Positions 1 through 64,000 of a stretch of 64,000 bases of DNA are shown piece by piece; the stretch's first letter is position 1; every line of letters begins with the position of its first letter. The notes beneath the pieces are model-generated. The model was not told the origin of the DNA, searched no databases, and saw only the letters and a program-made list of their open reading frames with translations. This DNA is from Marsupella aquatica (Eukaryota; Plantae; Marchantiophyta). Made by a program: the position numbers and the translations under genes. The stretch spans positions 7,443,241-7,507,240 of the forward strand of contig OZ316899.1 of the NCBI GenBank assembly GCA_973895155.1. Direction: 5' to 3'.

Positions 1-5
1 TTCTG

Positions 6-265
6 CTAACAGAGTTCACAGAGCCACTCCTTGGCCCAATCATGCCCTCTAGAAATGGCAAAGCGTGTGCACTCGGACCCATGGCCATCAGGCTCCTCGG
101 GATCCTGCCCATCAACTAAGTAATGGAAATGACAACTGCAAGGCCCATCGCAGAACAAAAAAGTACCTCCCTCATCACATTCAAAACAACAAGGGGGATC
201 CATGCAAAGGTGCTCTTTATGGGCAAACTTGGGATCCAACCAGGCAGCAGCAGCCCGTGCCATGC
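6..265 (-). pseudogene. EDM2-like PHD-type zinc finger exon (runs off the window edge; TAG at 6-8)
   Basis: CFECDEGGTFLFCDGPCSCHFH...EC..F.......WLCELC resembles the CxxCDxGGxLLxCxGxCxRSFH...C...FxCxxC PHD pattern of plant EDM2-type proteins. Polypyrimidine+AG acceptor just before the ATG at 263. Confidence 0.7.
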
Positions 266-1712
266 TAAAGAAAATAAAATCTGCACAATTGCCTTCAACA
301 TCACTCCAAAGTCCATTCAAAAAGCAAGAGACAAACACAAAGAAGGTAAGTGAAGTGTACTTACAGAGATGTTGAGTAGTCGTGCCAGCCCCAGTCGCAT
401 CTCCAACCAGCACAGACCTGCGGTTACCACACTCATCAGTCTCCCCAATATTTATTCCCCAATTGCCCCAATATTTATTATCAATCTGGCCAAACCAGCC
501 TGCAGGCCTACACCAGCTATTAAGTTTTTTCTAACGTCCCGGCTGACAAAACAGCTCAGCCTTGGCTGCACTTTGACCAGAACAAAACATACATCTGAAA
601 ACATTCTGATCATCACCTCCAAAACTTCCGCTTTAACAAACAAACCACAGCCGTACGTAGCTCTCAATCGATAAACATACAAACCCTGAGAGACACTGTC
701 AAATTACCCTATCAAATTACTTTAGGAGAAGTAAATATACTGTACAGTTGAATTCTAGCTTTGACATGATTGCATGGATTTTAATGGGAATCCTGTTCAG
801 GAGATCATTAGTTCAAGTGTTCTAAGCAGCTCCAATTGTCAAGTACACACCTAAGGCCTTAGCAGAATTAATAATTACAGGCTTGTTGCAAAAACTATAA
901 GGCCAGACAAGAATACCTTCAGGGTGAAAGGTTTGAAGACAATCTGTAGAGAGCAGATTGCCTACAATCAAATCGAGACTCCAATAAACCCCGCACAACC
1001 ACCACACAACAATCGCACATTGCTGACATGAAATCACATGAAAGAATGCAATATAACCAGAAGGGAATAAGTATAATGCTGCAACTAAGCACACCACAAA
1101 ACATTTCCTCTCATGATAGAGCGTAAGTACAAAGCCCGACTCTGGTTTGTGAAATGCAATTCACTCACGTTTGTGAAATGTGACTGAACCCTGGATTGAA
1201 CCAGACTTGTGGTATAACTACCAGCGCAGGCATTGTTTCCTTTTAGGTTTTCTGAAATTAATGGACTTTGAAGAGCAGAGCAGACGTCAGACATGACTTG
1301 CCGTTTGGTTTAGAAGAAAATTAATGAACTCCAGAGAGTACAGTACCATCGTCTTAGCCATGTATTTATTCAATACTTGTTGCAGCAAGTAGAATTCAGT
1401 AGAGACAGGGGATGGACAGGGCCGCAACTTTGGGGGGGCTAACTACATTAGATTGAAGATGATACAAGCTTTTCAGTGCAATCAAAGAATGGAAGCATGA
1501 TACGAATGAACAAAATAGTGATGATAACCCAAAAAGAACAATACAAAGGGAGCATCATTTCCAATTCATTGATCCCCAAGTGCTTTTTGATCTGGTAGTC
1601 CAATCCACCTGTATACAAGACACAGTTTCAGTCTAGGTTGGCACAAGATACGCTTTCACTCTACGTCTATGGAATGGTGTTAATACAATGTAGCCAAGAC
1701 ATCACTACTTAC

Positions 1713-3324
1713 TGGGAAGTCTTTGGGAGTTGAATCAAGCTTTGCCCATAGGGCTGCCGGGCCATATTGCTTGGAGTACAAGCGCTCCTGCTCACTTGGG
1801 TCGACATCTCGGCCATACTTTCGCTTCTGCAGCAAAAGTCACATTACGTCGTTCAAGAGGAGGTACTTTACACACCTCACTACTACATTAAACCAATTGC
1901 GTCATCCCAAACAACGTTACATATTACTCGATGGCATTAACGTCGCAACGACGACGTTAGGGGTAGTGTAACATCGTCTCGTGAGACGTAAATGGTGAAA
2001 TACGATGATTTGAGTGACGTTAAATTTGGCAATGGAGGCGTTAATCTAAAAGAACGACGTTAATTACTGTTTCACACCAAAGCATCACCACAAGGCATTG
2101 ATTTGAATGATTGCGCAATGTGAAATGGAAGAGAACTTACATAGGTTGCAAGAAATCCTCCCCATCCTCCCTGCCCCAGAAATTTGTCACCTTCTTACCA
2201 CTCGCTTTTTGAACAGCAGTGGCCTTGTCTCCCATACGCACTCGCTTTCCAACTGGGGTGTCCGGGGCTGCTTCAAGTTCATTGACAATCAATTTGAAGT
2301 CAGCTTCGCTCATGCCATCAGGTTTCTTATACTCCCCCGTCCTTATGCACCTGAGTTTGCGCACCTTTGCTCTCCACCTGAACCGTTGATCAGCAAGGTG
2401 ATTCACAATCTTCTTCCTGATGTGGCGGTAGTCAATCTCTTGCCCATTTTTGAATCCAGCCTGCACATCATTCAGGAGCACCTGGAACTTCTTTTCGTTA
2501 TGTACCAGCTCCTTCCAGGTTGTCCAACCGGGGCAATGTTTAGTTACACAGGTCTGCACTCTGTTTGTGAGTGCTTTCTCATCCAGAACGTCCGGCCTTG
2601 CATCAAAAGCAGCAAGGGTGATGGTGGGGAGGTGCTCCTTGCCGGCAAGAGCTTGTTGAGGATGTGATCGCCGCTCTGAATGTGAGTGCTCCTTTCTCCT
2701 CTCTGCTCCATGATGTTGATCTCCCCTGCATCTCTTTGACCTTGATGTCTCTGCATTGTGCTCATTGGTTCCTTTCCCCTTTCGCCTTCTCCTTTCAGTG
2801 CTGCTATTTGACAAAGACCAAGATCGTCTCCTCCTCCTATGTGCTCGATGGTCCCTCCTCTCATTGTCTGCCTTGTATCTCTCATGTGCGATCCTCACTT
2901 GACTCTTGATAGGGGTTCGAGCAGTTGCCTGAGAATCTAGCTCGATCTCATAGAAGGTTGGATCGTCCCAACCATCGTCTGCTAGTGTTGGGAATGTAGG
3001 CAGTGGATCAATCGATGCCCCATCAAGCTCTCCAATGACATCTGGCGCTTCAACCTCGGCCACCTCCTCTTGGTCGGGAGCATTGGCCTCAATACTCTCC
3101 AAGTACTCTATAAACCTGGACTCCTTCGTTCCTTGTCCTCCCATGAATTGCCAGCTATGGTTGAAGGCCTGAACTAGTGAATGTGTCAAACGTAGTGCTG
3201 TATGCACCTTCTCCATCTCCTCTGGATCCTCCATGGCCACCTTCACTGCATCAAAGTTCACACTGCATGGAAGGTAGCCTGGATGAGACAATGGCGGGCA
3301 ATTATGTGAGGTAGAGGAGACCAA
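1713..3324 (-). pseudogene. CACTA TnpA/PTTA (Transposase_24)-like protein, spliced, probable 1-nt frameshift near 2180
   Basis: ORF 2137-3324: DQRFRWRAKV...KKPDGMSEADFKLIV...; an alternative frame near the end gives QGGWGGFLATY. GTAAGT donor at 2140 and CAG acceptor at 1827 lead to exon KRKYGRDVDPSEQERLY. Confidence 0.55.
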
Positions 3325-3748
3325 GAGAGGTGAGGATTAGAGGTGCATTGGGGAATGTCAAATGTGACTCGCATTCAAACATGACCCCAATGTTTTATGA
3401 AGGAAATGACCGGGGAAACGATTAACCTTGCGAGCTCGCCGTTTCTTGCAATTTATGTTGTTTTAACGTCGCTTTAACGTCGCTTTAACGTCCCGTTTAC
3501 GTCTCTTCCAAACGACGTTTCCTATGAGCACCTTGTCCTAAACGACGTTAAGTTTAGGAACATCATTCTTTAAGATGTAACCGACATTGGACGGGGTTTA
3601 AGCGGGACGTTAAATGTTAGGGTTTTTGAAAAAAACGACGTTAAAACTAATATTAGGTTGTAATTTGTAGGGTTTTAAGGATGGGTTTTTGTGAGGGGTT
3701 TTGTATAGGTTTTTCTCAAATGAGAGATGGTTTTATTGGTTGCAGGAC

Positions 3749-4245
3749 ATGGTGATCTATGACTCTCTGTCCGATGACACAGATGATGGGGATACGATTG
3801 TTGGTTGCAGATACCGGCATCATGATAGGGATAGGGATTATTCTCCTGATAGGAGGAGGGATACTCGCTAGAGCGGAGGAGGGATGACTTGCCGAGAAGG
3901 AGGAGGGACTACTCTCAGGAGAGGAGGAGGGACTACTCGCCTGAGAGGAAGTCGAGACGTCGTAGATCCCGACATCATCACCATCAACGGAGGCAGGAGG
4001 ATAGGAGAGATAGGAGCCCCCATTGGCCATATGACGTTCATCGTCATCTAGAGCCCCATGGTCACAGCTCACCTTCCTCTTTGGACGAGGGATTTGGAGA
4101 GGCCATGGCTGCTCTTCATGGGATTGGACCAGTCCGGAAGATGCCTTGCCCTTGTAGACGATGCAAGGGTGTTGTATCTCATGAGAGGACTACTGTCGTT
4201 AGCCATTTAGGGATGCATGGTCGTTATGTACCACCATTACCCGAG
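3749..4245 (+). pseudogene. First coding exon of the CACTA gene: RRRDYS repeats plus transposase-associated Zn domain
   Basis: CPCRRCKGVVSHERTTVVSHLGMHG matches the Transpos_assoc pattern; phase-0 donor GAG|GTGAGT at 4245; 24-bp RRRDYS repeats at ~3830-3945. Confidence 0.75.
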
Positions 4246-4376
4246 GTGAGTTTCCTTCTTATTGCAAAACCATTTTGCTTAACTTTAACTATCACAAGGT
4301 TGGAGTACTTTGCCTTCAATCATGAATGCTCAAGTTTGTTGGCATGCTAAGATTTTCTTGCTTACATGTGGAATAG

Positions 4377-5173
4377 ATTCTGGTTGTGCCGTCACCTCCT
4401 AAGGACAGCATGAGAGAGGTTGCACGTTGAGCTCTGACTACACTGGTGCCCCCATCAGCTCTAGATGCCACTTTGAGGGCAATAGACCGTGTTTTTGATA
4501 GGAGGAGGGTTTCACAGGTGCACCCTATTGAGAGGGGAGTCGTGGTCAATACCAGACCACGGTCTTTGGAGTCTCGTCCGCCTAGGGCACCAAGAGAGTT
4601 GCATCTATTGCTCGGGCACCAAGAGAGTTGCATGGGAGAGCCTTGGACATTGTAAAGGACTCCTTCCCTACCCAATTTGGGCTCCCTGTGGACCTTCCAA
4701 TTAGGGAGCCTATCATAGTTTGGGATCGCCCATGGGTCCTCCTCCCCTCCACATTGGGCCCTGGTGTAGGGTTTGGATTATTTGCGCTTGTAGATATTGT
4801 GGTCCCTAATGGTTGTGCGCCCGAGGACTTGCCTCAGCTCTTTCCATTCTATGGGCCTAAGTATTCTGCTCAACGATGGCGCATCTTGTCTTGACAATGT
4901 CCAACCTTTGGTCGATATGGCATGTCGGTCAAGCTTGACCCTAGGTATGCTCAGATGGATGGTTACCCGCCGCGCACTGGAAACCTGGTGGGTTACATCA
5001 ATAGCACATTGGGTTCTCGGCGTTCAGGTTTTAGGCCAGACGCTGAGTGCCATGAGTACCATGACCAGACTCACCCTTGTTTGCCCATGGCTTGTACGCA
5101 TTACATCTTGACCCATGCTACTCGTACCATTAGAGCAGGGGAAGAGATTCTTGTAGATTATGATTGGCATTGA
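4377..5173 (+). pseudogene. SET-domain (lysine methyltransferase-like) exon within the CACTA element
   Basis: LPSTLGPGVGFGLFALVDI..LFPFYG...MDG...GNLVGYINS...ATRTIRAGEEILVDY are SET motifs. ORFs 4628-4894 and 4922-5173 are in one frame, separated by a TGA; removing a 29-bp duplication restores frame with the upstream part. Confidence 0.8.
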
Positions 5174-5286
5174 CGATATGACATATTCGTAATTTATGGA
5201 CCCATTGTTGCATAATACATTGTTGCGTCGTTTATTCGTTTGATTATATATGACTTTGTATCAAATATTGGATTTCACAATTGTAG

Positions 5287-7760
5287 GATGGTGCATATGT
5301 TACTCCTACACCTCACCCATCCATGATGACAATGTCAGCGCGTGCCTTTCACCTACGTGCCACTCTAAATTTTGATGATGATGAAGATGATGACTTGGAG
5401 CCTGATGATTTGGATAGTGACCATGAGGAGTACCATGATGCATATGATGGAGAGTTTGATGAGGATGATGGAGATGAGGGGGATGCACCCATTCTTGAAG
5501 AGGATGCTTTTGCCCACCTTGTGGATGTTCACTTTGGACCACATGCACCTGAGGGCATGAGGCCTACCATGGAAGTAGACCAGGATGATTGGGACCAGTT
5601 GGAAATGGAAGCCAGAACTCCACTCTTCTTGGATTCTCCATCATCACGGTAAGCTTTTTTTTTCACAATATTTAATGAATTTAGGGTTTGATCCAGCCCA
5701 AGACTTTACTTATGAACTTGTACAGGCCACACCCAATGTCATACCTCAAACTAATTATCCCCTGGTTTCACGAATGCAGGTTGGGTGCCACTTTGCTGAT
5801 GTTGAATTTGCAGGGAGTTTTCAACACTTCAGATGTCCATACAGATGCACTCTTCCAGCTATTCCACCAAAAACTCTTGCCCAACCAAACACTCTTCCTG
5901 GTTGTGTGAGGGAAGCTAAGAAGTTGTTAACCTCAATTGGATTGGCTTTAGAGACTATCCATATGTGTCCAAGTGGATGCATCCTGTACAGAGGGACATA
6001 CTTGGACCACACAGAGTGCCCAGAGGCACAATGTAAGCTTCCACGATACCGGCCCGACACCATTGGGGAAAAAATTCCAGAGAAGGTGAGATAAGATCTC
6101 TTGCTATGATCGGAAGACATTTGTTACAAAAATAATGTAGGAGTCCATAGAGTTACGTTTCAAAAAACATTGTTTAAATTGTCTAGTGCGGCTTTTTCCC
6201 ATTTAACATTGTCTAGGTTAACGTAACAAACTTTTACAACGTATATCAGGAGGTATCTTACGTATCATAGTATCTAGGACGTACCTTATGTCTTACTCAA
6301 CGATGTAAAATTATTAACGTCATAACTGACGAGGTTACTTTAAACCTGCCGACGTTATGAATGTCGTCTCAATTTACCTCGTGTATCACAAGGTATTTAA
6401 GGTAACATGATGATTTGTTCGACATTTAATCTCAATTAACGTCGGAGGGTTTGTTGTGACTGTGGTTTTTGCAGGTCTCTAGGTATTTCCCGATCACACC
6501 CCGACTACAGCATCTGTATCGACGGAAACATCAATTGGCACTCCAAACTTGGCATGCTGAGAACAAGTCCCCACCAGGGATTATGCAGTATCACCACAAC
6601 AGCCCAGCATGGAAGCATATTGACACCACTTGGCCTGATTTTTCTCAAGAGCCGCGGAGTTCGATTGGGGTTGGCAATAGATGGGGTAAACCCATACAAG
6701 CAACGACGCAAGCCTAAGTCCATATGGCTAGTTCTCTTGATAAATCAGAATATCCCTCCATGGTTGGCGATGAAGAAAGGTCATGTTCTTCTCCTCGCTA
6801 TCATTCCTGGTCCTCAAGTCTGTAAGAATCCGGATATTTGTTTGGCTCCAGCTTATGAAGAATTGCAAAATCTATGGGAGTTTGGGGCAGTGACCACAGA
6901 TGTCAGTCGTGCACCGGATAATGTGAGGACATTTCAGATGAGGGCGATGATCACCCATTGCACCACTGATGGTCCAGGTAATGCTCAGTCACTGAAATGT
7001 TTTGACATGCATTGTGCAGGGTCCTATTGCATGGGTCAATGTTTATGGCCTGACAATTTTTTTCCATTCCTTCACAAGTATGGCCACAATATCCGGGTTG
7101 AAGGTGGCTGGTTATTCTGCTTGCCCTTCATGTGGTCCCGAGTTGCATGGGAGATATTCTAACCACTTGCACAAAACCACATATGAGGGCAGTAGGGTTT
7201 GATTACCAATGGATGATATCTTGCGACATAATACCACACATTGGGCTGAGACTGAGTTTAGGCCATGTCCCAATGGGCCCTCAGCTGAGGCCCAAGTTCA
7301 GATGGCAGAGAAAGTGGAGGCAAAGTTACTTCAACCCAAGCACTGTGGTGTCAATAGGCGCTCAGCTTTGTGGGACTTGCCATATTGGAGGGTAAGTAAA
7401 ATAAATTTACCTTCTTTTAAGTTAGTGACTTGTAGACTTATTCTCTTTATGAATTTCTTACTAACAAAACCTGATTCTCCACTCATTTTGCAGATCCTCC
7501 AGATACAATGGTTGTTGGACCCCATGCATATTGAAGTAAATGTTGCCAAGAACCTGGTGAAGCACATTTATGGCATGAATGATACTCGTGGGGTCCGAGA
7601 GGATGCAAAGCAGGTTGGAGTGGTGAAGAGTTGTTGGATAACTCAAGATGGGGAGAAGCCACCTGCTCCTTGGGTTTTGCCAAGACAAATATTGAAGGAG
7701 ATGAACGGGATGATATGTGAAATGAAGTTCCCTAGCCATTACGGAGCCGACTTTCCATGG
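5287..7760 (+). pseudogene. CACTA Tnp2/TnpD transposase (Transposase_21), multi-exon, frameshifted, 3' truncated by an LTR
   Basis: IHMCPSGCILY, RYFPITPRLQHLY, SPAWKHIDTTWPDF, RLGLAIDGVNPY, NIPPWLAMKK, LDPMHIEVNV; GT-AG introns e.g. 5649-5779 and ~6086-6474. Confidence 0.92.
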
Positions 7761-7764
7761 GTGC

Positions 7765-10700
7765 ACGACTACGGGAGGCCAACTACTGTCCGTTGCTCAG
7801 GCAAGCACTTGGGGGGGAAGCAGATACCGACAATCAACTCAAGAAGAGTATAAGCAACATCAATCAAGCTACTCATTTTTGGGGATGCCTGTTAGAACGG
7901 GAAACTGAGTACATTGGGACCTACGAGGATGAAGAATCAAAGAGAGCGGGTCGAGAACGGCAGGAGCTTGCTCGGCTGTGGGAGCTGCAGAAGTCTGCTT
8001 TCTTAGGAGGAAAACTCATTACGGCTGAATTCTTGTGGACGCCTACTGCCAACAAACTTGACGATCTTTTGTTTTATGAGAATAGAATAGTCGGCATCCG
8101 GGAGGCCATCAACCGCTGCAACGACATACATTGGGAGTTGAAGGGTAGCACAGAGGGGTGGACGAAGGCAACCGTGCTAGGAGAAACATCCACGGTAGCC
8201 GCTATGAAGAGGAAAGGGAACAACAACAAAGAAGCCAACCCTGCAAAAAGAATGAGGTTGGCAACACCCAAGAAACCAGTAGAGCAGGGAAGCAGGAGGC
8301 AGGTGGAAGCCGAAGAGGAGGAGGTTGACCCCATCAATGCCGTTCCAACAAGAGATGACACCTGGAAGGGCTGGGCGGCGACCCTCCCTGAGGAGGTGCA
8401 ATTACACTTTGTGCGGGAAGAGGATGCATGCTTTACGGCTATGCAGACTCGGAAATACCAGGGCTTCATGGCCGGATCCGGCTTGGAAGCCTTCATAAAG
8501 CTGCCATGGCTGAAGCCGGAGGTGCCGGATTCAGACTTACTAGAATTTGTGGGATCATGGGAGCCCGAGACCAATTCCACAAGGGTGTATGGGAAGGATT
8601 TCTATCTCACTCCCCGGGTGATTGCCGAAGTGTTTGGCTTGCCAATGGGCAATAAGACCAAAGTAGATACCAGGAAGACCTTGCCAGACAAGGAGTTCCG
8701 GTCGTTTCCAGGGCCATCAACAAAGAATGGCTTCTTCCGAAACACCTGCACAAACCCGTACATAGGAGAAATGATCGATTTCTTGCGGGTGACCATGCAT
8801 TGTAACTTGCCGAGGGCAGAGATTGGCAAGGCATAGGTCTATCTGGCGGAGAGGCCAGACCCAAGCTAAGACTACAACGGGTACCTCCTCACCCAACTAA
8901 AGAAGATCTTGAAGGAGGAACAACTGGTGATCGGCATGGGAAGCGTGTCCCGACTTGGTTATCACATGCCGCTGTTGTGCCGGTATGCCCAAAGTCAGAT
9001 ATTTGCCCCGATACTGCCCTTGCAGGCAAGAGCACCAGAGGAGGTTCCGGAACCAAGGCCGACAATAGAGAAACCAACCCAGCCCGACGGTCCTACAATC
9101 GAGCAGGTGTTTAGGCCGAGGAAGGAAGACTTGCCGATGCAGCAATCAGGCATGCAGAATCTGCTGAAATTGCTGGAGAAGGAAAGGAGAACGGCAACGG
9201 GACCGGTACAGGATACTGCTCCCAAAGTCAGTCTTAGCCAACTTACCAGGGAAAACCCCTTTACCGGGGTCAAGGAGAGAAGGAGGCCAAAACACGAGCC
9301 GGGAGTCTGAATGTATGTAGGAGATTCAAGTCCCAAAGCCGAGGAAAAGTAGCCCGAAGCTCCTGGTCGCGACAGGGAGAAGATGAGATCAACGTGGAAG
9401 CCGGAGGAACCAGGACCCGTGATCTGTGAGGCCGTGTTCACGGCAAGACCAAGACAGCAGCGGGGGGAGCCGGTAGTCCAAGCCGAGGAGGAGGCGGTAG
9501 AAGGCTACAACAATGATGACTCTGGCTACGGGTCAGACCATCATGTTCCAGGAATAAGGACCTGTGGCAGGTTCATCCCCACTCTTCCAAGAGTAGTTCG
9601 AGGGGACCCAACCCAGCAGAGCAGCCCCGAGTCTCCCCTACCAGATGTCGCTCCCCCAAGCTTTGACGGCATAAAATAGACGGCACAGGAGTTTCAGGAA
9701 CGACTCAGGGAGGAAGAAGAGGTAGCCCTGGCTAGGGAGAAGGATTTACCAAGAGGAGAATGGCCAGAGGACATCAGGTGGCTTGCAGAAAAACGAAGCA
9801 GCCCGCTAGCCATGATAGAAGAAATTCGCAGGGCGGCTTGGGAACAAAGGCCGCGGGGGATGATGCCAATGACTTCTACTCACTCCGCCTATGCTAAAGA
9901 ACGAGCCATGGAGTACGGGGAGATGTGTGGGGAACTTGCGCTTGGCATCTTTAAGGGGAAGTTGGAGCAGGGACCTTTTTTCCAGAGGGAAATATTGGAG
10001 AAGTGCCGATTAGAAGAAGCGGTGGCTTTGGAGAGAAGCAAGAAGGACGAGGTCATCCATCGGCTTAGGGCAAGGGAAGCCGAGGTAGAAGACCTGAAGA
10101 CGGCCAAGAAAGCCCAAGATGAGATGCGGATTAAGCGGCATGAGCTCAACATCATGCAGGGGCAATTGGATACCGCGCAGTCTGATAATCAGATTATCAA
10201 GGATAAACTGACTCGGACCCAGGGTGAGCTGGCCGATTCGATCAAGGAGAAGTGGAAGCAAGAGCTGAGAGACACAGAGGAGGCCCACATAGCAGCCAAC
10301 AATCGGGCCATGGCGGAAACTCAGAGAAGGGAAAGGGCGCTGAAGGGGGAACTCGAGGATATCCGTGGAGCCCTTGAGCAAAAGGAGGCCGAGTTAGAGA
10401 AATCCTATCGGGCGATTATCGTGCTGCGGTAGGAGCTCGCATCCATGACGGCCAGCTTCAAGGCCGACCTCCATGAGAAAGACAACCAGCTCGACCAGAC
10501 ATATGCCAAGATGAATAAAATGGAGTCTGAGGTCGTTACGGAGCTCGACAAGGAGCTGAGAGCAACCCAGGAGGAGAGGGCTACCTTAAAGAAGGAATTG
10601 GAGGAAGCCCAGAAGGAGCGGGAGGAGGCGCGCAAGGACCTGGATGAATTGTAGGAGGAGTTGGAGGAAAGCACGCAGAAGATGGAGAACTTATAGCAGC

Positions 10701-12149
10701 GAGCCGACAACCAAACGGAGCGGCTGAAGAAACAGGCCGCAATATTTAAGTGCTTGGCTTCCTCAGGTTCAACTCCAATTGGGGCAACCAAGTTACCAGG
10801 AGTAGTACTGGCCGAAGGACAAGCCGAGACACTCACACCGGTGCCGGAGGTAAGTGGCAAGGGGAAGGGGCCAGCTGCCAAACCAAAGAAGAAGAAGAAG
10901 CGGAAACCTTCTGGGTCAGGGAGTAATACAGCTCCTCAAGCCGTCGTGACCAAGGAGGTAAACCTAGCACCAACCTCAGGCAGGGTCACGGCAGAGGATC
11001 CAACTGCCCTAGAAGGCGGGGATGGCAAAGCCGAGGCCAGGATACTCGGTGATAAAGCCGGGGTACCGGATCCACCACTAGAACATATTGGGAAGGCTGT
11101 GGCCGATGCTGAGGCCAAAGCTGGGGGTGGACCTAGTCAGGCCGATGGAGAGTTGACTCGGTCTGCAGCAGGTAATCTGTCAGAGGACGGACCTACGGTA
11201 GTGGCTGCGGAGGAAGTGTTGGGGGCGTCCATTGAGGACCAGACACCGCTGCCATGACGGTGGTGGAGGGCCGCTCCTTTTAAGGAGGACGGACATGGAG
11301 GGAGGAGGTGTGAATGGGCAGGGCGGGCTCAGATCTCCAAGTTTAGAATTAGGATCATGACCAAGGGGTGGCCCTGACACTTAGCTTAGTGGGATTGCGG
11401 ATCCACTGGTAAGAGCAACACTTGTGCTCCTGCCTTGCTATACATAGATAGATTAGGCTTACGCTGCAAGGAATTAGGCGGATCCACTACCAGGATAAGT
11501 ACCTGGGCAGCGGGAAGTTCAGGGCCTTCTTCCTTAGCAAGTTTTTAGTGCACCAGCAGGGCTGGGATCAAGTAGTTAAAGAAGCTCTCGGTTAGTTATA
11601 CTATGACCCTTGTGTATATTCATGTTTCCTCATACCTAAGAGATGAATAGAGTTGGCCTCACGGGCTTAGTTTGCAGATCTTGTATATGAGAAGTACTGT
11701 TTGTATGGCAAGTGCATGGTATAACTCAGTCAGAAGGAGTCATTTTGCTATTTGTGTGTCGCATTAACTTGTTTGAAGATTGCCCACATCAACCAAGAAG
11801 GGAGTAAGCAAGGTAGTAAGAGTTGGATGTGTCGAGCTGAGAGAGGTCTTAGCGGCTTACCCAAGCCAGTTGGGGATCATTCTGGCGGCGGAATCCAAAC
11901 ATACTTGAAGGGAAACCGAGAGAGGAGGACAAGGGAAGGCCTAGAATAGGTCGGTTACGTATCTCATGACCCAATGAAGGATCTGTCCAGTATACGTGAG
12001 TAAAATGTTAATAGTAATAGTAGTAGAAGGAGGTTAGTAGCGTCCCATGCTGCTAAGCTGCGAAATTGGCCTCGCTAAGAGCGAAACCTGCGGGAATCGG
12101 CTTGTGCAGAAGGGTTTCTTGGGTCTAGGGAGCCATTGGACGCACCACA
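7765..12149 (+). mobile_element. Gypsy long LTR, family A (5'-truncated solo or 3' LTR) containing a degenerate ORF
   Basis: Colinear with 57615-62110; ends at the same GGACGCACCACA but is not followed by a PBS. Confidence 0.85.
7850..11257 (+). pseudogene. LTR-embedded ORF: PMD/plant-transposon-protein-like domain plus long coiled coil (~1130 aa, several stops)
   Basis: ORF pieces 7757-8836, 8909-9310, 9383-9679, 9812-10432, 10445-10654 and 10754-11257 share one frame; motif LLEFVGSW...RVYGKDFYLTPRVIAEVFGLP; heptad-rich C-terminal half. Confidence 0.75.
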
Positions 12150-12270
12150 ATTTATTGCTGCACATAGACCAAATAGAGATACACTATAGCTCTACCATCC
12201 TTTCTACTGCAAATGTAGCCTACATGAGTCATGGTCATCCCTCTACAACCTCCCTCCAGACTGATGTTGA

Positions 12271-12852
12271 TTAAGGAGTCCCTTCTCCAGACCAGTAGTA
12301 CTCCTCGTCCGCTTTCCTCTTGTTGTACGAAGCACGCCTTTGGCTGGCATTCCAATTCTTCCGGACAACAGCTTCATCGGCCTGTAGCCTCTGAGCCTCC
12401 ACCTCGGCTGCACAACTTTCCTTGTAATCAAACATAGCAATCTGAAGTTCAGTGGGTGACAGCTCACATTTAGACAAGGTGGGAGGGTAGGCCTCACCAT
12501 CATCATCCTCGGGCGAATCTTCCAGACCACGATCACTGCTCGGATGTAACAAGAACTCTCCTGGGTCCAGCTGCTTGTTGGCAAGAATGGAGCACTCTAC
12601 CCACCGAGTAGAGATGAAATGCAAGGTTTCAGCGAAATGCTCGATCAAGCCAGCATAGTCACTGAAGTGCTCCGCAACCTGTTTCCACGTATTTGCAATC
12701 AAGAAATTGGTCTGTGAGGTACATAGCTTGTCAACAAGCCCTTCACAGCAAAAGAACCCTCGAACCATCTTCTCCTCCTCACCAAGTGGGAGGAAACAAC
12801 AATGCACATTTGCAAAGAACTTCCGCACCATAGCTGAACACTTTGCCTCCAC
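12271..12852 (-). CDS. Hypothetical protein (193-aa ORF), probably another exon carried by the CACTA element
   Basis: Open frame with protein-like composition next to an ACGT-motif cluster like the CACTA introns; no recognised domain. Confidence 0.35.
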   Translation of the reverse strand: MEAKCSAMVRKFFANVHCCFLPLGEEEKMVRGFFCCEGLVDKLCTSQTNFLIANTWKQVAEHFSDYAGLIEHFAETLHFISTRWVECSILANKQLDPGEFLLHPSSDRGLEDSPEDDDGEAYPPTLSKCELSPTELQIAMFDYKESCAAEVEAQRLQADEAVVRKNWNASQRRASYNKRKADEEYYWSGEGTP

Positions 12853-14488
12853 GGTTCAACTTCTCTACACTGAGGACCTTTGATGTCTTCACTCGGGAAT
12901 GCTGGCTATAGTGAGCCTCCCGCCTATAGTTGAGTCTGTCCAACGCTGATATGTGGAATTAACGCCATTTTTCCTGATGTACGTATGGTATTCTATGATG
13001 ACGTATCTGCAGATACGTTGTTCCAAATGCCTAAACTTATGGACGTCGTCCTATACATCGTTCTAATTTACGTCTTTAGGAAATAGTTAAGTTACCTTGT
13101 CGTGGAAGACGTAATGAGAGGTACAACGTATGATACGAGGTAACTTACCGTGTCTTAAAGGACGTAAACTTAACGTCACGACAATCGACGTTATCTGATC
13201 CCGTCAAATCTCCGGACAACATCCAACAACAGTCCGGAGATTAACGACGTATAGACCAACTTTAATGGAAGGAACGTCTTCTTGGGTTAGGTTCAACCTG
13301 GTCCCGAAATGCAAAAATGTAGTTGTGATCCTTCTACCAAGTGACAACTTGTCCTTTTAGAATGTCAATCTGCACCCAAAGCCAAGTAATCTCCACCTCC
13401 TTCCGACTCTGGCTTGTGCGGCTAAGGCCGCCTTGGCTTCAGCCTTAGTGATCTAGGCCAAAGTGGTTGTGAGCTGGGGCCAAAGAAGCTGAAGCTCGGT
13501 CTCTCAATCCGAGGCTTCGTTTAAAAGTTGGGTTGCCTCAACCCAATATTGGTCAATCCTCCTCATGGCTTTGGGTTGTGCTTGTCCTGCCCATACTGCC
13601 GCAACCAGTTCTTGGCTAAAGAAGTACGCCACCTTTCAGGCCATAAACAACCCAACGTCTTGACCAACTTTTGCGGAGAAGTTGTCAAGCAACCCATTCA
13701 TAAATGTACCTAGAGCAAAGTATTTTGGGTTCATTAGGTTGTGGCCGCTGGCTCATGGGCACTACCCTCCTTCTATTTGGGTGGGGGCGGGGGGTGGACA
13801 AATACAGCTTTGGAGTGACAAAGACCGGTGTGGTGGATCCGCAAAGGATGGGGGTTTTGCTGATGCTGCCGTGGGGGATGTAAGGGCTTCCTTGGCAGGG
13901 GCTACCGGCTTGGGATCAGCTTCAATAGGGTCGATCGCAACGGTGGCTCAAGCTTGGTTCTGTGAGTCCAAGGTCGCGATGACTGCTATGTCCGGTATGG
14001 AAGGAGGGGATTTGTTGGTTGGTTGCAGGGTCGAGGTAGGGGCAGAAGTCACGGGTGCTAGGCTTTGGGCCTCAGGTTGGGGCCATCTCTCTTGAGCCGA
14101 AAAGACCCACCTGGCCGGGGTGAGTTTGGGCTCATTGCACCAAGGAAGGGTTTGGCGATCAAAATGGGCGTACCACTCTATGATAATCTCTATGTGGCCT
14201 CCAAGGTATGCCTTTTCCCCAAGGTACAAGGTCTTCCTTTGTTGTTCCATCTCCTCCTGGAACTTCTTGACAAAGAAAGAAGCCCACTTCCTAGGCCGGT
14301 AGTTCTTGACCTGAATAACCTAGGAGACGAATATCTCTCTCCTTATCTCCATCATGTGGAGCGCATACCTTTGGAACTCCAACCGCTCCGCTATCTCTGG
14401 GATGAGGCATGCCGCACAAGGAAGTCGTTCTCCATTGATCAGCCTATTCATTAAAAGTGTATTTTCTTTTGTTCACAAATCAGTCTTG

Positions 14489-14568
14489 AAATGTACACTT
14501 TCATGTCCCCAAATGTACACTTTAAGAAACCCAAATGTACACTTTTTGGTCTCTAAATGTACACTTTA
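14489..14568 (+). repeat. Left subterminal AAATGTACACTTT repeats (4 copies)
   Basis: Read directly; ~21-23-bp spacing. Confidence 0.9.
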
Positions 14569-14842
14569 TAGGTCAAATCATATAAGTATTATATTAATAA
14601 ATAATACATATTATATCATTTATTGATTCACAAAGAATAATAGGATAGAGATCATTATTTATGAATTCACAAAGAATAGTAGGATAGAGATCATACTTAT
14701 AAAAACATTTCAGCACAAATAAACCCTTGAATATGTGTGAACAAAATGACATAACTCCAAATAGATTATAAAATAATATACAATTATCTCCAAATTTACA
14801 ATGTATTTCTTCTATCTAAGGGGCTTAACATGAGTCATATCT

Positions 14843-15976
14843 CTAAACAAAGTGCTCCTTACAATGTGTATTTGAGCACGTGCCCCTATCTCCTTTACTA
14901 TCTACCCTAGTGTCACGGTTGCAAGTCCCTTTATCTTCAGGGAGCTGAAACTTGGTGGTGTTGTTCCTAATGGCTATAATCTCCCGCAAAAAGTGTCGGG
15001 GATTTTCTCTATGCGGACCTGAATAGTCCCTTCCTACAAATGCTTTAGCAAGTGACGTGACAAGTGCATCGTCAAGTTCTGCCTCAGGACGTAAACTACA
15101 TATACGATGCTTCACGTTCCAAGGAATCTCATTGCTATTGAGGTCCAACACACTATGCGTAAACTGTGACTTCCAAATTTTTGTTGCACATCTCTTACTA
15201 AGTTGATCATAAGTAATTTCATTTTTTACCTTGTCTCTCTTTATGTGCAATAGAGACCACAATGGAGAGTTAAGAAGAAGATAACATCTAATGTCACTTG
15301 CATGGGATAGTTTCTCAAGACAAGGCCAAAGAATTGTTAGAAGAAAATTATCTCCACCATTGGCATGCGTGTAGGGCACTGGAAATAGTCCGGTCATGCT
15401 TGGGTTGGCAAATGCCTTAAGGGGGGAGTCATCCACAAGGAGGGTGTTGGTTTCATCATATAGATTTCCAAATCCACTCCATACCACCCAAAAATCCTTC
15501 AGTAGCACATTTGCCTTTCCGTTTGTAATGTCACGCCTTTGAATGCCTGTGTCAAAGGCTTCCACTTGTGTGAATACAAACTTAAGTTTCAACCGCTCCT
15601 CAGCAGTGAACATCATGTTCAGCATTTTCACTGTTCGCTGTACCCCAGCACATGTCCAAATTGCAACGTCAAATCGGTCAAAAACCAACTTTAGAAACTC
15701 ATGGAGCCCTAGCCTTTCTGTGTACATGCGACTAATTCCATTTTTTCTATCCCAATGCACTCCACTTGGGATCACAACATTTCTGGATTTGCCCTTGCTT
15801 TGGAATTCAACTGAATCCCAAAGTATTTTGTTAAGATCCAAAATCAGCAATTTGCGCTTGATGGAACAAGGTCTTGGTTCTGCAAGTGCAACAAATACCA
15901 ATCTTAGAGATAAAACCACATTTGAAGTTTGGATAGAGATCATCTCTGTCAATCCAACACAAGTGGCCAACCACAA
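14843..15976 (-). CDS. FCP1-homology / NIF (HAD-fold) phosphatase-like protein, transposon cargo
   Basis: KLLILDLNKIL, ERLGLHEFLKLVFDRFDVAIWT, LKDFWVVW, NTLLVDDSPLKAFANP. The true start is probably spliced (candidate acceptor ~15880). Confidence 0.85.
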   Translation of the reverse strand: MWLATCVGLTEMISIQTSNVVLSLRLVFVALAEPRPCSIKRKLLILDLNKILWDSVEFQSKGKSRNVVIPSGVHWDRKNGISRMYTERLGLHEFLKLVFDRFDVAIWTCAGVQRTVKMLNMMFTAEERLKLKFVFTQVEAFDTGIQRRDITNGKANVLLKDFWVVWSGFGNLYDETNTLLVDDSPLKAFANPSMTGLFPVPYTHANGGDNFLLTILWPCLEKLSHASDIRCYLLLNSPLWSLLHIKRDKVKNEITYDQLSKRCATKIWKSQFTHSVLDLNSNEIPWNVKHRICSLRPEAELDDALVTSLAKAFVGRDYSGPHRENPRHFLREIIAIRNNTTKFQLPEDKGTCNRDTRVDSKGDRGTCSNTHCKEHFV

Positions 15977-16131
15977 AGAAAATATATCTGCATACTGATC
16001 AGATTCATTGAGAAACCGTAAAGAGGAGATGGATATTGATAATGATGCTCTAATTGTTAAACTTGAAGTATAATTATACAGACTATATTATATCAAATTG
16101 ATAAGGTCACATCGCTCAATCTAGACCTTGG

Positions 16132-19100
16132 CTAACAATGCGATCCATATTCATCAATCAAGATATCATCACAGAGTTCTTGTTGGATCTCATAATTGAC
16201 ATCGGAGGTACTCTCCTCTACCCAATAAGGTGTAGACCAAACCGGAGTTATCAATCCCAATTCTCCACTTCTATAAGTTGGATCTTTCTTGTGCTTTTTG
16301 TACGAGTCATTGTTCAAAATTGATTGAGCAGCATCCAATGCAACTTCAGTTCCTACATCGGGTCCACTTTTCCACACGTAACATCGACAATCATATTCAA
16401 GTGACTTATATCCAGTTGATCCTACTCTCTTCCCTTTCTTTTTTGAGAGTGGAAGGATAACGGGACTTCTTGATTGTGATCGAACAAACACCAATTTGTC
16501 ATCAGAAGCGGAAAAGAGTGTATTGGGACAAATTGAAGCACCTGCCTGGTTGTCAGCAGTCGTGGATGCACTTGCTTCATTCACGGGAATGTCAGCTATT
16601 TGGATGGGTTGTGGTCTCAATCCCAATGTGCCAAGTTCATTGGACTCACCATGCCTCTCCGCACCTTGATTGAGAAGGTTGTTTGAAGAAAGTTTTTCAA
16701 AAGTATCAACTTCCATCTCTTGTCCAGGCACTTGTGGATGGAGACCATCTCTATCCAAGTTATCATCATATTGGCCCTCGTTGGGGCCCATGGGGGCAGC
16801 ATCTGTAATTGGTGAACTGCAAGGTGCAGATCCAACAATCATATCGTCTTCCACAAGGTCAATATTTTCACCCTCGCCAACTCGGTCATCCAAATTTTTC
16901 ACGTATGCCTCTGATGGCCCATCGTCTTTGACTGATTGGTCAGCTTCATCTTCTTGATCACCATCTGATTCATCCTCAATAGCAACAGCGGCAGAAGAGG
17001 GTTCCCAATGTCTAGAACTTCCATCGACATAGCGATCATAACGATCTTTGATGGTGGGAACCTTCTCACAAAGGAACGAAGCGTATGTTTCCACAAAATG
17101 TCTCTCATGTTGAGAGTCACAATAAACAAAACATTCACGTTGAGAAAAAAGGGATGCCTTCATCACTTGACCGCCAGAGAGAAAGTCAAGAATCAAATCC
17201 CCCGGCTCGGACAGTGTTTGGATGATCTTTTGGATCATCCGTGTGGGTTTGGCGTGAGGATTCACCCACCCACCCCGAGCGCCGACAGTCTCAAATTGAG
17301 GTGCCATGTGCAGAAGGATTGCCGCCTCTTCTGGGGTCATCATATTTTTTAGATCTTCATGCAATGACTCCTCGTCCGCGTCCTTGGCCTTTCCCTTTCC
17401 CTTGACCTTCTCAACCACGAAATCAGTATCCTTTTCACCGTACACCCATTTTGGCTTCATTTGGTTGGGCTTGAACACTTCATCCCAGCTGACGTTCTCC
17501 TCGCAAAAAATTCCGGCAAAGATAACTTCTTCTATTCCTCCCTTCCAACATGAGTCCTGAGGGTGAGGTTGATCATCTCGGTAATAACTCCCATACTCAA
17601 TGTGAATACTCAGAGTTTTTGAATGTCCTAATTTACGAAGAGCGCTTAGGACATTCAGTACAAGATAACCCGGATGGACAGTTATCATCACAACAATGGT
17701 AGGATTCCGTGGTAGCTCTACTATATATTGGAAGAGGACCAAAATCTCTACTTCAGTCCACTCCTTTTGCTGAAGTTGGCTGAAATCAACAATTGCAAGA
17801 GGGCATGTTGGAGATTGTTCTTCCAACGACTCCGGATCCACAGTCTTCATTAGGTTGTTACTAAAAAATGAGACCAACGGTTGGGTCCGAGAACTTGTCC
17901 CACCGCCAAACTTTTGACAGTAAATATCATCTAGACGCATCACCAATGTCATTGGCAATATCTCACTCTCCTTTGTATGATTTGACTTCAACAAATTTGT
18001 CAACCATACATCGCCAGTTGCTCTTCGGCACCTGTTCAACTCCGAATCGGGACCCAATAATGGGAGGACTTCAATCACTTTAGCCCAATCAGTATCTGCT
18101 GGGAAGTGTTTTGGATCCTTCTTGAAGTAGTAATCTCCAATAAGAGACTTCAATTTGATCAATATCTTCACCTCCTTTGCAAACTCCTCCATCGCTGGAA
18201 CATCTGACTTATTAGTTGGATCTTTCTTCAAGAAAATCTGACCCGACTTCACCTTGTTCAAAATTCTGGTCAAATCTCTATTTGAGATTTCACCATCAAA
18301 ACAACGAAACATGGCAACGGTTATTGCCTTTTCGGACCTTTTGTTTCCCTGTGTACCAGCCCCATCAGGAAGTTTTCCATCAATCCACATCTGGCACACT
18401 AACCGCCATAACTCGAAAAGATCATTCTCGGCAAAAAGTAACCAGTATACATTTTTCAAGTCTTTTCTCCCCATGGTCATCCTTGCCAATGCCAGATAAT
18501 CCTACAGTCAAAAATTAGGGAGAATGTTGTAAGTTATCTACAATCAATGAGCAACACACAATCGCTTGCTTGGACAGAGACCATCTCCGTCCAAGCCATA
18601 ACCAAAAGTAGAATGAAGTAAAATCTACAGAATGGAAGGTCTCACTCTTGGACAGAGACCATCTCCATCCAAGTCATAACCAAAAACATATTGAACTAAA
18701 ATCAATGTAACGGACGGTCACACTCTTGGACAGAGACCATCTCTGTCCAAACAAGAAAATGTTTCTCACCTGAAATTTTTGACTCTCTTGGGCGTTTGAT
18801 TTGTTGTCCCCGTGCTTTGGCTTTCTTGGTCTTCCAGTTTCAAGGAATTGTTTTCTTGCATGAACAATTGTATCTTTGAAGCACGATTGAAACACCATCG
18901 AAGAATTGATGGCATTTGATCTCATTGAGTGCTCAACTAGTATAGCCGATGGCGTAAGGTCTGACAATAATCTAGCCTTCCTATATTTTAACTTTTTTGC
19001 CAAAACTGTGAGCTTGGCATCAGTTTCGGCCCACTCAAGAACCCATTTGGCCGCCCTAGCAGAATGTTGCCCACTGACGGCAAGGAAAACAATCTCGCCT

Positions 19101-21019
19101 TTCTTCACTCCTGCAAGAAGGTCTTTGCGGTCGTTCTCCGTGTTGTCAAAATGAAGCAGCTTTCTAAGTTTCGGATTGTAAGGAAGAAGGTCCGCAACGT
19201 GAGGTTCATGTCCAAGGTTTTTCACCATGGATTCGGCTATGTGCTTCACATGGGCACTGTTGAGCATCCTGTAACATAACCTTGCCGGAGCTGGATAAAT
19301 TTTCTCCACTGGAATAGAAAATATTTCATTTATCCCAAAAGTATAGTAGTGCTCTATTCTTTGGAGAAAATCATTCCCTTCTAAGACCTTCTTCTCCTCC
19401 GGGGCATCAAGTTTGTCTCCCTCATCCTCTGGGAGCATCTGTACGTCCGTCGGAGTTGACCGCGCAATAGTCTTGTCAATTTTCTGTTTCTTCTTTACTG
19501 GCTTCTTCTCGGGTTCCTTCGGCAGTGTCTCAGTTTTCTTGTGCTCCTTCTTCTCTCTTTGTCTTCGCTTCCCTACCACTTGTTTGGAGGCTGTCCCGGC
19601 CGTTGTTCCTGCAGTCCCGGTTGTTGTCTCCTGAGATATTTTTCTAGGCTTCGGAACTTCTTTGTTAACAACTACTGGAGGCTTGTTCACCACTACTGGT
19701 GCAACATTTGTAGGCTTGTTCACCACTACTGGTGCAACACTTGTAGGCTTGGGTAATGATTCTACCCACTTTTTTGCATTATCCATTGCAAACTCCTCCG
19801 CAAATGCAATTTTCTTGTCAAGGAAAATACTTGATTCCGATGATAGGAATCCTGCCTTGTCAAGCAAATTATTTAAAATCCATGTCACCGGAAATGTATA
19901 ATTCCCTTGGTGTTTATGCATATTAAGCTTCACATATTGAAACCCATACATGATGTCAAGTGGAAGAATCCCCTTCACTCCAGCAGTCACCTTTTGAGTT
20001 GAATACGACTTAGGGAAAAAGCCCATTGCCAACATGCCAAGTTCTCCAACTGCAGACCACTCAACATTGAATTATGAAGAATACGCCTTTGATGGTAGAT
20101 GTAGTTTAACCCATTGTATCCTTTCATGGAGCTCAAGAATGACGGAAACAAACCCTCTTCCTTCAATTCCAATGAAGACTACAGGTCCGAGTACAAGAGT
20201 CTCATGATCTGCAGTTCTGACCTTTATGCACAAAATGGGATCCCGTCTCGTTGACGTGCTAAGGAAATCAAAATCAACTCTGGAGAACTCAAGGCCCCAA
20301 CGAAAATCTTCTCTGCTCTGCTCCAACAAGACTCCCTCGGAGCAATCTGCGTCTGAAATCTGTGGTTTCAATGCATTTAGATAGCTCCCTGCAATAGTCC
20401 CATCCAGGCATATTAGTTTGGAAATCTTACTTTTGTAATTGACAAAAATTGGACAGGGATCATCTCTATCCTCTATTTGGACAGGGATCATCTCTGTCCA
20501 ATTTGTAATAAAGATCATCTCTGTTTGATGAGAGGATACTGACGATCGTTATTACGAATTGGACAGGGATCATCTCTGTCCAATTTGTAATAAAGATCAT
20601 CTCTGTTCGATGAGAGGATACTGACGATTGTTATTATGAATTGGACAGGGATCATCTCTATCCAATTCCTAATAAAGGTCCTCAGCATCGTCTGATAGGA
20701 CATCCTCTGTCGTCAGTTGGAAATAAATGATATCTATGCAATTGGACAGGGATGATCTCCATCCATTTGGATAGAGATCATCTCTGTCCAATTCCTAATA
20801 AAGATGACTATCTTCTATTTGGACTCTACTTGGACAGGGATCATCTTTGTCCACCACACAAATATTCAACTTGTTACTGGGATACTCACTTGGATTGAGC
20901 GATTGAAAGGCTCTAGAATCCTCGAGGGCCGTCTCTACCACGTCCTCAATGGATGGGAGGTCTGTCTCCTCTGTTGGCTCACTGACGAGACACACTGGAA
21001 TAGGTCTGGATGGCTCCAT
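16132..21019 (-). CDS. Predicted 3-exon ~1400-aa protein: ParB/Srx-like domain plus beta-class N6/N4 DNA methyltransferase-like domain (one in-frame TAA at 20072-20074)
   Basis: Exons 21019-20890 (tentative), 20472-18770 and 18501-16132. The phase-0 intron 18769-18502 (CAG|GTGAGA...TGTAG|GAT) joins the 453-aa and 785-aa ORFs in frame. ParB-like: IPVEKI..R.LNSAHVKHIAESM..FLAVSGQHSARAA. MTase-like: HAKPTRMIQKIIQTLSEPGDLILDFLSGG. Confidence 0.75.
18570..18750. repeat. Three 25-bp imperfect palindromes TTGGACAGAGACCATCTCYRTCCAA at 78-bp period, inside an intron
   Basis: Copies start at 18570, 18648 and 18726. Confidence 0.9.
20449..20855. repeat. Cluster of TTGGACAGGGATCATCTCTGTCCAA palindromes, partly in 82-bp tandem units
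   Basis: Copies start at about 20449, 20477, 20559, 20641, 20742, 20767 and 20830. Confidence 0.9.
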
Positions 21020-21914
21020 CGTGTGACACGTGGCCTTATGGACACGTGGAGGATTGTAGAGCGTTAGATCTAGGGCAATTAACGTGGTGGCTATGGGGAT
21101 AAACTTTAGTGTGGAGGCAAAGCGAAGGAGTGCGGAGGCGTCGGAGCGAAGGAGATTGGAAGCAAATGAGGCGGAGGAGCGAGCGAAGGAGCACAAGAGC
21201 AGGAGTGGAGAAGAGGAGTGGACGGAGGAGGGAGGAGAGCGAGCGAGGAGCGAGGAGGGAATGAAGAATGAGGCCCAAGTGGGACATCCTGCCTCCTTTA
21301 CCCCCCCGAGGCGAGGCAAGGCACACTGAACATGTGGGAGGCCGAGGCGAGTGGAAAACCCTAAATGCACGGCTGCCCTAAAGTGCGCCGCCCGACCTAA
21401 TCCACTCGCCGTTGCTTAAGGCTGATCACGCATCGCCTTATCCATAAGGGCGATCTTCAACAATTGGTATAAGATACTTGGGGTTGTCCGGCTGGTCCTC
21501 ATTTGGTATTTTCATTTCTAGATTTTTGTTTTGTTCCTCAACCAGGTCCGTTCATTACGGAGCCCCATTGAGACACTCTTGTTTTCCAGACAAAACATCT
21601 AGTTTTAATTTCTTCCACACCCCTGAAGCATTTAGTTTACCAGGTTACTGATAACTACCCCTTCAACACAGTATTTTAATCCTTGGTTTGACAACATAAA
21701 CTAAATTGAGTTTTGGGTTCAAGAATCATTTCCATTACAGGTAACTTTAAACCTAATTATAGCATTGTAGCATATTCCATTGATATCCGCAAATTTATGA
21801 ATTACTATATCTAAGTTAAGGTTGAAGTGAAAAAATCCCAGCCCAACTCACGATTGGGATAATCTCAATCCAACCGTTCTTTGCTCAAACATTAAATTAG
21901 TGTGTAGAGTCAAT

Positions 21915-22510
21915 TGTCCGTACAGGGGTCATCCCTGTTTGCTATCTGGATAGGGATCATCTCTATCTGTTGTTTGGATAGGGATGATCCCTGTCCACCG
22001 TAGAGTACTATAGAGGACCATATGAACCGGGATATGAACTATAGCACTTTATTGGATCCTCTACAGTTTGGATCCTTTGGTTGGATAATGATCCGTATTC
22101 ACCGTTTGGATGGGGATGATCCCTGTCCGCCATTTGGATAGGGATGATCCTTGTCCACCGTTTGGATAGGGATGGTCCCTGTCCGCCGTTTTGATAGGGA
22201 TGATCCCTGTCTACCCTTTCAATAGGGATCCGTGTCTGCGGTCGTTCTCCGGATGATCCCTGTCCGCCGTTTGAGGTATTTGCTTGATTGGACCCCAATA
22301 TGAAAAGTTTCCTTGAATCATCCCTGTCAGTTGTTTGGACAGGGAATAGACCCGATCCACCATTTGGATAGGGATCAGGCGTGTCCGCCTTTTGGATAGT
22401 GACAGACACTATCCGCCGTTTAGGCAGGGATGATCCTTGTTTGCCGTTTGGACACTAACAGACCCTATCCGTTGTTTGGACAGGGATCATCCCTATCCGA
22501 CGTCTAAATT
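21915..22510. repeat. Array of ~29-30-bp units built on the same palindrome (TTGGATAGGGATGATCCCTGTCCGCCG)
   Basis: Roughly 15 degenerate copies read directly, upstream of the transposase. Confidence 0.88.
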
Positions 22511-22690
22511 GGGATCAGGGATCTTAGGGCTAGATAGGGATTTTTGGGGGACCTATTATTTTGCTTGATGGGGATAATCCCGATATGCGCACTATCCTTG
22601 GAGAGGGTTGACACCTATGTGCTTCCTAGTTGGGACCATTCTTAACTAATACTTTACATTTAAAATTGTGCAGGTGAATACGTTGTAGGA

Positions 22691-25600
22691 ATGACCAGAA
22701 TATTTTTGAGAGGAGACAATGTGATATTGACAAATGATGGTTACGATGTTGCGAGCGGGACAGTTCAAAAAGTCAACCCGCAAGATAGTGTTCAAAAGAT
22801 ATTGTTGAGAGAGAATCGAATGGGAGTTCTCATTGAGAAAGTTTTTGACCGAACCACAAAACTACCATTTCCGATGCCTCGGGCAGAAAACCTTTTTGAT
22901 GCCATTGATTTTCTTGCGTTATTTGGGATTTGTCTTGCGCATATCTATCAACGACAAAAAATTCTCAAAAATGCATTAGTGTAGGTAGTTGTTCAAATAG
23001 ACCCGAGAGTAATTTGGAGAAAAATCCAATTGTAGAGGAGGACTCATCGACCACTCCGAGGCAAGGGGATGAGGTTGAAATGTTCATCTTTGGGTGTTGT
23101 GTAGCCCTTGGAGTTGTTTTCAATACAAATCCAATGAAAAGATGTCACAACATTTTACTTGGTGAATCACGGATCAGTGTGAGGGTCACTGATGTCATTC
23201 ATGGGAGTAGGGTTTTACCTTACAAACACAGTGGGGCTGAAACAATTGACGAGGCAAAAGACTCATGGGTTCTCTGGGACGTGGCAGATGTCCAAAGTAG
23301 AAAGAGTTTCTCAAAGAAGGATGCGGGTGATGATATCAATATAGAGCGGAGTTTTGTTGTGGAGTCTCCCTCAGCTGAAATTTCTAAAACTAATTGTGAC
23401 TATTTCCAACGGTCAAATTGGATGTCAGAGTTAGTTGAACTATACATCGGTTCAGATCGAACCAATAGGGTTGCCACGGGGACCATCACTGTGCCTCAAG
23501 AAACGGCGGCGGTTGACGATGAAATGCTTGGTGAGGACCATGTAGGGATTGCTGTGAAAGATGTGGTGGAATCACAATACTTTCCCAACTTCCATAGGGG
23601 AGTAATTACTTTGGTTCGGTGGCGAATTGATTCAACAAAACTACTTGCAAATGGGAAATTTTTGTCGGACATTTTGGTTGAAGGTTCAGAGAGGATGGAG
23701 TCGGTGGATAGGGATGATCTCTATCCAAATGTGAATGATAGGGGAATGCTGCGCACAAGGCCATACAATTTCAACAAGAGGACTCATGTAGATCCGATTG
23801 AAAAGAAGAGAAGGCTGTTGGAAACCAAGGTAGTTTCAAAAACAACGGAAGCTTCGATTGATGAAATTAAAAGAGAGAATTGTTGCAAGCAGAAATGTTG
23901 TTTGACTATGCCAAGAGAAGACATAGAAGATATTCGGATAGAATTTCACGGGATGTCCAGTGAGTCAAAAACATCACACATTTTCAACCTCTTCCACTAC
24001 AGAGAAGATGATGTTCGTGATAAGGGGCACCATGTTCTCAAGGGTATGGTCGTATGTAGACATGCATTTGCAATCATCCATGGCTTTAGCCACACAAAAT
24101 ATTATGACTACAAAAGGAGGTATGTGGAGGGATGCAAAATTGGGTTCCATGGAAACACGGGCTCCATGAAAACAAGGTCAAATACCTTGCATGCACAAGC
24201 TCTGTTGGAGGATTTTTTGACTCGAAATGCAGAGCCCATGCCTCATATACCTTATGCTGGGGTTCATGGGATAGACTCCACTGAATATCGTCTTCCAGCA
24301 TGTTACAAGAAGCTGGAGATTTTGGAAGATGTGAGAACAAAGATGAAGGAAGAGGGGCTTCCTCCAGTTACAGAGAATACTCTATACAAGATTTGGAGCA
24401 AATCATTCGCAAACTTCAGTTTCCATAAAGATGGTGCATTTGCCAAGTGTACTCTTTGTTGTGAATACAAAGATAGTTTGATGCGAGAAAGAAGGAAAAA
24501 AGAACGTGCTGAAATTGAAGAAAAATGAGCGCAACATCTTCGTGAGCAAATGTCACGTAGATATGTTTACTATGCTCATCGAGTGATGGCTAAGCAACAT
24601 CTAGGGGAATATCTTTGCATCATTCACGACAAGATGGATCAAGCAAAGACGTGGATTCCAAAAATGGTCAGTACTCCTAAATCACTTTCGGGTCATGGGA
24701 TGTCGCTACCTATTGCTCTCACAGGGATGTTGACCCACGGAAGGGATCCAGGAGTCTATGCACACTTTAGTGTCACTGGCCTTTGGCCAGGAGATGCCAA
24801 TTTCACGGTGACATCCTTGGCTAAGTGTCTTCGAGACCTTGAAGAGTACAATGGAGACAAGACAGGTGACATGTTGGATGGCCTTTATTTGGAACCTCAT
24901 AGACCTTTCTTTCAAGCCCTTTTTGACTTTGATGCATTTTTTAAGGGATATTTGGAACCAAAGAGTATTCCAATGAATAGGTATATTGGTTCTGAAGATG
25001 CAGCCGAGAGTCAGACGGAGACGGTCTCCACCCAATATGGTGAGGATCAAGGAGGGGACATGCATGGGGAACAAGGCAGTCCATCTTTCAAGCCCTTGCC
25101 AAGGCACCTAACATTGCAAATGGATAATTAACTCAGCAAATGATAACAAAAACCAGACTGTCATGGCATTTTGTAGTGAGCTTGTGAGTAGAGGAGTATT
25201 TGAAACTGCTCAAATGTCTTTTCTTATGGTTGGTCATACGCACGAAAATGTTGATGTACTCTTTTCGAAGGTATCATATCAAGTTCAGCACAAGGAAGTT
25301 GCAACTCTCCTTGCTCTTATGGCAGAGGTTTGGGAATGTGAGAGCATTCATCCAGTTCCCAGATTGATACAAGAAGTTGCATCTTACAAAGAATATCTTC
25401 AAACTTTCAAAGTTAAAGATATTCAAGGTCACTCAAAATCCGTATCATTTCTTTTCTCTATGAGAGATAATGTACCAATATTTCAGTATAAGTCCCATGT
25501 AAAGCAAGCTTGGGCTCCAGTTGGTGGAAGGTGCATTTGGGCAACAGATCTGACAACAAATTCTCTTCTTTTACCTAGTGGAGAGCCCTTAGCTAAATCC

Positions 25601-26440
25601 ATTGGAGAGATACACAAAAAATCTGAAGAGATTATCCCATTTCTTACCAAGTACCTTGATTTTTTGAGAAGGAGTTGCACTGATGAGACATCTATAGCAT
25701 ATAAGGAAAGATTTCCTCTTGTGAAATATTGGGAGAGAATTGTGGAGTTGTTGACAAATGGGCTTGCACTAGAAGGGGAGGGAAGTACTCAATTTCCCTT
25801 GAAAAACGGATTTTGGCCTAAGACTAACCATGGCACTGGTTACAAGGTCAACCAACCGGATCAAAGTGGTCCTCCAAGTGAAGATGAGGAGAATGCAGAG
25901 ATGACGGCTCTTCAAAATGAGGTCTTGGAAGAGATGGAAGATCAAGCGGCACCATTTGTTGGATCTTGAGCTGAGAGAGAACAAGGACGGTGGATTCCCC
26001 TACAGGATATTTGTCAAGGGAACTTTGTATTTCTTCGACCCGAGGATGACTGGGAGAATAAAAATGGTGGAGGTCATTTCTGGTTGGTGAGAGCTTTGGG
26101 TTTGGTTGACCCTAAGCATGAAGTCCCAACTACATCTCCAACAAACCCTCCTCTGCCTCAACAATATGCTCCAATGTTTCCAGTCGAATGGTGGAGGCCT
26201 AAACACTCTAAACTTGATGTGACTGAGAGTGCACGGTATCTAAACTGCTTCATGTCCACTAAGACATGGGAACGAGATCCAGGGTTTGGTGAGAACGCTC
26301 AACATTGGCAGTATGCAAATTCTGCAATGTATGGTTTTAAATCTAGCATGAAAGAAGAAAACATGGCGGGCAGAGGTTGAAGATTCCTCAAAATGTTCTA
26401 CAAACTGTCCAAAGTTATCTCCAAAGGATGGACAAGTAGA
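22691..26440 (+). pseudogene. Sola-like DDD transposase with three N-terminal Tnp1/En-Spm-like domains; disrupted by 2 TGA stops and frameshifts
   Basis: CCKQKCC, VCRHAFAIIHGFS, LPACY, FAKCTLC, IIHDKMDQAK, LTLQMDN(SANDNKNQTV), SFLMVGHTHENVD. ORFs 22930/24550 and 25163/26084 are pairwise in frame; 4-bp insertion at ~25128. Confidence 0.85.
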
Positions 26441-26684
26441 CTTAGTTGTTACTTGTGAAGTTATAATAATTATTAAATAGATAGTTACTTAGATAGTAAC
26501 AAGTACCTACTAGTTATTTACTATTTTAATAGTTTTAATGTGAGACCATGCCATTGAGTGTTAGTTATACTATCTCCTCATTTTCTAAACTTTTGATCGT
26601 TATGAATATGAATGTTTGCTTTTTTTGCATAATTAAAAATATTTTTCTATTCATTCCTTTCTTTTAAATGATTATAATAAGAGT

Positions 26685-27006
26685 TGGTACACTTTTTAGG
26701 CCAAATGTACACTTTGTTGCACTCAAAGCTACACTTTCTAGACCAAATGCACTTAAATGTACACTTTTTAAGCCAAATGTATGTTTTTTTAACTCAAATG
26801 TACACTTTCTAGGCCAAATGTACTCAAATGTACACTTTTAAAGCCAAATGTACCTATTTTGATGTTCAAATATACACTTTTCATTGCCCAAATGTACACT
26901 CTTTAGGCCAATTGTACACTTTTCTATCCCCAAATGTACACTTTTCATTGGCCAAATGTACACTTTTTCAAGCCCAAAAGTACACTTTTCATTGCCCAAA
27001 TGTACA
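26685..27006 (+). repeat. Right subterminal CCAAATGTACACTTT repeats (~15 copies, ~21-22-bp period)
   Basis: Read directly. Confidence 0.92.
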
Positions 27007-28654
27007 TAAATCAAATAATAATACACTTTTAATGAATAGGCTGATATTGATCCCTTGGGCGGGAAGCTAGAGGACTGCTACTTGGCTCACTTGCCCCCTA
27101 GTGCCCATGATTCTACCCGATTTGGTCCTTCAGGGAGGCCAAAGATGAGCTTAAGCCGTGTCTTGTTCAAGGACATCACTCGTTTGTGAGCACGGATCTG
27201 TTGTCGGGCTTTGTCAAAGTTCTGGATGAACTCAGTCTTGTCTTGCCCATAGTATCTGGAGGTTTCCAAGGGAGAGCGGCGAGGTGCTTGAACCCTTGGG
27301 TTTCAGGTAACCTGCATGCTTTGGGCGGAGAATGTTTTTGTGGACATTCTCCCCCATTCAATGCATGGTTAATTTGGCCATTGTGACAAAGGCCACAGGT
27401 AAGCCTGATACTGAAGTCGGTTCCTTTTGCTTCTTACCTTGGGATCTGGGGTGACTCGTTGAGGTGGGCAACTCCCCGTTTGGTGGTAGCTGGATTGCTA
27501 TCGCCATTAGCACTGGTGTTGGGGCGGCAACTGTTACCGTGTTGTCTACCGGGGCCGCCTCACGGGTTTGGGCTTGCTAAGGTGGTGGTGCATTACCCAT
27601 CCCGAGTCGACGGGTTCCCGGAGGTTTGCGGACAAGTGGTGGAGGAACTTTCTTGTCCTCCGAGCTCAGGTTGACCACGTTCACCACGGATCACACCCAA
27701 GCGGGTGGTGTGATCGGTGGCGGAGAGTGGTTGAAGGGTGCTTGGGGTGGCATCTGCGCTTGTCCTAGCACTGGTGAGTTGGCCGCAGGTGCTGCTGGAG
27801 GAGGTGCCATGGGACCTAGAGTTCCTAATGGGAAGCCAACCAATGCTGAGATTGACAATGGTCCGCCCGGGTTGGGCCTATTACCGAACTGACAGTCAAG
27901 GCAAGCCTGCACCATGACTAGTATGTTGTCAAAGTGATGACGCTGTAAGTCCATTGTGCCAGGGTACTTGGTCCCCTCAAAGAAGAACTCGGAGATCTCA
28001 GCGTCTCGGCAATATTTTCTCTCAAATGGAAGGTTGAGGTCGTTGTTGTAATGAGAGCGCCCGTTCAACTGGATAAGCCATTTGTAATGCCTTTTGGCTT
28101 TGTACTTCCACAGGTTGTGCTCAACAAGTGAGGTTGCAAGATGGTTACCAATTCACAAAAATTGGTACCAAAAGCAAATAGCAGAACTGGACATAACCGT
28201 GACAGACATATGGGGAAGTGTTGAGGGCTGGCTAAATTACTAAGTGCGCAAAGGTGCCGGGCTCAAAGCTTGGGCGAAGAGAGAACTGGTGAACCCCACA
28301 CCTTTTATACCCCTGCCTTGCCTTGATTGATCGGCTCCTCTTGTTCACAATAGGCCGAGCTTGTCACGCTCAAGGCTTACCGATCACTCCTTCCGTCAGG
28401 GTCAGAGCATGGTAGATAGCTACCTCCGGATCAATTATAGGATCCAAGGCAGTCAACCATATCTGGTGGTACATCAGGTGCCGCGCTGCCAGCCCGAGCA
28501 TGAACTCCCATTGTTACTAAAACTATCCTAAGCATCATGATGAGCTAATTTTGTGTCATTATGCTAATAACTATGGATTCCAAAGTCTACGTCATACTTG
28601 CGTAACATGGATTAAACCGTATTACTCACTACCAGCCGTGCTGGCGGCGTCACA

Positions 28655-31600
28655 ACTTTAATATGATAGGATCTTGGGATGACACTTTTGGTAGCACACA
28701 AGTGATCAGAGGTAGAGAGGCAGAATTTTGGCAATTTCTTAAAGTCAGATTTAATTTAGAGGATGCACAAAACATTACAGAGCTTTTTTCAGGAGCAAAG
28801 TTCATTTGGCGCAAAATTAGACTAGAAAATCAAATAGAATCTAGTCTGGACCAATTTTATATTAGCAATAAAGGATGGTGGTTGGGAGAAGTGACTGAAC
28901 TAAAACTTGAAGGGGGGTCAACTCTATCTGACCATGATCCAATCATATGTAAATTCAGTCTCGTAAGACAACAGAGGCAAGAAGCAGATTTAATTTCTTT
29001 AAAGCCAATCTGTATGCTCATAGACAAGCAAGCAATCTGGATGCCCTAGAGGGAGCTTGGACCTAGGGAGTTGATGATGAACTGGACCCTCACATTAGGT
29101 TTATGAAAGCAAGCACTAGATTGAGAGATTGTTACATGGAAATCCAAGCAACCCCTATACAAAAAGATGAGGAGATGTTCTTCTTACGAGAAAAAATGCA
29201 TCAACTTAAGATAGCCATTGTTGAGTCTCACAATGATGCAGACTTGAAAGCATTTTTTGAAGCAGAGGAACAGGTTAAAATTGCTGAGATGGATGAAGCC
29301 CAACAATTGAGACGTTTAGCCAAGCTGAATTGGATTGGTCAAGGTGAAGAACCTTCAAAATTCTATTTTGCCATAGTGAAAGCTAAACGAGCTAGGGAAG
29401 CTATGGACAAGCTGATTTTAGAGGATGGGAGTGTTCTCGCTCTCAAACCCTTGAGAGCTTCTGAAACAAGTTGAAGCTCACGTACTGCAAAGAACTTTAC
29501 TTTCCACCAATTTCTTGCAATGAAGAAGAGAGCCTGGTTTCAGTTGCAAGGAGCAGGCTGCTGAGCAACACTCAACATGCACACTTGCAAGGTGAACTCA
29601 CTATGCTGGAGTCTCTTCCATCACTGAAGGAAATTAAGGAAACTCTCTGGTTACTTCCTAAGGACAAGGCACCTGGTCTGGATGGCATCACTATGAAAGT
29701 TTATAGGGCTTGCTAGGAGTTTTTAAAAGATGAGTTAACTAATATGATACATGATTAGTGGATTACATGGAGGTTGGCGGTTGGGACAAAGGAAGGAATT
29801 TTCAAGTTTATACTTAAGAAACCAGATAAGAGCAGACTTAAAGATTGGACTATGCTCAACACCATATACAAATTGATGGCTAAGATACTAGCTCTTCGAC
29901 TCAAGTTACTGGTGCATAAGTTTATTAGCCCACAACAAACCAGTTTTATTCCTGGCAGATTTATCCTAGAGAACATTTTGTTGGCATGGTTAACCAGAAA
30001 CTAGGTACATTCATGAAAAAGGAAACCCTCTTTCTTAAACTTGATTTTGAGAAAGCCTTCGACAGAGGTAATCACTCTTACATATGGGACACAATGTACG
30101 CTTTAGGAATTAGTGGTCACTTCACCCGACTAGTTAAATCCCTTCTCAACTTAGCTGCATCCAGAGCACATGTCAATGGACTGCTTGCAGATTCCCTTTT
30201 GATCGAGAGAGGGGTGAGACAGGGCTGCCCCCTCTCGCCTCTTCTATTTGTCATTTCCGCCCAACCACTTATGGATCTCATTGATTCAGAGATTAAACGT
30301 GGTAACTTCAGTGGAGTAGATATTGCCCCTGGATTTACTATTTGCTACAGGTTCTTTGCAGATGATATAGGGCTCTTCATCCCGGTGATTGAGGAAGCAT
30401 TCTTGCAAGCGAAGGAAGTGCTTTCTTGTTATGAGATGGCTTTTGGCGCCAACCTCAACTTACAGAAGTCAGTTATCATTCCACTGGCTATGGAAGACAT
30501 TCCTGAGTGGCTGACACATACAGGTTGCATTATCAGTAAACGTGGAGAGGTTCAAGAATATCTTGGTGCTCCTTTTGGTATTGGCTTCTTGCAAAACTCA
30601 TTGCACAGATTCTGTCTAGATAGAATTAGCTCCAAACTTTCATTGTGGACCACTAGATTCCTCTCTTTTACTGGACTAATGCTGCTGGTGAGACACATGT
30701 TGCAGGCCATTCCAATCTACCATATGATGTTCCTGAAATCATCAGCAGACCTGGCCAAGAAAATGGCTGCCCTTTGTCATGACTTTTTGTGGGGATACAA
30801 TATGGAAGGAGGTGGTTGCATTCTGCTGGTGGCTTGGTACAAGATGTCTCAACCAAGCTGGATGGTGGACTGGGATTTTCGAACTCATTTGGATGCTTTA
30901 CTTTGCAAATGGATTTTGTCAACAAATTCAGAATGGGCTAAGATGTATGAAAATAACTTATGGCAGCTACAATGGTGGAACAAACATGCAATGAAAGGAA
31001 TGGATACTTGGCATTGGATCTTATTTTGCTTGGCTCTCCCAAATTGTTTGGTTCCTTCTCCTATACCAGTGGGCTCTGGAAAGCTTGGGAACCCCTGCAA
31101 TGCCCGGGTACGACGGGTATTCCTGGACATTGGTGCATAGTTGATGCTACCCGCTGCATTAATGGATTCATTCCTTAAGTACCCTTGAAGGATTCAGTCA
31201 AAATTGCAGCACTTTGTGGAAGATCAGGGATTAAGAAAGTAGCAGACTGTTGGCACGGATCAGAACATACTCTGAGGGATTTCTATCAGAGGTTAGGCCG
31301 GCTAAGGTAGATCTCATAAACTGTGAAGAGCCTTTGCAGTGTACTAATTGCTCTCATTGTAGCTGCCGGAATGAAAAATGGGAATTGGGTAACAAGTGCG
31401 CGACAATGGTGATGGGAAGACAATGATATGGCGCTGAGTTGATTTAAATTAGGGACCCCCGAACATATCAACTTCTCAGGCTGAAAGGATCTGATGGTAC
31501 TAGATGGAACAAAAACTGGTGCTACTCTAGGTCGGAGTCAGAATGGAATAGGTTTTGGAAGAACTTATGGTCTTTGTATCTACCTACTCGAGCCAAAGTC

Positions 31601-32400
31601 TTTCTATGGAGAGTTGTTGCACATGGACATTTTTACTGGCAGTCGGGCACAAAGAATTGGGAAGAGCACTGGCTGTTGTGCTCTTTGTGAGAGGCTCCTG
31701 GAGACTATCCTGTACCTATTTTTCTTTTGCTCCTTTTCAAGAGATTGTTGGGAGCTTTTAGCTTGTTGTTTTCCTGGCCTTATTCCGTGGTCAGGAAATG
31801 ACCTGGTTAAACCCCAGGTTGAACTCATTGCATCTGTTTCTGATCGAACAGACGCTTCCATTATCAATATATTTGTGATTTATCAGACTTTGTGGATGAT
31901 ATGGAATACCAGGAACCAACAGACATTCAACAGAAATGCGAGGAGAACTTTTGACATTCATCTGATCCTTTCAGAAACTGCTGTTGGGTTATATGCTGTT
32001 GCGCATGGTCTCTGATTTGGTCAAAGATTTAACAGGCTATAAAGTGCTAAGGGACATGTAGCCTGTTAAACCTGTTAAAGGCTTAGTTTAGGTGGAGGTA
32101 GGATCTTTTTAGGAGCACAACTGTGATCCTTCGTGTTCTTGGGAACTCTGCTGCTATTTAGGGTGTTAGTTGTTGTGTGTTTCTTTTAGTTGCTGCACTA
32201 TAGTTGGAGTATTTTTAGTTGCTTCACCTCTACTTGTGCTGCCACTATTTTCTTCATCTCTTACTTCATTGTTCCTTGGACGGGCTTTTCTCTCAGGCTT
32301 TCTGCTGCTGAGAGTTTTTTCCTGGCCTCGGGTTTTTTGGTTTCCCTCCCTGGATGTTTTGGACCTTGCTTGTTTCTTCTTGACCGTAGGGTTTACGCGG
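28655..32400 (+). mobile_element. Degenerate L1-clade LINE (5' truncated): endonuclease C-terminus, RT, zf-RVT, 3' UTR
   Basis: SLDQFY, SDHDPI, KAPGLDG, KLDFEKAFD, GVRQGCPLSPLLF, FADD, YLGAP, CALC..LETILYLFFFC; the 3' end resembles the LINE end at ~55600. Confidence 0.92.
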
Positions 32401-32756
32401 TGTGATGCCTTGCCAGGATCACGAAGTACCTAGTTAAGCCTAAAATAATGGCTAAATAAAAATTAGTTAGATAGTATAAGGTAGAAATAAAGACCAAAGC
32501 CGATTACAGCGCGTCGCGGGGAGGATTGCGATAGGGTAGGATCCAATGGTTGCAATTAAGCGGGATTAGGGTTATGACCTAATCCACGCTTGATCACGTA
32601 CACAAGGAATTGGAGGTGATTTCACGGGGAGGGGACCGACACTCTATATACTCACTCATTCTCTTGTTGCTCGGGACCTAGGGAGGCGGAAGCAGCTGCC
32701 GATTGATCAAGGGAGGTGGGTAGGGAATTGCTCAAGCTCCTCTTTCATTTGGTCAA

Positions 32757-35700
32757 ATGACCACGGTGAATCAAGCGACTAAGTTTTGGGGCTGTTTGCT
32801 TGAAGAAGCACGATAGCTCATACCAACTTACGAAGACGTTGAGCCAGAACGAGCAGCAAGGGAACGGGCGGAGCTCGCACAATTATGGGGAATTCATAAG
32901 ATGGCTTTTGTGGGAACAGAGGAGGTACTCGAGAAATTCTTATGGACTCCCACCAGTGCCGAGCTTGACAAGTTGCTGATTAGAGAGAATCAAGTCGTTG
33001 GAATTTGGGAGGTGATTAAGAATGTTGGGCAGCCGGTTTGGGAGTTGAAGGGTCACACTTTGGCTTGGACCAAGGAGGCCATTCTTGGAGAGTTTTCAAG
33101 GACTGAAGAGATGAAGCAGAAGGGTAGTTTGGCGTCTGCAACACCAGCTAAGTGGAACCGGTCTGAGAGGCAGGCCAAGGTTGAAGCCGTGCCAATTCAA
33201 GATAGGGCAGTAGAGGATAAGTTTATGGCGGGTTGGGCGGATAGGCTGCCTGTCGACTTACAACTGCAGTTTGCACAAGAAGAAGATGAGGTCTTCTGTG
33301 CTATCCAGGATAACAAGTATTCTGGATACATGAACAACACCGGCTTAGAGGGATTCATCCGGTTGCCGTGGCGGTTAATTGACATACCAGACAAAGATCT
33401 ATTAGACTTAGTGGGATGCTGGGAGGCTTCTTCTAGCACGACGCTGATGTATGGGAAGGTGGTGGAATTAACGCCAGCACTAATTGAAGCCGTCTTTGCT
33501 CTTCCACAAGGGAATAAAACTAAGGTGGAGCAATAAAAGACATTGTCGGATAACCAATTCCAATCATTTCCAGGGCCCTCTACTGAGAATGGGTTCTTTA
33601 GAAATCAATGCACTAATCCACATGTGGGGCAGTTGATTGATTTCTTAAGAGTCACGCTACACTGTACATTGCCGAGAGCAGAGATCGGCCAGGTATTTTT
33701 GGTGGAGAATATCAATTCAAGCCGAGACTACAATGGCTATCTCTTAATGCAGTTAAAGAAGGCATTAAATGAAGAGAAGCAGAGTATTGGGGAAGGAGCG
33801 GTATCCAGACTAGGGTACCATCTATAATTACTTTGCCGATATGCAAGAAGCCAATCTTTTGCACCCGTGCTACCGCTACAAGAACGGATGCCGATCATAG
33901 CACCCTTGGAGGAGGACAAGGAGCCCCTGAACAAATGACGGCAAGCAAAGAGGCCGGCAATACAGACAATTCAGGGACGGGAGAATTCCCCTCTCAAGGA
34001 ACCAGAGGTGGTAACATATGATGTGATGAGAAATCCGTTGCGTCGGCCTACTCGTAATAATCCACATGTAGGTATTCAATTGGTAGAGAGGAAGATGACT
34101 GCCAAAGAAAGAAAGAGACCGGATGAGCAAATGGATTTGGAGTTAGAAGATGGAAGCCGAGGCCGAAGTCAGGAGAGGCCAGTCCTTAGAGCTTCGGCCC
34201 AAGTGGAGGAACCTGTGGAGGTAAATCAACCAGTGGCAGCCCAACAATACTCAAAGGAGGAGATTGGGGGCTTTGCAGAAGAGGCCGGCATACTCGATAG
34301 TCAGGTTAATGTGGATGATTACGACGATGATTATGTCAATCATGGGGAGACGTGGGTGCCAGGTGTGAGAACGTTGGGAAGGTTTTGTAGAAGACTTCCC
34401 TCAGTATTTTATGGCAAGCCGGAGGATCAAAAAACCCCAGAGTCTCCGCCACCGGATGTGACACCATTGGAATTTGATTGGATGAAGGAGGCCAAGGCAG
34501 GTCTGAAGGAGAAACTTGTCGAGTGGAAGGTCCAAAATGACATACAAGAACAGCAGCTACCACGTGGTGATTGGCCGGAGGAAATCAAACGGCTTAGTGA
34601 GAAGCAGGCCGAGCCTCTCACTAACTTTGATCAATTGCGGGCAAAAGCTTGGGAGAAACGGCCTCGTTGGCAGATGCCAATGTCACCTGGCAGGTCAAAT
34701 TATGCAAGGGATCGGGCTAGGGAGTATGGAGACATGTGTGGACTGCTAGCCTTAGAAATCTTTGACAATGAGTTAGAATTGGGACCATTGCTTAGAAAGG
34801 AAATGGCTGACCAAACAAGGCTGGAGGAGGCTATGACGTTGGAGCGATTAAAGAAAGAAGAAGTAATCGCTCGGCTTTGCTACATGGAAGCTGAAGTTGC
34901 TAAGACAAAGATTGATCAACAAGCTCAAAAGGATCTCTTGGCTAAGCAGCAGGAATTGGAGGTGGCAAACAACCAATTGGACAACTAGCAGCTCAAGGAA
35001 AAATTGACAAAGGTACAGCTGGAGTTAGCCGATTCAAAGGAGGAGGTACAGGGTCTAAATTGGCAAGTCGAGAGGCTCAAAAAGACGGCTAAGGACCAGG
35101 CCACCCAGAGTGAGAAGGCCTTGGCTGAAGCCCAAAGGAAGTATGACAAGCTACTCAACCGGTTGGAGGCCGTGCGGGAGAAGCATGAGGACGCCATTTG
35201 TACAGCGGCCAATGATCACCTAAGCCGAGTCCAACAGATACGCAAGGAGCTTCAAGAGGAGATAACCAAGACAAAGCAGGCATACACGGATGAGGTCACG
35301 AAGCTGGAAGCCATCAACAATTCCCAGAGAGCTGCTCTGGATAAGGAGTTTGAGATCGTGCAAATCTTAAACGAGGAACTAAAGACGGCCAAGGATGAGG
35401 CGCATCGGCTTAACAAGGAAGTTGAGGACTTATCTCAGGAGCTGGAGGAGGCCAAAGACAAGATGATCAGGTTGCAAAGGTGGCCAAATAATCAAATGGA
35501 GAAGTTGTGAAAGTATGCCAAAGCAGGACGCGGATCACCAACTGGACGGTCTCCCGCTAGTGGCGTGGTAGCCGGGAATATTGACATGCCGAAACCGACA
35601 TCAATATTGTCAAGGACAACTGAGGGTAAGGCAATGCAATCGGTTGCAGATCTGGCCAAGACATTCATAGGGCCAGCAGGTACTTATGGGGTACCTCTCA

Positions 35701-36071
35701 AGGCCACTCCAAAAGAGGTCAAAAGTATGACCGCTCACATTTGTGGGACTATTGCTACAAAGGCAGCCGTAGTCGAGATAAGTAATGCCAATGAACTTGG
35801 AGCTGCGGTAACAGGTTCAGACACAGGTACCGCCACCATGGACTACCGGAATGTGAAGTCATGGAAGATCGAGACAGAACGTATTGGAGAGCAGGCTTGG
35901 ATGGAGGAAGTGAAGGCCAACGCTATCCAAGCCGTTTCCTAGGAGGATGCTACCAATGCCGAGGCCGTTAAACCAGGACCCAAAGTCGAGGAAGCCGAAG
36001 GGATCAAGCCGAAGCCGATTGCAGGAGGAGGTGCAGAGTCGGAAGATTCGGGCTTACCCCCGGTCATCTGA
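32757..36071 (+). pseudogene. LTR-embedded PMD-like/coiled-coil ORF, family B (~1100 aa, stops and frameshifts)
   Basis: MTTVNQ..FWGCLL..., LMYGKVVELTPALIEAVFALP, SFPGPSTENGFFRNQCTNP; homologous to 7850-11257. Confidence 0.75.
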
Positions 36072-36482
36072 CAATTAAGAAGGGCCAGTCGTCGGTTGGA
36101 AGGAGGATGTGGCGGAAGGAGAAGGGCTTGGGCCAGAAGGGCGCGGCCATTGTAGGTTGGGACAGGGCAAGTAGCGCCCTGTTGGCTTAGGTAGTATTAG
36201 GTGTTCGGTTCCCGCAGGGTTTTGGGTTAGTCAAGTTGTGTTTGGTGATAGTTAATTAGCAGGATTATCACGGTGGAAGGCCGTGATTTGTGGTTTGGAT
36301 TTCCGCCAATTCCCCTAGATGCGCTGCAAGGATAAACACTAGTACATTTTACCTCCTTTTTCCGATTCTCTCCACATTGGACGTCTTTGTAAAATAAAAT
36401 TTGAAAAACCATATATCCGATACTACTAGCATCGCAACATGCCATTTTAATAGTATCGGATATCGACAATCGGACTTATATC

Positions 36483-36613
36483 GGAAAGTCCGATGGTGGG
36501 AGAATGGGAAAGTCCGATGCTAGGAGAATGAGAAAGTCCAATGCTAGGAGAATGGGAAAGTCCGATGGTGAGAGAATGGGAAAGTCCGATGCTAGGAGAA
36601 TGGGAAAGTCCGA
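36483..36613 (+). repeat. 21-bp tandem repeat GAAAGTCCGATGCTAGGAGAATGG-like (~6 copies)
   Basis: Read directly. Confidence 0.92.
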
Positions 36614-37334
36614 AGCAATCAAAATGGGATATGCATTTCAGCGGACGCGACATGCTCAGGTCACCCATCTCTTCCTTTAATTGGGTTTCTACTTTCATTT
36701 GGAACTATATGCTAGGTGCCCATCTCCCTTGACTTGTCAACTCTTCAAATTTTCTCAACTAATCGGTCACCCATCCCAATTGCTATTCCTCCAACATGAG
36801 CTTTAACTTTGTGGTTCTTATTCCTTACATTGTACATGCAAGCTTAGCACTTTTGTTGTTTGACTTAGAGTGTTTGGGGATTTTATACACTTGTGAATTT
36901 ACTAAGACCCATAATTTGGACCCATTCTTGATCCATTTTTCTCTATCATGAGATTAGATCTTTGCATCAAGTGACCTATTCTAGTTACCCTATTACATTC
37001 CCCTAGGAGAAACCAATAGAAATTTGGCAGGGGTCATTCGTCAATAGTAAAGCCCTCCTTCATTAGATTTGATATGGGATAATTATGGCTTATTAGTTAT
37101 GGATGATATTTTGGTCCTTCCAAAGCCTCAGCGTCAATGGCTCTTGATTGTCTCATCTTTTATCAACTATGGTGTTGTTGGACTTGCAACAAACACTACA
37201 TGGGACAAGCAATCTCCTTCTAGATGATGTATTTTGGACTTGGCATGTTGAGCAAGTCAATGCAACCACATACCCCATCTAACACATCAAAACTTTTCAT
37301 TCTAAAACAATCAAAATTTGTCTTTTTGCCACAA

Positions 37335-37535
37335 CCAGACTTTCCCATACTCCCAGCATCGGACTTTTCCATTCTCCCAGCATCGGACTTTCCCATTCTT
37401 CTAGCATCGGACTTTCCCATTCTTCTAGCATCGGACTTTCCCATACTCCCAGCATCAGACTTTCCCATTCTCCCAGCATCGGACTTTCTCGTACTCCCAA
37501 CATCGGACTTTCCCATTCTCCCAACATCGGACTTT
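37335..37535 (-). repeat. Same 21-bp tandem repeat in inverted orientation (~10 copies)
   Basis: CATCGGACTTTCCCATTCTCCCAG units are the reverse complement of the 36483 array. Confidence 0.92.
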
Positions 37536-37644
37536 GCCATGTTAGCACAATCGGATATAATATCCGTTCTTATTAACTACGGAACTTTTCCGATCAATAT
37601 TGTAACGCACATCATTTTCGTTACCAAAAACATCGGACATATCA

Positions 37645-39810
37645 TGTAATAGAGGGGTTAAGCCCTTAAGGATAGAAACGTTATCTTATGTGAAAAAAAT
37701 ATTTTCAATGACCATGTTGAGGACCTTGAATGACTATTTAAGCATCTATGAGTATATTAAGCTTGAATCATGCCAAGGTGCATATAAAGATAAATGGATT
37801 GGTATTGGGAAAATCTGAAGCGATGAGAGACCTACTTCAACCCCTCAAGCAAAGGTTTAACTTTGGAATTGAGGTCCAACTTTTCACAAATTTGAGTTAG
37901 ATGGCTAATTCTAAGGTGAATTAATCAGTGCATTTCAGCAACAAGTAGCTCAATCTTTTATCAAGGTTGTGTTACCCCACCTTCCAGTAGTTCATGGAAA
38001 AAATTACACCAACTAAGTGATGGAAATTGAGGAGTTATTCCATCCGGAATTTGAACCGGTTTCCATCCGATTTTTGAGCCGGTTTTTGATCCGGTTTGGA
38101 CATACCATCCGGTAGAAAAATTACCATAACTCTCAAACCATTTATCCAAATCAAGATCTGTAAAGTGTGTTGGAAAGCTCTTTCCGATGCGGTTAAGATA
38201 TATATAAAGAAGTCTGAAAATGGACTCAAAATGACCCACTTAATATTATGAGACTCCAACCGGTGCAACCAAGAGATATCTGAGATTTCCGGACAAATAA
38301 TGGAATGAAGATTTTGAAGCGTTGTTTCCACACCATTTGACCTTCAAGATGTCTGACTTTGGATCAATAGGAAGCATGATCCATGGCTAAAGACCTTAAC
38401 CAATCAAAATGGTTGGATAAGTATGAAAAGATACTATGAAAAGATATACCCATTCATTGGAAGATGGAGAGACTCGATAGTCAAATTCTTATTACTCTAG
38501 CACTCCTACATTTTACTTACACCAATGGACATTATCTCAAGACCTCATTTTTGGAAACCTTTCACTTTGAAACCAAGAAATGTACTACTTGCTTCCTATT
38601 TTACTACTACCTTTGGAGGTATCACTTTCATGCCAAACCCTCTCAACTCCATTGATTCAGCAGTAGACTCCACATCGGTGAAGCCTGACACTTCAACTCC
38701 TGAAGAGTAAAAATTTATTCCATCCGGAAGTTGAACCGGCTTCCCATCCGGTTTCCCACCCGATTTTTGATCCGGTTTCGTGTTTGAAGCCCTATAAAAC
38801 TTAGTATAGGAAGAATTAGAATTAGAATTTTTGCTGAGCACTTTATCTCATAGTCTAGTTTCAGAATTTAGCATTACTTCTTACTTTTACACTTAGGTTA
38901 GGAATTGAAGAGGCATACCTCTTCAACTTTTGTTTAGAGGAGACTTGTCCCTAAGTATAAGAGGGAAAGTTTCCACCATTTTACTCAGACTTGCATTTCA
39001 CTTTTGAAAGTCTCCTTCTTTGAAGAGAAGTAATAGATTCATAATTTTGGTGATCTATGCTTTGTGTTTGGACATTAGTGTGTGACCATTCTTGCTAGAA
39101 AATCTATGGAAAGTGACTAGCAATGTCATAGTTAACCTTTAGGCTGACTGGAAATGCATGCCTGAGACCATGCAAAGGTCTAAAGATTCATGTTGACTAT
39201 GGAATACTTATGGCTTATTAAGTATTAGTGGAAGAAGCACCATACGAGAACTCACAAATTGCATAGTCCTAAAAGAGCAATCTGAAGGATTGAATAGAAG
39301 AATAAGTTAGTTTGGAGTAACCAGTACCACCTTTGCCTTGACATAGGTCAGAAAGTTAATACGGGCTATCTTATATGCATCTTTTACAAATTCTTAGATG
39401 GTTGGCTTTAAGGATTAGCTTTAGGGAACAACCTAATTTAGTCAGACTCTCTGTTGACTCTTAATCGTGCCTAACTTAGTCACAGATTGCTAAGTGGCGA
39501 GAGGAGATGAGACATTTAAGACTTGCCTAATTCTATCTTTACGCCTCTGGCTTTTGGTTGTTTTCTTATATTTTTTAGAATTGATTATTGCATTGTTGAT
39601 GATATAAACATCGCAATACCTAAGGATGTATTAAAAACTCCTTCCACCTAACCTAAGCATGTCGGTAAAGGCTTAAAATCTGAGATAGGTTAGCTTAACT
39701 ATCTCAAAGTATATTAATACAATCTTTTAGGTCTCACAAGCTCTTAACGGGAACGAATTCTGGTTGTTTAAGAGGAAAGTAGTTCATATTTCCTTAAACC
39801 CTACTCTACA
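37645..39810 (+). mobile_element. Solo LTR (2166 bp) nested in the CACTA element
   Basis: TGTA...TACA termini; 5-bp TSD TATCA at 37640-37644 and 39811-39815; TATA-like CTATAAAA at ~38792; non-coding. Confidence 0.8.
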
Positions 39811-40687
39811 TATCAATCAAAGTTTTTTTTAGGGATCCGATGTGTCTTCTAACGGATATGATCCGTTTTTTAACGCATCGGAAAGGTTCCATTGTCAATT
39901 ATATCGGAAATGAAGATATCCGAAGCCGAGAGTATGGCATATTGCCATTTTGTGATAATCAAAATTTCCGATGCTAAAAGAATTGGACGCCGATTGTTTG
40001 CAAAAATTGAGCATCGGAAATCAGCTTAATATGTACTAGTGAAAAACCTGGACAGTGTGGCTTGGGGGCTTTTTTCTAGTCAAGACTCTAGTGTAAATCA
40101 GTATTACTAGCATAGGAAGCTCTCGGCTAAATCTAGACCGCGGATTATCAATAAACTACAAGTTCCCATGGATTTCTGTGCAATTGTTTGAATTGAGTTG
40201 GCCTTGTTGCCTAGTTTGCAAATTCTTGCCAATCATGGTGTTGTGTGTTATGATATTTGTTGCTTGATTGATTTGAGTCAGTTAGAATGATACTGTGAGC
40301 TAATACAATCGCATTGTCTTGATTGAAGACTGCCAAACCAAACTCTGAGAGAAAAGTGAGGATTGAGAGTATTTTGTTGGTTAAAGTGTGGATTGAGTCG
40401 GTTTGAGAAAAACCTTCAGCCGGCTTAAGAGATTAAGCCCTAGGGGTACATTCTAGGGCGGAATACAAACATACCCGACAAAGTCAATTGAGGAATTAGG
40501 CGTCTCAGCAATACACAATTCACAAGCTTAGTGAAAGAATCGGTCCAGCATAGTGTGGATCAAAGAGTAGACCGCGTTTCCAAGCCGAATAGTAGCCAAA
40601 CTACCATAAGTCGACCATAAGTAGTGGTTCATAGCCGGTTGCGGATGGTTCTTGGGGTTAGAGGTGTTGGGAAATGCGCCACATTTT

Positions 40688-40706
40688 TGGCGCTAGATGG
40701 AGGGGG
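40688..40706 (+). promoter_or_regulatory. Primer-binding site TGGCGCTAGATGGAGGGG (probably tRNA-Arg type)
   Basis: Follows the LTR-terminal CA; identical motif at 62115 (+) and ~52035-52053 (-). Confidence 0.85.
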
Positions 40707-40741
40707 CATTCTTACTTGTGAATTGTGGGATGCGCAGAGAT

Positions 40742-40762
40742 TTTAGGGTTTAGGGTTTAGGG
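40742..40762 (+). repeat. (TTTAGGG)3 plant telomere-type repeat at a Gypsy/Copia junction
   Basis: Read directly. Confidence 0.85.
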
Positions 40763-41279
40763 CTCAAAGAAGCCATACTTGTTGGCAATAGGCGCACTCC
40801 TATTCTTATCTTCATAGACTCGACCTGACGTTGCATTTGCAGTAAATTTGCTCGCCAGGTATAGTGCACAACCCATGATCCGACAGTGGAACGGGGTCAA
40901 ACGCATATTTCGCTACCTCAATGGCACCATTGATCTTGAACTATTCTACCACAATCAAATGGATACCACACTAGCTGGCTATGCTGATGCTGGATACTTG
41001 TCTGACCCTGTGGATGCCAAATCTCAGACAAGATACGTTTTTCTGATTGGACTCACAGCTATTTCATGGTGCAGCACAAAACAAACACTCACAACTACTT
41101 CTTCTAATCACTCAGAAATAATTGCACTCTACAAGGCCAGTCACCAGTGCATCTGGTTACAAAACATAATCAGTTGTCTTCAAGAAACCACAGGTAAACC
41201 TAAACTTAACTCCCCTACTGTCATCTACAAAGATAACAGGCCATGCATAGAACAAATTTCAGCAGGATTCATCAAAGGT
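40763..41279 (+). pseudogene. Ty1/Copia RT-RNase H fragment
   Basis: AIGALLFL, RPDVAFAVNLLARYS, GYADAGYLSD, SNHSEIIAL; near copy of 55959-56479. Confidence 0.92.
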
Positions 41280-44200
41280 GGATATGTTGAGCTCCTACCC
41301 GCACGACCGGGCTTGTATACTATGGGATACTCAACGAGAGGTGCCATGGAGTGTTGAGGTGCAAATTAAGGTGGGCCTTTCCATTTGGCAGCCTGTGATT
41401 TTTAAGAACATCCCCTTCCACTGCTATCGATGTCAAAAGAAGGGACATCTTGCACGGGACTGCCAACTTCACGAGGCACCTGCGGCCTCTGTTGAGGAGG
41501 ATGTGCTGATCCCACCCCCTCCTCCTGCGTCTGACACTCCTAACCTGGTCACGAGGGTACCCCCGCCGACCTCTAGTGACTGTCGACGCTCTGAAGTTGC
41601 ACACATGGAGCTTACACCCATTGGCGAGTTGGCCATACCACTTCTCGATCCTGGTGAACCGCTTGATAACAAAATTGTGTTGTTTGGGACTAGTCCTTCA
41701 CATGATAACCCCGGCCCCCCTATGGTGATTGCTTGGGCTATTGACGAGCCTGCTGTAACTCTCAATTTAGAAGTCACAGCTACCCAGTTGCTATCAGATC
41801 AAGAAGAAATGCCTAGAGTCCTCCATGAATTACAACAGCTGAACACCGTTGCTCCCCTTGCACGTTTGGAGGCTCCTGAGGAGTCTGAAGCGGACTCCTT
41901 GGCTCTGGCCCTTGTGTTACCAACTAAGACGCGTCTTGAGCATATCCAGGGGGCTTCTGAAGAAATGGATGAAGGCGATGAGGAGCTCTCTGCATCAGAT
42001 ATCCTTTCTGACATGGAGTTTTCCGAATATGAAGGTTTCATATCTCGCACCGCTATTAAGAAGGAGTGGGCTAGGAAGCTGGCTAGGCGCTCACCACCTG
42101 ACGAAAAGAAGAAGGAGAGTGGCAAGAAGAAAGCCAAAAATCAACGATCCTTATAGTTCTCCTCTGATTCTCATGTGCAAGATGCTGAGGGTTGGGTGAC
42201 GCCAGGACGCCGGCTCTCTCGGGAGATGAAACAGAAATCTGTTGTTTCTCCTCATGGAGCTGTGGCTCCTGTGCAGTCTACTGCTTTCTCTTCTTCACCC
42301 CCTGGTGGGATTTTACCTTCAGGAAGCATGGCTCCCCGGGGAGCTGGGTCTGGAGGTCTCTAACAACACTGGTGACCTCTCCCCCTTGAATGTCATCCCT
42401 GGTGGAGAGGGAGGCTGATGAAGATTTTTTGTTTTGCCTCATGGAATGTGTGTGGCCTATGTGATCCTGACCGGAAATTGGTGGTGGCCAAATGGATTTC
42501 TTTCCTACGTACTCCTCTGGATGCCCTAGCCCTGCAAGAGGTTAAAGCTGACAGCTTTCGTCTGGACATTGCACTCAGAACTATTTTACCTACTTACCAC
42601 CACCTCTATTCTGCCCCAGACGAGGGTAGGGGAGGATTGGCTATTCTCCTCCACCCCTCCTTTACTATTCTTTCTAACCGGTTTGTTAGATAAGGGACGT
42701 GCTGTATGGGCCCGGTTGGCGCATGCAGAGGGAAATTTTGGCCTGATATCAATATATGCACCGAATACTACGGGTGAGCGGATCTTGCTATGGAACAACC
42801 TTCGAAATGAACTCCCTAGTGACCGCTGGATCCTCTGTGGGGATTTTAATATGACTGAACTTTGCTGCGATTCTACCGGCCTGTCCCCTCTGATTTCTGG
42901 TCGAGAGTTGGAGTTTTGGAGGTTTCTAAAAACTTGCCTCAATTTGCAAGACGCATTTACCATTCTGGACGAGGTGGCAGGTTCCAGGTTTACTTGGCGC
43001 AGGGTGCGCAATGGTGTACTTATTCAATCCCGCCTTGATAGGTTCTACTTCAGCGAGAAAGGAAGATGGACTGACGAGCTTGTTGATCTCACTCATGACG
43101 GGACTTCTGCCTTGTCCGATCATGATCCTGTGATTATTTCTTTCCGTCTGGGACCAATTACCCTGGTGGACTCACTGATGCGCAAAGGCACTTACTTTAA
43201 GGCCAATCCGGCCGTGCTCCGAGACATCAGGAATCTAGAACGACTTAAATTGGCTTGGGATGTTGGTGCTGAAGATCCGGGTCCCCCCCACTTGAAATTT
43301 GACCGGGCATTTCAAAGGCTTTGTAGTTGCTACATGGAGCTCCAGTCCCTGAAGTTACCCAGGGACGCTGAACTGTCTCGACTTAAAGAGAAGCTACGTC
43401 TTTTAAAAATCACTATCATGGATGACTACTCACTGGATAGCATCAGAGACTTCTCCTCCACGGCGGACTGTGTTTGCGCGATGGATCTTGAAGAAGCACA
43501 TCACAATCCCAGGCTCTCCCGGATCAAATGGCTTGGCCAGGGCGACGAACCATCTAAATTCTATTTCTCCTTAGTAAAGACTAAACGTCTGAGGGAAAAA
43601 ATGGAAATTTTATTAGTTGAAGGAGGCAGGGTGATCCAGGATGAGACACTTATTGTGGAGGAAGTGCATTGATACTATGAGGAACTATATTCGCCACCCG
43701 AGATGAGCCCGGTCCTCCTGAGAGAGAGATCAGTTGCCCGTAGGATGTTGAGCAGTCATACGCGCTTTGCCCCTTCTGCTGGTGAGATCCAGAGACTTGC
43801 AGAGCTTCCATCCTTACACAAATTACACAATTCATTGTTGTTGCTGCCTGCTGACAAAGCTCCAGGGGTGGACGGAATGACTACAGAGATGTTCAAGGCC
43901 TGCTGGGAGTTTATGAAAGTAGATGTCACGCGATTAACATGGGTCTTAACACCAAAAACGTCACTATGGGTGCCAAAACCATCTCCTTGTACCTGAGGAT
44001 CACGAAAGGATGTTGTGAAGGCCGGTAAACACCAATTTATGCCCTTAACACCAGACTATCATAACAAGACTCCGTCACACATCACCCAAGCTCAATCCCA
44101 AGGAACCAAGGTTGGGGATCAGATCTGCGCTCCTGATAGTTCTGGTGAGAAGGGGTCTTTATATCGGGCCCGTACACACAGGGCCTAGCGCTACGGTGCG

Positions 44201-45968
44201 CATAGGTCTATACATATGCTTACTGTCATAGGTATGTTTCTATTCCGCTGCCGGAATGTACCCATAAACCAGTGACTCCTGACTGATTCCCGGCTTAGGG
44301 ACTTCTAAGCCATTGCCCCACCACTCTGCCATTCCACTCTCAGCAATCAAAGCTATGACAGTCCTCACCCAGCCCGCTTCAATGCACCCTGTACACCTCT
44401 CAGTGGCGCTGCTAGTCCCATCATACACTCAGATTGCCTCACACACACACATCCATGAGAGAAATGAGGCCTGAGAGGAAAACTCAATTAGATTCAAAGA
44501 TGTGCACAATAGTTCAGTGAGAACACTTGATCCGAACACTAGGGCCGAAGGCTGTCTCCTCCAGCTTGTGATGTGCTTGCCCCGCAAGCCCCATGCTTGC
44601 CATGCAAGCTCAATCCTGAACCTGAGCCCGACTCACTCCAGATTGCAATGGCAGATTGGACTCAAACCAATCCCGTATTTGCCTTGCAAACTCAATCCTG
44701 AACTCAACCTCCTTCACTGCACTTCATTCTTGGGGGCACATACATATCTCACACCTCCAATTCATAACGTCAAGTTATGCATGCATAGTTGACTCGACTT
44801 CAAAGCTGGTACCAGGCCTAACGGCGATCTACCCCAGACTGCAATGAGGCCCGGCCTCATGCTTGCCTTGCAAGCTCAGCTCTAGCCATAAATCCCTTAG
44901 TGCTCTCTACCAGACAAAGGCCGGGACTCCCCATGGATCACGTAGCCTTGCCAGACCGAACTGTAAATGCTCCTTCTGCTGCCCCTCAATCATTATCTCA
45001 GCCTCCCTAATGTGCTCACCACAAATCAAATTGACATCCTCCCCATAGTTTACAATCACCAATACATCACCTATCACCAAGGCTCTGTATCGGGGGAAAA
45101 GAACCCAGTTGTGCTGCCCACTAGAAAGAGCCACAATCCAACTCGCAAACCTAGCAACCCGTTGCAGTTGTGAAGCTTGGCTGATTACTCCCTGAGTAAT
45201 AGCACAAGCAAGCTCTCCCCAACACGCAGCGTCCAAGTCCAGCCTTGCTTGCACAGAGCTCCTCCCTGCTGCTCAGTCTAAGTGAGATCACACAACTGAA
45301 GTCCCCCCCCCTTGCCTCTACCGGGGGGCTACTCTATATACTCTCATACTGAGCCCAAATGGGTGGATACTACGCTGCTGGAGCCCCATCCCAGCCCTAA
45401 CAGAGCCGCCACAATCTCTAACTACTGAACCCTAACTCGTAACTTTATTTCTATCTCGAATTGGCTATGTACTTCGGATTTGGCCCTCCTCCATGGTTTT
45501 TGCGAGCTTGCGCCTCCTCTCCCGATTTCTCTATTCAACCATTTGCTGCGTGGATAGCAGCGTTGGAAGCGGCTTGAGCTCCTCTTTCCAACGAGGTCAA
45601 TTATAGCTGATTTGGCCAAATACACAGAATGATGGGAAAGGATTTTACTACAAAGGGAACATATGCGTACACTTAGTTGACACGACAACCCTGGAATGCA
45701 CAGGTTCAAGGCCAAGGGTGCACACTACAACGGAGCCCGGCTCCGCACTCGCCCGGCGAGCTTAGTCCTATCCCCTCCCCTTGGTACTCTGTCATTCCCA
45801 GAGGTCGGGACTCCCCGCATGTCCCGCGGATGTCCGACTCTGAAACTAAAAACCCCCCTTATTGCCTAATGATGTCCTACCCCTAATGATTACCTAAATA
45901 CTATCGTTATGCTAATAATAGCGGCCTAAGACCCACCTAACGCGCGTGCCGAGCGCAGTTAGACTGAA

Positions 45969-48824
45969 TCACTCATTAACCGCCGTACCGGCGGCGTCAC
46001 ATAGCTCCCTGCTTAATTGTGAAGCGTCCTCGCGAACATCGCTATCGGCGTCGTCATCTTGATGGTGGTACTTTTTTACACGATCGTAGCTGATTCGCGT
46101 GGGGAGTAAATCGCCGGCATACGTCGCAAGCTCCAAAGATCCGTTTCGGTAGATCTGATTGACAAGGAAGGGCCCTAACCACCGGGTATGCAGCTTCCCT
46201 GGAAACTGCATGTACCTACTATCGTACAGAAGGACTAGATCGCCTGCCACGACGTCGACCCTCCGTAGTCCTTTGTCGTGCTGCTTCTTCGAAGTTGCCC
46301 GTTTCTTCACGGTGTGTCGAGCTGCCAGTAGCCGTGCTTCTTCCAAGGCTTCAATCTGATAAGCTCGGTCTGAGAGACTTTCAGATTCAGGTAAGCGATC
46401 CCGAATGCTGACCCGTGGAGTGTGCACTTCAAATTCGACGGGCACCAACGAATGTTGGCCGAACACCAGAAAGTACGGGCTATGACTCGTAGTAGTTTTG
46501 TAAGCTAGATTATACGAGTACACCGCCGCGTACAACTTATCATCCCAATCCGTTTTGTGCGCAGCTACAGTTTTGTTGAGGATCTTCCCAATGATACCAT
46601 TTGCTCTCTCCGCCATCCCGTTGGCTTTAGGATGATATGGGGTAGTCTTGCGGTGCTTGACTAGGTAACGCTCCGTAAGCTGGGCTACGGTGTCATTGAG
46701 GAAGTGGGTTCCACGGTCGCTTACCAATTCTAAGGGCGGTCCGAATCGGGTGAAAATCTGTTCGTATAAGAATCTGGCACTGGTTGCGGCGTCGTCCTTT
46801 ACCGTAGCCCGCGCTTCGACCCATTTGGTGGAGTAATCAATAGCTAATAGGATGTACCTGCACCTTCGCCTTCGGGTAACGGGAGTGAACGGTCCGATAT
46901 AATCAATTCCCCATTTTTCGAATGGTGCCAATGGAAGCACAGATGTGAGCGGGTGATGATGAGCCCGCCTCGGGGCCCTCGCTCGCTGACACAAGTCACA
47001 GCCCTTAATGAAGCGCTGTACATCCCGATGCAACGTAGGCCACCAATACCCCGAGTCCAGAATCTTTCGGGCTGTCGTAACTGCCGCGAAATGGCCTCCA
47101 GCTTCTTCTTCATGCAGGGCCCGTATCACGATAAGTGTCTCCTTATACTCTAAGCAGCGTCGTAACTTTCCGTTAATACCTTCCTTATGTAGGTGACCCT
47201 GTATCATGACGTAAGGCCCGGCTTTCCGTAAAAACACAGCGGTGGCCTCCTGATTGATGCCGTCAGGGATGCGGCCCGTTAAAAGGAAGGTGATTATTGA
47301 GCCGTACCACATTGGTGTCCCTTCCCCCACGTGGAACAACTCCTCATCCGGAAAAATATCATCAATTGGCTGATCGACTGGTATGCCGTCCAGTCGTGAA
47401 AAGAAATCGGCATTGAGGTGTACCCTTCCTGGCCGAACCCGAACTTCGTAATTAAATTCCTGGAGAAGTAGCACCCACCGGGCTATCCGTCCTGTCACAT
47501 CCGCTTTGTTGACCATGTACTTCAGGCTATCATGATCCGTGTGGAAAATGACCTTGTAGCCTAGCAGATAGTGTCGGAACTTTTTACACGAGTAGATTAT
47601 TCCCAAAGCTTCTCGATCAGTGGGGGAATAATTCTTTTCGGCTGCAAATAGTTGACGGCTAGCGAAATAGATGGGGTGATCACGTCCATCCTCATCTAGC
47701 TGACTAAGTACGGATCCGATACAGAACCCTGACACATCAACATACACGTGGAACTCCTTATTCCAGTCTGGGGTGACCATGATAGGCGCGGTGGTGAGTC
47801 GTTTACGGAGTTCCTCAAAAGCAATCCGTCTTCGGGGTGTCTCCTCGACCGCTGCGTCCTTCTTCATCATCTCAGTTAAGGGTAACGCAATTTTAGCAAA
47901 GTCTTTAATGAACCGGCGATAATACCCTACGCAGCCCAAGAAGGATCGTACTACTTTTTGATCCAAGGGGAACACCACCGCCATCCAGGCTGCAACTTTC
48001 TCTTGGTCCACCTCAATGCCCCGTTTGGACACACGATGCCCGAGTAACACCCCCTCCTCTACCCCGAAGAAGCATTTGGCGGGATGTAGTTTGAGGTTAA
48101 CATCTCGGCATCGTTGCAACGTTCGTCGTAGGTGTTCGGGGTGCATGGCAACGGTTCCGAAGATGGCAAAGTCATCGATAAATATCTCCAAAAATTCCCG
48201 TAGGAAATTGTGGAAGATATTCATCATAAGGCGCTGAAACATAGCCGGGGCGTTACACAGACCAAAAGGCATCCTCCGAAATGCGAACGTTCCCCACTCC
48301 GTAGTGAAAGTTGTTTTGAGCTGATCCGCGAGACGAATCCAGATTTGGTTATAACCTGAATACCCGTCAAGAAATGTATAGATTTCATTTCGGGCCACCA
48401 TATCTAGAACCATATCCGTGAATGGTAATGGGTAATGGTCTTTTCGGGTTGCGTCATTCAGCTTACGGTAGTCCTGACAGATACGAATCTTAGGTTTTCC
48501 ATCCGTACCTCCCTTCTTTGGTACAATGACAATGGGAGAGACCCAGTCGCTGGCCATTACCGGGTAAATGATATCGGCGGCGAGGAGATGATCAATTTCC
48601 TCCTTCACTAAGATGGAGTACCTCGGATTCATGCGACGTTGTCGCTGTCGTACCGCATGGGCTCCTAGGTTCAGATCGATTGTGTGTTCTCCCAACTCGG
48701 GGGAGACGCCTGTTAAATCATGATGATTCCATGCAAACACATCTTCATATTCCTTGAGCAAAGCTTGGATGGATTTTTCAGCCTTCCCCGTCAGAGCGTG
48801 GCCCAGGTTAAAAGATTTGTCCAT
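45969..48824 (-). CDS. pol: Gypsy Pol: RT, RNase H, integrase (no chromodomain)
   Basis: WVSPIVIVPKK, DYRKLN, RMPFGLCNAP, FIDD, FHVYVDVS, HTDH, GHF..C..C, WGIDYIGP, VSDRGTHF, NGMAER. Confidence 0.96.
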   Translation of the reverse strand: MDKSFNLGHALTGKAEKSIQALLKEYEDVFAWNHHDLTGVSPELGEHTIDLNLGAHAVRQRQRRMNPRYSILVKEEIDHLLAADIIYPVMASDWVSPIVIVPKKGGTDGKPKIRICQDYRKLNDATRKDHYPLPFTDMVLDMVARNEIYTFLDGYSGYNQIWIRLADQLKTTFTTEWGTFAFRRMPFGLCNAPAMFQRLMMNIFHNFLREFLEIFIDDFAIFGTVAMHPEHLRRTLQRCRDVNLKLHPAKCFFGVEEGVLLGHRVSKRGIEVDQEKVAAWMAVVFPLDQKVVRSFLGCVGYYRRFIKDFAKIALPLTEMMKKDAAVEETPRRRIAFEELRKRLTTAPIMVTPDWNKEFHVYVDVSGFCIGSVLSQLDEDGRDHPIYFASRQLFAAEKNYSPTDREALGIIYSCKKFRHYLLGYKVIFHTDHDSLKYMVNKADVTGRIARWVLLLQEFNYEVRVRPGRVHLNADFFSRLDGIPVDQPIDDIFPDEELFHVGEGTPMWYGSIITFLLTGRIPDGINQEATAVFLRKAGPYVMIQGHLHKEGINGKLRRCLEYKETLIVIRALHEEEAGGHFAAVTTARKILDSGYWWPTLHRDVQRFIKGCDLCQRARAPRRAHHHPLTSVLPLAPFEKWGIDYIGPFTPVTRRRRCRYILLAIDYSTKWVEARATVKDDAATSARFLYEQIFTRFGPPLELVSDRGTHFLNDTVAQLTERYLVKHRKTTPYHPKANGMAERANGIIGKILNKTVAAHKTDWDDKLYAAVYSYNLAYKTTTSHSPYFLVFGQHSLVPVEFEVHTPRVSIRDRLPESESLSDRAYQIEALEEARLLAARHTVKKRATSKKQHDKGLRRVDVVAGDLVLLYDSRYMQFPGKLHTRWLGPFLVNQIYRNGSLELATYAGDLLPTRISYDRVKKYHHQDDDADSDVREDASQLSRELCDAAGTAVNE

Positions 48825-49065
48825 CCCAATAGTGTACTTCCGGTAGTGCTCCTTCTTGATGACTTCAACCTGGTTTCGCAGACTCGGGTCCAGGCTCGCG
48901 TCAAGCTAAGCTAACCGAACCCCTCCGTACATGGGTGGGACCGGGATTGGTCTCGGGATGGGGTTTACTTCCTCCAATTGCGGAATGGACGGATCCCATG
49001 AGACTCGCTTTTTATGTCTCGGTCTCGAGTTTTCGGCCTCAGGCGGTTGTTGGGCTGGTTCATGG

Positions 49066-49866
49066 TTACGAGGCTCTGAAATGGAAGGAGTAGCCTCGGT
49101 CCTCCGTCTCGACGAGTTGTTCGTGCGTTTCCTCATCCCCGACAGTAGATGTACTTGGGGTGGACTCAATGGCAGCCCTCGGGTAATTTAGGAGATGTGT
49201 TTCTCGGGTTGCTTCAACTCCGAAGACATCTTCCTCGGATAGGGACGAGATGAGTTCGATCATATTGAGTTCCTCTTCCTCCGAGGTCTCCGAATCATAT
49301 TCCTCGGGTCCTTGTGGGGTTTCTCCCTGATAATCGTCCATTGCCCAGGATACCCGTATGGTGGGTTCCCCGAACCGTAGCTCCTTCTTTCCCCAATCCG
49401 TGACTACGCGGCCACCGTACAACCACGGCCTGCCCAGAAGAACCGGATAAGAGGAGGGACGAACCGGCCTCATGACTAAGAAGTTGAGATAGAACTCTAC
49501 CCCTCCCACCAGAGTGAGCACTCGTGTGAGCGTGCCTAATGGGAGGACCCTTGCCCCGTTTGCTAATCTGATAGCTCGGGCCGTGGGTTGATACGTGAGG
49601 TATCCTAACTTGACTGACGTTTCTTCAGTCATGATGTTGACTCCCGCTCCTCCGTCTACAAGAACCATCTTGATGGTACAGTTATTAATTTCGATCGAGA
49701 TGTCCGGCGCTCCAAGGTCCTCGCATATCATGTTGCAGTCCGCACTCCCAACTCGGGGTAGTCTCCTCCTTCGGCGACCCATGAGCAACTCCCTCAGTTG
49801 TCGTCTGTACTGTGGGTTGTTCTGCAGCAGTTGCCCCACCGTCGCTGTAACCGGGCAACTCTTCAC
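49066..49866 (-). CDS. Gypsy aspartic protease region (in frame with gag past a premature TAG)
   Basis: VLVDGGAGVNIM, VLLGRPWL. Confidence 0.9.
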   Translation of the reverse strand: MKSCPVTATVGQLLQNNPQYRRQLRELLMGRRRRRLPRVGSADCNMICEDLGAPDISIEINNCTIKMVLVDGGAGVNIMTEETSVKLGYLTYQPTARAIRLANGARVLPLGTLTRVLTLVGGVEFYLNFLVMRPVRPSSYPVLLGRPWLYGGRVVTDWGKKELRFGEPTIRVSWAMDDYQGETPQGPEEYDSETSEEEELNMIELISSLSEEDVFGVEATRETHLLNYPRAAIESTPSTSTVGDEETHEQLVETEDRGYSFHFRAS

Positions 49867-50028
49867 GTCCTCCTTAATATCATAGTCCTCCTTTGTTTCT
49901 TTCGTTGGCTGCTGCTTGGCTTCCTCTTGTTTATCTTGCTTTTCTTGCTCCTGACGCCGGGCTGTCTCGGCTGCTTTGATGTCCTTATCGATTGCCTTCT
50001 GGTATTCCTGAGCTTCGTAAGCCTCCAG

Positions 50029-51942
50029 CTATTTCTTTACCAATTCTTCGATGCGGGGAAGAAACAGCTTCGGGTCGTCCCGTCGGTAGTCATCGTCCTT
50101 TTCCGGGGGTATATTTATCGCTGGCTGCACCGGAGTAGTATCTTGCTTTTTCCTCCGTTTCTCCTCCGTCTTTTCTTCCTTCCGTTCGGCCCTTGTCGAC
50201 ACTCGGTAGCACTCGGCCTCATCCAATGGATTAGGGTGTTCCGCCACGTCCACCAGATTCACCCACTCGGTGTTGTCATCTTGCCATTCTACAGCAATCA
50301 TTTGGACGACTGCATCGCTCGTGACTGGTCCAGCCTGGGCCGGTCTAGCCGCACTCGTTCGAGCAGCGATTACCAACGGACAGTTGGCCGTGGAATGAGC
50401 CTCCGTTTTGCAAACTTGACATAGTGGGGTGCCTCGGCCATCTCCCTGACGTCTTGGTTCGGTGCATTCCCTCGCAAAGTGTCCTGGCTTTTCACAGTTG
50501 TAACAAACCGGGGACCGCCAAATCCCTGGCTTAGGAGGGATGCTCGGGTTACTGATAACCTGGAAACTCCGGCCATTACTTGGGTAGGGGTACGCAGTTC
50601 TACCCGCTAAATTACGCGGACCTACCGTTGAAATCTGGTACACGGAATCAGGAGGGTCCTCAAAGAAATACTCCGTGGACTCCGATTCGGGGCCCGGGTT
50701 GTCAACATCATCCAGCTCTACTTGGTGAACTCGGTTCTTCCACCTTGGGCATTCCTGCACCACATGGCCGGATTGGAAGCACTTTGAACACCACGCATGG
50801 GCTCGAATCTCAGATGGCTTCTTCTTCTCCATCGGCTTTTCTGCAAGATGTACTGACAGTGCTTTGAGTCGATCCGTGATTTCGTTCAGCTTGTCTGCTT
50901 CGGCAGCCTTTGGATCTGGTATCGTTCTTCGCGCCCGGGGTTTAATCTTCCCCTCCTTCTTCACTCGTCTCTTCTTCTTTTTGCTCCGGCTTTCGCTCTC
51001 CAAGTCACTTCCTGATGAACTGGAGGTAGAGGATCCGATGCTTGAAGCTGAATCCGAACTGGATTCCGTCTCGGAGCTGGACGAGGTCGAACGATGTTTC
51101 TTCTTCTTCTTGCGTTTCTTCTTCCTCTCGTTGTCCGATTCGGAGTCACTGTCACTGAAGGTTTCGTACTTACCCTTCCTGCGGCGTGCTCGCTGGCTCC
51201 GCCGGGAGTTATAGGTGGACTCCCGGTAAGTTTCGGCGCACGCTATGGCCGCCTGCATTGAAATTGGATTATTCTGGCGTACCCAGAATTGCATATTCGT
51301 GGGCAAACCATGAAGGAACCATGTAAGCTGGAGCGCGTCTCCTGGCCTGGGCCGGATCTTGGCCGCAAGTTTCTGAAACTTCTGAATGAACTTCCGCAGG
51401 GACTCTTTTTTTTCCATGCGAAGCTGGCCAATCTTTAATAGAGAACGCTGTTCTGATCCAATGGCACGAAACTCCTGCAGCAATGCAGCTTGGAATTGTG
51501 CCCAGGTAGTCCCGGGTGGTAACGAGTTGTACCATGGACGAGCTTCTCCCCGCATCACTCCCGGGAGGACGGTTAGCTTAATGGCATCTTCCCCATTAGC
51601 TTTAGCAGTGGCTTCAAACTCATCCAACCATTCATCCGGATCATCCCCATGACGCCCTTTGAAAGGTCGATAATGAAATCGCGATCGTTGCGATATTTGT
51701 GGAGGCGCCTGAGCAGCGCGGGCCACCGGTGGAGCGGCTGCCATAGGTGGTGGTGGTGGTGGTGGTGGTGGAACCGCAGCAGGGCCGGTCGAACCGGACC
51801 CCGAAGATCCCGGGGGTATGTTCATACGTTGGGACGATTGCGAGTCCTCCGAGCCCGACGAGTCGGAGCTTGTTGTGGTTGCACTTTCTCGTTCGCTGGT
51901 CAATCTCCTCAAGTAAGCTGCTTGAGAACGAGTGACGGGCAT
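50029..51942 (-). CDS. gag: Gypsy Gag with three CCHC knuckles
   Basis: DPDEWLDEFE, GEARPWY, WFLHGLP; CSKCFQSGHVVQEC, CYNCEKPGHFAREC, CQVCKTEAHSTANC. Confidence 0.93.
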   Translation of the reverse strand: MPVTRSQAAYLRRLTSERESATTTSSDSSGSEDSQSSQRMNIPPGSSGSGSTGPAAVPPPPPPPPPMAAAPPVARAAQAPPQISQRSRFHYRPFKGRHGDDPDEWLDEFEATAKANGEDAIKLTVLPGVMRGEARPWYNSLPPGTTWAQFQAALLQEFRAIGSEQRSLLKIGQLRMEKKESLRKFIQKFQKLAAKIRPRPGDALQLTWFLHGLPTNMQFWVRQNNPISMQAAIACAETYRESTYNSRRSQRARRRKGKYETFSDSDSESDNERKKKRKKKKKHRSTSSSSETESSSDSASSIGSSTSSSSGSDLESESRSKKKKRRVKKEGKIKPRARRTIPDPKAAEADKLNEITDRLKALSVHLAEKPMEKKKPSEIRAHAWCSKCFQSGHVVQECPRWKNRVHQVELDDVDNPGPESESTEYFFEDPPDSVYQISTVGPRNLAGRTAYPYPSNGRSFQVISNPSIPPKPGIWRSPVCYNCEKPGHFARECTEPRRQGDGRGTPLCQVCKTEAHSTANCPLVIAARTSAARPAQAGPVTSDAVVQMIAVEWQDDNTEWVNLVDVAEHPNPLDEAECYRVSTRAERKEEKTEEKRRKKQDTTPVQPAINIPPEKDDDYRRDDPKLFLPRIEELVKK

Positions 51943-52863
51943 TTACTCATATAAATGCAATGGTTAGTACTACGTCCTGATGTATCCTGCCTAGGTGAAT
52001 ACGCACATGTCTCCCCTCTACGATATGTAGAGTGCCCCCTCCATCTAGCGCCAAAACAAAGGCTATGTCACGTCGTAGGCTTTGGCCTTAACTCAGACTT
52101 CAGCTTAGACGGGCACATCCCTCGTAAATCTGAGGGTTCGGGCAGGAAGGGAAGCACGTAATGCACCTTATTCTCGTAAACTAGCGCTAAGTGCGCATAC
52201 TGCTAAATACGGACACCTCCTAGGTATGGTTTGTGTTCCGCCGCCGGAACGTACCTTAGTCGATAGCAGGATCGACCCCGGCTTAAGGGCTTCTAAGCCT
52301 TCGTGCTGTCCGCCTTCGATCCGGATTCGATGATACAGGTCCTCAACCCGTGCTCGCAACCACTTACCCGTAGGCTGCACCCTGTGCACGTCTCGGGTAG
52401 TGCGTTCGGCCCGGCGCTGCCACCCATATACGAGAAACCCACACACATATGCGCACACATGCATACAATCTCGATTTACACGAAGGAAAAATGATGGGAA
52501 AGGATTTTACTACAAAGGGAACATATGCGTACACTTAGTTGACACGACAGCCCTGGAATGCACAGGTTCAAGGCCAAGGGTGCACACTACAACGGAGCCC
52601 GGCTCCGCACTCGCCCGACGAGCTTAGTCCTACCCCCTCCCCTTGGTACTCTGTCATTCCCAGAGGTCGGGACTCCCCGCATGTCCCGCGGATGTCCGAC
52701 TCTGAAACTAAAAACCCCCCTTATTGCCTAATGATGTCCTACCCCTAATGATTACCTAAATACTGTCGTTATGCTAATAATAGCGGCCTAAGACCCACCT
52801 AACGCGCGTGCCGAGCGCAGTTAGACTGAATCACTTATTAACCGCCGTACCGGCGGCATCATA

Positions 52864-53160
52864 GTGTCAGTTGTCCGTGTCCGTTGTCCGTGTCCGCTAT
52901 CTGTGCCTGCTGTCTACTATCCGTGTCCGTTGTCCGTGTCCGTTGTCCGCTATCCGTTGTCCCGGGTTTAGTCTAACCCCAATCTAAATCCACTAGCCAC
53001 TATCCGGTATCTGTATCCGCTATCCGCTATCCGTGTCCGCTAACCTCTATCCGTATCCGCTATCCGTGTCTGCTAACCTCTATCCATATCCGTGTCTGCT
53101 AACCTCTATCCGTATCCGCTATCCGTGTCTGCTAACCTCTATCCGTATCCGCTATCCCGG
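52864..53160 (+). repeat. TGTCCG/TATCCG-based microsatellite and minisatellite in the outer LTR
   Basis: GTTGTCCGTGTCC and GCTAACCTCTATCCGTATCCGCTATCCGTGTCT units. Confidence 0.85.
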
Positions 53161-55637
53161 GTTACACACTAACCCATCACACTAATAAGATCATATCTTT
53201 CCTAATACACCTCCGTTTTGAGAGTGTTTTATATCGATTTTATTCGCCTTGACCAGATCTTTCCAATGCTCTTTACAGATCCGGATTTGGTGACATATTG
53301 AAAGAGATATGGTCGCCGACCACCCACGACATAGCTTTTATTTCCCTACTATTAATGCCATGATTGCCCTTATTCTTGCCATCTTGCTAATTGTTATGCA
53401 ATATCAATAGCTACTCCTTGCATACAGCAGCCTAGTTAATCAGATTAAAGAATAAGGACCATGTCATCGGCGTCACAGTAGACTTTCACTGCATGGTCTA
53501 TGAGTTTTGGAGGACGGGAGAGCTTGCACAATGCATCAAAGATGGGGTGATTCGATTCATCCCCAAGAAAACTGATAATTAATTGCTATGAGACTGCAAT
53601 GGGAGCCAACCTAAACCTGAGAAAATCTATTGTTATTCCACTCTCTTTGGATGTGATTCCTGATTGGTTGAAGGATACCGGGTGCGTCATCAGTGAACCT
53701 GGTACCGTCCAGAAGTATCTGGGTGCCCCTTTTGGGAGTAGATTATCGGAGAGCCAGTTGCATTGCTTCTGTCTTGATTGTATTGGATCTAGGCTTTCCT
53801 CTTGGTCAACACGCTTTTTATCTTTTATTGGCAGATTGCTACTTGTGAAGCATGTGTTGCAGGCCATTCCGGTGTACCACATGATGTTCCTGCGGTCACC
53901 TCATGCATTGACCAAGAAATTGATTGCTCTGAGCAGAATCTTTTTATGGGGCACTAATGAGCTGGGGGGGCAAGCGTGTTCCACTGGTGGCATGGGAGAA
54001 GCTTACTCGGCCCAAGGGAGATGGTGGCCTCGGTCTGAAGGATTTTTGAAGCCACTCTGATGCACTGTTGAGTAAGTGGTTCACCGGAGCCCTCGATCAT
54101 CCAACTTCTGAATGGGCTTTATTGTATGCAAAGAATCTCATCCTAATCAAATGGAGGAACTATAAGACAGTACGTAGGAACAGGTACTCGATGTCGGACA
54201 AGATGCTACTCAGCACCCCACGCTCTTTTGGGAGATTCATCTACACTGGTCAACTATGGGCTGCTTGGGATCTAGTGCGAGCCAATCTTATTTTCTCACC
54301 TGGGGGATTTGCTATCCCTGGCCACTGGGGTATGGAGGATCTACTACGGAGTATGATAGGTTTCTATGACCTTCCTGAGTCGCACCTTTTGGAGATTGTT
54401 AGGATCTGTGGCCGTCTGGGTTTTCGATCTGTTTCTGACCTGTGGTCTCATGCGGACAATGAGTGGAAATCTGTGGATGCTTTGCTGTCACGCTTCAGGG
54501 GACTCTCTCGGGAGGCAAAATAGGGGATGCTGGCCTTTATCCAGGCTATTCACGGATCGGCCTTCAGGGGACGTGCTTTTGACTCTATAGCCAGGCAATG
54601 GCGGTGGCTTGACAAAGATGTGGCTCCCCACTGCTTTAGGCTCTCTAATCACCGGGTGTATGAAATGCTCCGCCCTAAGGGCTCTGATTTTGGCAGGCTC
54701 AACCGGATCTGGAATGAAACCCTGACTGAGGCTGATTGGTGCAGGGTCTGGGTAGTGGTGTGGAGTGCTGATCTCTCCACTAAGGCAAAAAAAATTCTTT
54801 GGCGGATTTTGGCTCAGGGGCTCTTCTCTGGCTCTAGGGCTCTCAGGATGGACAAATCTGGTGGCTCCCGTACTCTGTGTGTCGGCACTGTGGAAACTAT
54901 TCCCCACATTTTCCTTTTTTGCAGACACACGACCTGTTGCTAGAGTTTGGCCAGGAGCTGGCTGAATGGACTACTCAACATTGGACACGTGTCTATTGTT
55001 GGCTTGCTCTCATCCACCTTGGGGAAGGAGCCTTTGACTACTTTGCGTCTCTTCCTCTTACATCAATCTCTGTGGTGCATTTGGTTGGCGAGAAATTCTC
55101 AGACGTTTGACCGTTCTAAGCTGAGAACTTTTGATCAGATATTGATCTTTTTTGAAACCTTAGATCACTTGACTGCTGTTGTTGCGGCTTCTGCCCTGGG
55201 CAGGAAACACCACCGGCTCACTCAAGCCACCTCACTTCTAACTGTGGAGCAACTTAGGATCCTCGGTAGCGGTGTACATCACACTGTTACACACTGACTT
55301 GTGTTAAATCTTGGTTGAGGCTGTCTCTCATAGGTATAACCAGGCAAACATTCTGCTATTACTTTGAAGTCCACGACTAGCCAGGCTCTACAGTACTCCT
55401 AATAGTGGCCGACTAGGGTGAACACTATTAGGATCCACATTGCTATTTTTATGGCCTGATCAGCGTGTTGTACTTTGGACTGTGTCCCCTCTGAAGGGAG
55501 CCCTCCTGCTCTGACTACACCCTCCATGGCTATTATGGGGTCTTTGCTCTTTTCTGCCCTCGATGGCTTGCCGCCTTTTGGCCTGCTTGTTTTCCCCATT
55601 CGTGGGGTTCACGCGGAATAAAATTTAAATTAAAAAA

Positions 55638-56665
55638 GAAGAAGAAGATCATTATAGTAGCAATATATGTGGATGACCTGAACTTATTCGGCACACCAAT
55701 GATCCTGCAGGAAACAATCAAGCAACTAAACAAGGCATTTGAGATTAGGGATTTAGGCAAAACTACCTTCTGCCTTGGATTGCAATTCAAATACCTACCA
55801 CATGGAATACTACTCCATCAATCTACTTATACACGCAGGATGCTAAGGAAATTCAACATGCATACTGAAAAAGCAATCAAATCACCAATGGATACAAGTT
55901 CTCTGGATAGAGGAAAAGACATTTTCTGGAAAAGAAATGATGAGGAGCCACTGCTTGGCTCAGAGAAGCCATACTTGTTGGCAATAGGCGCACTCCTATT
56001 CTTATCTTCATAGACTCGACCTAACGTTGCATTCGCAGTAAATTTTCTCGCTAGGTATAGCGCACAACCCATGACCCGACACTGGAACGGGGTCAAACGA
56101 TTATCGCTACCTCAATGGCACCATTGATCTTGAACTATTCTACCACAACCAAATGGATACCACACTAGCTGGCTATGCTGATGCTGATGCTGGATACTTG
56201 TCTGACCCTGTGGATGCCAAATCTCAGACAAGATACATTTTTCTGATTGGGCTCACAGCTATTTCATGGCGCAGCACAAAACAAACACTCACAACTACTT
56301 CTTCTAATCACTCAGAAATAATTGCACTCTACGAGGCCAGCCGCGAGTGCATCTGGTTACAAAACATAATCAGTTGTCTTCAAGAAACCACAGGTAAACC
56401 TAAACTTAACTCCCCTATTGTCATCTACGAAGATAACAGGCCATGCATAGAACAAATTTCAGCAGGATTCATCAAAGGTAATAGGACAAAACACATTTCC
56501 CAAAAACATTTCTTTACGCATGAGCAACATGGCGATACAATCGATGTTCAATGGATACCGAGTTCTGAAAACACTACAGACCTCTTCACAAAATCTTTAC
56601 CTCCGATACTGCATAAGACACTAATCAGGTTGATAGGAGTACGTAGCCTTTCTGAATTGTTATAG
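55638..56665 (+). pseudogene. Ty1/Copia RT (YVDD) to RNase H C-terminus
   Basis: IAIYVDDLN, FEIRDLG, YEDNRPCI, RTKHI, DLFTKSL; contains a stop and a frameshift. Confidence 0.93.
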
Positions 56666-56684
56666 GACAATTGAAGTTACCCCT

Positions 56685-57614
56685 TGTGATGCCTTGCCAG
56701 GACCACGAAGAACTTAGTTAAGCCTAAAATAATGGCTAAATAAAGATTAGGTAGATAGAATAAGGGAGGAATAAGGATCGAGGCCGATTGCAACGTGTTC
56801 GGGGGAGATTGTGATAGGATAGGATCCAACGGTCGCGATTAAGTGGGATTAGGGTTATGACCTAATCTGGGCTTGATCAGGTAAGCCATCAGGAGGCAGC
56901 TTCGTAGGGAGGGGATCGACACTCGGTACACTTGCTCATTTGCTTGTTCGATCAACCTAGGGAGGTGGAAGCAGCTGCCGATCGATCGGGGGAGGTGGTT
57001 AGGGAATTGCTCAAGCTCTTTTTTCTTTCACTTGAATGACCACGGTGAATCAAGCGGCCAAGTTTTGGGGTTGTTTGCTTGAAGAAGCACGGCAGCTCAT
57101 ACCAACTTATGAAGACGTCGAGCCGGAACAAGCAGCAAGGGAACGGGCAGAGCTCGCGCGGTTATGGGGAATTCATAAGACAGATTTTGCGGGAACGGAA
57201 GAGGTCCTTGAGAAATTTGCATGGACTCCCACCAGTGCCAAGCTTGACGAATTGCTGATCCAACAGAATTGAGTCGTTGGAATTTGGGCGGAGCCGGTGT
57301 GGGAGTTGAAGGGTCACACTTTGGCTTGGAGCAAGGAAGCCATTCTTGGAGAGTTCTTAGGAATGGAGGAGATGAAGCATAAGGGTAGTTTGGCATCTGC
57401 AACACCAGCTAAGCGAAACCGGTCGGAGAGGCAGGCTAAGGCTGAAGCCGTGCCAGTTTGTGATAGGGCAGTAGAGGATAAGTTTATGGCGGGTTGGGCG
57501 GATAGGCTACCTGCCGACTTACAACTGCAGTTTGCACGAGAAGAAGATGAGGTCATCCATGCTATCCAAGATAACAAGTATTCAGGATACATGAACAACA
57601 CCGGCTTAGAGGGA
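56685..57614 (+). mobile_element. 5' part of a second family B LTR, interrupted by the family A element
   Basis: Starts TGTGATGCCTTGCCAGGA; colinear with 32401-33354; ORF start MTTVNQAAKFWGCLL at 57036. Confidence 0.88.
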
Positions 57615-60600
57615 TGTGATGCCTAGCCAGGAATCACTAGGCCAGTTAGGTGGGGTAAACGGAGGTGTACCCTATAAACACATTAGTATAGTAACAAAAA
57701 CAAGGAAAATATAAACAATTAGGCTAACTATGGAACCCAGGCTGAGGCCGGAGGTAAGGATGCCGGGGGAGAGAACACGATTAGGGTTAGGGCGCGCTAA
57801 GCATCGGCGGCTAGGGGTAACCAACGGGAGGAAAGACCAGAGGAGGAGAGGGGTAAGGACCGCTCACGAGGAATGGTGGCTCATTTGCAAGCACGAACTT
57901 GGCAGATGACTATAGAAGGCCAACTACTGTCAGCTACTTAGGCAAGCACTCTGGGCGGGAGCAGATACCAACGATCGAGTCAAGGAGGGTATGAGCAACG
58001 TCAATCAAGTGGCACATTTTTGGGGATGCCTGTTCAAACGGGCAACTGAGTACATTAGGACTTACGAGAACAAAGAATCGGAGAGAGCAGCTTGAGAACA
58101 GCAGGAGCTCACTCGATTGTGGGAGCTGCAGAAATCTGCCTTCTTAGGAGGAGAACTCATCAAGGCCAAGTTCTTGTGGACTCCTACTGCCAATCAGCTC
58201 GATGACCTTCTGTTTTGCGAAGATAGAATCGTCGGCATTCGGGAAGCCATCAACCGTTGCAACGACGCGCACTGGGAGTTGAAGGGTAGCACGGAGGGGT
58301 GGACAAAGGCAACTGTGCTAGGAGAAACATCCACGGCAGCCGAGATGAAGAGGAAAGGAAACAACAACAAAGAGGCCACCCCGGTAAAAAGAACAAGGTC
58401 GGCGGCACCAAGGAAGCCAATAGAGCAGCAGAACGGGTGGTAGGGAGAAGCCAAAGAGGAGGAGGTCGATCCCATCAATGCCATTCCAACAAAGGATGAC
58501 ACCTGGAAAGGCTGGGCGGCGACCCTACCAGAGGAAGTGCAATTACATTTTGCACGGGAGGAGGATGCATGCTTTACGGCCATGCAGACCTAAACCTTAC
58601 CTGACAAGGAGTTCCGGTCGTTCCCAGGACCATCAACAAAGAATGGCTTCTTCCGGAACACCTGCACCAACCCGCACATCGGAGAGATGATCAACTTCTT
58701 GCGGGTGACCATGCATTGTAACTTGCCGAGGGCAGAGATCGGCAAGGCTTAGGTCTACCTGGCAGAAAGGCCAGACCCAAGCCGGGATTACAATGGGTAC
58801 CTCCTCAACCAACTGAAGAAGATCTTGAAGGAGGAACAACAAGTGATCGGCGTGGGAAGCGTGTCCCGACTTGGCTATCACATGCCGCTGTTGTGTCGGT
58901 ATGCCAGAAGTCAAATCTTTGCCCCAGTACTTCCCCTATCGGCAAGGGCACCGAAGGAAGTTCCGGAGCAGAGGCCGGCAACAGAAGAGCCCAACCAGCC
59001 TACCAGTCCTACAATCGAGTAGGTGTTTCGGCCAAGTAAAGAAGACTTGCCAATGCAGCAATCAGGCATGCAGAATCTGCTGAAATTGCTGGAGAAGGAG
59101 AGAACGGCACCGACAATGGCAACGGCACCGGTACAGGACACTGCCCCAGAGGCCAGCCTAAGCTGACTCGGGAGGGAAAACCCCTTTACCAGAGCCAACG
59201 AGAGAAGGAGGCCGGAACACAAGCCGGGAGTTCGAATGTATGTGGGAGCCTCAAGCCCCGAATCGGAGGCAGAGCAGCCTAAGGCTCCTTCCCGCGGAAA
59301 ACAGAGGGAGAGGACAGCCTAGAAACCAGAGGAGGAACCAGAGCCCGTGATCTGTGAGGCTGTTTTCACGGCAGGACCGAGGGAATGGAGGGGGAAGCCG
59401 GGAGTCCAAGCAGTGGAGGAGGCGGTGGAGGACTACAACAATGATAACTCCGGCTATGGGTCGGATCATCATGTTCCAGGAGTAAGGACCTATGGCCAGT
59501 TTATCCCCACGCTTCCAAGAGTAGTTTGAGGGGACCCCACCTAGCAGAGTAGCCCCGAGTCTCCCCCACCAGAGGTTGCTCCCCCGAGCTTTGACGGCAT
59601 AAAGCAGACGGCACAAGAATTTCAGGAGCAACTTAGGGAGGAAGAGAAAGCAGCCCTGGCTAGGGAGAAAGATTTACCAGGAGGAGATTGGCCGGAGGAC
59701 ATCAGGCGGCTTGCCAAAAAAAGAAGCAACCCTCTTGCCACCGTAGAAGAAATCCGCAAGGCGGCTTGGGAATAGAGGCCGAGGTGGTTGCTGCCAATGA
59801 CTTCTACTTACTCCACCTATGCTAAAGATAGAGCCATGGAGTACGGGGAGATGTGTGGGGATCTGGCACTCAGCATCTTTGGGGAGGAGTTGGAGCAGGG
59901 ACCTTTTTTCCAGAGGGAGATGTTGGAGAAGCACCGATTAGAAGAAGCGGTGGCTTTGGAGAGAAGCAGGAAGGACAAGGTCATTCGACGGCTTAGAGAG
60001 ATGGAAGCCGAGGTGGAAGACCTGCAGGTGGCCAAGAAAGCCCAAGATGAGCTGCGGATTAAGCGGCATGAGCTAAACATCATGCAAGGACAATTGGATG
60101 CCGCTCAGTTTGGCAATCAGATTATCAAAGATAAACTAACTCGGATCCAAGGAGAGTTGGCCGGCGCGGTCAAGGACAAGGAAAAGTGGAAGCAGGAGCT
60201 GAGGGAAGTAGAGGAGGCCCACATAACCGCCAACAACCGGGCCATGGCGGAGACTCAGAGAAAGGAGAGGGCGTTGAAAGGAGAGCTTGAGGATATCCGC
60301 GGAGCCCTTGAGCAGAAGGAGGCCAAGTTAGGGAAATCCTATCAAGGGATTATTGCGCTGCAGCAGGAGCTTGCATCCCTTATGGCCAGCTTCAAGGCCG
60401 ACCTGCGTGAGAAGGATGACCAGCTCGACCAGACTTATGCCAAGATGAATAAGATGGAGAATGAGGTCGTAGCAAAGCTCGACAAGGAGCTAAGAGCAAC
60501 CCAGGAGGAGAGGGCTACCTTAAAATTGGAATTGGAGGAAGCCAAAAAGGAGCTGCAGGAGGGACGGAAGGACCTGGAGGAAGCCCAGGAGGAGTTGGAG

Positions 60601-62110
60601 GAAACCACCAGGAAGATGGAGAACTTACAGCGGCGGGCCGACAACCAAACGGAGCGGCTGAAGAAACAAGCCGCAGTATTTAAGTGCTTAGCTTCATCTG
60701 GTCCAATTCCAATTGTGGGAACTCCGTTACCAGGAGGGGTATTGGCCGAAGGACAAGCCAAGACACACGCCCCGATGCCGGAGGTAGGTAGCAAGGGGAA
60801 GGGACCAGCTACCAAAACAGGGAAGAAGAAGAAGCGGAAACCTTCTGGGTCTGGGAGTTATACGGCTTACCAAGCCGTTGTGACCCAGGAGGTCAACCCG
60901 GCACCAACCTCCGGCATGGTCACGGTAGTAGATCCACCTGTTGAAGAAGGTGGGGATGGCAAGGCCGAGGCCGGGACAGCTATTGATGAAGCCGAGGTAT
61001 CGGATCCTCCACTAGAACATGTCGGGAAGGCCGAAGCCGTATCGAAGGCCGTGACTGATGCTGAGGCCAAAACCGAGGGTGGACCCAGTCAAGCCGATGA
61101 AGAGTTGACTCGGTCCGGGGCAGGTAATCTGTCAGAGGATGGACCGACGGCAGTGCCTGCGGGGGAAGCATTGGGGGCGTCCATTGAGGATCCGCCACCG
61201 GTGTCGTGACGGTGCAAGGGCGTCATTCCTTTAAGGAAGGGCGGACGTGGAGGTAGGAGGCGTGAGTGGGCAGGGCGGGCTCAGATCTCCAAGTTTAGGA
61301 TTAGGATCAAGACCAGGAGACGGCCTGACACTTAGATTAGTGGGATGGCGGATCCACTGGTAGGAGCAACACTTGTACTCCTGCCTCGCTGTACAGTTAG
61401 GTAGATTACAGGTAGGATAGATTAAGCTTATGCGACGAAGTTCTAGACAGATCCGCTGCCAGAATAAATACCTGGGCAGCAGGGAGTCCAGGGCCTCTTC
61501 TTTAGCAAGTTTTTAGTTGCACCAGCAGGGCTGGGATCAAGTAGTAAGAGAAGCTCTTGGTTAGTTATACAGTGACCCTTGTGTATATTCATGTTTCCTC
61601 ATGCCTAAGAACTGAATAGAGTTGGCCTCATGGCTTAGTTTGCAGAGCTTGTGTATGAGATGTACTATTTGTATGGCAAGTGCATGGTATAACTCAGTCA
61701 GAAGGAGTCATTTTGCTATTTGTGTGTCGCATTAACTTGTGTGAAGAGTGCCCACATCAATGAAGGGAAGTAGCAAGGGAGTGAGAGTTGGATGTGTCGA
61801 GCTGAGAGAGGTCTTAGCGGCTTAACCAAGCCAATTGGGGATCATTCCGGCGGCGGAATCCAAACATACCTAATGGAAGACCAGGAGAGAAATACAAGGG
61901 AAGGCCTAGAATAGGCCGGCTAAGTATCTCATGACCCGATGAAGGATCTGTCCAGTATATGTGTGTAAAATGTTAATAGTAGTAGAAGGAGAGTTAGCAG
62001 CATCCCATGCCGCTAAGCCGCGGAAACGGCCTCGCCGAGGACAAAACCTGCGGGAATCGGCTTGAGCAAGGGGGTTTTCTTGGGTTTGGGGAGCCATGGG
62101 ACGCACCACA
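57615..62110 (+). mobile_element. Gypsy 5' LTR, family A (4496 bp), with embedded ORF 57991-61209
   Basis: TGTGATGC...GCACCACA inverted termini; followed by a PBS and gag. Confidence 0.88.
57991..61209 (+). pseudogene. LTR-embedded PMD-like/coiled-coil ORF, family A (stops; ~230-bp deletion near 58590)
   Basis: ATG at 57991 (MSNVNQVAHFWGCL); homologous to 7850-11257; the 473-aa C-terminal part is still open. Confidence 0.78.
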
Positions 62111-62114
62111 TTTT

Positions 62115-62133
62115 TGGCGCTAGATGGAGGGGG
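62115..62133 (+). promoter_or_regulatory. Primer-binding site TGGCGCTAGATGGAGGGG
   Basis: Directly after the LTR end at 62110. Confidence 0.88.
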
Positions 62134-62146
62134 CATTTCTTAAGCC

Positions 62147-64000
62147 GTGAGATATGAAGTTAGGAAGGAAGTGTGGGTAATGACTGAACCTACGCCAAGA
62201 GAGGAAAGAGTGATTCAACGGGAGAGAGCTCGTCTGCAGCAGCTCGCCGGGTGGCATGATACACAGCGACTGAGAGGGGCAAAAAGAGCTAGTAGCTCTG
62301 TAACTGAAAGTGGCATCGAAGAAGACACACCAGAAGAAGGGTCGGTAAGGAGAAGTGAGTCTCCAACCAACATGGGGGAACCAGAGGCACGGCCAGACAA
62401 GAGGCCAGGGACCAGACTGAGCCAACGGTCGCGTATTCATTACAAGGCCTTTCATGGAAGAGGAGATGAGGATCCGGACGAATGGTTGGATGACTTCGAA
62501 GGAACCGCTGCAGCAAATGGAGAATCGGCCATCAAGATGCAAATTCTTCCCGTCCTGTTCAAGGGTGAGGCTAGGCCTTGGTACACAGCACTGGACGTGG
62601 AAGATCAAGCCATCTGGAATACTTTCAGATCACTATTTGTCAAGGAGTTTCAACCCATTGGAACTTCAGAGTTAGCAGTGCTGAAGTTGGGACGACTTCG
62701 GTTCAAGGAGAACAAATCCTTCAGGAAGTTCCTGCAACGCTTCAAAAGCTGGTAAGACGTACAAATACCAATGCATCTGAAGGTATGCAACTTCAATGGT
62801 TAGTGAATGCTTTGCCACAGAAGATGAGTTTTGCAATTAGGAAGGAGAATCCAGAGACTTTAGCCGAGGCAATTAGAGATATTCAATTATACATTAATGC
62901 AGATATCACAAGCCGGAAGAAACAGCTTAAGTCTGAGAGTTCCTCATCGGAGGAAGGATCAACCCAGAAGAAAAACGATAAGAAAAAGAAACATTCTAAG
63001 AAGTCAAGAAGTGATAACTCAAGCTCGGATAGTGGAGGTAGAAAGAGTGAGTCATCTTCTAGTTCTGAAGAAGAAAAAACTAGGAAAAGGAAGGGCAGAA
63101 GGAGGGGAAAGATGAAAGTCAAGCTAGAGGCTAAAACACCAGATAACATCATAGCCCTTACCAAGCAGCTTAAGGCTATAATAGCAGAGGTAAAACCGAA
63201 GAAGAAGGTAGTACAGGAGGATAGCTCTGTATGGTGTGCCTTATGTTATAAAACCGGACACCATAAGGATGTGTGTCCTAAACTTAATACTAGTCATGTT
63301 CGGCATGTGGCTGAGGTCAGACCATGTCAGGGAGAGTAGAGTACTTTTTAGGGGATGTCGTTGATAGTGTTTTCGGCATCAGTGAGACTGGAGCACGAGA
63401 CCTATCCAACAAACCTGCATCTCTCTGGTCAGGATTAAGGAACAATCTGGGAGAAATATATCCTCGGATTATTCAAAATCCGTCAGTACCTCCTAGGCCG
63501 AATGTGCAAAGATTTGCGGCATGCTATAATTGTGATCAACCTGGTCATTTTGCTAGAGAATGCCCAAATGCACGCAAACAAGGTGATGGACAACCAGCTC
63601 AACTATGTATGGGATGCCGACAGGAGGGCCACCTGCTAGGACAATGTCCTACGTGGTTGGCAGGCCTGGCCACAAATCATAAGCTCTTGCCAGTCAAGGT
63701 CTTGCCGCCAGGTACTATCCCCGAAGGAGTTCAAATCAACCACATCAAACTCGGATGGCAAACGGATGTCGAGGCAGAGTTCGGACCATCTGATGATGAG
63801 GCCGAGGCCCTATCAACCTTCTCAGAAGAGGATTTGGATCATGATTGCTACCGGGTCTCTGCTCAATCTACCAGAAGGAAGGAAAGGTGGGATGGGCTGG
63901 CCAAAAATAAAGGGAAGGATAAGGAAGAAATAATCGACTCTTCGTCAACATCAACAGAAGGGGAAGGAAAGGCGTCGGCAACACAGGTAAGCCATGAGCC
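62147..64000 (+). pseudogene. gag: Gypsy Gag (frameshifted; continues past the window)
   Basis: DPDEWLDDFEG, GEARPWY, CALCYKTGHHKDVC, CYNCDQPGHFAREC; homologous to 50029-51942. Confidence 0.9.

Follow-up and report, generated by a model that had tools for sequence, protein, structure and literature searches.

We found that the 64-kb stretch of DNA analysed here (the window) contains an element of 12,608 bp between perfect 26-bp terminal inverted repeats (TIRs), the left one (5'-ATCAGCC...) at 14438-14463 on the + strand and its pairing partner at 27020-27045 on the - strand. The 4-bp target-site duplication (TSD) ATTG directly adjoins the left TIR (14434-14437), and the same four bases directly follow the right TIR (27046-27049). 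The pairing of the left TIR runs on to 14471, with 91% complementarity over 34 nt. With perfect TIRs and an intact TSD, the element ends look recent. No further TIR copies were found within the window, where none is expected by chance either. At the left end the 13-mer AAATGTACACTTT occurs four times with 22-bp spacing (14489-14567, + strand), and at the right end it occurs ten times in the same orientation (26703-26988, + strand). These 14 matches, compared with 0.08 expected in the window, all lie within about 350 bp of either element end and are probable transposase-binding sites.

The surroundings consist of retrotransposon sequence, including a 4-kb repeat at 7767-12153 with a second copy at 57908-62114 and a reverse transcriptase ORF at 29986-31140. 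The TIRs and TSD of the original prediction are confirmed; its proposal that a host ORF rejoins when the element is removed is weak. Excising the element with one TSD copy does extend the flanking ORF from 129 to 171 aa, but this is weak evidence, as 42 stop-free codons arise by chance in about 13% of cases (our estimate) and the ORF had no match in a Pfam search. No empty-site paralogue of the insertion was present within the window.

The + strand carries a broken Sola1-type transposase gene (DUF7869) of about 1,100 codons at 23080-26380 (Pfam PF25273, E 4e-23), with ATG 23080 as its tentative start. Its three candidate catalytic aspartates, within IHD, QMDN and GHTHENVD, agree with the predicted DDD transposase. 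The gene has three lesions, namely TGA at 24526-24528, a frameshift just past QMDN (about 25129) and TGA at 25967-25969. In Calypogeia fissa, one of whose proteins is 69% identical to this transposase, the frame is open across all three sites, with Arg codons where the window has TGA. Given the two premature stops and the frameshift, mobility of the window copy would therefore need transposase in trans.

Two accessory genes lie on the - strand; they had been described as divergently oriented, which is true only relative to the transposase. The larger is predicted to be one gene of two exons. Exon 1 (18770-20035, ATG 20035-20033) encodes a Lys/Pro-rich N-terminal part followed by a ParB/Srx-fold domain with an invariant SGQHS, and exon 2 (16132-18501) encodes a helical region, a beta-class amino-methyltransferase fold (residues ~200-485 of the exon 2 ORF), a long low-complexity tail and a conserved C-terminus. 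The predicted 268-nt phase-0 intron between them (18502-18769, - strand), whose GT and AG were confirmed in the sequence, joins ...ESQKFQ to DYLALARMTM... and contains three 23-bp palindromes. We read the two ORFs as encoding a fusion protein of about 1,211 aa, with splicing and expression predicted, because the GT-AG intron is in frame, the annotated C. fissa protein P0081 has the equivalent junction SKFQ|DWQVLAKITM, and a further locus (L008, protein P0195) has a single uninterrupted ORF of 1009 aa that covers both the ParB and the methyltransferase parts.

The ParB-like domain is unrecognised by sequence profiles in Pfam, NCBIfam, PHROGs and PDB. Its AF2 model (pLDDT 80.1) had only ParB/Srx proteins as top Foldseek matches (Noc, ParB-CDP, sulfiredoxin, PadC and KorB; best E 3e-3, probability 0.99), and VIA matched it to pNOB8 ParB-N, PadC and KorB (Z 7.3). 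The model thus points, with a moderate match, to a ParB/Srx fold. In the family alignments, SGQHS stands in place of the GxxR nucleotide-binding box of ParB. For exon 2, matches in Pfam, PHROGs and PDB were weak and fell on motif X-I, and the window protein scored 21.6 bits against the Pfam methyltransferase profile, under the 26.7-bit gathering score; PF01555 is matched by 17 of 25 relatives, and the family profile matched M.RsrI (E 1.3e-8). The AF2 model of this domain (pLDDT 80.6) matched CcrM both in Foldseek (1.3e-7) and in VIA (Z 18.1). As modelled, exon 2 has a beta-class amino-methyltransferase fold.

The smaller gene (14843-15943; ATG 15943-15941 and TAG 14845-14843, both checked) encodes a NIF/FCP1-like (HAD) phosphatase-like protein that is 54% identical to the C. 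fissa copy. It matched Pfam PF03031 (E 7e-13; 49 bits against a 21.8-bit cut-off) and NCBIfam HAD_IIID1 (E 1e-12, yet well under the whole-protein cut-off). Profiles and fold matches hence bear out the ParB-methyltransferase-like and FCP1-like genes that had been predicted on the - strand. The cargo is also better preserved than the transposase, as had been claimed: about 4.7 kb of cargo coding sequence runs without stops or frameshifts in this copy.

Relatives place the cargo within a transposon family. The search for an independent copy with another TSD and the same genes succeeded in C. fissa, where a complete relative (L006, 615-13660) has the identical gene order, TSD CACG, and TIRs that match at 25 of 26 positions and lie in the expected places (615-640 and 13635-13660). 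Another relative (L003) has a related terminus at its end (6775-6800) and a related 22-bp subterminal repeat at 6635-6767. A tblastn comparison with related bryophytes showed cargo synteny in C. fissa and Riccia, and three metagenome contigs have a ParB ORF, then a methyltransferase-like ORF, then NIF. The liverwort elements measure 12.6-13 kb and end in 26-bp TIRs (termini 5'-ATCA...) flanked by 4-bp TSDs. The family is multi-copy: four public runs contain thousands of contigs that are 90-100% identical. The runs found are probable DNA or of unrecorded kind, and none of the listed ones is recorded as RNA. Since C. fissa, Riccia and the metagenome contigs keep the same cargo, the comparison supports the cargo as an integral, conserved part of the family and not a nested insert.

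The element also carries palindromes with the consensus TTGGACAGRGATSATCYCTGTCCAA. The window has 19 matches, compared with 0 expected from 100 shuffles, and all of them fall inside the element, from 15931 to 23726. Three form an array with a 78-bp period inside the intron (18572-18748), seven lie upstream of the ParB exon (20451-20852), and seven, with a 28-bp period, occupy the divergent intergenic region (21948-22498). Two single copies lie outside the arrays, at 15931-15951 and, inside the transposase ORF, at 23706-23726. Likewise, the C. fissa element has 30 palindromes and its 8 kb of flanks have 0. Eight element copies (from three named or inferred liverworts and three metagenome contigs) each have their own palindrome of 22-23 bp. 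In seven relatives the palindromes are equivalent to those of the window but differ in sequence; at L002, L003, L004, L005, L007 and L009 they occupy equivalent positions, with changes mirrored on both arms. An array is present in the ParB/methyltransferase gap or intron at 6 of the 7 loci that cover that junction.

These lineage-specific arrays in the intron and promoter regions look like parS-type sites. ParB-parS, KorB-OB of RK2 and Noc each use several short palindromic sites on the encoding replicon, with specificity that varies among related replicons. KorB represses divergent promoters through such sites, and phage ParB-methyltransferase fusions exist. The element resembles these bacterial, plasmid and phage systems, among them the phage ParB-Tls loci (PMC4738411), in its ParB/Srx fold and in its multiple short palindromes on the encoding unit; it differs in its eukaryotic host and in the replacement of the CTP-binding GxxR box by SGQHS. 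No helix-turn-helix could be assigned in the ParB-like protein, and the element lacks a ParA partner. Binding of the palindromes by the ParB-like protein is a tentative proposal to which we give somewhat less than an even chance, and the transposase is an equally available candidate binder.

It is rather unlikely that the palindromes are something other than ParB-type sites (transposase sites, sources of hairpins or small RNAs, or fast-evolving minisatellites) and that the ParB-like protein acts elsewhere. Fast-evolving minisatellites are typical of large transposons, and tandem arrays readily expand and contract; moreover, the copy at 23706 falls within the transposase ORF, and there are arrays upstream of that gene. 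However, the 22-23-bp length class is kept in eight copies and the junction arrays in most loci, and the mirrored lineage changes are those expected for the sites of a dimeric protein. The TIRs and subterminal 13-mers, in contrast, constitute a separate, slowly evolving repeat system that fits the more conserved transposase, and an independent case of ParB-domain genes beside inverted-repeat arrays is known from the Plavaka elements of red algae.

In all three accessory domains the fold and many invariant residues are retained, and the canonical catalytic or nucleotide-binding motifs are missing. The catalytic (D/N/S)PP(Y/F/W) motif is absent in 25 of 25 family members examined, with D(F/L)xx closing the beta-4 strand. 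Nor is there conservation of the acidic residue after beta-2 by which such methyltransferases usually hold the SAM ribose. Motif I of the phosphatase-like protein is DLNKI, with D47 and N49 invariant in 11/11 aligned proteins, so that DxN replaces DxDxT, Asn takes the place of the general-acid Asp and the Thr is also lost. Compared with FCP1, SCP and UBLCP1 (NIF, HAD-IIID), the protein conserves the nucleophile Asp, the WT(C/S)A motif, the Lys and the DD(S)P motif; unlike them, it has this Asn in all members and a C-terminal Cys cluster, and it is encoded by a transposon.

The cargo had been predicted to be a DNA/chromatin-modifying kit. As worded this is unsupported, given the missing DPPY-type motif, the invariant DxN and SGQHS in place of GxxR; these make enzymatic self-marking less likely than binding. 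We consider it improbable that the cargo is an active self-marking kit, in which ParB would target 6mA/4mC methylation and the phosphatase would act on a chromatin or Pol II substrate. Several features would suit such activity: the intact beta-class fold, in which the Gly-rich motif I (LDFFSGG) and the Lys of an HPTQKP-like motif are both conserved; a NIF-like protein that retains motifs II-IV and the nucleophile Asp; and an Ectocarpus Sola1 accessory protein that is described as a predicted 4mC/6mA methyltransferase. Against it stand the motif losses listed above and the sub-threshold Pfam score of the window protein. A protein may still be active without its canonical motifs. A related case is DIRS1, in which the methyltransferase domain has substituted catalytic and substrate-binding residues in all copies and is proposed to act by binding, possibly connected to RNA polymerase II (PMC4738411). 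Both are transposon-encoded amino-methyltransferase folds with substituted catalytic residues, but the DIRS1 domain belongs to a PCIF1-like clade and lies inside a retrotransposon polyprotein, without a ParB domain.

Among the closest published designs is Sola1-1_Ec32 of the brown alga Ectocarpus, which has a ParB-like plus N6/N4 DNA-methyltransferase gene of ~1,100 aa on the strand opposite the transposase (PMC12477816, Genome Biol 2025). Its authors propose that the accessory protein binds and modifies its own transposon (PMC12477816). The two elements share transposase signature motifs, a 4-bp TSD, a size unusual for a TIR transposon and, with the accessory proteins compared by description, a ParB-like/methyltransferase gene antisense to the transposase. 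Sola1-1_Ec32 is 21.5 kb long with 282-bp imperfect TIRs that begin AACCG, whereas the window element is 12.6 kb long with 26-bp TIRs that begin ATCAG. In Ectocarpus the methyltransferase is described as one predicted to be active, whereas the liverwort family lacks the catalytic motif, and a phosphatase-like gene and palindrome arrays are unreported in Ectocarpus.

Five collinear motifs are common to the window transposase and Sola1-1_Ec32 (a CC..C cluster, FxxCxxC, hhD, QxDN...NKN and MVGHTHxxxDxxFS), and the second and third aspartates are 42 residues apart in both. On this motif agreement with one published protein and the 4-bp TSD, the element is a Sola1-type cut-and-paste DNA transposon, in line with the cargo-bearing, Sola-like element originally predicted. 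That the transposase instead belongs to a separate DUF7869 superfamily outside Sola1, its 4-bp TSDs being coincidental, is quite improbable. The link is at motif level, the termini and TIR length are unlike those of Sola1-1_Ec32, and the first two aspartates are ~165 residues apart here and ~86 in the Ectocarpus protein. However, four exact Ectocarpus motif strings are each found a single time in the TE protein library of that paper, in the part that holds the Sola1-1 entry; this entry owes its own classification to a Repbase Sola1 protein, its best blastp hit (PMC12477816); and a 4-bp TSD flanks two independent copies.

ParB with repeat arrays has a counterpart in the red alga Bostrychia moritziana, in which Plavaka elements with the accessory genes PAG2 and PAG3 carry a ParB-domain gene beside tandem inverted-repeat arrays that are read as self-binding sites (10.1101/2025.02.11.637652). 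These giant, CACTA/EnSpm-related elements are alike in their transposon-borne ParB, adjacent arrays and an N6-adenine methylase domain on the element; they differ in transposase superfamily, lack a NIF-like gene, and have ParB fused to a 2OG oxygenase and the methylase fused to SET on a separate protein. Both designs, Sola1 with a ParB-methyltransferase gene and ParB with repeat arrays, were hence already published from algae, and the architecture that had been put forward as novel is, at least in part, catalogued as Sola1-1_Ec32. What is new is the occurrence in land plants, the phosphatase-like gene and the alteration of the catalytic motifs.

We hold with high confidence that the locus is a copy of a liverwort Sola1-type family in which the transposase is divergently paired with a two-gene accessory module, and we regard this identity and anatomy together with a pseudoenzyme reading of the module as probable. 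That the accessory genes are instead decaying, functionless passengers captured once (Pack-type like) is highly improbable: canonical catalytic motifs are absent in all three domains and several in-frame stops interrupt every cargo gene of a C. fissa copy (L001), but at 25-55% protein identity and across two liverwort classes the elements still share their gene order, the exon junction and dozens of invariant residues, the cargo is intact in the window copy, and the replacement motifs DxN, SGQHS and DFFSGG are themselves invariant, a sign of purifying selection for an altered function.

In the pseudoenzyme reading, the transposase would recognise the conserved TIRs and subterminal 13-mers, and the ParB-like pseudo-methyltransferase would bind the lineage-specific palindromes as a dimer. 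Such binding, at the divergent promoter and in the protein's own intron, would be a self-recognition similar to that of parS and KorB operators. The DxN phosphatase-like protein would more likely bind or trap a phosphoprotein (e.g. the RNA polymerase II CTD) than turn it over. A transcriptional or anti-silencing role is a doubtful proposal, under which the ParB-like protein would likely control or shield the element's transcription rather than methylate DNA.

The element at 14438-27045 is bounded by perfect TIRs. The 26 bases starting at 14438 and the 26 ending at 27045 are exact reverse complements, and the pairing extends to 34 nt at 91%. This 26-mer occurs in the window as a single pair with no further copy (chance expectation, none), and ATTG adjoins both element ends. 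Hence, the 26-bp arms and the 4-bp TSD of the original prediction are present as claimed. The element is 12,608 bp long, with a G+C content of 41.9% vs ~48% in its flanks. Inside the TIRs, we found 4 copies of the 13-mer AAATGTACACTTT on the left (14489-14567) and 10 copies on the right (26703-26988). All are on the + strand at both ends; hence, they are direct rather than inverted repeats. The inner part of the TIR includes the same motif, which is inverted only in the TIR itself, and with 4 copies on the left vs 10 on the right, the two ends are structurally asymmetric.

The insertion had also been described as interrupting a host ORF that rejoins upon removal of the element. Without the element and one of the TSD copies, an ORF of 129 aa does lengthen to 171 aa; however, this part of the claim is weak, since the rejoined ORF had no match in a family search, the window holds no empty-site paralogue (a related repeat copy stops ~390 bp before the equivalent place), and the surroundings are retrotransposon DNA, including an RT ORF at 29986-31140, ~3 kb downstream of the insertion. 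A repeat of ~4.3 kb is also present twice in the window, at 7767-12153 and 57908-62114 (83-84% identity). The insertion site of the Sola1 element appears to be retrotransposon-rich DNA and not a host gene.

To place the transposase (23080..26380, + strand), we searched with its three uninterrupted pieces. The only Pfam match was DUF7869 (PF25273, E 4e-23), and a protein-atlas search with P0001 returned only Streptophyta DUF7869 clusters, which are uninformative on superfamily. The transposase sequence of Sola1-1_Ec32, a Sola1 element of Ectocarpus, is printed in the supplement of its description (PMC12477816), and we read the motifs of the two proteins side by side. They share, collinearly, a CC..C cluster, FxxCxxC, a first Asp (MMD vs IHD between the Sola1-1_Ec32 and window transposases), QxDN followed by NKN, and MVGHTHxxxDxxFS; in each of the two proteins, the second and third Asp are 42 residues apart. 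Four exact Ectocarpus motif strings occur once each in the library of all Ectocarpus TE family proteins (PMC12477816), in file part 10, where the Sola1-1 entry is. Hence, motif agreement with one published protein, together with the 4-bp TSD, supports assignment to Sola1. The TIRs are conserved within the liverwort family (ATCA...TTCATTAAAAGTG) and differ from the AACCG termini of Sola1-1_Ec32.

The last transposase piece also matches a Calypogeia fissa protein (69% identity) and many Riccia sorocarpa proteins labeled DUF7869, which places the host among the liverworts. Using tblastn with the window ORFs, we found a C. fissa locus with the same gene order and orientation at 37-69% amino-acid identity: the NIF, methyltransferase-like and ParB-like ORFs are on one strand and the transposase is on the opposite strand. 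In this locus (L006), the TIR is at 615-640 and 13635-13660, its arms agree at 25/26 positions, 20/26 positions equal the window TIR, and the element is flanked on both sides by CACG, a TSD differing from the ATTG of the window. Hence, C. fissa provides an independent copy in which the gene set is unchanged and the 4-bp TSD differs. Both Riccia loci (L002 and L009) carry transposase, ParB-like and methyltransferase-like ORFs; the NIF gene is present in L009, and in L002 its place would fall past the end of the locus. No TIRs were found in L009. In three metagenome contigs (L003-L005), the ParB ORF, the methyltransferase-like ORF and the NIF gene follow in a row, and L003 terminates in a related TIR accompanied by 22-bp subterminal repeats, also related. 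A separate nested element as the source of the cargo is ruled out, since the cargo lies inside the TIRs in the same order in C. fissa. Hence, the cargo is integral to the family, its genes being shared with Riccia and the three metagenome contigs.

We also compared 6,000 letters of the window (14700-20699) with contigs from four public runs, none recorded as RNA, and found the cargo region covered by thousands of contigs at 90-100% identity. On this sequence evidence, at least two organisms hold multiple copies of the family, many of them diverged. Among the contig differences from the window copy, transitions (C>T, T>C, G>A, A>G) predominate. The window transposase itself is broken at three places on the + strand, by a TGA at 24526-24528, a frameshift at ~25129 directly after QMDN, and a second TGA at 25967-25969; the C. 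fissa frame is uninterrupted at all three, with Arg at both TGA positions. These Arg-to-TGA stops and the excess of transitions fit deamination-driven decay of a methylated repeat. The contigs gave no sign of splicing: their single GT..AG joint, from 16758 to 18756, was rejected as a splice, since extra letters lie between its two sides; it looks like a deletion derivative.

On the - strand, the ParB-like and methyltransferase-like parts were read as two exons of one gene. The conserved part of the 453-aa minus-strand ORF ends in ...ESQKFQ and is followed by GTGAGA, and the 785-aa ORF is preceded by ...TGACTGTAG, so that a GT-AG intron of 268 nt in phase 0 is predicted between them at 18769-18502 (-). 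The same exon junction is present in the annotated C. fissa protein P0081. In an ENA assembly contig (L008, 271-3300), the two parts form one uninterrupted ORF of 1009 aa, and this 4.5-kb contig has neither the intron nor palindrome arrays; it is either from an intronless lineage or transcript-derived. We searched and folded exon 1 (18770..20035) and exon 2 (16132..18501) separately.

Exon 2 gave consistent but weak matches to motif X-I of beta-class amino-methyltransferases. A homologue search with the 785-aa ORF gave no matches, probably because the candidate list was taken up by low-complexity words. A profile of 25 family members matched M.RsrI with an E of 1.3e-8, and 17 of the 25 matched PF01555 (best 6.7e-7); the window protein alone scored 21.6 bits, under the gathering score of 26.7 bits. 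By the family profile and PF01555, similarity over motif X-I (HPTQKP...DPFxGSG) is present. The AlphaFold model of exon 2 (pLDDT 80.6) had CcrM as its best Foldseek match (E 1.3e-7). VIA also placed CcrM first (Z 18.1, 219 residues aligned, rmsd 3.3), followed by M.BceJIV (16.5), M.MboIIA (16.4), M.RsrI (15.8) and M.PvuII (15.8); twenty amino-methyltransferases reached a Z of at least 9, after which scores drop to 5.3. Hence, the model of exon 2 is a methyltransferase fold with the beta-class motif order, IV before I. Catalytic motif IV, (D/N/S)PP(Y/F/W), is found in 0/25 family members, anywhere in the protein. The predicted beta-4 strand of the window protein (residues 231-235, LAIVD) is followed by FSQ, and across the members this strand ends with D, then F or L, then non-proline residues. 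In the family members, DFFSGG is conserved as motif I.

A profile of five family members, searched with HMMER against 1.84 billion representatives, matched only 196 proteins, among which the named ones are from Riccia, plus one cluster (P0190) with a fern protein. The fern protein is P0200 of Adiantum nelumboides (MCO5593625.1, 669 aa), and the representative of its cluster has a match to the liverwort pseudo-methyltransferase profile (E 2.5e-7), in the N-terminal helical part. The fern match may mean that the family extends beyond liverworts, or it may reflect contamination or transfer.

Exon 1 had no match in Pfam (E up to 10), NCBIfam, PHROGs or PDB sequences. Searching PDB with the family profile of this exon gave CFA/I fimbrial fusion chains only, which we rejected as spurious, since three tandem repeats scoring 10-11 bits each had inflated the E of 3e-8. 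With the AF2 model (pLDDT 80.1), the top Foldseek matches are all ParB/Srx proteins (Noc, ParB-CDP, sulfiredoxin, PadC and KorB; best E 3e-3, probability 0.99). Ranks 1-8 in VIA are likewise all ParB/Srx, at moderate Z scores of 7.3-4.6 over 80-124 aligned residues, and include pNOB8 ParB-N, PadC and KorB (Z 7.3). Hence, the model of exon 1 has a ParB/Srx fold, at moderate Z. The GxxR (GERRxRA) nucleotide-binding box of CTP-dependent ParB clamps is absent from this domain. In its place is SGQHS, with both central Arg replaced, invariant in 7/7 proteins of one ParB-like alignment (A6) and nearly so in a second (A5; G and Q at least 90%).

The third cargo gene (14843..15943, - strand) encodes a NIF-like protein that matches PF03031 at 49 bits, against a cut-off of 21.8 bits, over 160/160 profile positions. 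Its nearest NCBIfam model is TIGR02245 HAD_IIID1 (E 1e-12), at 47.9 bits well under the whole-protein cut-off of 192.25 bits. Aligning 11 NIF-like proteins (A1), we found the nucleophile Asp and motifs II-IV retained. The catalytic DxDxT is present in 0/11: D47 and N49 are invariant, the second Asp having become Asn, motif I reads LDLNK, LDLNG or LDCNG, and the Thr position is I, V, L or T. The C. fissa copy also has LDLNKI. After the phosphatase-like domain, all full-length members of the alignment have a conserved C-terminal Cys pattern, C-x-R-D ... T-C-x-N-x2-C (14843-14960 in the window), which could form a small zinc-binding module.

In several lineages, conservation of the methyltransferase-like protein continues as far as its stop codon; hence, NIF is a separate gene. 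Riccia models that fuse the two (P0062, P0071 and P0166; L009 10001-17052) bridge a gap of ~2.5 kb, and we did not take them as Rosetta-stone evidence. The Riccia models named FCP1 homology domain-containing are probably mis-joined neighboring transposon genes. Gene models at such loci in Riccia and Calypogeia are labeled as hypothetical host proteins, and some merge the methyltransferase-like and NIF-like genes.

The cargo region also contains palindrome arrays. The 21-nt core of TTGGACAGRGATSATCYCTGTCCAA has 19 matches in the window, all within 15931-23726, and none in 100 shuffles. Three copies are in the intron (18502..18769), seven are upstream of the ParB exon, seven are in the divergent intergenic region, one is at the NIF start, and one is in the transposase ORF. 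In the C. fissa element, the palindrome is a different one, AGCCTCGATACCGTATCGAGGCT, with ~30 copies, every one internal, and 0 in 8 kb of flanks; a second C. fissa element (L007) has the palindrome GCCTCGAGAT...ATCTCGAGGC. In Riccia, the palindrome is GCTTCGGGAYGCATCCCGAAGC, and L009 has GCTTAGCGATGCATCGCTAAGC as well. The Riccia sorocarpa element at L009 882-14348 holds two related palindrome families, GCTTCGGGATGCATCCCGAAGC and GCTTAGCGATGCATCGCTAAGC, which differ at inner half-site positions, symmetrically in both arms. The three metagenome contigs each have their own palindrome. Lineage-specific arrays of such candidate parS-like sites were seen in all elements examined.

Between lineages, the length of the palindromes (22-23 bp), their array organization and their position are kept; their sequence varies, with changes mirrored on both arms. 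The gap between the ParB and methyltransferase parts holds an array in 6/7 loci that cover it. This pattern resembles that of sites co-evolving with a dimeric DNA-binding protein. A second repeat system, conserved between genera, consists of the TIR and the subterminal 13-mers. From the differing conservation of the two systems, we infer that the TIR system would belong to the transposase, which is the better conserved of the two proteins, and the palindromes to the ParB-like protein, which evolves faster.

The general design of this element is already published, both for Sola1 with ParB-methyltransferase cargo and for ParB genes with inverted-repeat arrays. Sola1-1_Ec32 of Ectocarpus is 21.5 kb with a 4-bp TSD and encodes, opposite the transposase, a 1104-aa ParB-like and N6/N4 methyltransferase protein (PMC12477816). 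The Plavaka elements of the red alga Bostrychia carry a ParB and 2OG-oxygenase gene flanked by tandem inverted-repeat arrays, read as self-binding sites, and a separate N6A-methylase and SET gene (bioRxiv 10.1101/2025.02.11.637652). Catalytically dead methyltransferase domains were described in DIRS1 elements by Iyer and colleagues (PMC4738411). New here are the land-plant host range, with leafy and thalloid liverworts, a complete reference copy with clear boundaries and a counterpart in another genus, a third gene whose NIF-like product has DxN, the loss of the canonical motifs of all three domains throughout the family, and lineage-specific palindromes across eight element copies. The element is real, and most of the observation is confirmed. 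The original prediction was right about the element and its cargo; however, it was too strong on enzymatic function, since the canonical motifs are lost, and on novelty, since the design is published.

Since the three 'enzymes' lack canonical catalytic motifs yet are conserved, the modules may work by binding. One reading, which we offer tentatively and consider rather unlikely, is that these land-plant transposons carry plasmid-style self-addressing. The ParB-fold pseudo-methyltransferase would recognize arrays of the palindromes of its own subfamily, and the CTD-phosphatase-like protein would act beside it as a substrate trap. Together, the two proteins would form a private, fast-diversifying protein-DNA 'lock and key' for each Sola1 subfamily, comparable to the specificity groups of ParB-parS or KorB-operator, and this would control or shield transcription of the element or its assembly for transposition. 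Each subfamily does combine a ParB-like protein with a palindrome of its own, and binding of the one to the other is a directly testable prediction.

These results caution annotators against calling such proteins active DNA methyltransferases or phosphatases, and if the modules work by binding, this changes how similar cargo is to be read in other genomes. Recognition of prokaryotic-type transposon accessory genes (ParB plus DNA methyltransferase) in brown, red and green algae is recent, and the same design is now found in land plants. If the proposed self-addressing is true, bacterial partition and incompatibility systems would have a eukaryotic analogue at the transposon level, one made up entirely of catalytically retired enzymes.
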